Positions 1 through 64,000 of a DNA stretch of 64,000 nucleotides are shown here, piece by piece. Within the stretch, counting starts at the first letter, position 1. Each line of letters begins with the position of its first letter. The stretch covers positions 3,100,001 through 3,164,000 of the forward strand of contig NC_042998.1 in assembly GCF_006345805.1 (NCBI RefSeq). Reading direction: 5' to 3'. A model generated the notes under the pieces. That model was not told where the DNA came from, searched no databases, and worked only from the letters and a program-made list of their open reading frames with translations. Position numbers and translations under genes: made by a program. Origin of the DNA: Octopus sinensis. Its lineage: Eukaryota.

Positions 1-487
1 CATTTGTAAAATCGTTTTTCTTGGAATAGAAAAAAGTCTATCTTTATTTCTTCTTTTGCTAGTGTCTCAAATTTAGGTTAAATCAGTGTTTCTCAAAGGG
101 GAGACCTATGGGACGGTCGGACAAGCTGTTTTGAGAAAATTTGGTTTGAATGTTTGACAACTCAGCACCGTCCATTGGGATGTGGGGGGGCGTTTAGGGT
201 TAGTACATATATATGATATGTGTGTGTGTATGTATAAAAATACAATAAAATATAACGATAGATTCATGTATTATGATATATTAAATACATTATAATAGAG
301 GTGGCTATAGCAATTAAAAACCAAAAATATAAAATGCATAAATAAGGGAGCAAAATAGCACCTGCAATTGCTAGAAATAGGAGCTAAAAAATATAACTTG
401 AATAGCCCCACAAAATCACCAACCTCTTGAGATGTTCGGGGACTGCGATCGGCAAGCCACATCTTTCTCCAGCGAGAGAAAACTCAC

Positions 488-640
488 ATGTATGTATGTA
501 TGTATGCATGTATGTATGTATGTATGTATGTATGTATGTATGTATGTATGTATGTATGTATGAATGTATGTATGTATGTATGTATGCATGTATGTATGTA
601 TGTATGTATGCATGTATGTATGTATGTATGCATGTATCTA
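488..640. repeat. (TGTA)n microsatellite
   Basis: Direct tetranucleotide run with occasional TGCA variants; source of the MYVC/HTYI pseudo-ORFs. Confidence 0.95.
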
Positions 641-675
641 TCTATATATTTATCTCTCTCTATATATATATATCG

Positions 676-978
676 TGGCACTCCTGAAATTAATGTGTAA
701 GTGGCTGAGCTCTCCACAGGCACGTGTACCCGTAACGTAGTTTTCGGGGAGATTCAGCGTCACACAGAGTGTGACAAGGTTAGCCTTTTGAAATACTGGT
801 ACAACAGAAACAGGAAGAAAGAGCGAGAGAAAGTTGTGGTAAAAGAGTACAGCAGTGTTCACCATGACTCCCTGCCGGGGGAGCTTTAGGCGTTTTCGCT
901 CAATAAACACTCATAACGCCCGGTCTGGGAATCGAAGAGCAAGTCCGCTGCTCTAACCACTGGGCCATTGCACCTCCA
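676..978 (-). mobile_element. tRNA-derived SINE (octopod-type family, GGAGGTGCAATGGCCCAGTGGTTAG head)
   Basis: Minus strand begins with an A-box-like TGGCCCAGTGG and a B-box-like TTCGATTCCC with an internal deletion, followed by a ~250-bp unique body; family recognised from memory. Confidence 0.7.
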
Positions 979-1013
979 CACACACATTCAGACACACACA
1001 TTATATATATGTG

Positions 1014-1106
<93 letters not shown>

Positions 1107-2099
1107 ACACACATTAGCATATGTGTATGAATCTTCGGTGCGTGCACACACACACTCTCGCGCATACATACATATATGTATGGGTGTGTATGTGTGTTTT
1201 CGAGCTCATGTGACTTGCGTGTCTCGGGTACGTATGCACGAGGACGCACATAGATTCAGGCAACCATACAAAATATCTAAAAGAGTAAAAGAGTAAAAGA
1301 GTAAAGAGTAAAAAGAGTATACCACCGTATATTTTTTTCCTTCAGTAACCTTGAAGATTAAAAGCAGCGTCAAGAATCGACATACTAATTTATGTTGATT
1401 TATATATAGAACCGGGGACATTCGTGGCATGTTTCCATGAGATAAAACAACAAATGAGTAATTTATAGGAAAACAGTTTTTTTTCGGTAATTCAATCATT
1501 TCCTACAGTAAATAAGAGATGGATGCAAAAGCAAAACAACTGTGTAGCAATCTCCTTCAAATTCAGTCGTAGTTCTTTTGTGGTGTGCATACTTCATAGT
1601 CTGTTGAAATATATACTAATATACTCGTCAGCTATAATTGTGACACAACCCTTCAATCCCAGCTCTCAAGGAAACCTCACTGATATTCTCGTTTATAAAC
1701 AGAGTGAAATTCTTGAGTGTGTATCTATACACACACACACATCAGACACAAGCACACATACACACACAGAGTATACACGCACGCATTAGTTTCATACACA
1801 CAGACACGCACTTACTCATTCAGACACACATATGCCAGGTTCACAATTGTTTTTCTTACTACTCATGCCTCAAGCAACCTCTTTCTCTTACGGTCATTTC
1901 AGTATGCGGTGACCGTCTAATTGAGATATGTTTGTTCCTTTCTTCTCCATTATTTTCTCTCCTCGTCTATTCTTTCTGTAGAAGAGCGTTTGCACGAAAC
2001 CTAAAATACTTTCCCTTCAATTTTTCCCTCGCGCAAACCTAATACAATCTATTTTTGTTTGTTATCTTATCTACGTGTTATTCATGATTTACGCACCAA

Positions 2100-2326
2100 A
2101 TGTATGTATGTATGTATGTATGTATGTATGTATGTATGTATGTATGTATGTATGTATGTATGTATGAATGTATGTGTGTGTATGCATGTATGTACGTATG
2201 CATGCATGTATGTATGCATGCATGCATGTTTGTATGTGTATATGTATGTTTATATGTATGTGTATATGTATGTATGTATGTATGCATGCATATATGTATA
2301 CATGTTTGTATGTGTATATGTATGTG

Positions 2327-2358
<32 letters not shown>

Positions 2359-2375
2359 TCTATCTATCTAACTAA

Positions 2376-2416
<41 letters not shown>

Positions 2417-2419
2417 CAA

Positions 2420-2475
<56 letters not shown>

Positions 2476-2495
2476 ATATCTATCTATTTATCTAT
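2100..2495. repeat. Compound (TATG)n then (TATC)n microsatellite
   Basis: Direct inspection. Confidence 0.95.
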
Positions 2496-2705
2496 GCTGA
2501 GATGGTAAGTAACTCGACTTGAATTACGTGTATTTTTCCTCTTTATTTTATCAGTCAATCCTACTCTATTCACGTGAGGAGTGTAAACGGCCTTGAGGAA
2601 GTTGTCTTCTATTCTGAACTGATTAAAATGAATCATCATCACCACCACCATCGTCGTCGTCGTCATCATCGTCGTTGTTACAATCATCATCATCATCATC
2701 ATCAA

Positions 2706-2880
2706 GGCGGCGAGCTGGCAAAATCGTTAGCATGCCAGGCAGACAAAATGCTTTGTGACATTCCGTCCGTCTTCATGTTTTTTAAGTTTGAATTCCGCCG
2801 AGGTCGACCTTGTCTTCCATCTCCTTTCGGGGTCGATGAAACATGTACCAGCTGAGCACTGGGGACGATGTAATCGACTT
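2706..2880 (+). mobile_element. SINE (GGCGGCGAGCTGGC head family)
   Basis: Same family recurs at 12838-12978 (+) and 22930-23161 (-): GAGCTGGCA.AATCGTTA...TTCCGCCGAGGT...CCTTTCGGGGTCGAT. Confidence 0.75.
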
Positions 2881-2929
2881 ACGCGCCTCACCCTAGAAAC
2901 TACTAGCCTTGTGCCAAAATTTGAAACCA

Positions 2930-3130
2930 TTATCATTACCTCCGCCTTAGCGAAGGCGGAGGTATTGTTTTCAGTTGTGTTTGTTTGTTTGTTTGTTTGT
3001 CCATGGACAAGATATCTCAAGAATCGCTGGATGGATTCGGATGAAACTTTCAGGGATGTTTGACCTAGGGACTGGTACGAATTGATAAGATTTTGGGTTC
3101 GATCCTGTACTAGACAAGGATTCTGGATTA
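2930..3130 (+). mobile_element. DINE/Helentron-like non-autonomous element fragment
   Basis: Hairpin TACCTCCGCC-ttagcgaa-GGCGGAGGTA (2937-2964) followed by a (GTTT)n tract and GGATTCGGATGAAACTTT, an architecture typical of DINE-1-like elements. Confidence 0.5.
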
Positions 3131-3541
3131 TTTTTTTTATATTTTCTTTACTTTACATGTATATGTAAAGTTTCACATAGTTCTCTTGTACACGCACACA
3201 TATACACACATATATTCACACTTCAAATGCCATTTAACGGCTTTTTCACCCCTTCCTTCATAATTCAACTGTCACCCCTTCCTTTCTCATTCATACGACG
3301 GTCTCTTTGCCATTCAACTCCTCTACCTTCACCTCTCACTCCGGCTCTATTTCGTATATATATATATATATATATACATATATATGTATATATACACACA
3401 CGCACATATATATATATACACACATATATATGCACGCACAAATATATATATATATTCATATATACACTTAAGTCTGCTCGGGACTTGGTGCTTGCTTCTT
3501 CCGTGGGTATGAATAAGTATTTCATTTATATCTCGCGTATG

Positions 3542-3600
3542 TGCCGCTGAAGAGGGGAAAATTCCTTGTGAGTTAACCCCGAAATTGGACCAATACGGTA
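3542..3600 (+). ncRNA. Type I hammerhead ribozyme motif
   Basis: Stem I TGCCG/CGGTA; core CTGAAGA 3547-3553; stem II GGGG/CCCC; GAAA 3581-3584; near-palindromic stem III ATTGGACCAAT; predicted cleavage after A3595. Confidence 0.75.
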
Positions 3601-3819
3601 ATAACGAAATTTTTAGAGATTTCTATCGGTTTGTTTCGAAACGCATAAATTTAATGGTTATCGACAAATTTTTTGTTTCGGCGTATCTGGCATTAGAATT
3701 TTTCTTCTGCCCTTATCTTGTAAATTATGTATAAATTTTACCTTTAAAGGCATTTTTTGATATGCTGGCCATTGATAAAATTTTTTTCCCGAAAAAAATG
3801 TTATCCTATATCAATTATA

Positions 3820-3848
<29 letters not shown>

Positions 3849-3851
<3 letters not shown>

Positions 3852-4065
3852 CTAAGCAATAAGGGTTTAGCAACGAGTTGCCTTACCACATACCGAATTT
3901 AGAAATAGCAGTCAAAGGGTTATAGCTATTTCTTCTACTAAAAAGGGAGATCTCAGTAAAAAACAGCATTTGGAAGGCACAAACAGAGCTATAACCCTTT
4001 GACTGCTATTTCTAAATTCGGTATGTGGTAAGGCAACTCGTTGCTAAACCCTTATTGCTTAGTAT
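3849..4065. mobile_element. Foldback/MITE-like element with perfect 79-bp inverted arms
   Basis: 3849-3927 is the exact reverse complement of 3987-4065; 59-bp spacer. Confidence 0.8.
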
Positions 4066-4161
4066 TACTTAAATTTTCCTCGAATGAGGCTTTTACATGC
4101 CGAAGACTACTTGGTGTAATTGATAATTTTTCCAAATTAATTAATTTCAACCTTCATTATT

Positions 4162-4214
<53 letters not shown>

Positions 4215-4859
4215 ATACTCACAAATATATAAAAAGACAACATTTATTATTATATTAGGAGAGCATACATACATTTTAACACTTTACAGTATACTTCCAT
4301 ATATACATAATTCTATACAACGATCTAAAACAACAGGGTCACTAAAGGAAGACCGGAATTAAAGAGAGGAGAAACCCAAAAGGTCTCATGATATTCATTG
4401 AAGGATTTTATTTCAGATATTCCCATTTTAAAAATCATCTCTGGCTAATCGTTGAGAGGACGTTGATCTTGCGTTGGCGGAGGTTTGCGCTCTCTGAGTG
4501 CTCTTGTTATTTTTATTGCTATTTTTTTCGGATAGTGTGTTGTGTTGAGAGTCTAGGTATAGGATCTACGTGTTTTGTTTCGGAGTCGGTAAGATAAATA
4601 GCAGTCAAGTATTGGGGTCGATGGCATTGACTAACATCCCCTCACTCAATAATGCTTGTCTTCTACCTAACTTATTATTATTATTGTTTTTGTTGTTGTT
4701 GTTATTATTATTATTATTATTATTTGCCAAGGTCATCTTAGCCTTTCACTCATTTGCAGTCTATAAAACAAGTACCAGTGGGATCAGAATAATCAACTAG
4801 TCCTCCCACACACACATGACCCAAAGAAATTTCAGGCTTTTTGCCTATAGTAGAAAGGA

Positions 4860-5075
<216 letters not shown>

Positions 5076-5867
5076 GCTTTTTGTTGTGATTCTCCTTCCC
5101 CTTGTTTTGTTGTTGATGCTTCTGCTCATTAACTAATTATTCACAAGCATCAAATTAAAGCTAGTAAGTACAATCTCCTTAAATATAGTTAAAAACTTCC
5201 GATTAATCATTTTCTTTTGATTTTATTTCTAAAATATTTTGTAGGAGTTCCTGAAGGCAGCCGGACAGCTAATTGGTCTTCTCAGAGATAATCAACAACA
5301 CATGTATATATTGGGATTTCAGATTCTGAGCAGCAGCAGTTACGTTTAGAAACGCATAAAAGAACATAGAGACATCTACTCGCACGTGTGCATACCTACG
5401 CGCGCACACACATATCACACACACACAAACACAGGTATATATATATATATATATGCACACATATATGTACACACATATATATATATATACATATATACAT
5501 ATATATTATACATACATATTACACATACATACGTACATATATATATGTACATACATATATATTAATACACAATACTATATATATAATACATATATATATA
5601 TATTATATATATATATATATATATACATATATATATACATACATATATATATATACATACATACATATATATATATATATAATACATATATACATATATA
5701 CATATATATATATATATACACATACATACATATATATATAATTTTATATATATATAATATATAATATATATATATAAAATATTATTTGAGACAAAACCAC
5801 TATTTTGCAAAACAAACAAGGAAAGACTTAATCAATACATAAAATTTAATAAATAGTCAAAAAACCG

Positions 5868-5910
5868 CCACTACAATCGTTTCTTGTCTTGATCGACAAT
5901 CTTCAGGTGG
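5868..5910 (-). ncRNA. Minimal type I hammerhead ribozyme motif (inverted pLTR arm)
   Basis: Exact reverse complement of the motif at 9949-9991. Confidence 0.7.
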
Positions 5911-6451
5911 ACTTCCAATCTAAAAAATCAAAATTTTAAAATATAAAAATAATACTTTTAAATAATTAAAGTATAAATGAAAAAATATAAGTATATAATC
6001 CATATATAACCTATATATAATCCATATCGAAAATATAGACTAATTACCACGAATTCCCTAAAAAAAAACCATGATAAAACAAAACTCTTAAAAACATATA
6101 ACGATAAAATCTCCCTTTGCTAAACTCTATAACAAACCTATAGTAAACCCCTACCTACCTAAACATTCACACACAAATACACACGTAAACCACAGACTCA
6201 CGACTTATACACATACCTATACTAACTTATAAACCTCAATATACACCAAAACCCACTCCCTCCCCACACAGACAAATTAACACATACATCCCAAAACCTA
6301 AATAACAAACCCTAATAATTATATTGATAATTTTAATAATATTAATAATTCCTTAAATGCTGTACATAGATATAATTCTGATAATAATTTTTATAAAATA
6401 AAGAATTATAAATATATTTATAATAATGATAATAATAATAATAAGGTTAAT

Positions 6452-7050
6452 AAGAATAAAATTTGGTTAATAGTTCCTTATGGAGATCAAGTTAAAACGA
6501 ATATTATTAAGAGATTTTAGATGTTATAGAACTATTTATTAGAGATAATCGTAAATATAGAACCATTTTCTCTTTTAATATTGGAGTTGGTTACTCTACC
6601 ACTAATAATGTTGGTAACATTATTTCTTCATTTAATAAATATAAACTGAATAATTTTTATAAAAAGAAATTATTTGATAATAATATTAATAATGATAAGA
6701 CTTATATTAATTGTACATGTAGAGATAAATCTAATTGTATATTAAATAATAATTGTGATATTAACGATGTAGTGTATAAATGTATAGTTACATTACATGA
6801 TAATAACTTTAAGAATAATATTACAATAAAGCGGTTTATATAGGTTCTACTTCCTCAAAAATAAAACTAAGAATTGCACACATATGAATTCTTTTAAAAA
6901 TAAAAACTTAATCAACTCAACCGGACTTAGTAAGTATATTTGGAGTCTTAAATCACTAATATTAATTATATTTAATATGGGAAATAATTTGTAAAACTAA
7001 ATCATATAATATAGGAGCTAATTGTTGTTATTTATGCTCTAATGAGTTTA
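6452..7050 (+). pseudogene. Frameshifted Penelope-like linker plus GIY-YIG endonuclease
   Basis: Manual translation across frameshifts: KNKIWLIVPYGDQVKTNIIK...GYSTTNNVGNIISSFN...CTCRDKSNCILNNNCDINDVVYKC...FIGSTSSKIKLRIAH...NSTGLSKYIWSLK...WEIICK...CYLCSNE. This matches the PLE pattern WFNPPY...TNI / CNC..CPL..C..VVY..YIG.T..FK.R..H / T.LS.YIW.LK / C.LC..E. Missed by the ORF track. Confidence 0.75.
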
Positions 7051-9948
7051 AAGAATTTTATTTTATAAGTATGATAATTTACTTAATACTGGGGAGGAGC
7101 GCAAAATAAAATGTAGACACAAGTTACTTTACTTATATAATAAGTTTCATGATAAATAGCAATAATAGTTCCCTTTTAGGTTATTTTAGTTTAAATTAGT
7201 TTAGATGATATATTTTTGGTTATGTTGTCTAGGATTTAATTATAGTTAGTCTTTTGATACTTCTTTGTTTTAATTAGTTCATTTTTAATGTATATTAATT
7301 TAGCAGTTTATGGTACGTTAAAACTTTAATAATTTATATTAGATTTTTTTATTTTTTTTTATTTTTATTTTTATTTTTATTTATTTATTTTATTATGTAT
7401 TTTTATTTTTATTGCATTTGTATATGTATTTTGAGGATATATTTATATGTTTTGGGTGTTATTTAGTGGTGTTTTTATTGAGTTTTGTATGTATGTGTGA
7501 ATGTTTAAGATCCCTTTGTTTTTTGTTTTTTATTTGTAGGTTGAATTGACAGATTTTATTTGGGTATTGTCTTTTATAATAAAGTACACACCCATAACAA
7601 TTATAAGTGCCCACTTCATTCGTTGTACTTGGGTTTGCATGTGAGCCTCAGCATATGCACCTAACGGCCACTCCAGCCCCACATGGATAAATAAACACAT
7701 ACATCCCCAACCACCATCACAAATGAAACCCACACCCATACAATGACAAAACTCCCCCATACCCTATTTACACCTACATAGTAATCCCAATATATTCTTC
7801 CATACATGGACGCAAGTGCGTGAAGCACATGAACATAATTAGTACGTACAACCCCTAATACACACTAATATATACGTATCAAGCTCGACCTCCACAGTGA
7901 TAAGTTTACACACAATCACACCCAGATGGGTGAATTGCACAACCAGTGAATGCTCACACATACGGGCGCGATTACATTGTTGCATATATCGAGCCAAAAT
8001 TGTATGCATATGTACATGTGAGGGGTACACGTAAATGAAGTGAGCGTGTACCCCCTGTATTTATACCCGTGCGTGAATATACACATGGAGACTACCACAC
8101 AGGTACAAATGTGTTTAGAAATGGGAGCCCCATCACTACACTTAATGTATACTCTCACCCATCCGCACGGATGTGTAAGTGTATCTCCGGTGTATATGTT
8201 GAGGCTTATATGTAGAGTTGTTGAAGGGAACGTCGTTGAAATTGTGAATGAATGGGTAGAGTAGGGAATTGTAACCGTGTGGTGGACTAGTGTTGTTTGG
8301 AATTGTGAATGGATTAGGGTGGTAATGAGGTAGGCATTGAGTATGGGTTACTGTAAGTTGTTTGTTAGAGTTGCTAGGGTGAGCTAAAGCTCATAAATGT
8401 ATATAATTGATTTTTCATGATAGTTTTTAAAGAATCCATTCATAATAAATTTTTTTAAGTAGCGTTGGTTTGCTACGTGGTAATAGTTTTTAGTTCCATT
8501 TATTATATTTCTCCATTCATACTATGAATGACGTTTACTTTCTATGGCGCGTATTCTTTTTTACATTAGTTATTTCCATGGTAACGTATTTTGTTTGGTT
8601 TTTTAACGGCTAAAAATCTAATTTCACTTCATAATTTGTAACTGAATTGTAAGTATGTATTTGATTTATCCTTATGTCATAATGTTATTTTTGATATTCT
8701 GGTTAATTACGATGTATTTATTGTTGTTTTCATAAGAGTGTTTATGTATATGAGATTGGTTGTGAGTTTTTAATTGTATAATTAATTTATTTATCTGTAT
8801 GAGTGTGGGTGTAAATATTGTTGTATATATCGAGTTTTAGTGAGTATAATGCCTTATGTGAGGGAGCATATGTATCTGTTGTGTATGTGTGTTTTTTGTG
8901 TGTGTGTGTTTGTGTGTGAATGTGTATTTGGGTTTGTTATTTAGGATTTGGGATGTATGTGTTAATTTGTCTGTGTGGGGAGGGAGTGGTTTTTGGTGTA
9001 TATTGAGGTTTATAAGTTAGTATAGGTTTGTGTATAATCTTGGGTCTGTGTTTACGTGTGGGTTTTTGTGTGTGAATGTTTAGGTTAAGGGGATTGCTAT
9101 ATAAGTTTGTTATAGGGTTTAGCAAAGGGAGATTTTATCGTTATATGCTTTTATGAGTTTTGTTTTATCATGGTTTTTTTTAGGTAATTCGTGGTATTTT
9201 GTCTATTTTAGGTGTTGGTATTTTTTTACATTGTTTCATTCATAATTTTTGAGTGGTGTTCGTTTTGCCACGTGAATAACCGGGTGGTGGACTAGCGTTG
9301 CTTGAATGTGAATGGAATGTGTAGTAGTGAGGTAGGCATAGAGAATGGGATTGGGTTACTGCAAGTTGTTTGTTAGAGATGCTAAGGTGAGTTAAAGCTC
9401 ATAAATGTATAATGTTTTTTGTGGTGTGTAAGTATTGTTGTATATGTCGAGTTTTAGTGAGTATGTATAGGCGTATATGTGAGGGAGTATATGTATCTTT
9501 TGTGTGTGAGTGTTTTGCGTGTGAGTGTGTGTTTTGTGTGTGAATGTGTTATGGGTTTGTTATTAGGTTTTGGGATGTATGTGTTATTTGTCTGTGTGGG
9601 GAGGGAGTGGGTTTTGGTGTATATTGAGGTTTATAAGTTAGTATAGGTATGTGTATAAGTCGTGAGTCTGTGGTTTACGTGTGTGTATTTGTGTGTGAAT
9701 GTTTAGGTTAGGGGGTTTACTTTATAGGTTTGTTATAGAGTTTAGCAAAGGGGATTTTATCGTTATATGTTTTTAAGAGTTTTGTTTTATCATGGTTTTT
9801 TTTAGGGAATTCGTGGTAATTATCTATATTTTCGATATGGATTATATATAGGTATATATGGATTATATACTTATATTTTTTCATTTATACTTTAATTATT
9901 TAAAAGTATTATTTTTATATTTAAAATTTTGATTTTTTAGATGGAAGT

Positions 9949-9991
9949 CCACCTGAAGATTGTCGATCAAGACAAGAAACGATTGTAGTGG
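9949..9991 (+). ncRNA. Minimal type I hammerhead ribozyme motif (pLTR)
   Basis: Stem I CCAC/GTGG; CTGAAGA 9953-9959; stem II TTGTC-gatcaa-GACAA; GAAA 9976-9979; stem III ACGATTGT (self-complementary with G-U pairs); predicted cleavage after GTA at 9987. Confidence 0.7.
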
Positions 9992-10369
9992 CGGTTTTTT
10001 TGACTATTTATTAAATTTTATGTATTGATTAAGTCTTTCCTTGTTTGTTTTGCAAAATAGTGGTTTTGTCTCAATAATATTTTATAATATTTACTATAAA
10101 ATTGGATTTAATCCTAATCTGATTTTTTTCCCTGTAAATTTGGATATATTCCCTAATATTTATATTATATATATATATATATATATAATTAAATAACAAA
10201 AATAATTAATTTAGATAACTTCAAATCTTTTCAAAAGTTACGGGTATTCAGGTCACGATCGTAAGGTTGTGAGTTCCATTCCCCACGGTGGGTTTTGTCC
10301 CTGCACAAGATATATTATTTTTCGTTGTTTCATTCAACTCTGCTGGCAAAAATCAGTTGTACCTGAGGT

Positions 10370-10732
10370 GGTTTCATGGCAAAGAATTCATCAAGGTATC
10401 TTTTTACGTCATTCAAGGAATTGAAATTTTTACTATTAAGACTATTCTGCAGAGACCTGAAGAAGTGGAAATCCGAACGAGCAATATCTGGTGAATATGG
10501 AGGGTGGGGTAACACATCCCGGCCGAGTTGCAGCAATTTTTGTCTGATTCCCAAAGAAACGTGCGGTCTTGCATTACCATGTTGGAAAACAACACCCTTC
10601 TTGTTGGCCAATTCTAGACGTTTCTCTTGAATTGCTGCTTTTAACTCGTATTTTATGGACTCAACCATGTTCTAAAATAAGTCGAAAGGTAAGCTACTAT
10701 AAATCGGCACGAACTTTCCGGACAACCCAATA
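10370..10732 (-). mobile_element. Internally deleted mariner (DD34D) element fragment
   Basis: ORF 10330-10668: LKAAIQEKR..KGVVFQHGNARPH..PHPPYSPDIARSDFHFFRSLQN matches mariner HDNARPH and YSPDLAPSDY motifs (catalytic D changed to G). Mariner-type TIR TATTGGGTTGTCCGGAAAGTTCGTGCCGAT on the minus strand at about 10702-10732. Confidence 0.85.
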
Positions 10733-12276
10733 GAAACCAACACCAGTTATTAACAGGACAAACATAAAGACACCTACACACACAGAGGGGCTTCCACATA
10801 GTTTTTGTTTACTAAGTTCACTCACAAGATATTGTGTCGGTGCGGAAAACACGTGCTCGAGATGCCATGCAGTGGGACAGAACCTGAAACCAAGTGGTTG
10901 AACGGTGAGCTTCTTAACCACGTAGCCATGCCCATGCTTAACTTCAAACATCATCGTGAAAATGTTAGTAAGTAACACTTTAAATATGTTTCAACTTTAC
11001 TAACATTCTTAACCCCAAATTGATTTACATTGAGATTAGATGTAAAAGAAATCATTTACCTCTTTTTAAAAAAGCAGTTCTCAATCGTAATTGCTTCTAA
11101 AATTTTCATTTTAAATAGTATTTTCCAGTAACACGAGTTAGTAAATACTAGGTTTGATTTCTTGTCTCAGATCAATTTACTTCTGTTGTCTTTGCGAATG
11201 CTTAGCCTCTAGTCCAGAGTTTCCCAACTTTTTCACTACGAAGAACCCCTTTTATTTAAATGAGCTTTCTCACGGACCCTTTTTGTTATATCCTTATATA
11301 TATATACCGAATAATTGTCACGTATTACATTTACAGATAAATTCTTCTATTTACATAATATCGAGGTCTCTTTCATTCTTTTGTTGTCTTACAATTTTTA
11401 ACAATATATATATATATATGAAATTTTGAATTTAGTTCACAGACTCCCAGTACCACTTTTGCGGACCACCAGGAGTTCGCTATACCATTGCTATACTCAG
11501 GCATGTTTAATACAGCTTATGATCAAAGACGTTTTAGTCGTGACGATTCTGCCTCCAGCTTTTAAGTGTGCCCTATTCAATGTGTCCTTCCATTTGCTTG
11601 AGAGTGTAAGTGTGATTTGGTGGAGATTTAGCTGCTATTACTAAAAGCTCAAGTGATCAGGTAAGGATTTATTGGTTGGTTCGCTTACTTTTTCATTTCC
11701 TTTCGTAAATAAATGAACGAAACAGAACTCTAATTATTCTAATCTAAAACACAAATATCGACTCTGTAACTTCACATTTGTCTTTTTCAGACGAGACTAA
11801 ATAAGATCCTGTTATTTCCATTGCACTCGTTTACTCTTTCGCTAGCTCCAGCCAGTGGAATATGGACATCCCAGGGTGCAGCAGTCATCAAAGAAAATTA
11901 TCATGCGCCGTTATATGTATAATATTTTCATTCAATTACACAAAGCTTTTCGTTTATTTTTAAGACTAAATGCGGATACAGACCGAAGGAGACTTCAATG
12001 GGAACCAAAACAAAAAAACAAAACAATCCAAACGAAATTTGGCGTTTTTGGTTGATGCTGGCTTTAGACTTTCTTCCCTATGCAATCTTTATCGTTCTCC
12101 TTATATATAAAAAAACAACAAAAACAAAGGCATTTAATTAAAAAAACATGAAAAATATTAAAAACCTGAAGAAAAGAGGAAGCATAATTGAGGACAGGTC
12201 AGACGAAAAGTAGGGTATCCATCCAGCTACTCCCTTTTGTTTCTTCTTAATATGTCTTTTTATTTGTGTAGTCGTG

Positions 12277-12445
12277 ATGGTGTGTGGCCTAGTAGTCAGG
12301 GTGTCGTACTCACGATCGGAAGATCGCGGTTTCGATTCTCAGACCGGCAGTGCGTTGTGTTCTTGAGTAAAACACTCCGGTCCGCTCAGCTGTAAATGGA
12401 TAACCCTGCGACGGACTCGTGTTCCGTTCCACGGAAATGTTGGCC
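12277..12445 (+). mobile_element. tRNA-derived SINE with GCGTTGTGTTCTTGAG core
   Basis: A-box TGGCCTAGTAG, B-box GGTTTCGATTC, then the core shared with the copy at 53098-53350. Confidence 0.65.
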
Positions 12446-12837
12446 TGCCCGACTAGCGAATTGCTGGCATCATTCGAAAGGAAGTGCATTGTGACTAGCG
12501 GTATATAACAACAACCGTTAGTCTGGTTGATACAATGATACTGTGATTCATATATTCAACTGAGTTTAAAAATATATACGCACCTAATTTATACATTAGT
12601 TTCAAATTTTCGCACTAGGCCAGCAATTTCGAGGAGAAGGCTAGTAGATTACTTCGATCCCCAGTGTTTTACTAGTACTTACTTTATCGACCCCGAAAAG
12701 ATGAAAGGTAAAGTCCACTTCAGCGGAATTCATATAAATTAAGAAAAAGAAAATATATACGCACTTAATTTAAATATTAAATGAAAAAACATGGGCGAAA
12801 AAAACTATATTCTATGAATAATATTATTCTTAGTTAG

Positions 12838-12978
12838 GGCGGCGAGCTGGCAGAATCGTTAACGCGCCGGGTGAAATGCTTAGCGGTTAAGTTCTGAGTT
12901 CAGATTCCGCCGAGGTTAACTTTGCCTTTCATCCTTTCGGGGTCGATTAAATAAGTACCAGTTACGCACTGGGGTTGC
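12838..12978 (+). mobile_element. SINE (GGCGGCGAGCTGGC family), internally deleted
   Basis: Homologous to 2706-2880. Confidence 0.7.
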
Positions 12979-14619
12979 CTTAATCCCTTTGTGTGTTCTT
13001 GTTTGTCCCCTGCGGGCAATAAAAAGTAAAAGAAATAAAGAAAAATAAATATAATTCTTGGTTGATACATGTTTAATCGTGGAAATTTAACATTATTCTC
13101 GAAAATAATCTTCATATAAAGAAGAGAAAATAAAAAGAGAAAAAGTATAAAAATTCCCTTTGAATTTTGATGATCAAGATATATGGAAGATTGTGTATGT
13201 TATACTTTTTCCCACCCAGGTGGTGGCAGAATTGGTAAAACAGCGGAGAAAATAGTTTGCGCTGCTCTGAGCTTAAAAGAATACGGCAGTTGAAGACTCT
13301 GTCTTTTTGCTCTTTGAAAGTTGATAAAACAAGTATCTGTCAAGAACTGCAGCTCATGTTTCGATTTAATCGGCAGTATCCTCACTCCAAACATTTCTGG
13401 TTCAGTGCCAATCGTATAAATCTCTGATATTTCTTCCTTCTAGATCGGGATGAAGTTGATTTAACAATGGCTGGGGTTAATATTATGGCTGCTCGTCAAG
13501 ACATTGTTTAAAGAAAACTGATACAACCATGTCTACTAAACATTTTGAAATGATTCAGGAATTTTACTGGCCAACTCCCGAAGATTTATGACTTATTCTA
13601 GAGCTACGCCCTCCCATTACAAAGCACACACATACATACACACACACACACACACGCATACACACACATACTCTCACCAGAAATAGAAATACAGAGACAA
13701 CTTTCAGAATCAATTATAGTTTGGAAGGAAATTTGGTAGGCGTGTTTGATGAACGCTGGACTGAATGACAGTAGAATATTTAATTTCTTCCAAATATATT
13801 CTGGTTTCAATCCCATCGCTTTTACCGGTAATGCACCAAGCTAAACGCATTCCACTACACCCTGCCACATAAAAAAAATTATCATTTTTATAGCCTGGCC
13901 ATCGGAAGAAGAGTAACACCAATGGCCTTTTCGAGCCTCAAATACCAAAGGTTGGAAGACAAAGAAAGAAACCAAGAATCATTGACTGATGAAACCACGA
14001 ATTATTTGAAGATTCGCTTCGAATAAAGTACACATAAAGTAGTACTCGGGCTGGAAACCTTGTTCAAGTTCTAGGAACAGAAAGGACTCGGATTAAGGTG
14101 CTAATTTGACAGCTTTTGTTAAATCAACGAGTAAATTAGGCCTACCACTCAAGATGAGGCTTTTTACCCCAAATAAATCATATTGCTGAAAGATTAGGTC
14201 CACTTCCCTTAAGTCACTACTCCAGCCAAGATTAAGCCACTGCTCGATGTGACCCACTATCCAAGAGTACGTCACCATCTGACGGTTAGATCCACCACTC
14301 AACATAAGTCTACCATAAATCAACATTAGTTTGGTAAATATGGTAGGGCGCCAAATAAATGCTTTGTGAATACTTTTGTTCATATATGCGTTAAATCTTT
14401 ATATATCTGAAGTTGAAAAGAAAGTACTGGAGTTACACAAGAGTAATTAAGTCCAATATACAATCTTCCCACCACCGTAATTAACTCAGTATTTTGTCAG
14501 GATCGACAAATCCAGGCCCGAATAAAGATGGCTTCAAGAGAGCCAGTTGGCATGGGCCTGTGAGAGAAGGAGGGCACACACTTTAGTAAAGAATTGCTTT
14601 TTCTTTTACACATTGCTGT

Positions 14620-15012
14620 ACTCTCTTCTATTTTACTCTGTTCTCTCTTTACTCTTTTTACTTTTTTACTTGTTTCAGTCATTTGAGTGTGGCCATGCTG
14701 GAGCACCGCCTTTAGTCGAGCAAATCGACCTCAAGACTTATTCTTTGTAAGCCTAGTACTTATTCTATCGATCGCTTTTGCCGAACCGCTAAGTTACGAG
14801 GACGTAAACACATCGGTTGTCAAGCGACGTTTGGGGGACAAACACAGACACACAAACACATACACACTCACATATATACATATACATATATACGACGGGC
14901 TTCTTTCAGTTTCCGTCTACCAAATCCACTCACAAAGCTTTGGTCAGTCTGAGGCTATAGTAGAAGACACTTGCCCAAGGTGCCACGCAGTGGGACTGAA
15001 CCCAGAACCATG
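14620..15012 (-). mobile_element. Composite SINE (tRNA head, central microsatellite, AAAGAGTA-type tail)
   Basis: Reverse complement of the family seen at 22502-23340, 24190-24760, 27790-28350 and 57060-57460. Confidence 0.75.
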
Positions 15013-15580
15013 TTCTGTTACTTGTAAGTACATTATGTACATTATACATGTATATACTAATAAGCCAAACAGAGACAGTAGGTGTGCATTTAGCACTGAT
15101 TGCTGCGCGGGGACCGGCATGTCAAAGAATAGACAGAATGATTTTTCTAAAGTGACTAAAAGAGATTGAGGCGGAATTTGCACTTTGATCTTGCAAAACG
15201 ACTATACCTCACCAGCAACGACTATCCCAACAGACCAATGAGTTGGAAGGTTGCCTCCTGGGTGATACAAAGGTGTCATCCGCCACGAGTAGAGAATCAC
15301 CAGCAAATGGTGGAGGTATCGACACTCTGTTACAGTGCATGCTCCCTTGCTGCTGCTGCTGCTGTTGTTGTTGTTGTTGTTAAGCAACAAGACGGGTAAG
15401 GGTGATTAGGTGATGGTCTAGGGCTTAGGGGCGGGAGACCCCAGACCTTGGAAAAAAAAAATTTGGTCGTCTTGTTGTAGTCGAGGGCTCTTCGTTGACG
15501 CACGACACCACTGGGAGGTGGCCCTCGAAGTCGCTGGAAATGGAGATTTCCAGGTCCAAATTCTTGAACGGCTGCTGTTG

Positions 15581-15649
<69 letters not shown>

Positions 15650-16069
15650 AGTATTTGATGATTATTTAAATATGTGGATTATATATCAAATCTGGCTTAG
15701 GCAAGTATTTAGTATTTTAAGAACTTGGGAACATAGACATCTCATAATCTCTATTGTGCTTTACTTTCCAGATTAGCAATTAATTTTTTTTTTACCCATC
15801 CTTGCTTCCCAAAACTGCAACTAACTGGAATTTCCTTCACAGCCACTTTTTGTTTTTTATCTTTATATTATTCATATTTTATATTTATTTATGTTTTTTT
15901 GCAGACATTAGTTGGCAAATGTTGATGTGTCTAGGATAGAGTGCAGAGGTCATAGGGCAAGCACAAGTATAAAAATAAATGAGAATAATGGAAAAACGCT
16001 GCGACCATTTCCCTATCAAGGTACAGTTTAGCACACTTTAATATACATACATGCATACATATCACCACT

Positions 16070-16108
<39 letters not shown>

Positions 16109-16551
16109 ATGTGTATACGCATCTATATACATATATATATATATATATCTCGATACACATTTTGTATAAAATGGTCTGTTTTTCCTTTCGTATTATTGTC
16201 TTGGAAGATTTTTTGTTTTCTTCTGTGCTTTTCTTTGAACACTCTTGTTCATGGGGCAGCCACCTTGCTTGAAAGGAGGACGTGTGGGCGACTATTAGCA
16301 TTAAACGCCCAAAAGTAAACATACCATTGGCTGGTACCAAATTAGCTGACATACTGTCGTTTAATCAACAACTTGAAACGAAAATGTTCGCAAAAAAATG
16401 CTGCCACATTTTTTTGAGAAACTGCACAACACTTGAACATCACAAACTGGCAAAAAAAAAGAGAGCAGAAATCGTTTTAGTGTAACCACCACCATCACCA
16501 CTTACGTGATACACACAGACCCGGGTTTCTTATCGCTAGCTGGTGATTATC

Positions 16552-16594
16552 ACACACTCATGACGGGTTACTACACAGAAACCCGGGCCTGTGT
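16552..16594 (+). pseudogene. Degenerate hammerhead copy
   Basis: Core CTCATGA instead of CTGATGA, broken stem II, GCC instead of GTC at the cleavage triplet. Confidence 0.65.
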
Positions 16595-16845
16595 GTATCA
16601 CGTAAGGCTAGAGATGGGAACGATGATTTCCCTTCGCAAATACTAATCAGACACAGACAGTTTGCCGTTAGCTAGCTGGAGGAGATGTCTTCCTGGGGCT
16701 ATAAACAACAGTAGCATCGTTCCCTATGAGTCCGCCACTTTTAGGTGGAAATATACTTCATGTTTCCGTGCTGCTACTGTTTACTGGAAAAAGCATATAG
16801 CATTTTGCGTTTGGAATGAGTTCTCATTGCTAGCTGGTGATTATC

Positions 16846-16888
16846 ACACACTGATGATGGGTTACTACCCAGAAACCCGGGTCTGTGT
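16846..16888 (+). ncRNA. Minimal type I hammerhead ribozyme motif
   Basis: Stem I ACACA/TGTGT; CTGATGA 16851-16857; stem II TGGGT-tact-ACCCA; GAAA 16872-16875; perfect palindrome ACCCGGGT as stem III; canonical GTC triplet ending at 16883. Confidence 0.85.
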
Positions 16889-17019
16889 ACCACGTAAGGC
16901 TAGAGATAGGAACGATGATTTTCCTTTGCAAATACTAAACAGATACAGATAGTGTGTCGTTAGCCACGGATGCTGGCATTTTTAATATTTTCCGTGAATT
17001 TTTCACGGGTCCAGTTAGC

Positions 17020-17360
17020 GAATATTAATTTGCTCATCTAACTTAATTCGAACCAGTTGTTTTGAACGCCGTTGGCTAATCGTCCTGAGAAATAATCTCG
17101 TATAGACGTTAGGTACAAAATGCTGATTATATGAGTCGACGAAATTTCCTCAGCGCCGGTAGGTGGGACTGTTGTATCGCGCTGAAATCACATGATACAA
17201 CTGTCCGATCCGTCGGTGCTGACTAAATTTTCGTCTGTCAATACAATTTGTGCTCTTTAACGCCTAACGTCTATACGAGATGATTTTCAGGATGATAGCC
17301 ACAGCCTAACGCATTCAAAACTGTGCATCTAAATTAAGTTAGCTGTGCAATTTTTTATTA
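17020..17360. repeat. Diverged foldback (~95-bp arms; 19-bp perfect core at 17095-17113 / 17263-17281)
   Basis: ATCTCGTATAGACGTTAGG versus CCTAACGTCTATACGAGAT, with outward-extending imperfect complementarity. Confidence 0.6.
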
Positions 17361-18049
17361 TTCGTTACAAAAGCTGCTTCTGACACTAATAGGTAATTCA
17401 GTGGAAATCAATTTTAAAATGCTTATCAATACAAATCAACTATTTCGATGGTGCATCCGCAACATCCAGCCGTTCCTGATCGATGAAACCTATTTTTTCC
17501 GTAGTTTTTTTCGAGTATCTCACTGCCAAATATTTGGCTGCTATTTCTAGCAGGCCCTGCTACCACGTAACAGCTATTTGCGATAAAGGACTCGAAATAC
17601 CTGTTACGTGGTAGCAGAGCATGCAAGGAATAGCAGCCAAATCTTTTCTTTTCCGAGGAAAGGAGCCGTTTACGCGTGATTTCGATGTCACATTCGTTGA
17701 AAGTACGCAAAATAACTTAGAAAAGGAGAAAACAGCCCACGAAACAAAACTCTGTTGCTGGGAAACACAAACTTTACAGGTGACTCCACGGTTCAACACA
17801 AACACCAATACACTATCTGTGACATATACACACACATAGTCTTCTCTCTCCATCTCCCTCCCCCTCTCTCTCATACATTCTCTAAGAAAAAAAACGTCGA
17901 CTTTTTGACGTACACACACACTGGCATACAGAAAACATTATCAATATCCTTTCAGACAATGTATGCATACTCACAATTTTCTTCAGACATATTAAGTAGA
18001 CTACTATTGTTTGGATAGTTCCAATTAAATAAGTCCAGAAGTTAGGTTG

Positions 18050-18059
18050 AATATATATA

Positions 18060-18101
<42 letters not shown>

Positions 18102-18247
18102 AATATCAAATAACTATATAGAATAATATAATATATATATTATATATCTATAAATATAGATTATATAATATATATAATATATATAATATAATGAATATAT
18201 AATATTATATATATTAATATATATATATATATATATATGTTAATAGA

Positions 18248-18294
<47 letters not shown>

Positions 18295-18332
18295 TATATA
18301 ATATATATATAGATATATATATAATATATTAT

Positions 18333-18364
<32 letters not shown>

Positions 18365-18506
18365 ATATATATATATAATATTATATATATATATATAATA
18401 TATATATATGTAATATATATATATATATATAATATATATATATAATATATATATCGATATATATATATATAATATATATATAATATATAATATATATATA
18501 TAATAG

Positions 18507-18538
<32 letters not shown>

Positions 18539-18696
18539 ATATATATATATATATAATATATATATATATATAATATATATATATATATAATAATATATAT
18601 ATATATATATAATATATATATATATTAGATATAAATATATATATAATATATATATATGTATATAATATATATATATATAATATATAATATATATAT

Positions 18697-18753
<57 letters not shown>

Positions 18754-18790
18754 ATATATAATATATATATAAACTCTCCCATATATATAT
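18050..18790. repeat. Long interrupted (TA)n tract
   Basis: Direct inspection. Confidence 0.95.
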
Positions 18791-19438
18791 GCAGAAGTAC
18801 CATGAATTCCCATTCTACAAATTGGCAAACAATTCCGTGAATACTTTACCGGGCAACGTTGGGTAGTAAGTCTAGTAATATATAATATATATGCCATGAT
18901 AGATCGTTAGCCATTACACACATTTTTTCTCTCCTTGTTTTTTCTGTGTCCCTTTGTGTAGAAGAGTGTAGGCTCGAAACGTAAAAGACTTTTTCTATTC
19001 CTGAGCGTTATACTAATACATCTATTTGTTTTGTACACCACATGTCTTTTGTTTTGTTTTTTCGTAAACTCTCCCTATATATATATATATAATGGTTTCA
19101 AATTTAGGCAGTAGGCCAACAATTTCAGGGAAAGGTGGGAAGCTGATTACATTAACCCCAGCGCTCAGCTGGTATTCATTTTATCACCCCGAAAGGATGA
19201 AGTGAAATTTAATTCATAAATGTGTTGCGTGTGTGTGTGTCCGTATGCACTCATTAATCTAAATGTTTCGAATGTATATGCGTTTTTATGTGGGATTTGG
19301 GGAAATTTCTACTTCAGTGGTAAGGCAAAGCTAACGTCGTTTGGATTTGAACTCGTAACATAAAGACCCGGAAAGCGACTGTACTAATAATAATGATTTC
19401 TGACTAACGTACAAGGCCAGCACTTTTGAGAAGAGATG

Positions 19439-19570
19439 GGATCTTTTCGCTTTGAACGGCAGTTTTTTCTAGCGGTGTCATATGAAATTGTCACCCATAT
19501 ATATAATATATATATATATATATAATATATATTATTATATATATATATATTATAATATATATAATAATAT

Positions 19571-19608
<38 letters not shown>

Positions 19609-20819
19609 ATAAGGAAGAGAGAAATGGTCATGGAGCTCGCAAAGCGTGCAAGCCCCGTCGTCTGAGCGCCATGAGGGCGGGCCGACGCCGGCAGGGTGGT
19701 TGCGCGGTCGGCAGCAGAGAGATGCGGCGTGTCGGCGGGCTGCCGCGACTGCTACTGCTGCGCTGTTAGAGGGCCGAAACAAGAGCATTCGGTGGTACTC
19801 GGGCGAGGGGGCCCGGCCGCGACTTTTGGCTCGGCAAGTCTCGCGAAGAGACTGCGCGCTAGGAGGCGAGGAAAGACGGCCGCGCGTTACGGTGGTCATC
19901 GGTAGGCGCCGGGCGGCGCCCTCGGCCTAGGCCGAATCGCGCGGTCGGCGAGGCAGGAAGGAAGAGAGAAATGGTCATGGAGCTCGCAAAGCGTGCAAGC
20001 CCCGTCGTCCGAGCGCCATGAGGGCGGGCCGACGCCGGCAGGGTGGTTGCGCGGTCGGCAGCAGAGAGTCGCGGCGTGTCGGCGGGCTGCCGCGACTGCT
20101 ACTGCTGCGCTGTTAGAGGGCCGAATCAAGAGCATTCGGTGGTACTCGGGCGAGGGGGCCCGGCCGCGACTTGTGTGTGTGTTGCTCGGCAAGTTTCGCG
20201 TAGTAATTGCGCGCTAGGAGGCGAGGAAAAAGACGGCCGCGCGCTACGGTGGTCATCGGAAGGCGCCGGGCGGCGCCCACGGCCTAGGCCGAATCGCGCG
20301 GTCGGCGAGGCAGGAAGGAAGAGAGAAATGGTCATGGAGCTCGGCAGGGTGGTTGCGCGGTCGGCAGCAGAGAGTCGCGGCGAGTCGGCGGGCGGCCGCG
20401 ACCGCTACTGCTGCGCTGTTAGAGGGCCGAAACAAGAGCAGAATGATGACCCTAGTATCGATCTATTGCATTTCAATCTGTTTTAGGGTTATGGTTACTT
20501 AGGATTATGGTTAGGGTTAGGGGTGGGGGTAAGGGTATCTTTTTTCTTCAGAAATGTAAATAAACCCGATCTGTTTCTTAAACGAGGGACATATTCATAC
20601 GGCACAGAATGTTTTCACCTCAATAGACGTCATTGATTGGTTGAAATTGCAGAAATTGAAGAAAAAGAACAACAAATATCTTACAAACTATAGAATTTTC
20701 TCAATAAAGCCAAGAGAAAAAGATGTTTTATAAACACATTCTACCAGTATACGAAGTTTAAAAGTGTTTAGTTACGTGGAAATTATTTTTAAAAACTGCC
20801 GTTCAAACCGAAAAGATCC
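19439..20819 (+). mobile_element. GGATC-MITE copy interrupted by a (TA)n run and GC-rich tandem cargo
   Basis: TIRs GGATCTTTTCG.TTTGAACGGCAGTTTT and its reverse complement; perfect 8-bp TSD AAGAGATG (19431-19438, 20820-20827); body matches 58294-58723. Confidence 0.85.
19611..20442. repeat. GC/CpG-rich tandem repeat, ~350-bp unit, about 2.4 copies
   Basis: Unit starts at 19611, 19958 and 20315; the third copy is internally deleted and truncated. Confidence 0.9.
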
Positions 20820-21880
20820 AAGAGATGATTAGACGTGTCAATATAACTCAGTATTTCACTGGTACTATATTTTATCGACCGCAGATGGATGAAAACAAAA
20901 GTTGACTTTCATGGGATTTGAACGCAGAACATAAAGAACCAGAAGGAACACTTCAAAGATTTTATTCGTACGTTCTAACGATTCTGCTAAAAGAAGTTTT
21001 GCTGGTATGCAGTAAGAAAAGGTTTCGCTGAATCTAGAAAGTTGTTGAGTGTAGCGTTAGTGTATTAACTCTGTACAAACTAATGGAAGGCTATTGCCTT
21101 ACATGTTCGTATGTTTAAGACGGTAGCTAGTCTAACGCCCCTGCGTACACACACGCATGTACGCACACGTGTACACACGCTTGCGTATTAACACAGGCAC
21201 AATCACAGACACACACATACAGGTATATGCATACACGCATACCGTCACTCATACACTCACGCAGACACGCATATACCACACACATACATAAGTATCTACG
21301 CACACACCACACACACACACATACACACACACTCAATGCTTAATTATACTGGAGAGCATTGCAGGTAGAGCAAACAAAACAGAGCCATTGTAGTTTGTGT
21401 AATGAAGTAGGCGTGTGGTAATAGCTTTTTGTAAAAAGAGACAACGAAAGAAAAGAGGGGGAAGAATGAATTAGAGAGGTAAGGGAGAGAGAGAGAGAAT
21501 GAGAGAAGGAGTGAGTTCATGTGTGTGTGTGAGAGGGACAGGAAGTTAAGGAGAGGAGGCGAGAGTAAAGCATGAGAGGAGAAATCTCTTGTCACAAAAA
21601 CGCAAATTTAGTTTAAACGCACGTTGAAAAAAAGGCGCGAGTTATACAGACAAACGGAGACTTGAAAGCACGTGTAGCATAAAACAATAATAAAAATTTA
21701 TACGTTTTTTAAAATAGATGCATTCTGTTTTGTGTGTACGTGTGTGTGTGTGTATGTGTGTGCGTGCGTGTGTGTGTGTAGCATGTTTATCTGTGTATGT
21801 GTATGTGTGTGTGTGTGTGTGAGACAAGGAAGGTGTCACTTAAGAAATTAGTAGGTAAACAACACGGTAAATCAGCATGA

Positions 21881-21953
21881 GGGCTTGTGGCGCAATGGAT
21901 AACGCGTCTGACTACGGATCAGAAGATTCCAGGTTCGAATCCTGGCAAGCTCG
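21881..21953 (+). tRNA. tRNA-Arg-ACG: tRNA-Arg(ACG), intact
   Basis: GGGCTTGTGGCGCAATGGATAACGCGTCTGACTACGGATCAGAAGATTCCAGGTTCGAATCCTGGCAAGCTCG; 73-nt cloverleaf, anticodon ACG, A and B boxes, downstream TTTT. Confidence 0.95.
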
Positions 21954-22501
21954 TATTACTTTTATTTCGCTAACATGTGAACTGGGAATAATGACTATTT
22001 TAAATGTTTGTGATTGTACGAACGCACATAATAATGTTTGTGTATCTGTGTGTTTCAGCGTGTTGCATATCTGTGTTGTTGACAGTATACATAAGTTATA
22101 ATGTGTAAGTAGTAACTGCTAATAGCACAATGGATTGCAAGTTTGCCTACGAGACAGGAGTTCGAATCCTGGCAAACTCGCATTCATTTTATTTCTGAAA
22201 CATTTGGGTAAGTAGTACTAATGATTATTTTAGACAATGCATTTCAGAAATGACAGCATATATTCATGATTGTACATATATTCGTGTGAGTCTTTGACAG
22301 GCAATGAAAATAAAAGAATTCCTTCATAAGAATCAACTATTGATTACGCCAGACCCTGTGGGGCAATGAATAACGCGTCTAATTGTAGATCAGATTCCAG
22401 GGTCGAACTCTTGAAAAATCGGGCGCATTTTATTTGAAGAACATGGGGGTACTAATAATATTTTTGTTGGTGTATTTTAGAAAATTATATAATCACCAAT
22501 A

Positions 22502-23340
22502 GGCGCAGGAGTGGCTGTGTGGTTAAGTAGCTTGCTTACCAACCACATAAGGTTCCGGGTTCAGTCCCACTGCGTGGCACTTTGGGCAAATGTCTTCTGT
22601 TATAGCCTCGGGCCGACCAAAGCATTGTGAGTGGATTTGGTAGACTGAAACTGAAAGAAGCCCGTCGTATATATATGTAATTAATTTTTATTCTCAAACG
22701 CAGGATAATGCTAATAATATAGCATGAACAGGATACATTATCCATATTCTGCAAACTTTGGGTAGTATGTCTTGTGCATGCTATATTATTAACATTATCC
22801 TGCGTTTGAGAATAAAGATTACTTCCTTAACTTTCTAGACATCTCAACGCTTCGAAAGAAAACTTTGTTTACTTTCATATAGTTATGTTTTTGTGTGTGC
22901 GTGTGCATCTTTGTTTGTCCCACCACCACCTATTTCTTTATTACCCACAAGGGGCTAAACACAGAGGGGACAAACAAGGACAGACATAGGTATTAAGTCG
23001 ATTACATCGACCCCAGTACGTAACTGGTACTTATTTAATCGACCCCGAAAGGATGAAAGGCTAAGTCGACCTCGGCGGAATTTGAACTCAGAACGTAACG
23101 GCAGACGAAATACGGCTAAGCATTTCGCCCGGCGTGCTAACGTTTCTGCCAGCTCGCCGCCTTCGCTTGGCAACCGATGTTGGTGTGTTTACGTTCCCAT
23201 AACTTAGCGATTCGGAAAAAGAGCTCAATAGACTAAGTACTGGGCTTACGAAGACTAAGTCCTGGGGCAGATTTGTTCGATTAAACGCGGTGTTCCAGCA
23301 TGGCCGCAGTCAAATGACTGAATCAAATAAAAGAATAAAC
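22502..23340 (+). mobile_element. Composite SINE carrying a 144-bp hairpin and a nested SINE
   Basis: Head GGCGCAGGAGTGGCTGTGTGG with B-box GGTTCAGTCCC; body ends GAAACTGAAAGAAGCCCGTCG; tail CGATGTTGGTGTGTTTACG...GACTGAA.CAAATAAAAG. Confidence 0.75.
22930..23161 (-). mobile_element. SINE (GGCGGCGAGCTGGC family) nested in another SINE
   Basis: Reverse complement of the 2706 family, splitting the host at CCACC|TTCGCTTG. Confidence 0.75.
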
Positions 23341-23602
23341 ATCAGGTATTACGTATGCGAGATCGTCTGGGGAAATGGATTAGATTCCAGGTTTAAATCG
23401 GGTGAATTTTATTTGAGAAACATGGGGGGAAGCGGTGCAAATAATAATTTTGCTGGTGAATTTCTGAAAGGTTTATAATCACGTGTATGAGTGTGAGTGT
23501 GCGCGGGTGCATAGGTCCGTGTCTGTGTGTGCCTGCAGGTATATCTGCAGGTGTTAGCCAGTAAAGGAATTAGGAGATAAGTATACGCGTTCAGCAGCAA
23601 GA

Positions 23603-23675
23603 GGGCTTGTGGCGCAATGGATAACGCGTCTGACTACGGATCAGAAGATTCCAGGTTCGAATCCTGGCAAGCTCG
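23603..23675 (+). tRNA. tRNA-Arg-ACG: tRNA-Arg(ACG), intact
   Basis: Identical to the consensus 73-mer. Confidence 0.95.
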
Positions 23676-24236
23676 TAATCGTTTTATATCTCAGGTTGGG
23701 GTAGTGAGTCCTTTCTAGCAGATGACTAGTCGTGAGTATATATCAGCACGTGTGCATATCTGTGTTGTCTGGAAATAAGAGTTAGCAAAGATAAGTGCGC
23801 AAGCAGCAACTCCCGACAGCACAATAGAATAGACGTTTCCCTACGGGTCAGAAGATTCGGGTTTCGAATCCTGACAAGTTCGCACATGCATTTTAATTTT
23901 GAATCATTAGGATAATGATAACGCAATGGATGACAGAAATTTCCAGGTTCGAATCCTGGCGAGTTCGTAACAGATTTATCTCGGGAAGTTGGGGTAGTGA
24001 GTATTTTTATGATGTGTATCTGAAATTTATACACCTGGTAACTATACGTATGCACGTATACATTTGTGGGTGTGTATCAGCACGTGAGCATATCTATGTT
24101 GTTGACAGAAGATAAAGGTTAGCAGAAAGATCAAAGCGTAAGTAGTAACTAACGATAGCGCATTGCATTACACGTTTTCCTACACGTGGATTTGATTGAT
24201 GGAAACTGAAAGAAGCCCGTCGTATAAATATACGTT

Positions 24237-24380
24237 AGTAATTTTTATTCTCAAACGCAGGATAATGCTAATAATATAGCATGAACAGGATAAACTACCC
24301 ATATTCTGAAAACTTTGGGTAGTTTATCTTGTGCATGCTATATTATTAACATTATCCTGCGTTTGAGAATGAAGATTACT
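24237..24380 (+). other. 144-bp near-perfect hairpin (65-bp arms, 14-nt loop); paralogues at about 22682-22823 and 27852-27983
   Basis: Arms 24237-24301 and 24316-24380 differ at 5 positions, 3 of which are G-U wobbles on the + strand. Confidence 0.8.
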
Positions 24381-24444
24381 TCCTTAACTTTCTAGACATC
24401 TCAACACTTCGAAAGAAAACTTTGTTTACTTTCATATAGTTATA

Positions 24445-24476
<32 letters not shown>

Positions 24477-24529
24477 AATGTCTGTGTGTGTATGCGTGTG
24501 TGTATATGTGTGTGTCGTGTGTGTATGTG

Positions 24530-24571
<42 letters not shown>

Positions 24572-25037
24572 ATCTGTGTTTTTCCCCCACCATCGCTTGA
24601 TAACCGATGTTGGTATGTTCCCGTAACTTAGCGATACGGGAAGAGAGCTCGATAGACTAAGTACTGGGCTTACAAAGAATAATTTTAGGGTAGATTTGTT
24701 CGACTAAACGCGGTGTTCCAGCATGGCCGCAGTCAAATGACTGAAACAAATAAAAGAATAAGCATCAGATATTACCTATGCGAGATCGTCTGGCGAAATG
24801 GATTAGATTCCAGGTGTAAACGCTGGCAAAATCGGGTGAACTTTATTTCAGGAACATGGGGAAAGTAGTGCTAACAATAATTCTGAAATTTATGTAATCA
24901 TGTGTATGTATGTGTGTGTGCGCGCGCGTGCATAGGTCTGTCTCTGCGTGTGCCTGCAGGTATATCTGAAGTTTGTCCACAACAGGCGTTAGTCAGTAAA
25001 GGAATTAGGAGATAAGTATACACGCTTAGCAGTAAGA

Positions 25038-25110
25038 GGGCTTGTGGCGCAATGGATAACGCGTCTGACTACGGATCAGAAGATTCCAGGTTCGAATCCT
25101 GGCAAGCTCG
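25038..25110 (+). tRNA. tRNA-Arg-ACG: tRNA-Arg(ACG), intact
   Basis: Identical to the consensus 73-mer. Confidence 0.95.
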
Positions 25111-25660
25111 CATTTGTTTTATGTCTCATGAGTGGATATCAGCACGTGTGCATATCTGTGTTGTCAGTAAATAAGAATTAGCAAACAGATAAGTCCGTGA
25201 GTAGTAATTCCCGATAGCACCATGGGATACATGTTTCCCTACGGGTGAGAAGATTCCGGGTTCGAATCCTGACAAGTTCGCATGCATTTTAATTTTGAAA
25301 CATTTGGGTACATATGATTAATTTGGACGATGCATTTCAGAAAAGAAAGCCTCTATTCATGATTTTACCGGTGCACGTATATACGAGCAGGCCTTTACGA
25401 GCATATTTGCCTGTCTCTGGCAGGCAATGAAAGTAAAAGAATTCCTTCATAAGCATCATCGACTGACTACGCGAGACCCTGAGACGCAATGCATAACGCG
25501 TCTAATTAAGGATCAGAAGATTCCGTGTGTGAACTCTGGTAAAATCGGAAGCATTTTACTCCAGGAACATCGGAGACAATGGTGCTAATAATATTTTTGT
25601 TGGTTTATTTTTAAAATTATACGATCATCAGTGTGTGTCTGCATGTCTGTGTGTGTGAGC

Positions 25661-26170
25661 ATATCATCATACATATCATCATCTGGAAAAGATTTTCTAA
25701 CTAGAAAGGGTATGGCCTGGTCAGCCTGTAATGACATGCATAAGATCTGGTCATCAAATCGAAGTAGAGACTTCAAACTTGAAATTTTCAAAGCCACAGT
25801 TGAACCAATTCTACTATATGGCTCAGAAACCTGGACGTTACCAAAGAAGCTTGAGAGGCAGTTGGGTGGAACCTACACTCGCCTCCTTATGAGAGCTCGA
25901 AATCTCTCGTGGAGGCGCCATCCAACCAAAATGCAAATTTGCTGGACATTGTTGTAGAGCTGAAAACGAGGCAATTTCTACTCTTCTCCTCTGGAAGTCA
26001 TCTACTCGCAATACCAGAGGGCACACACTCTCCTACCCTGATGTAATCTCCAGGGATACAGGCATCCAGCAACAGGACCTCTGTAATGCCATGATGGACC
26101 GTGAAGTCTGGCGTAGCATGGTAAATTCCATTGTCTCGACCACGGTCGAACAATGATGATGATGATGATG
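25661..26170 (+). mobile_element. 5'-truncated RTE-clade non-LTR retrotransposon 3' end with (TGA)n tail
   Basis: SYISSSGKDFLTRKGMAWSACNDMHKIW..FKATVEPILLYGSETWTL.. is the post-RT region of RTE-like ORFs. The downstream frame ends ..MMDREVWRSMVNSIVSTTVEQ*, with the stop starting the TGA repeats. Confidence 0.8.
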
Positions 26171-26282
26171 TGCGCGAGCGCGTGCGTGCGCGTACGTCGC
26201 GGTGTCACTAGTTTTGCATGTCAACAACAAAAGTTAGTCTGTAAAGAAGTTAGACTATACGGAGTAGTGGCATTCATACTGA

Positions 26283-26355
26283 GGACTTGAGCCGCAATAG
26301 ATAACGCGCCTGACTGCGGATCAGGAAATTCTACGTTCGAATCCTGGCAAGATCG
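26283..26355 (+). pseudogene. tRNA-Arg-derived pseudogene with GCG anticodon
   Basis: CTGACT-GCG-GATCAG; A box and T stem mutated; duplicate at 29408-29480. Confidence 0.8.
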
Positions 26356-26765
26356 TATTTATTTTATTACGGAAATATTTGGGACAACGTAGTGCTAATG
26401 AATATTTTAGAAGATACATTTCAGAAATTACAAGACATATATTCGTGCATGCGTATAATCTTTGACAGTCGCAGCCATTGACTACGTGAGGTCCTGTGGG
26501 GCAATGGATAACGTTCCTGATTACGAGTCAGAAGATTGCAGGTTCGAATCCCCGCAAGGTCAAGATCGTTCAATTTTAGAAACGTCTGGGAAGGTGAAGC
26601 TAATAATTGTTTTGTTGATGTATTTCGGAAATTTATATAATCATGTGTGCGTGAGTGCGTGGGTGAGCGTGCACCCGAGCGAGCGTGATTGGGTCTTTGC
26701 TTATCACAAACACGAGTTAATTAGTAAACAAATTAGAACATATGTAGAGAAATGACGTTCACCTA

Positions 26766-26838
26766 GGGCTTGTGGCGCAATGGATAACGCATCTGACTAC
26801 GGATCAGAAGATTCCAGGTTCGAATCCTGGCAAGCTCA
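26766..26838 (+). tRNA. tRNA-Arg-ACG: tRNA-Arg(ACG), two substitutions (G26A, G73A)
   Basis: AACGCATCTG and terminal CTCA; otherwise consensus. Confidence 0.8.
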
Positions 26839-27221
26839 TACTCATTTTATTTCGGTAAAATTTGGAGGGAGTTCGTGCTAATGAACATCTTTCATTATAC
26901 ATTTTAAAACTTAAAGTATATTTCCATGATTATACGTATGCACGTTAATTGTGTGTGTGTGGCCGCGTGGGGAAATGGATCATGAATCAGAAGATTCCAG
27001 GTTCAAACGCTGGCAAAATCGGGTGAATTTTATTTCAGAAACATGGGGGTAAGTGGTGTTAATAATAATTTTGTTGGTGAATTTCTGAAATTTATATAAT
27101 CCTGTGTGTGTGTGTGTGTGCGCTCGTGTATAGGTCCGTGTCTGCGTGTGCCTGCAGGTATATCTGCAGGTGTTAGCCAGTAAAGGAATTAGGAGATAAG
27201 TATACAAATTGAGCAGCAAGA

Positions 27222-27294
27222 GGGCTTGTGGCGCAATGGATAACGCGTCTGACTACGGATCAGAAGATTCCAGGTTCGAATCCTGGCAAGCTCG
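27222..27294 (+). tRNA. tRNA-Arg-ACG: tRNA-Arg(ACG), intact
   Basis: Identical to the consensus. Confidence 0.95.
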
Positions 27295-28604
27295 TAATCG
27301 TTTTATATCTCAGGTTGGGGTAGTGAGTACTTTATGTGACGTATGTCAGATGACTAGTCGTGAGGATATATCAGCACGTGTGCATATCTGTGTTGTCAGG
27401 AAATAAGAGTTAGCAAAGATAAGCGCGCAAGCAGTAACTCCCGACAGCACAATGGGTCAGAAGATTCGGGTTTCGAATCCTGATAAGTTCACATGCATTT
27501 TAATTTTGAATCATTAGGATAATGATAACGCAATGGATGACTGCGGAACAGAAATTACCAGGTTCGAATCCTGGCGAGTTCGTAACAGTTTTATCTCGGG
27601 AAGTTGGGGTGGTGAGTATTTTTATGATGTGTATCTGAAATTTATACATCTGGTAACTATACGTATGCACGTATACGTTTGCGGGTGTGTATCAGCACGT
27701 GAGCATATCTATGTTGTTGACAGAAGATAAAAGTTAGCAGAAAGACTAATGCGTAAGTAGTAACTACCGATAGCGCAATGCATTACACGTTTTCCTACAC
27801 GTGGATTTGATTGATGGAAACTGAAAGAAGCCCGTCGTATATATATACGTTAGTAATTTTTATTCTCAAACGCAGGATATAGCATGAACAGGATAAATAA
27901 TCCATATTCTGCAAACTTTGGGTAGTATGTCTTGTGCATGCTATGTTATTAACATTTTCCTGCGTTTCAGAATAAAAAATTACATCCTTAACTTTCTAGA
28001 CATCTCAACGCTTCGAAAGAAAACTTTGTTTACTTTCATATAGTTATGTTTTTGTGTATGTGTGTGTGTGTGTGTGTGAGAGAGAGTGAGTGTGTGTGTG
28101 TGTGTGTGTGCGTGAGTGAGTGTGTGCGTGTGTGAGTGAGTGTGTGTGTGTGTGTGCATCTGTGTTTTCACCCCCCCATCGCTTGATAACCGATGTTGGT
28201 GTTTTCCCGTAACTTAGCGATACGGGAAGAGAGATCGATAGACTAAGTACTGGGCTTACAAAGAATAAGTCCTGGGGTAGATTTGTTCGATTAAACACGG
28301 TGTTCCAGCATGGCCGCAGTCAAATGACTGAAACAAATAAAAGAATAAGCATCAGATATTACCTATGCGAGATCGTCTGGCGAAATGGATTAGATTCCAG
28401 GTGTAAACGCTGGTAAAATGGGGTGAATTTTATTTCAGAAACATGGGGAAAGTGGTGCAAATAATAATTTTGTTGCTGTGTGTGTGTGCGCGCGTGCATA
28501 GGTCTGTCTCTGTGTGTGCCTGCAAGTATACCTGTAAGCTTGTCCACAACAGGCGTTAGTCAGTAAAGGAATTAGGAGATAAGTATACATGCTCAGCAGC
28601 AAGA

Positions 28605-28677
28605 GGGCTTGTGGCGCAATGGATAACGCGTCTGACTACGGATCAGAAGATTCCAGGTTCGAATCCTGGCAAGCTCG
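28605..28677 (+). tRNA. tRNA-Arg-ACG: tRNA-Arg(ACG), intact
   Basis: Identical to the consensus. Confidence 0.95.
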
Positions 28678-29407
28678 CAATAGTTTTATATCTCGTTTAG
28701 GGTAGTGAATACTTTATATGACGTATATCAGATGATTAGGTGTATATGTGTGAGTGTATATCAGCACGTGTGCATATCTGTGTTGTTGTCAGTAAATAAG
28801 AGTTAGCAAACAGATAAGTTCGTGAGTAGTAATTCCCGACAGTACTACGTGATACATGTTTCCATACGGGTCAGAAGATTCCGGATTCGAATCCTGACAA
28901 GTTCACATTCCTTTTAATCTTGAAACATTTGGGTAATGTTGTACGAATGATTATTTTAGACGATGCTTTTCAGAAGCGAAAGCGCGTCTTCAAGACTTTG
29001 CGTGTGCACGTATATACGAGCAGGCCTTTACGCGCATATTTGCCTGTCTATGGCAGGCAATGAAAGTAAAAGAATTCCTTCATAAGCATCAACTACTGAC
29101 TACGCGATACCCTGGGGCGCAATTCATAACGCGTCTAATTAAGGATCAGAAGATTCCATGGGCGAACTCTGGCAAAATCGGATGAATTTTACTTCAACAA
29201 CATCGGAGACAATGGTGCTAATAATATTTTCGTTGTTTTATTTTATAAATTATACGATCATCAGTGTGTGTCTGCATGTCTGTGTGAGCGCGGAATGTGT
29301 GCGCGAGCACGTGCGCATACGACGGGATGTCACCAGTTTTGCATGTCAACAACAAAAGTTAGTCTGTAAAGAAGTTAGAATATATGGAGTAGTGACATTC
29401 ATATTGA

Positions 29408-29480
29408 GGACTTGAGCCGCAATGGATAACGCGCCTGACTGCGGATCAGTAACTTCTACGTTCGAATCCTGGCTATCTCG
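29408..29480 (+). pseudogene. tRNA-Arg-derived pseudogene with GCG anticodon
   Basis: Paralogue of 26283-26355. Confidence 0.8.
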
Positions 29481-29890
29481 TATTTATTTTATTACGGAAA
29501 TATTTGGGACAACGTAGTGCTAATGAATATTTTAGAAGATACATTTCAGAAATTACAAGACATATATTCGTGCATACGTATAATCTTTGACAGTCACAGC
29601 CATTGACTACGCGAGGTCCTGTGGGGCAATGGATAACGTTCCTAATTACGAGTCAGAAGATTGCATGTTCGAATTCCCGCAAGGTCAAGATCGTTCAATT
29701 TCAGAAACGTCTGCGAAGGTGAGGCTAATAATTGTTTTGTTGATGTATTTCGGAAATTTATATAATCATGTGTGCGTGAGTGCGTGGGTGAGCGTGCACC
29801 CGAGCGAGCGTGATTGTGTCTTTGCTTATCACAAACACGAATTAATTAGTAAACAAATTAGAACATATGTAGAGAAATGACGTTCACCTA

Positions 29891-32800
29891 GGGCTTGTGA
29901 GGCAATGGATAACGCGTCTGACTACGGATCAGAAGATTCCAGGTTCGAATCCTGGCAAGCTCGTAATCGTTTTATATCTCATGAAGTTGGGGTAGTGAAT
30001 ATTTTGGATCTTTTCCTTTTGAACGGCAGTTTTCAACGTCAACAACACGGGTCAGTAGATAAGTTAGAGTATACGGAGTAACCGTTGTTATACCGAGGGC
30101 TTGTGGCGCAATGGATAACGCGTCTGACTACGGATCAGAAGATTCCAGGTTCGAATCCTGGAAAGCTCGTAATCGTTTTATATCTCATGAAGTTGGGGTA
30201 GTGAATATTTTGGATCTTTCCTTTTGAACGGCAGTTTTCAACGTCAACAACACGGGTCAGTAGATAAGTTAGAGTATACGGAGTAACCGTTGTTATACTG
30301 AGGGCTTGTGGACGCAATGGATAACGCGTCTGACTACGGATCAGAAGATTCCAGGTTCGAATCCTGGCAAGCTCGTAATCGTTTTATATCTCATGAAGTT
30401 GGGGTAGTGAATATTTTGGATCTTTTCCCTTGTGAACGGCAGTTTTCAACGTCAACAACACGGGTCAGTAGATAAGTTAGAGTATACGGAGTAACCATTG
30501 TTATACCGAGGGCTTGTGGTGCAATGGATAACGCGTCTGACTACGGATCAGAAGATTCCAGGTTCGAATCCTGGCAAGCTCGTATCGTTTTATATCTCAT
30601 GAAGTTGGGGTAGTGAATATTTTGGATCTTTTCCTTTTGAACGGCAGTTTTCAACGTCAACAACACGGGTCAGTAGATAAGTTAGAGTATACGGAGTAAC
30701 CGTTGTTATACCGAGGGCTTGTGGCGCAATGGATAACGCGTCTGACTACGGATCAGAAGATTCCAGGTTCGAATCCTGGCAAGCTCGTAATCGTTTTATA
30801 TCTCATGAAGTTGGGGTAGTGAATATTTTGGATCTTTTCCTTTTGAACGGCAGTTTTCAACGTCAACAACACGGGTCAGTAGATAAGTTAGAGTATACGG
30901 AGTAACCGTTGTTATACCGAGGGCTTGTGACGCAATGGATAACGCGTCTGACTACGGATCAGAAGATTCCAGGTTCGAATCCTGGCAAGTTCGTAATCGT
31001 TTTATATCTCATGAAGTTGGGGTAGTGAATATTTTGGATCTTTGACTTTTGAACGGCAGTTTTCAACGTCAACAACAAGGGTCAGTAGATAAGTTAGAGT
31101 ATACGGAGTAACCGTTGCTATACCGAGGGCTTGTGGCGCAATGGATAACGCGTCTGACTACGGATCAGAAGATTCCAGGTTCGAATCCTGGCAAGTTCGT
31201 AATCGTTTTATATCTCATGAAGTTGGGGTAGTGAATATTTTGGTTCTTTTTCCTTTTGAACGGCAGTTTTCAACGTCAACAACACGGGTCAGTAGATAAG
31301 TTAGAGTATACGGAGTAACCGTTGTTATACCGAGGGCTTGTGGCGCAATGGATAACGCGTCTGACTACGGATCAGAAGATTCCAGGTTCGAATCCTGGCA
31401 AGTTCGTAATCGTTTTATATCTCATGAAGTTGGGGTAGTGAATATTTTCTTTTTTCCTTTTGAACAGCAGTTTTCAACGTCAACAACACGGGTCAGTAGC
31501 TAAGTTAGAGTATACGGAGTAACCGTTGTTATACCGAGGGCTTGTGGCGCAATGGATAACGCGTCTGACTACGGATCAGAAGATTCCAGGTTCGAATCCT
31601 GGCAAGCTCGTATTCGTTTTATATCTCATGAAGTTGGGGTAGTGAATATTTTGGTTCTTTTTCCTTTTGAACGGCAGTTTTCAACGTCAACAACACGGGT
31701 CAGTAGATAAGTTAGAGTATACGGAGTAACCGTTGTTATACCGAGGGCTTGTGGCGCAATGGATAACGCGTCTGACTACGGATCAGAAGATTCCAGGTTC
31801 GAATCCTGGCAAGCTCGTAATCGTTTTATATCTCATGAAGTTGGGGTAGTGAATATTTTGGATCTTTTCCTTTTGAACGGCAGTTTTCAACGTCAACAAC
31901 ACGGGTCAGTAGATAAGTTAGAGTATACGGAGTAACCGTTGTTATACCGAGGGCTTGTGACGCAATGGATAACGCGTCTGACTACGGATCAGAAGATTCC
32001 AGGTTCGAATCCTGGCAAGCTCGTATTCGTTTTATATCTCATGAAGTTGGGGTAGTGAATATTTTGGATGTTTTTCCTTTTGAACGGCAGTTTTCAACGT
32101 CAACAACAAGGGTCAGTAGATAAGTTAGAGTATACGGAGTAACCGTTGTTATACCGAGGGCTTGTGGCGCAATGGATAACGCGTCTGACTACGGATCAGA
32201 AGATTCCAGGTTCGAATCCTGACAAGCTCGTATTCGTTTTATATCTCATGAAGTTGGGGTAGTGAATATTTTGGATATTTTCCTTTTGAACGGCAGTTTT
32301 CAACGTCAACAACATGGGTCAGTAGATAAGTTAGAGTATACGGAGTAACCATTGTTATACCGAGGGCTTGTGGCGCAATGGATAACGCGTCTGACTACGG
32401 ATCAGAAGATTCCTGTTCGAATCCTGGCAAGCTCGTAATCATTTTATATCTCATGAAGTTGGGGTAGTGAATATTTTGGACGTTTTCCTTTTGAACGGCA
32501 GTTTTCAACGTCAACAACATGGGTCAGTAGATAAGTTAGAGTATACGGAGTAACCATTGTTATACCGAGGGCTTGTGACGCAATGGATAACGCGTCTGAC
32601 TACGGATCAGAAGATTCCAGGTTCGAATCCTGGCAAGCTCGTAATCGTTTTATATCTCACGAAGTTGGGGTAGTGAATATTTTAGATCTTTTCCTTTTGA
32701 ACGGCAGTTTTCAGCGTCAACAACACGGGTCAGTAGATAAGTTAGAGTATACGGAGTAACCGTTGTTATACCGAGGGCTTGTGGCGCAATGGATAACGCG

Positions 32801-35800
32801 TCTGACTACGGATCAGAAGATTCCAGGTTCGAATCCTGACAAGCTCGTATTCGTTTTATATCTCATGAAGTTGGGGTAGTGAATATTTTGGATATTTTCC
32901 TTTTGAACGGCAGTTTTCAACGTCAACAACACGGGTCAGTAGATAAGTTAGAGTATACGGAGTAACCGTTGTTATACCGAGGGCTTGTGGGGCAATGGAT
33001 AACGCGTCTGACTACGGATCAGAAGATTCCAGGTTCGAATCCTGGCAAGGTCGCATTCGTTTATATCTCATGAAGTTGGGGTAGTGAATATTTTGGATGT
33101 TTTTCCTTTTGATTGGCAGTTTTCAACGTCAACAACACGGGTCAGTAGATAAGTTAGAGTATACGGAGTAACCATTGCTATACCGAGGGCTTGTTGCGCA
33201 ATGGATAACGCGTCTGACTACGGATCAGAAGATTCCAGGTTCGAATCCTGGCAAGCTCGTAATCATTTTATATCTCATGAAGTTGGGGTAGTGAATATTT
33301 TGGACGTTTTTCCTTTTGAACGGCAGTCTTCAACGTCAACAACATGGGTCAGTAGATAAGTTAGAGTATACGGAGTAACCATTGTTATACCGAGGGCTTG
33401 TGACGCAATGGATAACGCGTCTGACTACGGATCAGAAGATTCCAGGTTCGAATCCTGGCAAGCTCGTAATCGTTTTATATCTCATGAAGTTGGGGTAGTG
33501 AATATTTTGGATCTTTTCGTTTTGAACGGCAGTTTTCAACGTCAACAACACGGGTCAGTAGATAAGTTAGAGTATACGGAGTAACCGTTGTTATACCGAG
33601 GGCTTGTGGCGCAATGGATAACGCGTCTGACTACGGATCAGAAGATTCCAGGTTCGAATCCTGGCAAGCTCGTAATCGTTTTATACCTCATGAAGTTGGG
33701 GAAGTGAATATTTTGGATCTTTTCCTTTTGAACGGCAGTTTTCAACGTCAACAACACGGGACAGTAGATAAGTTAGAGTATACGGAGTAACCGTTGTTAT
33801 ACCGAGGGCTTGTGGCGCAATGGATCACGCGTCTGACTACGGATCAGAAGATTCCAGGTTCTAATCCTGGCAAGTTCGTAATCGTTTTATATCTCATGAA
33901 GTTGGGGTAGTGAATATTTTGGTTCTTCTTCCTTTTGAACGGCAGTTTTCAACGTCAACAACACGGGTCAGTAGATAAGTTAGAGTATACGGAGTAACCG
34001 TTGTTATACCGAGGGCTTGTGGAGCAATGGATAACGCGTCTGACTACGGATCAGAAGATTCCAGATTCGAATCCTGGCAAGCTCGTATTCGTTTTATATC
34101 TCATGAAGTTGGGGTAGTGAATATTTTGGATGTTTTTCCTTTTGAACGGCAGTCTTCAACGTCAACAACATGGGTCAGTAGATAAGTTAGAGTATACGGA
34201 GTAACCGTTGTTGTACCGAGGGCTTGTGACGCAATGGATAACGCGTCTGACTACGGATCAGAAGATTCCAGGTTCGAATCCTGGCAAGCTCGTATTCGTT
34301 TTATATCTCATGAAGTTGGGGTAGTGAATATTTTGGATGTTTTTCCTTTTGAACGGCAGTTTTCAACGTCAACAACACGGGTCAGTAGATAAGCTAGAGT
34401 ATAAGGAGTAACCGTTGTTATACCGAGGACTTGTGGCGCAATGGATTCCAGGTTCGAACCCTGGGGAAATCGGATGCATCTTATTTCAGAAACATGGTGA
34501 GATGGTGCTAATGATATTTTTGTTGGTGAATATCTGAAGATAATGTAACCAAGTGTGTGCACGAGTGAATGTTTGGTGTGTGTGTGTGGTGTCTGTGTCT
34601 GTGTGTGTGTGTGTTTGGGTGTCCGTGTTTGTGAGTGACCGCAGGTGTGTCAGTATCTTTGTCTACAACAGGTGTTAGGCAGTAAAGACATTAGGAGATA
34701 AGTAGGAACGTTTGTAAACGTAGGGCTTGTGGCGCAATGGATAACGCGTCTGACTACGGATCAGAAGATTCCAGGTTCGAATCCTGGCAAGCTCGTAATC
34801 GTTTTATATCTCATGAAGTTGGGGTAGTGAATATTGGATCTTTCCTTGAACGGCAGTTTTCAGCGTCAACAACACGGGTCAGTAGATAAGTTAGAGTTAC
34901 GGAGTAACCGTTGTATATACCGAAGGCTTGTGGCGCAATGGATAACGCGTCTGACTACGGATCAGAAGATTCCAGGTTCGAATCCTGGAAAGCTCGTAAT
35001 CGTTTTATATCTCATGAAGTTGGGGTAGTGAATATTTTGGATCTTTTCCTTTTGAACGGCAGTTTTCAACGTCAACAACACGGGTCAGTAGATAAGTTAG
35101 AGTATACGAGAGTAACCGTTGTATACCGAGGGCTTGTGGCGCAATGGATAACGCGTCTGACTACGGATCAGAAGATTCCAGGTTCGAATCCTGGCAAGCT
35201 CGTAATCTTTTTTATATCTCATGAGTTGGGGTAGTGTGGGGTAGTGAATATTTTGGATCTTTTTCCTTGTGAACGGCAGTTTTCAACGTCAACAACACGG
35301 GTCAGTAGATAAGTTAGAGTATACGGAGAGTAACCTGTTATACCGAGGGCTTGTGGTGCAATGGATAACGCGTCTGACTACGGATCAGAAGATTCCAGGT
35401 TCGAATCCTGGCAAGCTCGTAATCGTTATATTCTCATGAAGTTGGGGTAGTGAATATTTTGGATCTTTTCATTTGAACGGCAGTTTTCAACGTCAACAAC
35501 ACACGGGTCAGTAGATAAGTTAGAGTATACGGAGTAACCGTTGTGTTATACCGAGGACTTGTGACGCAATGGATAACGCGTCTGACTACGGATCAGAAGA
35601 TTCCAGGTTCGAATCCTGGCAAGTTCGTAATCGTTTTATATCTCATGAAGTGGGGTAGTGAATATTTTGGATCTTTGACTTTTGAACGGCAGTTTTCAAC
35701 GTCAACAACAAGGGTCAGTAGATAAGTTAGAGTATAGGAGTAACCGGTGTTATACCGAGGGCTTGTGGAGCAATGGATAACGCGTCTGACTACGGATCAG

Positions 35801-38800
35801 AAGATTCCAGGTTCGAATCCTGGCAAGCTCGTAATCGTTTTATATCTCATGAAGTTGGGGGGTAGTGAATATTTTGATGTCTTTTCTTTTGAACGGCAGT
35901 TTTCAACGTCAAACACAGGGTCAGTAGATAAGTTAGAGTATACGGAGTACCGTTGTTATACCGAGGGCTTGTGACGCAATGGATAACGCGTCTGACTACG
36001 GATCAGAAGATTCCAGGTTCGAATCCTGGCAAGCTCGTATTCGTTTTATATCTCATGAAGTTGGGGTGGTGGTAGTGAATATTTTGGATGTTTTTCCTTT
36101 TGAACGGCAGTTTTCAACGTCAACAACACGGGTCAGTAGATAAGTTAGAGTATATACGGAGTAACCGTTGTCATACGAGGGCTTGTGGCGCAATGGATAA
36201 CGCGTCTGACTACGGATCAGAAGATTCCAGGTTCGAATCCTGGCAAGTTCGTAATCGTTTTATATCTCATGAAGTTGGGGTTGGGTAGTGAATATTTGGT
36301 TCTTTTTCCTTTTGAACGGCAGTTTTCAACGTCAACAACAGGGTCAGTAGATAAGTTAGAGTATACGGAGTAACCGTTGTTATACCGAGGGCTTGTGGCG
36401 CAATGGATAACGCGTCTGACTACGGATCAGAAGATTCCAGGTTCGAATCCTGGCAAGCTCGTATCGTTTTATCTCATGAAGTGGGGGGTAGTGAATATTT
36501 TGGTTCTTTTTCCTTTTGAACGGCAGTTTTCAACGTCAACAACACGGGTCAGTAGATAAGTTAGAGTATACGAAGTAACCGTTGTTATACCGAGGGCTTG
36601 TGGGGCAATGGATAACGCGTCTGACTACGGATCAGAAGATTCCAGGTTCGAATCCTGGCAAGCTCGTAATCGTTTTATATCTCATGAAGTGGGGTAGTGA
36701 ATATTTTGGATCTTTTCCTTTTGAACGGCAGTTTTCAACGTCAACAACACGGGTCAGTAGATAAGTTAGAGTATACGGAGTAACCGTTGTTATACCGAGG
36801 GCTTGTGGCGCAATGGATAACGCGTCTGACTACGGATCAGAAGATTCCAGGTTCGAATCCTGGCAAGCTCGTAATCGTTTTATATCTCATGAAGTTGGGG
36901 TAGTGAATATTTTGGATCTTTTCCTTTTGAACGGCAGTTTTCAACGTCAACAACACGGGTCAGTAGATAAGTTAGAGTATACGGAGTAACCGTTGTTATA
37001 CCGAGGGCTTGTGACGCAATGGATAACGCGTCTGACTACGGATCAGAAGATTCCAGGTTCGAATCCTGGCAAGCTCGTATTCGTTTTATATCTCATGAAG
37101 TTGGGGTAGTGAATATTTTGGATGTTTTTCCTTTTGAACGGCAGTTTTCAACGTCAACAACAAGGGTCAGTAGATAGATAGAGATACGAGTATACAGTAA
37201 CCGTTGTTATACCGAGGGCTTGTGGGGCAATGGATAACGCGTCTGACTACGGATCAGAAGATTCCAGGTTCGAATCCTGACAAGCTCGTATTCGTTTTAT
37301 ATCTCATGAAGTTGGGGTAGTGAATATTTTGGATATTTTCCTTTTGAACGGCAGTTTTCAACGTCAACAACACGGGTCAGTAGATAAGTTAGAGTATACG
37401 GAGTAACCGTTGTTATACCGAGGACTTGTGACGCAATGGATAACGCGTCTGACTACGGATCAGAAGATTCCAGGTTCGAATCCTGGCAAGTTCGTAATCG
37501 TTTTATATCTCATGAAGTTGAGGTAGTGAATATTTTGGATCTTTGACTTTTGAACGGCAGTTTTCAACGTCAACAACAAGGGTCAGTAGATAAGTTAGAG
37601 TATACGGAGTAACCGTTGTTATACCGAGGGCTTGTGGCGCAATGGATAACGCGTCTGACTACGGATCAGAAGATTCCAGGTTCGAATCCTGGCAAGTTCG
37701 TAATCGTTTTATCTCATGAAGTTGGGGTAGTGAAATTTTGGTTCTTTTTCCTTTTGAACGGCAGTTTTCAACGTCAACAACACGGGTCAGTAGATAAGTT
37801 AGAGTATACTGAGTAACCGTTGTTATACGAGGGCTTGTGGCGCAACGGATAACGCGTCTGACTACGGATCAGAAGATTCCAGGTTCGAATCCTGGCAAGC
37901 TCGCATTCGTTTTATATCTCATGAATAAGTGTGGGGTAGTGAATATTTTGGTTCTTTTTCTTTTCTTTTGAACGGCAGTTTTCAACGTCAACACGGGTCA
38001 GTAGATAAGTTAGAGTATACGGAGTAACCGTTGTTATACCGAGGGCTTGTGGCGCAATGGATAACGCGTCTGACTACGGATCAGAAGATTCCAGGTTCGA
38101 ATCCTGGCAAGCTCGTAATCGTTTTATATCATGAATGGGGTAGTGTTGGGGTAGTGAATATTTTGGTTCTTTTCCTTTTGAACGGCAGTTTTCAACGTCA
38201 ACAACACGGGTCAGTAGATAAGTTAGAGTATACGGAGTAACCGTGTTTATACCGAGGGCTTGTGGCGCAATGGATAACGCGTCTGACTACGGATCAGAAG
38301 ATTCCAGGTTCGAATCCTGGCAAGTTCGTAATCGTTTTATATCTCATGAAGTTGGGGTAGTGAATATTTTGGTTCTTTTTCCTTTTGAACAGCAGTTTTC
38401 AACGTCAACAACACGGGTCAGTAGCTAAGTTAGAGTATACTGAGTAACCGTTGTTATACCGAGGGCTTGTGGCGCAATGGATAACGCGTCTGACTACGGA
38501 TCAGAAGATTCCAGGTTCGAATCCTGGCAAGCTCGTATTCGTTTTATATCTCATGAAGTTGGGGTAGTGAATATTTTGGTTCTTTTTCCTTTTGAACGGC
38601 AGTTTTCAACGTCAACAACACGGGTCAGTAGATAAGTTAGAGTATACGGAGTAACCGTTGTTATACCGAGGGCTTGTGGGGCAATGGATAACGCGTCTGA
38701 CTACGGATCAGAAGATTCCAGGTTCGAATCTGGCAAGCTCTCGTAATCGTTTTATATCTCATGAAGTTGGGGTAGTGAATATTTTGATCTTTTCCTTTTG

Positions 38801-41800
38801 AACGGCAGTTTTCAACGTCAACACACGGGTCAGTAGATAAGTTAGAGTATACGAGAGTATACGGTAGTGTGTTATACCGAGGGCTTGTGACGCAATGGAT
38901 AACGCGTCTGACTACGGATCAGAAGATTCCAGGTTCGAATCCTGGCAAGCTCGTATTCGTTTTATATCTCATGAAGTTGGGGTAGTGAATATTTTGGATG
39001 TTTTTCCTTTTGAACGGCAGTTTTCAACGTCAACAACACGGGTCAGTAGATAAGTTAGAGTATACGGAGTAACCGTTGTTATACCGAGGGCTTGTGGCGC
39101 AATGGATAACGCGTCTGACTACGGATCAGAAGATTCCAGGTTCGAATCCTGGCAAGCTCGTAATCGTTTTATATCTCATGAAGTTGGGGTAGTGAATATT
39201 TTGGTTCTTTTTCCTTTTGAACGGCAGTTTTCAACGTCAACAACACGGGTCAGTAGATAAGTTAGAGTATACGGAGTAACCGTTGTTATACCGAGGGCTT
39301 GTGGCGCAATGGATAACGCGTCTGACTACGGATCAGAAGATTCCAGGTTCGAATCCTGGCAAGCTCGTATTCGTTTTATATCTCATGAAGTTGGGGTAGT
39401 GAATATTTTGGTTTTTTCCTTTTGAACGGCAGTTTCAACGTCAACAACAGGGTCAGTAGATAAGTTAGAGTATACGGAGTAACCGTTGTTATACCGAGGG
39501 CTTGTGGGGCAATGGATAACGCGTCTGACTACGGATCAGAAGATTCCAGGTTCGAATCCTGGCAAGCTCGTAATCGTTTTATATCTCATGAAGTTGGGGT
39601 AGTGAATATTTTTGATCTTTTCCTTTTGAACGGCAGTTTTCAACGTCAACAACACGGGTCAGTAGATAAGTTAGAGTATACGGAGTAACCGTTGTTATAC
39701 CGAGGGCTTGTGGCGCAATGGATAACGCGTCTGACTACGGATCAGAAGATTCCAGGTTCGAATCCTGGCAAGTTCGTAATCGTTTTATATCTCATGAAGT
39801 TGGGGTAGTGAATATTTTGGTTCTTTTTCCTTTTGAACAGCAGTTTTCAACGTCAACAACACGGGTCAGTAGCTAAGTTAGAGTATAAGGAGTAACCGTT
39901 GTTATACCGAGGGCTTGTGGCGCAATGGATAACGCGTCTGACTACGGATCAGAAGATTCCAGGTTCGAATCCTGGCAAGCTCGTAATCGTTTTATATCTC
40001 ATGAAGTTGGGGTAGTGAATATTTTGGTTCTTTTTCCTTTTGAACGGCAGTTTTCAACGTCAACAACACGGGTCAGTAGATAAGTTAGAGTATACGGAGT
40101 AACCGTTGTTATACCGAGGGCTTGTGGCGCAATGGATAACGCGTCTGACTACGGATCAGAAGATTCCAGGTTCGAATCCTGGCAAGCTCGTATTCGTTTT
40201 ATATCTCATGAAGTTGGGGTAGTGAATATTTTGGTTCTTTTTCCTTTTGAACGGCAGTTTTCAACGTCAACAACACGGGTCAGTAGATAAGTTAGAGTAT
40301 ACGGAGTAACCGTTGTTATACCGAGGGCTTGTGGGGCAATGGATAACGCGTCTGACTACGGATCAGAAGATTCCAGGTTCGAATCCTGGCAAGCTCGTAT
40401 TCGTTTTATATCTCATGAAGTTGGGGTAGTGAATATTTTGGTTCTTTTCCTTTTGAACGGCAGTTTTCAACGTCAACAACACGGGTCAGTAGATAAGTTA
40501 GAGTATACGGAGTAACCGTTGTTATACCGAGGGCTTGTGGCGCAATGGATAACGCGTCTGACTACGGATCAGAAGATTCCAGGTTCGAATCCTGGCAAGC
40601 TCGTAATCGTTTTATATCTCATGAAGTTGGGGTAGTGAATATTTTGGTTCTTTTCCTTTGAACGGCAGTTTTCAACGTCAACAACACGGGTCAGTAGATA
40701 AGTTAGAGTATACGGAGTAACCGTTGTTATACCGAGGGCTTGTGACGCAATGGATAACGCGTCTGACTACGGATCAGAAGATTCCAGGTTCGAATCCTGG
40801 CAAGCTCGTATTCGTTTTATATCTCATGAAGTTGGGGTAGTGAATATTTTGGATGTTTTTCCTTTTGAACGGCAGTTTTCAACGTCAACAACAAGGGTCA
40901 GTAGATAAGTTAGAGTATACGGAGTAACCGTTGTTATACCGAGGGCTTGTGGCGCAATGGATAACGCGTCTGACTACGGATCAGAAGATTCCAGGTTCGA
41001 ATCCTGGCAAGTTCGTAATCGTTTTATATCTCATGAAGTTGGGGTAGTGAATATTTTGGATCTTTTCCTTTTGAACGGCAGTTTTCAACGTCAACAACAC
41101 GGGTCAGTAGATAAGTTAGAGTATACGGAGTAACCGTTGTTATACCGAGGGCTTGTGGCGCAATGGATAACGCGTCTGACTACGGATCAGAAGATTCCAG
41201 GTTCGAATCCTGGCAAGCTCGTATTCGTTTTATATCTCATGAAGTTGGGGTAGTGAATATTTTGGTTCTTTTTCCTTTTGAACGGCAGTTTTCAACGTCA
41301 ACAACACGGGTCAGTAGATAAGTTAGAGTATACGGAGTAACCGTTGTTATACCGAGGGCTTGTGGCGCAATGGATAACGCGTCTGACTACGGATCAGAAG
41401 ATTCCAGGTTCGAATCCTGGCAAGCTCGTATTCGTTTTATATCTCATGAAGTTGGGGTAGTGAATATTTTGGTTCTTTTTCCTTTTGAACGGCAGTTTTC
41501 AACGTCAACAACACGGGTCAGTAGATAAGTTAGAGTATACGGAGTAACCGTTGTTATACCGAGGGCTTGTGGCGCAATGGATAACGCGTCTGACTACGGA
41601 TCAGAAGATTCCAGGTTCGAATCCTGGCAAGCTCGTAATCGTTTTATATCTCATGAAGTTGGGGTGGGTAGTGAATATTTTGGATATTTTCCTTTTGAAC
41701 GGCAGTTTTCAACGTCAACAACACGGGTCAGTAGATAAGTTAGAGTATACGGAGTAACCGGTGTTATACCGAGGGCTTGTGGAGCAATGGATAACGCGTC

Positions 41801-44800
41801 TGACTACGGATCAGAAGATTCCAGATTCGAATCCTGGCAAGCTCGTATTCGTTTTATATCTCATGAAGTTGGGGTGGGTAGTGAATATTTTGATCTTTTC
41901 CTTTTGAACGGCAGCAGTTTTCAACGTCAACAACATGGGTCAGTAGATAAGTTAGAGTATACGGAGTAACCGTTGTTGTACCGAGGGCTTGTGACGCAAT
42001 GGATAACGCGTCTGACTACGGATCAGAAGATTCCAGGTTCGAATCCTGGCAAGCTCGTATTCGTTTTATATCTCATGAATTTGGGGTTGTGAATATTTTG
42101 GATGTTTTTCCTTTTGAACGGCAGTTTTCAACGTCAACAACACGGGTCAGTAGATAAGCTAGAGTATAAGGAGTAACCGTTGTTATACCGAGGACTTGTG
42201 GCGCAATGGATTCCAGGTTCGAACACTGGGGAAATCGGATGCATCTTATTTCAGAAACATGGTGGAGATTGGTGCTAATGATATTTTTGTTGGTGAATAT
42301 CTGAAGATAATGTAACCAAGTGTGTGCACGAGTGAATGTTTGTGTGTGTGTGTGTCTGTGTCTGTGTGTGTGTGTTTGGGTGTCCGTGTTTGTGAGTGAC
42401 CGCAGGTGTGTCAGTATCTTTGTCTACAACAGGTGTTAGGCAGTAAAGACATTAGGAGATAAGTAGGAACGTTTGGTAAACGTAGGGCTTGTGGCGCAAT
42501 GGATAACGCGTCTGACTACGGATCAGAAGATTCCAGGTTCGAATCCTGGCAAGCTCGTAATCGTTTTATATCTCATGAAGTTGGGGTAGTGAATATTTTG
42601 GATCTTTTCCTTTTGAACGGCAGTTTTCAGCGTCAACAACACGGGTCAGTAGATAAGTTAGAGTATACGGAGTAACCGTTGTTATACCGAGGGCTTGTGG
42701 CGCAATGGATAACGCGTCTGACTACGCATCAGAAGATTCCAGGTTCGAATCCTGGCAAGCTCGTAATCGTTTTATATCTCATGAAGTTGGGGTAGTGAAT
42801 ATTTTGGATGTTTTTCCTTTTGAACGGCAGTCTTCAACGTCAACAACATGGGTCAGTAGATAAGTTAGAGTATACGGAGTAACCGTTGTTATACTGAGGG
42901 CTTGTGGCGCAATGGATAACGCGTCTGACTACGGATCAGAAGATTCCAGGTTCGAATCCTGGCAAGCTCGTAATCGTTTTATATCTCATGAAGTTGGGGT
43001 AGTGAATATTTTGGATATTTTCCTTTTGAACGGCAGTTTTCAACGTCAACAACACGGGTCAGTAGATAAGTTAGAGTATACGGAGTAACCGTTGTTATAC
43101 CGAGGGCTTGTGGAGCAATGGATAACGCGTCTGACTACGGATCAGAAGATTCCAGATTCGAATCCTGGCAAGCTCGTATTCGTTTTATATCTCATGAAGT
43201 TGGGGTAGTGAATATTTTGGATGTTTTTCCTTTTGAACGGCAGTCTTCAACGTCAACAACATGGGTCAGTAGATAAGTTAGAGTATACGGAGTAACCGTT
43301 GTTGTACCGAGGGCTTGTGACGCAATGGATAACGCGTCTGACTACGGATCAGAAGATTCCAGGTTCGAATCCTGGCAAGCTCGTATTCGTTTTATATCTC
43401 ATGAATTTGGGGTTGTGAATATTTTGGATGTTTTTCCTTTTGAACGGCAGTTTTCAACGTCAACAACACGGGTCAGTAGATAAGCTAGAGTATAAGGAGT
43501 AACCGTTGTTATACCGAGGACTTGTGGCGCAATGGATTCCAGGTTCGAACACTGGGGAAATCGGATGCATCTTTTCAGAAACATGGTGGAGATTGGTGCT
43601 AATGATATTTGTTGGTGAATATCTGAAGATAATGTAACCAAGTGTGTGCACGAGTGAATGTTTGTGTGTGTGTGTGTCTGTGTCTGTGTGTGTGGTTTGG
43701 GTGTCCGTGTTTGTGAGTGACCGCAGGTGTGTCAGTATCTTTGTCTACAACAGGTGTTAGGCAGTAAAGACATTAGGAGATAAGTAGGAACGTTTGGTAA
43801 ACGTAGGGCTTGTGGCGCAATGGATAACGCGTCTGACTACGGATCAGAAGATTCCAGGTTCGAATCCTGGCAAGCTCGTAATCGTTTTATATCTCATGAA
43901 GTTGGGGTAGTGAATATTTTGGATCTTTTCCCTTGTGAACGGCAGTTTTCAACGTCAACAACACGGGTCAGTAGATAAGTTAGAGTATACGGAGTAACCG
44001 TTGTTATACCGAGGCTTGTGGTGCAATGGATAACGCGTCTGACTACGGATCAGAAGATTCCAGGTTCGAATCCTGGCAAGCTCGTAATCGTTTTATATCT
44101 CATGAAGTTGGGGTAGTGAATATTTTGGATCTTTTCCTTTTGAACGGCAGTTTTCAACGTCAACAACACGGGTCAGTAGATAAGTTAGAGTATACGGAGT
44201 AACCGTTGTTATACCGAGGGCTTGTGGAGCAATGGATAACGCGTCTGACTACGGATCAGAAGATTCCAGGTTCGAATCCTGGCAAGTTCGTAATCGTTTT
44301 ATATCTCATGAAGTTGGGGTAGTGAATATTTTGGATCTTTTCCTTTTGAACGGCAGTTTTCAACGTCAACAACAAGGGTCAGTAGATAAGTTAGAGTATA
44401 CGGAGTAACCGTTGTTATACCGAGGGCTTGTGGCGCAATGGATAACGCGTCTGACTACGGATCAGAAGATTCCAGGTTCGAATCCTGGCAAGCTCGTATT
44501 CGTTTTATATCTCATGAAGTTGGGGTAGTGAATATTTTGGATCTTTTCCTTTTGAACGGCAGTTTTCAACGTCAACAACACGGGTCAGTAGATAAGTTAG
44601 AGTATACGGAGTAACCGTTGTTATACCGAGGGCTTGTGGGGCAATGGATAACGCGTCTGACTACGGATCAGAAGATTCCAGGTTCGAATCCTGGCAAGCT
44701 CGTAATCGTTTTATATCTCATGAAGTTGGGTAGTGAATATTTTGGATCTTTTCCTTTTGAACGGCAGTTTTCAACGTCAACAACTGGGTCAGTAGATAAG

Positions 44801-47800
44801 TTAGAGTATACGGAGTAACCGTTGTTATACCGAGGGCTTGTGGGGCAATGGATAACGCGTCTGACTACGGATCAGTAGATTCCAGGTTCGAATCCTGGCA
44901 AGCTCGTAATCGTTTTATATCTCATGAAGTTGGGGTAGTGAATATTTTGGATCTGTTCCCTTGTGAACGGCAGTTTTCAACGTCAACAACACGGGTCAGT
45001 AGATAAGTTAGAGTATACGGAGTAACCATTGTTATACCGAGGGCTTGTGGTGCAATGGATAACGCGTCTGACTACGGATCAGAAGATTCCAGGTTCGAAT
45101 CCTGGCAAGCTCGTAATCGTTTTATATCTCATGAAGTTGGGGTAGTGAATATTTTGGATCTTTTCCTTTTGAACGGCAGTTTTCAACGTCAACAACACGG
45201 GTCAGTAGATAAGTTAGAGTATACGGAGTAACCGTTGTTATACCGAGGGCTTGTGGCGCAATGGATAACGCGTCTGACTACGGATCAGAAGATTCCAGGT
45301 TCGAATCCTGGCAAGCTCGTAATCGTTTTATATCTCATGAAGTTGGGGTAGTGAATATTTTGGATCTTTTTCTTTGAACGGCTTGTTTCAACGTCAACAA
45401 CAAGGGTCAGTAGATAAGTTAGAGTATACGGAGTAACCGTTGTTATACCGAGGGCTTGTGGCACAATGGATAACGCGTCTGACTACGGATCAGAAGATTC
45501 CAGGTTCGAATCCTGGCAAGCTCGTATTCGTTTTATATCTCATGAAGTTGGGGTAGTGAATATTTTGGATATTTTCCTTTTGAACGGCAGTTTTCAACGT
45601 CAACAACACGGTCAGTAGATAAGTTAGAGTATACGGAGTAACCGTTGTTATACCGAGGGCTTGTGGCGCAATGGATAACGCGTCTGACTACGGATCAGAA
45701 GATTCCAGGTTCGAATCCTGGCAAGCTCGTATTCGTTTTATATCTCATGAAGTTGGGGTAGTGAATATTTTGGCGTTTTCCTTTTGAACGGCAGTTTTCA
45801 ACGTCAACAACATGGGTCAGTAGATAAGTTAGAGTATACGGAGTAACCGTTGTTATACCGAGGGCTTGTGGCGCAATGATAACGCGTCTGACTACGGATT
45901 AGAAGATTCCAGGTTCGAATCCTGGCAAGCTCGTATTCGTTTTATATCTCATGAAGTTGGGGTAGTGAATATTTTGGATATCTTCCTTTTAACGGCAGTT
46001 TTCAACGTCAACAACACGGTCAGCAGATAAGTTAGAGTATACGGAGTAACCGTTGTTATACCGAGGGCTTGTGGCGCAATGGATAACGCGTCTGACTACG
46101 GATCAGAAGATTCCAGGTTCGAATCCTGGCAAGCTCGTAATCATTTTATATCTCATGAAGTTGGGGTAGTGAATATTTTGGACGTTTTTCCTTTTGAACG
46201 GCAGTCTTCAACGTCAACAACATGGGTCAGTAGATAAGTTAGAGTATACGGAGTAACCGTTGTTGTACCGAGGGCTTGTGATGCAATGGATAACGCGTCT
46301 GACTACGGATCAGAAGATTCCAGGTTCGAATCCTGGCAAGCTCGTATTCGTTTTATATCTCATGAAGTTGGGGTAGTGAATATTTTGGATGTTTTTCCCT
46401 TTGAACGGCAGTTTTCAACGTCAACAACACGGGTCAGTAGATAAGCTAGAGTATACGGAGTAACCGTTGTTATACCGAGGGCTTGTGGCGCAATGGATTC
46501 CAGGTTCGAACCCTGGGGAAATCGGATGCATCTTATTTCAGAAACATGGTGGAGATTGGTGCTAATGATATTTTTGTTGGTGAATATCTGAAGATAATGT
46601 AACCAAGTGTGTGCACGAGTGTATGTTTGTTTGTGTGTGTGTGTGTGTCTGTGTCTGTGTGTGTGTGTTTGGGTGTCCGTGTCTGTGAGTGACCGCAGGT
46701 GTGTCAGTATCTTTTTCTACAACAGGTGTTAGGCAGTAAAGACATTAAGAGATAAGTAGGAACGCTTGGTAAACGTAGGGCTTGTGGCGCAATGGATAAC
46801 GCGTCTGACTACGGATCAGAAGATTCCAGGTTCGAATCCTGGCAAGCTCGTATTCGTTTTATATCTCATGAAGTTGGGGTAGTGAATATTTTGGATATTT
46901 TCCTTTTGAACGGCAGTTTTCAACGTCAACAACACGGGTCAGTAGATAAGTTAGAGTATACGGAGTAACCGTTGTTATACCGAGGGCTTGTGGCGCAATG
47001 GATAACGCGTCTGACTACGGATCAGAAGATTCCAGGTTCGAATCCTGGCAAGCTCGCATTCGTTTTATATCTCATGAAGTTGGGGTAGTGAATATTTTGG
47101 ACGTTTTTCCTTTTGAACGGCAGTTTTCAACGTCAACAACATGGGTCAGTAGATAAGTTAGAGTATACGGAGTAACCGTTGTTATACCGAGGGCTTGTGG
47201 CGCAATGCATAACGCGTCTGACTACGGATTAGAAGATTCCAGGTTCGAATCCTGGCAAGCTCGTATTCGTTTTATATCTCATGAAGTTGGGGTAGTGAAT
47301 ATTTTGGATATCTTCCTTTTGAACGGCAGTTTTCAACGTCAACAACACGGGTCAGTAGATAAGTTAGAGTATACGGAGTAACCGTTGTTATACCGAGGGC
47401 TTGTGGCGCAATGGATAACGCGTCTGACTACGGATCAGAAGATTCCAGGTTCGAATCCTGGCAAGCTCGTAATCATTTTATATCTCATGAAGTTGGGGTA
47501 GTGAATATTTTGGACGTTTTTCCTTTTGAACGGCAGTCTTCAACGTCAACAACATGGGTCAGTAGATAAGTTAGAGTATACGGGGTAACCGGTGTTATAC
47601 CGAGGCTTGTGATGCAATGGATAACGCGTCTGACTACGGATCAGAAGATTCCAGGTTCGAATCCTGGCAAGCTCGTATTCGTTTTATATCTCATGAAGTT
47701 GGGGTAGTGAATATTTTGGATGTTTTTCCCTTTGAACGGCAGTTTTCAACGTCAACAACACGGGTCAGTAGATAAGCTAGAGTATACGGAGTAACCGTTG

Positions 47801-49500
47801 TTATACCGAGGGCTTGTGGCGCAATGGATTCCCCTGTTCGAACCCTGGGGAATCGGATGCATCTTATTTCAGAAACATGGTGGAGATTGTGCTAATGATA
47901 TTTTTGTTGGTGAATATCTGAAGATAATGTAACCAAGTGTGTGCACGAGTGTATGTTTGTTTGTGTGGTGTGTGTGTGTCTGTGTCTGTGTTTGTGTGTT
48001 TTTGGTGTCGTGTCTGTGAGTGACCGCAGGTGTGTCAGTATCTTTTTCTACAACAGGTGTTAGGCAGTAAGGACATTAAGAGATAAGTAGGAACGCTTGG
48101 TAAACGTAGGGCTTGTGGCGCAATGGATAACGCGTCTGACTACGGATCAGAAGATTCCAGGTTCGAATCCTGGCAAGCTCGTATTCGTTTTATATCTCAT
48201 GAGTTGGGGTAGTGAATATTTTGGATATTTTCCTTTTGAACGGCAGTTTTCAACGTCAACAACACGGGTCAGTAGATAAGTTAGAGTATACGGAGTAACC
48301 GTTGTTATACCGAGGGCTTGTGGCGCAATGGATAACGCGTCTGACTACGGATCAGAAGATTCCAGGTTCGAATCTGGCAAGCTCGCATTCGTTTTATATC
48401 TCATGAAGTTGGGGTAGTGAATATTTTGGACGTTTTTCCTTTTGAACGGCAGTTTTGAACGTCAACAACATGGGTCAGTAGATAAGTTAGAGTATACGGA
48501 GTAACCGTTGTTATACCGAGGGCTTGTGGGGCAATGCATAACGCGTCTGACTACGGATTAGAAGATTCCAGGTTCGAATCCTGGCAAGCTCGTATTCGTT
48601 TTATATCTCATGAAGTTGGGGTAGTGAATATTTTGGATATCTTCCTTTTGAACGGCAGTTTCCAACGTCAACAACACGGTCATAGAGAAGTTAGAGTATA
48701 CGGAGTAACCGTTGTTATACCGAGGGCTTGTGGCGCAATGGATAACGCGTCTGACTACGGATCAGAAGATTCCAGGTTCGAATCCTGGCAAGCTCGTAAT
48801 CATTTTATATCTCATGAAGTTGGGGTAGTGAATATTTTGGACGTTTTTCCTTTTGAACGGCAGTCTTCAACGTCAACAACATGGTCGTAGATAATTTAGA
48901 GTATACGCGGGTAACCGTTGTTGTACCGAGGGCTTGTGATGCAAGGATAGCGTCTACTGACTACGGATCAGAAGATTCCAGGTTCGAATCCTGGCAAGCT
49001 CGTATTCGTTTTATATATCTCATGAAGTTGGGGTAGTGAATATTTTGGATGTTTTTCCCTTTGAACGGCAGTTTTCAACGTCAACAACACGGGTCAGTAG
49101 ATAAGCTAGAGTATACGGAGTAACCGTTGTTATACCGAGGGCTTGTGGCGCAATGGATTCCAGGTTCGAACCTGGGAAATCGGATGCATCTATTTCAGAA
49201 CATGGTGGATTGGTGCTAATGATATTTGTGGTGAATATCTGAAGATAATGTACCAAGTGTGTGCACGAGTGTATGTTTTTGTTTGTGTGTGTGTGTTGTC
49301 TGTGTCTGTGTGTGTGTGTTTGGGTGTCCGTGTCTGTGAGTGACCGCAGGTGTGTCAGTATCTTTTTCGACAACAGGTGTTGGCAGTAAAGACATTAGGA
49401 GATAAGTAGGAACGTTTGGTAAACGTAGGGCTTGTGGCGCAATGGATAACGCGTCTGACTACGGATCAGAAGATTCCAGGTTCGAATCCTGGCAAGCTCG
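29891..49500 (+). tRNA. tRNA-Arg-ACG: Head-to-tail tandem array of tRNA-Arg(ACG) genes, ~206-bp monomer, about 93 units (~87 full-length)
   Basis: tRNA starts at 29891, 30097, 30302, 30510, 30715, 30921 ... 49428. Monomer = tRNA 73 + trailer 42 with TTTT terminator + TIR-like 28 + 5' flank 63. Confidence 0.95.
34427..34722 (+). pseudogene. Array-interrupting module: tRNA with 27-nt deletion plus ~250-bp old-type spacer; repeated at 42192, 43518, 46479, 47810 and 49139
   Basis: GCAATGGAT|TCCAGGTTCGAA junction (GAT microhomology) removes the anticodon arm; the spacer is homologous to 50240-50381. Confidence 0.9.
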
Positions 49501-49961
49501 TAATCGTTTTATATCTCGGGAAGTGAATATTTTTATGATGTGGAATTTATACATCTGGTGATTATATGCATGTACTTATATATTTTTGAGTGAGTATCAG
49601 CAACTGTGCATATCTGTGTTGTTGACAGTAAATAATAATTGGCAGAAAGATGAGTGTGTAAGTAGTAACTCCCAACAGAGCAATGCATTACACGTTTTCG
49701 TACAGGTCAGAAGATTCCGGGTTCGAATCCTGATATGTTCATATTCATTTTATTTTGAAAACATTTGGTACGTTGTACTAATGATTATTTTAGATGATGT
49801 ATTTCAGAAATGAAAGCATGTCAGGTTAATATATAGATCTATATATTAACCGCATGCCATCAAGATTATACGTGTGCACGTATATTCGTGCGAGCCTTCA
49901 CGCGCATGTTTGCCTTTCTCTGGCAGGCAATGAAAGTAAAAGAATTCCTTCATAAGCATCA

Positions 49962-50171
49962 TCGTTCGTGCGTTTGTACTGGTTTTAGCTTTAAGGTTTT
50001 AGGGTTTTAGGGTTAGTGTTAGGGCTTTAGGATTAGGGTTAAGGTTTTAGGGTTAGGATTAAGGTTTTAGGGTTAGGGTTGTCATAAATAACAGTGACAA
50101 ACGAAATATACACGGCCGATAGTTGTTGTTGACAAACAATGGCAGTAATTTTATTCAGCTGAATACACGTC
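49962..50171 (+). repeat. ~210-bp insertion with a degenerate (TTAGGG)n tract (49981-50080) and palindrome TATTCAGCTGAATA (50152-50165)
   Basis: Interrupts the spacer motif CATAAGCATCA...ACTATGCGA that is uninterrupted near 50870. Confidence 0.65.
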
Positions 50172-50381
50172 ATACTAATGACTATGCGAAACCCTAATTA
50201 CGTCTAATTACGGAGCAGAAGATTCTGTGTGCGAGCTCTGGCAAAACAGGGCGCCTTTGACGAGTGTGTGTGTTTGGTTGTCCGTGTCTGTGAGTGCTCG
50301 CATGTGTGTCTGTATCTTTGTCTACAACAAGAGTTAGGCAGTAAAGAAATTAGGAATAAGTAGGAATGCTTGTTAAGCGTA

Positions 50382-50454
50382 GGGCTTGTGGCGCAATGGA
50401 TAACGCGTCTGACTACGGATCAGAAGATTCCAGGTTCGAATCCTGGTGAGCTCG
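50382..50454 (+). tRNA. tRNA-Arg-ACG: tRNA-Arg(ACG), acceptor-stem wobble variant
   Basis: 3' end TGAGCTCG gives G7-U66 and U6-G67. Confidence 0.85.
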
Positions 50455-51467
50455 TAATAATTTTATCTCTGAAAGCTGGGGTAGTGAATGTTTTCTATGA
50501 TGTATATCTGAAATTTATGCATCTAATGATTGTATGTATGCATGTATATGTTTCTGAGTCTGTGTCAGCGCGTGTTCATATCTGTGTTGATGACAATGAA
50601 TAAGAGTTAGCAAATAGATTACAGCGTGATTACTAACTGCCGATATATATTACAGGTTTTTTGTATGGGTCAGAAGATTCCGGTTTCGAATCCTGACATG
50701 TCCACATTAATTTTATTTTAAAAACATTTGGGTACGTAGTTCTTTTAGACGATGCATTTCAGAAATGAAAGCATATATTCATGATTATACGTGTGCACGT
50801 ATATTTGTGCGAGCCTTCACGCGCGTGTTTGCCTGTCTTTAACAGGCAATGAAAGTAAAAGAATTCCTTCATAAGCATCAACTACTCACTATGCGAGACC
50901 CTGGGGCACTATGCATAACGCGTCTAAATTATGCAATCATTAGCGTGTATTGTGTACGACGCAATGGATTACGTCTCTGACTACTCATCAAAAAATGCGA
51001 AGTTCGAATCGTAGGAAGCTCGTATACATTTTATTACGGTAATATTTTAGGGCAAAGTTGTGCTAATAAATATTTTAGATGATACATTTCAGAAATCAAA
51101 GCTATTCGAGCACAGGTACAATCTTTGACAGTCACAGCCACTGACTACCTGAGCTTCCATGACACAACGGACAACGCGCCTGATTACGAGAGAGAAGATT
51201 CCAGAATCTAATCCTGGAAAAATCCTTGTTTTATTTCAGAAGCATCTGGGAAAGTGGTGTCAATAAGTTTTATGTTGATATATTTCAGAAATTTATATAA
51301 TCGCGTGTGAGTGTGCGTGTGTGTGTGCGTGCGTGCGTGCGAGAGTGTGTGTGTGTGTGTGTGAGTGAGTTCGCTCGCATGCAGGTGTGTCTGTTTCTTA
51401 GTATGTCAACAGCAGGAGTTAGTCAATAAAGAAATTAGAATATACCTAGCGATTGAATATCTAATGA

Positions 51468-51540
51468 GGGCTTGTGGCGCAATGGATAACGCGTCTGACT
51501 ACGGATCAGAAGATTCCAGGTTCGAATCCTGGCAAGCTCG
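51468..51540 (+). tRNA. tRNA-Arg-ACG: tRNA-Arg(ACG), intact
   Basis: Identical to the consensus. Confidence 0.95.
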
Positions 51541-51955
51541 TAATCGTTTTATTTCAGTAACATTTGGAGGAAAGTCGTGCTAATGAATATTTTACACTAT
51601 ACATTTTAAAAATTAAAGCATGTATGCATGATTATATGTATGCACGTTAATTGTTTGTATGTTCGTCAGCGCGCGCACATCTTATTGATGTATTTCAGAA
51701 ATTCATATAATTATGTGTTCGCGTGTGTGTGTCCGTCCGTGTGTGAGTGTGCGCGTACGTGCGTGCACGCAATGGTGTCGCTTCCTTTGTTTGTGCACAA
51801 CAGGACTTAGTAACTAAGTAGGGTCGATTATTATCAGTGGGGATTGTGGCAAAATTGATAACATATCAGAAGATTCCAGGTTCGAATCCTGGCAAGCTCG
51901 TATTCAATTTATTTCAGAAACATTTTGTTGAGAAGGTAGTGCTGATAAATATTTT

Positions 51956-52210
51956 GGATCTTTTCGGTTTGAAAGGCAGTTTTTAAAAATAATTCCACGT
52001 AACTAAAAATTTTAAACTTCGTATACTGGTAGAATGTGTTTATAAAACATCTTTTTCCCTTGGCTTTATTGAGAAAATTCTATAGTTTGTAAGATATTAG
52101 TAAGATATTTTCTTCAATTTCGGCAATTACAACCAATCAATTACGCGTCTATTTACGGAGCAGAAGATTCTGTGTGCGAGCTCTGGCAAAACAGGACGCC
52201 TTTGTCGAGT

Positions 52211-52259
<49 letters not shown>

Positions 52260-52695
52260 GGGTGTCCGTGTCTGTGAGTGCTCGCATGTGTGTCTGTATC
52301 TTTGTCTACAACAAGAGTTAGGCAGTAAAGAAATTAGGAATAAGTAGGAATGATTATTAAGCGTAGGGCTTGTGGCGCAATGGATAACGCGTTTGACTAC
52401 GGATCAGAAGATTCCAGGTTCGAATCCTGGCGAGCTCGTAATAATTTTATCTCTGAAAGCTGGGGTAGTGACGTAAACAACATTCTGTGCCGTATGAATA
52501 TGTCCCTCGTTTAAGAAACAGATTGGGTTTATTTACATTTGTGAAGAAAAAAGATACCCTACCCCACCCCTAACCCTAACTAACCTAAATCTAAAATAGA
52601 TTAAAATGCAATAGATCGATACTAAGGTCATAATTATGGTTGACAATTTCATATGATACAGCTAGAAAAAACTGCCGTTCAAACCGAAAAGATCC
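51956..52695 (-). mobile_element. GGATC-MITE copy (reverse orientation) carrying a ~330-bp tRNA-Arg-containing segment
   Basis: MITE halves at 51956-52140 and 52471-52695; TSD AATATTTT/GATATTTT (7/8); the cargo matches about 50195-50490. Confidence 0.85.
52366..52438 (+). tRNA. tRNA-Arg-ACG: tRNA-Arg(ACG) inside the MITE, two wobble substitutions
   Basis: C28T (U28-G42) and A67G (U6-G67); A and B boxes intact. Confidence 0.8.
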
Positions 52696-53097
52696 GATAT
52701 TTTAGAAATTAAAGCATATATTCATTATTATACCTATGCACGTTAATTGTTTGTGTGTGTGTGTCAGCGCGAGCGCATATCTGTGTCTTCGACAGTGAAT
52801 AGAGGTTAGTAAAGAGATCAGTGCGCAAGCATTAACGGTTAAGAGCATTGTGACGCAATGGATTACGCGTCGGATTCCAATGCTCGAATGTTGGCAATCT
52901 CGTATTCCTTTTATTTCGGAAAGTAACTCATAATGAATATTTTTAAACGATGCCTTTTAGAAAAATAAAGCATAAATTCATGATTATATACATACATGTA
53001 TATTCGTGCGTGTTTATGTGCGCACCCATATATTCGCCAGTCAACGGAAACTAGTAAAGCAATTACTGTAAAAATATCAACATACTGACTATGCGGT

Positions 53098-53350
53098 GGG
53101 GGCGCGTGGCTTAGTGGTTAGGGGTGTCAGCACCATGATCGTAAGATTGTGGTTTCGATTCCTGGACCGGGCAACGTATCGTGTTCTTGAGAAAACCACT
53201 TCATTTCACGTTGCTCCAGTCCACTCAGCCGGCAAAAATGAGTAACGCTGCGGTGGACTGGCATCCCATCCAGCTGGGGAACACATACGCCATTGAAACC
53301 GGGAAACCGGGCCCATGAACCTGGCTAGGCTTTAAAAGGGCGCATTTATT
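53098..53350 (+). mobile_element. tRNA-derived SINE
   Basis: A-box TGGCTTAGTGG, B-box GGTTTCGATTCC; core shared with 12277. Confidence 0.7.
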
Positions 53351-53633
53351 TAAAAATTTTTACTGACTATATGAGGTCGTGCGGGGCAATGGATTATGGA
53401 TCAGAAATTCCAGATTGGAACCCTGGCAAAATCGGGTGCATTTTATTTCAGAAACATGGAAGAAAGTAGTGCTAATAAAATTTTCGTTAGTGTACTTGAG
53501 AAATTTGTATGATCATTTGTGCGCGCGAGTGTGTATGCGTGTTTATGTGCGCCCGCAGGAATGACTGTATCTTTGGTCGCTACAGGAGTTAGTAAAAAGA
53601 TTACGAGCTAAGTACGAACAGCTAGCAGTTGTG

Positions 53634-53706
53634 GGGCTTGTGGCGCAATGGATAACGCGTCTGACTACGGATCAGAAGATTCCAGGTTCGAATCCTGGCG
53701 AGCTCG
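53634..53706 (+). tRNA. tRNA-Arg-ACG: tRNA-Arg(ACG), A67G variant
   Basis: Consensus apart from GGCGAGCTCG. Confidence 0.9.
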
Positions 53707-55295
53707 TAATAATTTTATCTCTGAAAGCTGGGGTAGTGAATATTTTATATTATATATATCTGAAATTTATACATCTAACGATTATATGGATGTACGTATA
53801 TGTTTGTAAGTGTGCATATCTGAGTTGGTTGACAAGTAACTGCTGATATCGCAAAGCATTACACGTTTTCATACGGGTCAGAAGATTCTTGGTTCGAATC
53901 CTGACAAGCTCAGGTTCATTTTTTTTTGTCTTAGAAACATTTGGTTACGTTGTACTAATGATTATTTCAGACGATGCATTTCAGAAATGAAAGCATGTTG
54001 TCATGATTATACGTATGCCTGTATATTCGTGTAAGCTTGCACGCGCGTGTGCTTGTCTCTGACAGTCAATGAAAGTGAAAAAATTCCTTCATAACCGTCA
54101 ACTTCTGACTACGCGAGGCGCAATGGATAACGCGTCTAATAACCGATCACAAATTCCAGTGTCGAACTCTGGCAAATTCGGACGCATTTTACTTCAGGAA
54201 CATCGGGGAAAATAGTGCTAATAATATTTTTATTGGTGCATTATATAAAATTATATAATCATCGGTGTGTGTGCATGTGCGTACGCACGTGTGCGTGAGT
54301 GCACGTGCTTGCTAGCATACCAGGGTGTCTGTATCTTTGTATGTCAACAACAAGAATTAGTAAAGAAGTTAGGGTATACGGAGTAGACACCTTAACACCG
54401 AGGGCTTGTGATACAATGGATAACGCGTCTGACTACGCATTAAAAGTTTCCAGATTCGAAAGCTTGTATTCATTGTATAACGGAAATATTTAGGGCAAAG
54501 TAGAGCGAATAAATCTTTTAGATGATACATTTCAGAAATTGAGACTTGTATTGATGATTGTCCGTATGCAAGTATATTCGGGCATATGTATAATCTTTGG
54601 CAGTCACATCCACTTACTAACTGAGGTCCTATGACGCGAAGTACAACGCGCAATCGTTCACATTATACGGATCTAGATAGACGTTTTTTTTTCTGTTGCG
54701 AAGTTATTTCGTTTGAAAAGATGTGATTTTGTTTGCGGCTGCGTGCCTTCTGTTCGTTCCCTGGAATACTGTTGCTGTTATTACGGTTTCGCCTAAGGGC
54801 TTGCTTTTCGTTTGACTTTCTTTTCCCTAGTTTGGGGTGAAGAATTTTGAAACGGAGTGTTCGCCAGAACACGTCGGGAGTTATGCGGCGGCGGGTAGTC
54901 GCACGACCAACGCTGCAAACACATTGGAAGTGCGAGAGGTAGTAGTAGACCTTGAGAAGATTGGAAGTCACAGGGAGCTGCTCCAGAAGGGGGGGGAGCC
55001 TACGACTGACTCCTCCAGAGGAAGTGGCCAATAGTACCAGGAGAGGGTACTACTGACTACCCGAGGAAGGTGCCTGGTTACGAGACAGAAGATTCCAGGT
55101 TCGAACTTTGGCTAAATCAGGTGCATTTTCTTTGATAAACATCTTGGAAAGTGGTGCTAATAATTGTTTTGTTCAAGTATTTCAGAAATTTAAATTATCA
55201 TGTGTGTGTGCGTGCGATCGTGCTTGGGTCTTTGTACATTAACAACAGGAGATAGTAAAGAAATTAGAATATATGTAGCCAACATCATCCGTCGG

Positions 55296-55368
55296 GGGCT
55301 TGTGGCGCAATGGATAACGCGTCTGACTACGGATCAGAAGATTCCAGGTTCGAATCCTGGCAAGCTCG
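55296..55368 (+). tRNA. tRNA-Arg-ACG: tRNA-Arg(ACG), intact
   Basis: Identical to the consensus. Confidence 0.95.
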
Positions 55369-55730
55369 TATTCATTTTATTTCTGTATCATTTGGGAGAA
55401 AGTCGTGCTAATGAACATTTTACACAATACATTTTAAAAATTAAAGCACATATTCATGATTATACGTGTGCACGTTATGTGTGTGTCAGCATGCGCGCTG
55501 ATCTGTCTCTTTGGACAGTGAACAGAGGTCAGTAAAGAGATCAGCGCGCAAGCAGTAAAGGTTAAAGAGCGTGGGGCTTATGACGCAATGGATTACACGT
55601 CTGATTACGGGTCAGAAGATTGCATGTTCGAATGTTGGCAATCTCGCTTTCATTTTATTTCGGTCAGTAGTGCTAATGAATATTTTAGACGATGCATTTT
55701 AGAAATTAAAGCATACATTCATGATTAGGC

Positions 55731-56585
55731 GCACATGGCCGAGTCGTAAAGGCACCCCACCGCAATCCTTATAAAAGTTTGCTTTTTCACGGAATCCCAC
55801 GTTTTCGGCTTTGGAGATTTCAATTCTGAAAAAAAAAAAAAAAAAATTCAAAAGAATTGCAACTTTAAAATATTTAAACCACCCTCCATCTTCATTTTTC
55901 ACTTTATTCGGAAGCTGTTTTTTGCTAAATACATAGAAAAATACGGAGATTATGATCCTGAAAAAAATTGTAAACTTTCAACTTTTCAAAAAAAAAAAAA
56001 AAAAATTACAGAATTTCTATACATTTCACAAACACATTGCCGAAGCTTATCCCCACTAAATTCCACCGGCGCACATGGCGGAGGTTTCAGTTGTAAAAAC
56101 AAAACAAACAAACAAAAACGAACACTTTAATTTCACTTTATCGTACGGGAAATTACCTCTGAAAGAAATCTTTGCAGAAAGGTGAGTAGATTGATTCCAT
56201 ATTTCTTTCGTTATGTCATCGCAGTTTTGTGAGATTCGGCTGTTATTTCTAGCATGTGCATGGAGGCCAAGGCCGTATAATCAGGAAGGGAGGGTTTGAG
56301 GTAATCTTTTTTGGTTTTTTTTTGAAAAATTGAAATTTTACAAACTATTTGTTTTCAGAATCATAATATCCGTATTTTTGTACGTATTTTGCGAAAAAAA
56401 AAAAAAAAAAAAAAAAATTCCTGAAAATGTGAAAAAAATGAAGAAATGGGGAGTGTGGGGAGGGAAATTTTGAAGTTGCAATTTTTGAAAAATTTTTTTC
56501 AGGATCCATGGCGGAAAAGGTGGGATTCCGTAAAAATGATTTTTTCTAAAGGAGGAAGGGGTCTGTTTACATCTCCGCCATGTGC
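55731..56585. mobile_element. Non-autonomous DNA element with long diverged TIRs (~270 bp) and GCACATGG termini
   Basis: GCACATGGCCGAG ... CTCCGCCATGTGC; shared inverted blocks ACGGAATCCCAC, AATTGCAACTT and AAAATACGGA.ATTATGAT; interrupts a tRNA-spacer motif; no clear TSD. Confidence 0.65.
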
Positions 56586-57059
56586 ATGTATATTCGTGCG
56601 TGTTTATGCGCGCGCCCATGTATTTGTCAGTCAAAGGAAAGTTAGAAAAATCAATTACTGTAAAAAACATCGATTATTGACTATGCGATGTCGTGTAAAG
56701 CAATGGATTATGGGTCAGAAGATTCCAGGTTCGAATCCTGGAGAAATCGCGTGCATTTTATTTCAGAAACATTGGGGAAAGTGGTGCTAATTTTTTTGTT
56801 GGTGTATTTCAGAAATTTATATAATCATTTGTGCGTGTGTTTGTGTGCACAAGTAAATGTGCACGTAAAGGCTTTTGTACCTTTGCCTCTGCTCAACAGG
56901 ATTTAGTAAATAAATTAGTAGATAAGTTGGTAGATTTGTTCACTTCAAGGCTTGTGGCGCAATGGCTAATACAGCTGACTACGGATTAGAATATTCTGGG
57001 TTCGAATTCCTAGCAAGCTCATATTCATATAATTTTATTTCGGAAACATTTGGGAAGTA

Positions 57060-57221
57060 AGAGTGGTTGACGAAAACTGAAAGAAGCCCGTTGTAGTAGT
57101 GACATCTGATTTCAGATCTCAGTGTTTGAATGTTTTGCTTATATATATATATATGTATATATATATTCATGTATATATGTATATATATATATATATATTT
57201 CACTTTATATATATTTCACTT

Positions 57222-57255
<34 letters not shown>

Positions 57256-57460
57256 ATATATATATGTATTTGCATGTCTGTGTTTGTCCTCCCACCGTTG
57301 CTTGACAACCGATGTTGGTGTGTTTACGTACCCGTAACTTAGCGTTCGCTTTAGACAACAATAGAATAAATACTAGGCTTACAAAGAATAATTCCCGTGG
57401 TCGATTTGTTCGACTAAATGCGGTACTTTAATGACTGAAACAAGTAAAAGAATAAAAGCA
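57060..57460 (+). mobile_element. Composite SINE, 5'-truncated
   Basis: AACTGAAAGAAGCCCG...(TA)n...CGATGTTGGTGTGTTTACG...GACTGAAACAAGTAAAAG. Confidence 0.7.
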
Positions 57461-57835
57461 TATATGTTCATGATTTATACGTATGTACATGCATACGTGT
57501 GTGTGTGTGTGTCTGTCTTTGACAGTCAATGAAAATTAGTTAAGAAATTACTGCACAAACATCTGCTACGGACTACGCGAGGCCCTGTGCTGCAATGGAT
57601 AATGCGTTTGCTTACGGGTCAGGAGATCTTCGGTTTGAAACCGGGTAAATTCGGACGCATTTTGTTTCAGAAACATTCGGGGAAATGGCGCTGAAAATTC
57701 CTTATTGGTGTATTTCAGAAATTCAAATAATCATGTGTGCATGTGCGCAGCCATGTGTATGTCTTTGTATGTCAACAGCAACAGTTAGTCAGTAAAGAAA
57801 TTAGTACATATGTAGCGAAGATTAGCCCCCGTCGA

Positions 57836-57908
57836 GGGCTTGTGGCGCAATGGATAACGCGTCTGACTACGGATCAGAAGATTCCAGGTTCGAATCCTGG
57901 TAAGTTCG
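57836..57908 (+). tRNA. tRNA-Arg-ACG: tRNA-Arg(ACG), acceptor-stem variant
   Basis: 3' end TAAGTTCG gives extra G-U pairs. Confidence 0.8.
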
Positions 57909-58293
57909 TAATCATTTTATATCTCGGGAATGTAGTGTTGGTATACATTTTACATCATTCGTTTCAAAAATTACAGCATATCAATAATATTAATACGCTA
58001 ACTTTTTTTGTTTTTGTACGTATCTGTTTTGTGCGTCACACTTCATGATTCCAGGCCAATATGTGCAATGAAGTTCTCGAAAACGTTTTCCTTTTTTTAC
58101 ATGAACATAAAGTGGGTTCCACAAAATTCATTTGGATTCCTCCAGCTGATGGTAGCGCACGCAGTGACCAGCTAGTCGCAGTCATATTTACCTGATCTTC
58201 TCGCTAACTTTCGGCAGGTCTGCAGAAAGGCATTCGTTTGCTGCCATTTCATATTTAAGTCCATTCGTAGCATTATTGCATAGCAACTATCTG

Positions 58294-58723
58294 GGATCTT
58301 TTCGGTTTGAATGACAGCTTTTTCTAGCGGTGTCATATGAAATTGTCACCCATAATTATGACCCTAGTATCGATCTATTGCATTTCAATCTGTTTTAGGG
58401 TTAGGGTTGGTTATGGTTAGGGTTAGGGATGGGGGCAAGGGTATCTTTTTTCTTCACAAATGTAAATAAACCCAATCTGTTTCTTAAACGAGGGACATAT
58501 TCATACGGCACAGAATGTTTTTAACTCAATAGACGTCAGTGATTGGTTGAAATTGCAGAAATTGAAGAAAAAAAACAACAAATATCTTACAAACTATAGA
58601 TTTTCTCAAGAAAGCCAAGAGAAAAAGATGTTTTATAAACACATTCTACCAGTATACGAAGTTAAACATTTTTTAGTTACCTAGAAATTATGTTAAAAAC
58701 TGCCGTTCAAACCGAAAAGATCT
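58294..58723 (+). mobile_element. Uninterrupted ~430-bp GGATC-MITE (reference copy)
   Basis: 28-bp TIRs, TSD ACTATCTG/ACCATCTG (7/8), internal TTAGGG-like motifs; an 8-bp TSD with GG termini fits Merlin, MULE or hAT, not resolved. Confidence 0.85.
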
Positions 58724-59192
58724 ACCATCTGGCCTGTTTGATAATCTCTTTATTACTGCCCATGTTTCACTATTAAAATTCACGCCTAAGTTACACATGA
58801 ACATGACTATTTTTTTGCTCATGTGTATGTGGGCGTATGTGTGTATGTACATGCTAATGAGTAAACAGCTTAAAGAAAGCGGCGCACAGCACTTGTCGTT
58901 GGAGTCGCATATATTTTTAAGACACTTTAAGCCAGCTTCACATTACTTAATGAAATTATCGGAAAAGTAGCAGTATATTCGTGTTGCAAGGGCTAATGTT
59001 AGAGTCTATAATATGGAGCGGAGAGTTGCAGTTTCGAATCGAGCTAAACTCCAATATAAGTCTTTACTTTTCTTTAAAATTCAGATACCTTTTAGTGTGT
59101 TGTTCTAAGAAACACTTGTTCGTATATTTGAAAAATTATGCCTATATTTTATATTTAGATGGATAATATCTCCCTCTCCCTCTCTGATTATT

Positions 59193-59235
<43 letters not shown>

Positions 59236-59969
59236 ATATGTATATGTATATGTATATCGACTAGATGTTTGCCAAAAGGAAATTAGATATGTCTTATGTT
59301 AGTTCAGACATTTCCAGATACGTAGCACTAATAATTCCTGTGAGGGCAAGTCTCATGATCTGCAGATCCCAGAGACGAATCCTGGCAAGTTCGAAGAAAT
59401 TATATTTCAGAAACATCTGGGAAAGTGATGCTAATAAATATTTTGGTTGATGTATTTCGGAAATTTATGCCTAATTCTACGTATTTCCGTAAATCATTAT
59501 ACATATTTGTATAATTATACATGTTTGCGTATAATTGAACATGTTTTGTATGCGTGTGACGCGTTCTGCGCACGGACCATACTATTATCGTCTGGGATAA
59601 GAAACTGATTAAGTATAAAGGAACACACGTACGGTGACTTGTGAACCTGCGACTGACATGGAATCAGAATGTTCCAGGTTCAACTCATAGCATGTTCGGA
59701 TACATTTTTTTTTTATCTACAAAAATTACTTTCAGAGACTTGCACTAGTTTATCTTTTACTTGCTTCAATCATTGGACTGCGCTCATGCTGGGGCGCCAC
59801 CATGAAAAATATTTAGTTGAATGAATCGGCCTCAGTACTTTTATTTTTTTAAGCCGGGAACTTATTCTATCGATATCTTGTGCTGAACAGCTAGGTTACA
59901 GGGACTTACATACACTAACATCGGTTGTCAATTGGTAGTGGTGACAAAGATACAAAGATGTGCGCGCGT

Positions 59970-60017
<48 letters not shown>

Positions 60018-60050
60018 ACAGAATATGTATGTATATATATATATATATAT

Positions 60051-61780
60051 ATTTCATTTCATTTCATTTCATTTGGGTTTGAGTCCATGCTCAGGCCAAG
60101 TCGAAGACTCCACCCTCAGAGTCTGGTGTGGTTGCCAGGTTGTATTCTCTGCTTAAATTTGACATGTGTAGGAGCGAGTTTGAGTCAGTTTGTGCTCGTT
60201 GTGTATATCCTGGGAGATGGGGTTCATCTCTAATGGTGCTTAAGTATCTATCCAGTTGCAATTTGAATGATTCCACACTGCATCCCGATAGATTTCTGAC
60301 ATGTACCGGAATGGTGTTGAACAGTTGTGCTCCTCGAACCAACAGACTTGATTCTCGCAGGGTTTTTGCTGCCTGGCCAGCCTTTTTGTTGATTGGTGGC
60401 AGCTGGCAGCGTCTTCCGTGGCGCAGTGAGTGGTAGGTTTTGATACCAAAGTTTGGCACCTTCTGCTCTATCATTTTCCAAATGTATATAATTCGGTATC
60501 GCTCAAATCTTCTTTCTATTGAGTACATCCTCAAGGTTTTGAGTCTTTGCCAATAGTCCAGGTCCCTCGTTTCTGAGAAGTATGAGGTAAAATTTCTTTG
60601 GAGCGATTCTATCTTAGATAGTTGGCCCTTTGTTGTTGGTGACCACAACTGAGAACAGTAGTCAATCCTCGGAAGTATCATACTGTTCCAGAGGGTTTTC
60701 ATTCTTGAGGTATCTCTTGATTTGAAGGTGCGCAAGATCCACCCGCTGTACTTTCTTGCAGTAAGACAGACTGAGTCAAGGTGTTCTCTGAATTTTAGGC
60801 TGGTTCCCATGTGGATGCCTAAATCTTTCACATACTGTTTTTCCATTATTTGTTGTCCTGATGGGTTTCTGTAGTTTATTGTATTTTTCAGATCTTGATC
60901 TGTTCCGTAGCGAATTAGTTCAAACTTCTTATCATTGAACAACATGTTGTTTGTTTCCTGCCATTTATATATGGTGGTCAGGTCCTTTTGTAAGGCCTCT
61001 GTATCCACCTCGTCTTTGATTTGTCTCATGACCCTGGTGTCATCAGCAAAGGATGAGACGTTGCTGGTTGTATCTTCATCTATGTCAGAGATGAGGATGA
61101 GAAACAGGATTGGGCCGAGTACTGTACCCTGAGGAACACTGCTGGTCACAGGTGATGGTGTTGAATGGGTTCCATTCACAGTGACTGTTTGAGTTCTATT
61201 TGTAAGGAACTCGTGTATCCATGTACCAACTTTTCCTCCTACTCCTAGCTTTCGAAGTTTGTGACCCAGGATGCCATGATCTACCTTGTCAAATGCCTTG
61301 GCAAAGTCGAGGTAGATGACATCTGTGTTGTATCCATTCTCTAGATTTTCTAGGATTTGGTCATGGTGTGCCAGTAGTTGGGAAAGGCATGATCTACCTA
61401 ACCTGAATCCATGCTGGTTGCAATTCATCAGATTGTTGGATTCCAGGAACTCAACCAGTTTTCCACGAACTATTCTTTCGAAGACCTTGATAATGTGTGA
61501 TGTCAGTGAGATTGGTCGGTAGTTCTTTGGTTTTGATTTGCTATCCCCTTTATGTATTGGAGTTATGTGTGCTTCTTTATATGCATTTGGTATTTTGCCA
61601 TTCTCCATAGATTCCCTCCATATCATGTAAACGGGTTTCGACAATTGTGCCTTGCAGTTTTTAAGTATCATGGCATTGAAACCGTCAGGCCCCGCAGCCG
61701 AGTGCATGGAGAGCTTTCTATGGCTCTTGCTATGTCTTCTGGGTTGAAATCAATGTCGGATAGGGTAGGTTTAGTATGGT

Positions 61781-61782
<2 letters not shown>
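60051..61782 (-). mobile_element. 5'-truncated CR1-group LINE with (GAAAT)n 3' tail
   Basis: RT ORF plus short 3' UTR and tail (TTTCA repeats at 60051-60074 on +); an upstream LSDIDFNPEDIARAIE segment joins by one frameshift near 61710. Confidence 0.85.
60091..61707 (-). CDS. Non-LTR retrotransposon reverse transcriptase (CR1/L2/Jockey group), 538 aa, lacks the APE endonuclease
   Basis: SAAGPDG, NYRPISLTS, QHGFR, YLDFAKAFDKVDH, VPQGTVLGPILF, FADDT and KDLG motifs; C-terminal LYSIERRFERY.IIY.WK-like region (LRMYSIERRFERYRIIYIWK). Confidence 0.9.
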   Translation of the reverse strand: MHSAAGPDGFNAMILKNCKAQLSKPVYMIWRESMENGKIPNAYKEAHITPIHKGDSKSKPKNYRPISLTSHIIKVFERIVRGKLVEFLESNNLMNCNQHGFRLGRSCLSQLLAHHDQILENLENGYNTDVIYLDFAKAFDKVDHGILGHKLRKLGVGGKVGTWIHEFLTNRTQTVTVNGTHSTPSPVTSSVPQGTVLGPILFLILISDIDEDTTSNVSSFADDTRVMRQIKDEVDTEALQKDLTTIYKWQETNNMLFNDKKFELIRYGTDQDLKNTINYRNPSGQQIMEKQYVKDLGIHMGTSLKFREHLDSVCLTARKYSGWILRTFKSRDTSRMKTLWNSMILPRIDYCSQLWSPTTKGQLSKIESLQRNFTSYFSETRDLDYWQRLKTLRMYSIERRFERYRIIYIWKMIEQKVPNFGIKTYHSLRHGRRCQLPPINKKAGQAAKTLRESSLLVRGAQLFNTIPVHVRNLSGCSVESFKLQLDRYLSTIRDEPHLPGYTQRAQTDSNSLLHMSNLSREYNLATTPDSEGGVFDLA

Positions 61783-61828
<46 letters not shown>

Positions 61829-62178
61829 CACACACACACACACACACAACGGATTTCTTTTGGTTTCCGACTACTAAATCCACTAAAAAGGTTTGGGTCA
61901 GTCAAAGAATTTCTTGCCACAGGTGTTACGCAGTGGGACCGAACCCAGAATCGTGTGGTTTGCAATTCCTGCGCCTATAAACACTATTTATTAATAATTT
62001 CACGCATAAATTGCTCATAATTGTTTGTGTATGTGTGTGTTTTGGGGCATACAAATGAGTGAACAGACTAAAGAAGACGGCGCTCCGCACGTGTCGCAGG
62101 AGTTAAGTGTATACAATTAAAGCTAGCTTCACATTACTTAAAGATTATTGGAAAAGTAGAACCTCGTGTTCGGGCACG

Positions 62179-62251
62179 GGGCTTGTGGCGCAATGGATAA
62201 CGCGTCTGACTACGGATCAGAAGATTATAGGTTCGACTCCTGGCAAGCTCG
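62179..62251 (+). tRNA. tRNA-Arg-ACG: tRNA-Arg(ACG), T-stem variant (possible pseudogene)
   Basis: GATTATAGGTTCGACTCCTGG; C49A and C50T weaken the T stem. Confidence 0.7.
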
Positions 62252-63701
62252 TATATATATATTTTTTAAAAATTGATTTAGAAATACTCTTCGCTGCGTT
62301 GCTCTAAGAAACGTAACGATATAATTCACTAATATTTGCCTATGTGTGTGTACGTATACACATTTGTATGCTAATCGTTTGGCAAAGCAGTGGTGGAAAG
62401 TAGACAAACTTTATATTAATTTAATGTCCCAATAACTCACGTGAAGCCGACTGGCATAATTGATAACACATCTGACGATCACAGGTTCAATTCCGACATC
62501 TCTGATTAAAAAAGAAAAAAATTATATACTTTTCTTTTAATTCAAGAATATATTGCTCTGTGGTGGGAAATTATCCATTGGCTGTACATGAATTTATTTA
62601 ATCAGTGAATTATTTTAAAGTAAAATGTATTTGTTAGTTATTCTTAGTAGTTATGATAACGCTATGCTTCACTGTGTAAATCTAATACCGAAGAAAAGTG
62701 TCCGAAGATATCACAACAGATGCCAGAAGTCAGACTTTCTTATCTGGATATCTCCATTTGAAATTTGTTCAGTTGCAGTTTCAGGAATTCTTCCTGTTTT
62801 CGCCTTTGAAAATAATTTTCATTAACGCTAATCCACAATACGGTACTTAAATGTTTAAACCTGATGTTTTAAAACTTCATCCTCTAATTCTGAGTGTCTA
62901 TGGCGGGCACGCGCCCCGTGTGTGTGTGGGTGCGTGTGTGCCTGTATGACGGGTGAATCGGTGCACTGCTTTTTATACTTAAAACATAACTTATTCAACG
63001 TCTCTTCTTTTTAAGTTTAAAAATTAAAAAATTAAAACTCAATTTTAATTTATTTTAAATCAGACAACATCACACAGACGCACACACAAACACACCCGTT
63101 TTCTGTTTTTAATTATCTAAATTTTGCGTATGAAGAAGGAGCTAGATTCTAACAATGATACAAAGTCCCATCGCTTGAAAGCAGATAAGGAAAACTGTTA
63201 CATTTTAAACAAGAGAAAAATCTTGCATATATTTTCTATTCCATTTACAGATTGTATTTGTAACGTGCGGGCTGGTTGACATTTTTGAAAACCCTTGCTT
63301 ATTCAGATTGTCACTTAGACATTTACTTACACTACCAAGAGCATAAATTATTATTGGTATAAATGTGAATCAATAATCTGGTTCTAGAACCTACAGGTTT
63401 CGAAGCAGTTGTCCATAGTTATTCTCTTTCTCTGATTTCCAAACAGGTATTCACATCAGTAAAACAGCTGGTCTCTATGACGGTCCGTACTTTTTCATGT
63501 TTGACCCAAACAACAATATCCTGCATGTTATGTTTACACTTGACAGATGTTTTGAAGTGAATGCTTCACCAGTATTCCTTGTGTTGATGTTTGTGTACGC
63601 ATTCATTAACAGGGGTTTCTCTATATCTATTACTGGACAGTCTTTTATTCTGAATATCATTGTATTGTACACACAGACACACGCACACGTGTGTATATAT
63701 A

Positions 63702-63788
<87 letters not shown>

Positions 63789-63815
63789 TTATGTATGTGT
63801 ATGTACACACACACA

Positions 63816-64000
63816 TACCGTAAATCCTCGAGTATAGTCCGCCCTTGAGTATAATACGCAGGGGATTTTTAGGGGGCTGTACTTCTGAAAAACCTAAACC
63901 TTGTGTATAATACGCTCCCCTTCTCTAACTTGAGTCGTGCGTAATTAAGCCAGCAGCACCAAGTCGAACAAACACTTCCACGCATGCGTAATACAATAAT
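63816..64000 (+). mobile_element. Left end of a Tc1/mariner (pogo/Tigger-like) non-autonomous element
   Basis: TA followed by CCGTAAATCCTCGAGTATA, with internal repeats of GAGTATAATACGC; runs off the window. Confidence 0.55.

What the first reader, a model, noticed from the sequence alone, without database searches (positions are those of the whole stretch)
29891..49500. A tRNA satellite built from a tRNA gene fused to a transposon end: every 206-bp monomer carries a MITE TIR
In each monomer, 42 nt after the tRNA, lies GGATCTTTTCCTTTTGAACGGCAGTTTT (e.g. 30830-30857). This is 26/28 identical to the TIR of the MITE seen at 19439, 51956 and 58294. It follows AATATTTT, the same 8-mer that is the TSD of the MITE at 51956. 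After the last unit (~49525) AATATTTT is followed by ordinary spacer, i.e. the empty site. The founder monomer therefore arose when a MITE inserted behind a tRNA gene and was truncated to its TIR and fused to the next 5' flank, and only this TIR-bearing unit expanded about 90-fold. Inference: the transposon end may have driven or seeded amplification (abortive or alternative-end transposition, circle formation and rolling-circle re-insertion). The array now interleaves ~90 Pol III promoters with ~87 potential transposase-binding ends.
Basis: partly seen in the sequence, partly recalled or inferred. Interest (0 to 1): 0.8.

Follow-up and report, generated by a model that had tools for sequence, protein, structure and literature searches.

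The report
tRNA-Arg gene array carrying transposon scar
A young tandem array of 86 arginine-tRNA genes, probably in an octopus genome, carries in every 206-bp unit the truncated end of a small DNA transposon; this scar shows how the founding unit was made, but nothing indicates that it drove the amplification.

Summary
Window 29891-49158 holds 86 head-to-tail units of about 206 bp. Each contains a tRNA-Arg(ACG) gene, then 42 nt of 3' flank ending in AATATTTT, then a 28-nt stretch that is 26/28 identical to the 29-nt terminal inverted repeat (TIR) of a 430-bp MITE. Three copies of that MITE lie in the window, each with an 8-bp target-site duplication. Shuffled sequence gives no such matches.

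Paralogous flanks show the empty site. The relic is fused to the 5' flank of a diverged tRNA-like paralogue, which I call psi4. The join lies in a microhomology of up to 7 nt (CAGTTTT), so about 21 nt are unambiguously from the transposon.

The claim that the transposon end drove amplification is not supported:
- All relics point the same way and none has an inverted partner.
- The inner 18 nt vary like ordinary spacer, and the outer 10 nt are the most variable part of the unit.
- The array is built from six blocks and a 1.33-kb higher-order repeat, as unequal exchange produces.
- The surrounding locus is an older tRNA array without the relic.

Best reading: an ordinary tandem tRNA array with a passenger scar from a Merlin-like MITE. 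Interest is modest.

The parts
29891..49158 (+). Tandem array of 86 short tRNA-Arg(ACG) units (about 206 bp) in six blocks of 22, 36, 5, 13, 5 and 5 units
   Evidence: TRF period 206/207; ARAGORN; unit census; mean pairwise identity 96.1%
30715..30787 (+). tRNA-Arg(ACG) gene of a canonical unit. A box TGGCGCAATGG and B box GGTTCGAATCC lie inside it, and a T4 run follows at +7
   Evidence: ARAGORN; the same 73-mer scores 62.8 bits against Rfam RF00005 where it occurs outside the array; the boxes and T-run were read. 30 of 86 array copies are identical to this 73-mer
30788..30829 (+). Type-1 3' flank of the tRNA, ending in the target 8-mer AATATTTT (30822-30829)
   Evidence: Homologous to the 3' flanks at 23676-24007, 27295-27622, 49501-49533 and 53729-53746, which continue as empty sites
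30830..30850 (+). Unambiguous MITE TIR relic, GGATCTTTTCCTTTTGAACGG (19/21 to MITE TIR nt 1-21)
   Evidence: 0.00 matches in shuffles
30851..30857 (+). CAGTTTT: junction microhomology, present both in MITE TIR nt 22-28 and in the psi4 5' flank
   Evidence: Alignment of the unit with the MITE ends and with 26180-, 29305- and 54300-. 7 nt are shared with 29334-29340, 6 nt with 26210-26215, and about 3 nt with the 54.3-kb paralogue
30858..30920 (+). 5' flank derived from the psi4-type tRNA-like paralogue (GTCAACAACA...AAGTTAGAGTATACGGAGTA...)
   Evidence: blastn-short hits at 26220/26247, 29345/29372 and 54343/54366; alignment
34427..34722 (+). Long spacer unit that closes block 1. It holds a hybrid truncated tRNA (5' 20 nt joined at GGAT|TCCAGG to the T arm of a psi5-type pseudo-tRNA), a (GT)n run, and the tRNA1-type 5' flank. 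Further copies lie at 42192-42484, 43518-43805, 46479-46777, 47810-48108 and 49139-49427
   Evidence: the six copies are 90-98% identical; none has a TIR relic
45452..49427 (+). Three successive copies of a 1.33-kb higher-order repeat (5 units plus long spacer), with the same order of unit variants
   Evidence: Variant strings; 96.3-98.2% identity between the three copies, and 94-98% across all six block tails
49428..49533 (+). Last tRNA-Arg gene with a type-1 flank and an unoccupied target site (AATATTTT at 49526-49533, followed by TATGATG...)
19431..20827 (+). MITE copy 1 (19439-20819) with a perfect 8-bp target-site duplication, AAGAGATG. It carries an internal (AT)n run and a 347-bp GC-rich tandem repeat (about 2.3 copies)
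   Evidence: TIR arms 19439-19467 and 20791-20819, 29 nt, 97% complementary
51948..52703 (-). MITE copy 2 (51956-52695, reversed relative to copies 1 and 3) with target-site duplication AATATTTT/GATATTTT. It sits behind a 5'-truncated tRNA (51865-51900)
52154..52472 (+). Segment copied into MITE copy 2: half of a pseudo-tRNA, a (GT)n run, a 5' flank, tRNA-Arg 52366-52438, and a 3' flank up to GTAGTGA
   Evidence: MITE homology stops at 52153 and resumes at 52473. The segment is 96.9% identical to 50200-50487. Junction microhomologies are ACG(C)GTCTAWT and GTGA
58286..58731 (+). MITE copy 3 (58294-58723, the 430-bp core alone) with target-site duplication ACTATCTG/ACCATCTG
21881..29890 (+). Older, diverged tandem array of 1.3-1.7-kb complex units, each with one intact tRNA-Arg and 3-4 tRNA-like relics spaced about 200-300 bp apart. 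No TIR relic. A similar stretch lies at 49428-57908
   Evidence: 66-95% identity between units; internal self-matches at offsets 261, 509, about 801-814 and about 1009
29334..29407 (+). psi4-type 5' flank (CAGTTTTGCATGTCAACAACA...), the closest surviving paralogue of the unit's 5' flank. Others lie at 26209-26282 and 54332-54403

Best explanation
This is a young, head-to-tail array of tRNA-Arg(ACG) genes. By sequence, each unit is a complete Pol III unit with A box, B box and T-run terminator. It grew by ordinary unequal exchange, or slippage, between neighbouring tRNA copies. The transposon end in every unit is a passenger scar that records how the founder unit was made.

Proposed order of events:
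1. The locus was already an old tRNA-Arg tandem array. It had diverged into complex units: tRNA1, then pseudo-tRNAs psi2 to psi5, then a (GT)n spacer (shown).
2. A 430-bp MITE with Merlin-like structure inserted at AATATTTT, 42 nt behind a tRNA1 (shown by the empty sites and by the match starting at the element's tip).
3. A deletion of roughly 1 kb ran from MITE nt about 22-28 to the 5' flank of psi4, across the microhomology CAGTTTT. It removed the rest of the MITE together with psi2 and psi3, and brought two tRNA-like genes to 206-bp spacing (the junction is shown; the deletion size and the end-joining or slippage mechanism are inferred).
4. Unequal exchange between the two 73-bp tRNA repeats created the 206-bp unit and then expanded it. 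A second small deletion (GGAT|TCCAGG) made the hybrid tRNA that closes each block (inferred from the anatomy).
5. Blocks consisting of units plus the long spacer were themselves duplicated as a 1.33-kb higher-order repeat. Runs of units then expanded independently, giving 86 units in 6 blocks (the structure is shown).

Function: a large local supply of tRNA-Arg(ACG) genes. Constraint on the tRNA part is mild but detectable. Whether the array is transcribed or silenced is unknown.
For: Founder anatomy. Chance is excluded.

The MITE is a real mobile element with TIRs and 8-bp target-site duplications. MITE copies are 89-95% identical while array units average 96.1%, so the MITE family is not younger than the array. 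The diverged paralogous flanks lack the relic, so the relic is a derived state.

Passenger status:
- The inner 18 nt of the relic vary like other spacer (ratio 1.13, p=0.65) and the outer 10 nt are hypervariable (2.0 distinct substitutions per nt against 0.70, p=1e-4).
- All relics are on the + strand and none has an inverted mate.

Unequal-exchange signature:
- Six blocks all end in the same hybrid tRNA and long spacer.
- The block-final unit is always the GA(C/T)G...GGATG type, and a five-unit variant order recurs three times.
- The 1.33-kb units are 94-98% identical.

The locus amplifies tRNA units without any TIR.

Mild constraint on the tRNA part: 0.42 against 0.70 distinct substitutions per nt, p=0.017.

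Precedent: Arabidopsis tRNA arrays are modelled as products of unequal crossing-over (PMC2886086).
Against: - Only one array and one window were available, so it cannot be shown that TIR-free arrays of the same age exist elsewhere in the genome.
- The concentration of variants on the outer TIR nucleotides has no firm explanation.
- Two MITE insertions used the same 8-mer at paralogous positions of two diverged flank types. This hints at a target preference or at conversion, which the passenger model does not need but also does not explain.
- The microhomology is 7 nt in one paralogue, 6 nt in a second and only about 3 nt in the third. The true ancestral flank is not available.
- Only 30 of 86 tRNAs are canonical, so much of the array may be non-functional.
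- Copy number and small indels depend on an assembly I cannot check. Block 2 shows 3% indels.
Confidence: 0.75

Rival explanations
1. The relic ends are still recognised by an active transposase. Repeated nicking or cutting at the tip of each relic raises the local double-strand-break rate, and hence unequal exchange, so that the TIR-bearing unit out-amplified its neighbours. This is a softened form of the reader's inference.
For: - Within the window, only the TIR-bearing unit reached 86 copies.
- Variants cluster at the outer 10 nt of the relic, next to where cleavage would occur.
- Merlin and MITE families with recent activity are reported in Octopus vulgaris (PMC13282606).
- TIRs in tandem elements have been proposed to expose arrays to more breaks and more unequal exchange (PMC5932611 section 19).
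Against: - The relic is at most 28 nt, of which only 21 are unambiguous. It carries two fixed differences from all six MITE ends and has lost all subterminal sequence.
- All relics are in direct orientation. Cut-and-paste DDE transposases generally need two synapsed ends (established knowledge).
- The variants are mostly base substitutions at TIR nt 3-5 plus a T-run length change, not the junction footprints that excision repair leaves.
- There is no conservation of the relic.
- The enrichment rests on roughly 6-8 mutational events and is partly inflated by alignment ambiguity around a T-run.
Confidence: 0.08
2. Alternative (reversed-ends or sister-chromatid) transposition, or circle formation followed by rolling-circle re-insertion, generated the first duplications.
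For: Reversed-ends transposition of maize Ac does generate tandem direct duplications (PMC3744419). Nothing in the window speaks for it directly.
Against: - That mechanism uses two transposon termini and leaves a transposon and target-site duplications at the duplication junction. Here each unit has one truncated end, one copy of AATATTTT, and a junction inside the element at a microhomology.
- A single rolling-circle burst predicts units that differ only by private mutations. Instead, variants are shared in ordered, multi-unit patterns, and the blocks include a 290-bp spacer.
Confidence: 0.03
3. The direction is reversed: the 28-mer is native tRNA flank, and the MITE acquired its ends from this array.
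For: The MITE does take up tRNA-locus DNA. Copy 2 holds a 319-bp tRNA unit.
Against: - Five diverged paralogous type-1 flanks run straight through the site without the 28-mer.
- The 28-mer begins exactly at the tip of an element that has 8-bp target-site duplications at three unrelated sites.
- MITE copies are more diverged from each other than the array units are.
Confidence: 0.02
4. The array's size or fine structure is an assembly artefact, with repeat copy number mis-estimated and indels arising from long-read noise.
For: Block 2 (34722-42211) shows 3% indels against 0% in most other blocks. Unit lengths of 201-217 bp cluster there.
Against: Ordered, shared variants and block-specific haplotypes are not what collapse or mis-expansion produces. 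The relic is present whatever the true copy number.
Confidence: 0.1

Closest known systems
Tandem nuclear tRNA gene arrays, e.g. the Arabidopsis thaliana chromosome 1 Ser/Tyr/Tyr array (27 x 1.5 kb), and the tRNA-Cys cluster in 0.4-kb units (PMC2886086, PMC7544208, PMC10701932)
   Same: Head-to-tail units each carry tRNA genes. They undergo concerted evolution and copy-number change, modelled as unequal crossing-over, and contain many degenerate copies.
   Different: This array is in an animal, probably an octopod. It has one tRNA per 206-bp unit, so it is far denser, with 86 units. The unit is a chimera made by a transposon insertion followed by a deletion. Expression and silencing state are unknown here.
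Satellite DNAs derived from transposons or MITEs (Xstir and miDNA4 in Xenopus, tandem-repeat-containing MITEs of bivalves, hobo and Bari1 tandem arrays; review PMC12628747; PMC5932611)
   Same: Transposon sequence is present in every unit of a tandem array. Microhomology-mediated deletion or duplication and unequal exchange are invoked.
   Different: In those cases the repeated unit is the transposon or its internal repeat. Here the transposon contributes only 21-28 nt, and the repeated unit is a host gene with its flanks. The review mentions no tRNA case.
Merlin superfamily DNA transposons and their MITEs (Feschotte 2004, as summarised in PMC8101967)
   Same: The MITE has 29-nt TIRs that begin 5'-GG (5 of 6 ends) and 8-bp target-site duplications (3 of 3). 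Some Merlin copies also carry internal tandem repeats, as copy 1 does here.
   Different: No transposase or autonomous partner was found, so the assignment rests on structure alone.
Reversed-ends (alternative) transposition of maize Ac/Ds, which makes tandem direct duplications (PMC3744419)
   Different: It needs two termini, and it leaves an element and target-site duplications at the junction. Neither is seen here.

Membership tests
Tandem tRNA gene array (clustered tDNA) | Repeated head-to-tail units, each containing a predicted tRNA gene in the same orientation | tested here: met
   87 tRNA-Arg(ACG) genes on the + strand at a 206-bp period
Tandem tRNA gene array (clustered tDNA) | Pol III signals intact (A box, B box, downstream T-run) | tested here: met
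   TGGCGCAATGG, GGTTCGAATCC and TTTT at +7 in the consensus unit. However, only 30 of 86 copies are canonical, and position 10/11 in the A box is polymorphic
Tandem tRNA gene array (clustered tDNA) | Copies are transcribed, or are epigenetically silenced as in Arabidopsis | not testable with these tools
   There are no expression or methylation data
Satellite DNA with higher-order repeat structure | Long homogeneous tandem array, with multi-unit blocks more similar to each other than neighbouring units are | tested here: met
   19 kb, with 96.1% mean unit identity. Copies of the 1.33-kb five-unit repeat are up to 98.2% identical and share variant order
Merlin-superfamily MITE | TIRs of 24-462 bp with a conserved terminal 5'-GG (PMC8101967) | tested here: met
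   29-nt TIR, 97% complementary. It starts GG at 5 of 6 ends and AG at 58723
Merlin-superfamily MITE | 8- or 9-bp target-site duplication | tested here: met
   8 bp at all three copies, matching 8/8, 7/8 and 7/8
Merlin-superfamily MITE | An autonomous partner with the same TIRs that encodes a DDE_Tnp_IS1595 transposase | not tested
   No transposase ORF with these TIRs lies in the window. Scans of public collections found nothing usable
hAT-superfamily MITE | 8-bp target-site duplication together with termini of the (C/T)A(G/A)NG type and target nTnnnnAn (recalled from established knowledge, not taken from a tool) | tested here: not met
   The 8-bp duplication is met, but the termini are GGATC and none of the three duplications fits nTnnnnAn on either strand
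Amplification by alternative transposition | Two transposon termini take part, and an element with a target-site duplication lies at each duplication junction (PMC3744419) | tested here: not met
   Each unit has one truncated end, all in direct orientation, and the junction lies inside the element at a microhomology
Functional transposase-binding ends | Sequence conservation of the relic above neutral spacer | tested here: not met
   Inner 18 nt: ratio 1.13, p=0.65. Outer 10 nt: 2.9-fold more variable

The most novel reading that the evidence does not exclude
The truncated Merlin-like ends remain substrates for nicking by a transposase that is still active in the genome. That would turn each of the 86 units into a break hot spot that speeds unequal exchange. 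It would explain both why the TIR-bearing unit alone expanded and why variants pile up on the outermost relic nucleotides. Together with MITE copy 2, which has copied in a whole tRNA-Arg unit, it would point to a two-way traffic between one transposon family and a Pol III gene locus.
Probability: 0.07. Interest if true: 0.75.

Novelty: new member of a known kind. Interest (0 to 1): 0.35.

Why it matters
The scar works as a built-in marker. It proves that all 86 units descend from a single founder, and it gives the order of events: insertion, microhomology deletion, unit expansion, block duplication. It thereby offers an unusually clean, stepwise example of how a gene-bearing satellite is born from an older, decayed array.

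For the biology of cephalopod genomes, it documents a very dense tRNA-Arg(ACG) array, and a MITE family that both scars the tRNA locus and copies from it.

It does not, on present evidence, reveal a new amplification mechanism.

Tried and rejected
- Chance match: rejected. Shuffles give 0.00 expected matches.
- MITE ends derived from the tRNA flank: rejected by the empty sites in diverged paralogues.
- hAT assignment of the MITE: the termini and target pattern do not fit, whereas the Merlin-type structural features do.
- Dada-type, tRNA-targeting transposons (recalled from memory): not pursued. Dada elements insert inside small-RNA genes and make 6-7-bp duplications. Here the duplications are 8 bp, and two of the four insertions are not associated with a tRNA.
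- Finding the source record or more of the locus by exact protein look-up of window ORFs: nothing on record.
- Finding related arrays through the translated array ORF (48534-48890): only generic translations of tRNA-Arg genes from other organisms, none with the relic.
- Finding MITE or autonomous copies in public metagenome contigs: the first TIR pattern gave no hit. A degenerate pattern gave one bacterial coding-sequence hit that is a chance match.
- Rfam scan of the flanks: only tRNA hits reach the gathering score. The miRNA-family hits lie over microsatellites and fall far below gathering.
- Organism: inferred only from a reverse-transcriptase ORF that is 91% identical to the representative of a 90%-identity cluster that also contains an Octopus vulgaris protein. 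No paper in the library describes nuclear tRNA arrays in octopus.


Full report
**1. What is there**

The window looks eukaryotic. It has abundant microsatellites, TTAGGG-like runs, a non-LTR reverse-transcriptase ORF and 101 tRNA-Arg(ACG) genes, all on the + strand. The reverse-transcriptase ORF (60091-61707, minus strand) is 91% identical to P0001. P0001 is the representative of a 90%-identity cluster that also contains an Octopus vulgaris protein. The source is therefore probably an octopod genome. This is an inference from one transposon protein, not a proof.

TRF reports a 206/207-bp period from 29886 to 49158. Cutting the sequence at the tRNA starts gives 86 short units and 6 long units:
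- The short units are 201-217 bp, with mode 206/207.
- The long units are 288-299 bp. They divide the array into blocks of 22, 36, 5, 13, 5 and 5 units.
- Mean pairwise identity between short units is 96.1%.

**2. The relic**

Every one of the 86 short units carries, 42 nt after the tRNA, a sequence whose consensus ancestor is GGATCTTTTCCTTTTGAACGGCAGTTTT. None of the long units carries it.

The 28-mer has 40 ungapped matches at up to 3 mismatches, against 0.00 in 100 shuffles. The remaining units differ mainly by a one-base change in T-run length. Against the six MITE ends it is 26/28 identical to three, 25/28 to two and 23/28 to one.

The MITE is a genuine mobile element:
- It has three copies with a 430-bp core that is 89-95% identical.
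- Its TIRs are 29 nt and 97% complementary.
- Its 8-bp target-site duplications lie at three unrelated sites: AAGAGATG/AAGAGATG, AATATTTT/GATATTTT and ACTATCTG/ACCATCTG.

TIRs of this length that begin 5'-GG, combined with 8-bp duplications, are the structural hallmarks given for the Merlin superfamily (PMC8101967). Merlin and MITE families with recent activity are reported in O. vulgaris (PMC13282606). No transposase was found, so 'Merlin-like' is a structural label only.

**3. How the founder unit was made**

The 42-nt 3' flank of the unit ends in AATATTTT. Diverged paralogues of this flank run straight through that point, as ...GGGGTAGTGA(A/G)TATTTT|TATGATGTG..., without the 28-mer. They lie at 23985-24007, 27600-27622, 49522-49533 (behind the last tRNA of the array), 50477-50494 and 53729-53746. 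The relic is therefore a derived insertion, and the match starts exactly at the element's tip.

The 63 nt downstream of the relic are not the usual 5' flank of the intact tRNA. They match the 5' flank of a degenerate tRNA-like paralogue that I call psi4, found at 26209-26282, 29334-29407 and 54332-54403.

That flank itself reads C(C/T)AGTTTTGCATGTCAACAACA, while the MITE TIR reads ...GGCAGTTTTT. The breakpoint therefore lies in a microhomology of up to 7 nt. Only 21 nt of the unit (19/21 identical) are unambiguously from the MITE.

A breakpoint inside the element at a microhomology is what end-joining or replication slippage produces. Transposase cleavage acts at the element's tip. From the layout of the neighbouring complex unit 28605-29890, the deletion removed about 0.4 kb of MITE and about 0.6 kb of host DNA, including psi2 and psi3 (inferred).

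**4. How it grew**

Each block ends in the same hybrid. The first 20 nt of the tRNA are joined at GGAT|TCCAGG to the T arm of a psi5-type pseudo-tRNA. A (GT)n run and the tRNA1-type 5' flank follow. The six long spacers are 90-98% identical.

Three features show that multi-unit segments were duplicated repeatedly, which is the expected footprint of unequal exchange:
- The unit before each spacer is always of one variant type, GA(C/T)G...GGATG.
- A five-unit order of variants recurs three times at 45452-49427.
- The 1.33-kb units (five short units plus spacer) are 94-98% identical.

A single rolling-circle burst would instead give units that differ only by private mutations.

The flanks of the array (21881-29890 and 49428-57908) are an older, diverged array of 1.3-1.7-kb complex units, 66-95% identical to each other. 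Each complex unit is itself made of tRNA-like relics spaced about 200-300 bp apart. None of these contains the relic. The locus therefore built tRNA arrays before, and without, the TIR.

**5. Is the relic doing anything?**

Counting distinct substitutions per nucleotide across the 86 units gives:

| Segment | Distinct substitutions per nt |
|---|---|
| tRNA | 0.42 |
| 3' flank | 0.67 |
| 5' flank | 0.70 |
| TIR inner 18 nt | 0.78 |
| TIR outer 10 nt | 2.0 |

- The tRNA is mildly constrained (p=0.017).
- The inner relic behaves like the rest of the spacer (p=0.65).
- The outer relic is the most variable part of the unit (p=1e-4, partly inflated by alignment ambiguity next to a T-run).

All relics point the same way and none has an inverted partner. 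Nothing therefore suggests that the relic is maintained as a transposase site.

The geometry required for alternative transposition is two termini, with an element and a duplication left at the junction (PMC3744419). That geometry is absent here.

A softer idea remains possible. Relic ends might act as break sites that raise unequal exchange, as proposed for tandem TIR elements (PMC5932611 section 19). It would fit the variant cluster at the relic tip. However, those variants are substitutions at TIR nt 3-5 plus a T-run change, not excision footprints. I give this idea about 8%.

**6. Comparison and novelty**

Tandem tRNA arrays shaped by unequal crossing-over are known, for example in Arabidopsis (PMC2886086, PMC7544208, PMC10701932). 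Satellites that contain transposon sequence are also well known (PMC12628747).

What is particular here is the combination. The unit is a very dense, single-tRNA unit that is a chimera of gene, flank, TIR stub and a paralogue's flank. I found no description of such a case, nor of nuclear tRNA arrays in octopus, in the searchable library. I rate it a new member of a known kind: a neat and informative example, not a new mechanism.

**7. Limits**

- Only one window was available, and no access to the rest of the genome or to related species.
- Searches of public collections for the TIR and for translated array ORFs gave nothing useful.
- Copy number and small indels depend on the assembly.

Noticed in passing
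window 51956-52695, insert at 52154-52472: MITE copy 2 has copied in a 319-bp piece of the tRNA locus: half a pseudo-tRNA, a (GT)n run, a 5' flank, an apparently intact tRNA-Arg at 52366-52438, and part of its 3' flank. The piece is 96.9% identical to 50200-50487, 2 kb upstream, with microhomologies at both junctions. It looks like template switching during break repair. If this copy is mobile, it could carry a tRNA gene elsewhere.
   Followed up: partly
window 19497-20440 (inside MITE copy 1): MITE copy 1 carries a roughly 115-bp AT-rich microsatellite and a GC-rich 347-bp repeat (about 2.3 copies, 96-98% identical), neither of which is present in the other two copies. No Rfam family matches it.
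   Followed up: partly
window 51948-51955 and every array unit (e.g. 30822-30829): Two MITE insertions used the same 8-mer, AATATTTT, at paralogous positions of two clearly diverged tRNA 3' flank types. This could be a target preference, a hot spot behind Pol III genes, or gene conversion. It remains unresolved.
   Followed up: partly
array units, unit positions 116-125 (e.g. 30830-30839): The outermost 10 nt of the relic are hypervariable. The haplotypes are GGATC, GGTTC+T, GGATG+T, GGATA, GGACG+T and GGATATC, giving about 2.0 distinct substitutions per nt against 0.7 in the rest of the spacer.
   Followed up: partly
array units, tRNA positions 10-11 and 70: The D-stem/A-box positions G10 and C11 are multi-allelic: G10A in about 14 copies, and C11 changed to G, T or A. 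C70T occurs in about 13 copies. Only 30 of 86 tRNAs are canonical. These variants could serve as tags for array-derived transcripts.
   Followed up: partly
window 34427-34475, 42192-42240, 43518-43566, 46479-46527, 47810-47858, 49139-49185: Each block ends in a hybrid, internally deleted tRNA. The 5' 20 nt of the array tRNA are joined at GGAT|TCCAGG to the T arm of a different pseudo-tRNA type.
   Followed up: yes
window 21881-29890 and 49428-57908: An older tRNA-Arg array of 1.3-1.7-kb complex units, each with one intact gene and 3-4 decayed tRNA-like copies about 200-300 bp apart. This shows earlier rounds of short-period amplification and decay at the same locus.
   Followed up: yes
window 34722-42211: Block 2 has 3% indels in the TRF alignment against 0% in most other blocks, and it contains most of the odd unit lengths (201-217 bp). 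This may be consensus noise in the assembly.
   Followed up: no
window 60091-61707 (-): A 538-aa ORF with a reverse-transcriptase domain (RVT_1, 1e-30), from a non-LTR element. It is 91% identical to the representative of a 90%-identity cluster that also contains an Octopus vulgaris protein. This is the only clue to the organism.
   Followed up: yes
window 10330-10668 (-): A 112-aa ORF that by eye resembles the C-terminal part of a mariner-type transposase (...NARPH...YSPD.A.SD.H.F...). It has no Pfam hit at E<=0.001.
   Followed up: partly
window 49994-50080 and MITE interiors (e.g. 20483-20530, 58395-58430): Degenerate telomere-like (TTAGGG/TTAGGGT) runs occur both in the MITE core and in a separate 90-bp block between tRNA units.
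   Followed up: no
window 8001-10000: Strong G-over-C skew (0.54) over 2 kb, with TG/GCG-rich short repeats. It was not examined.
   Followed up: no
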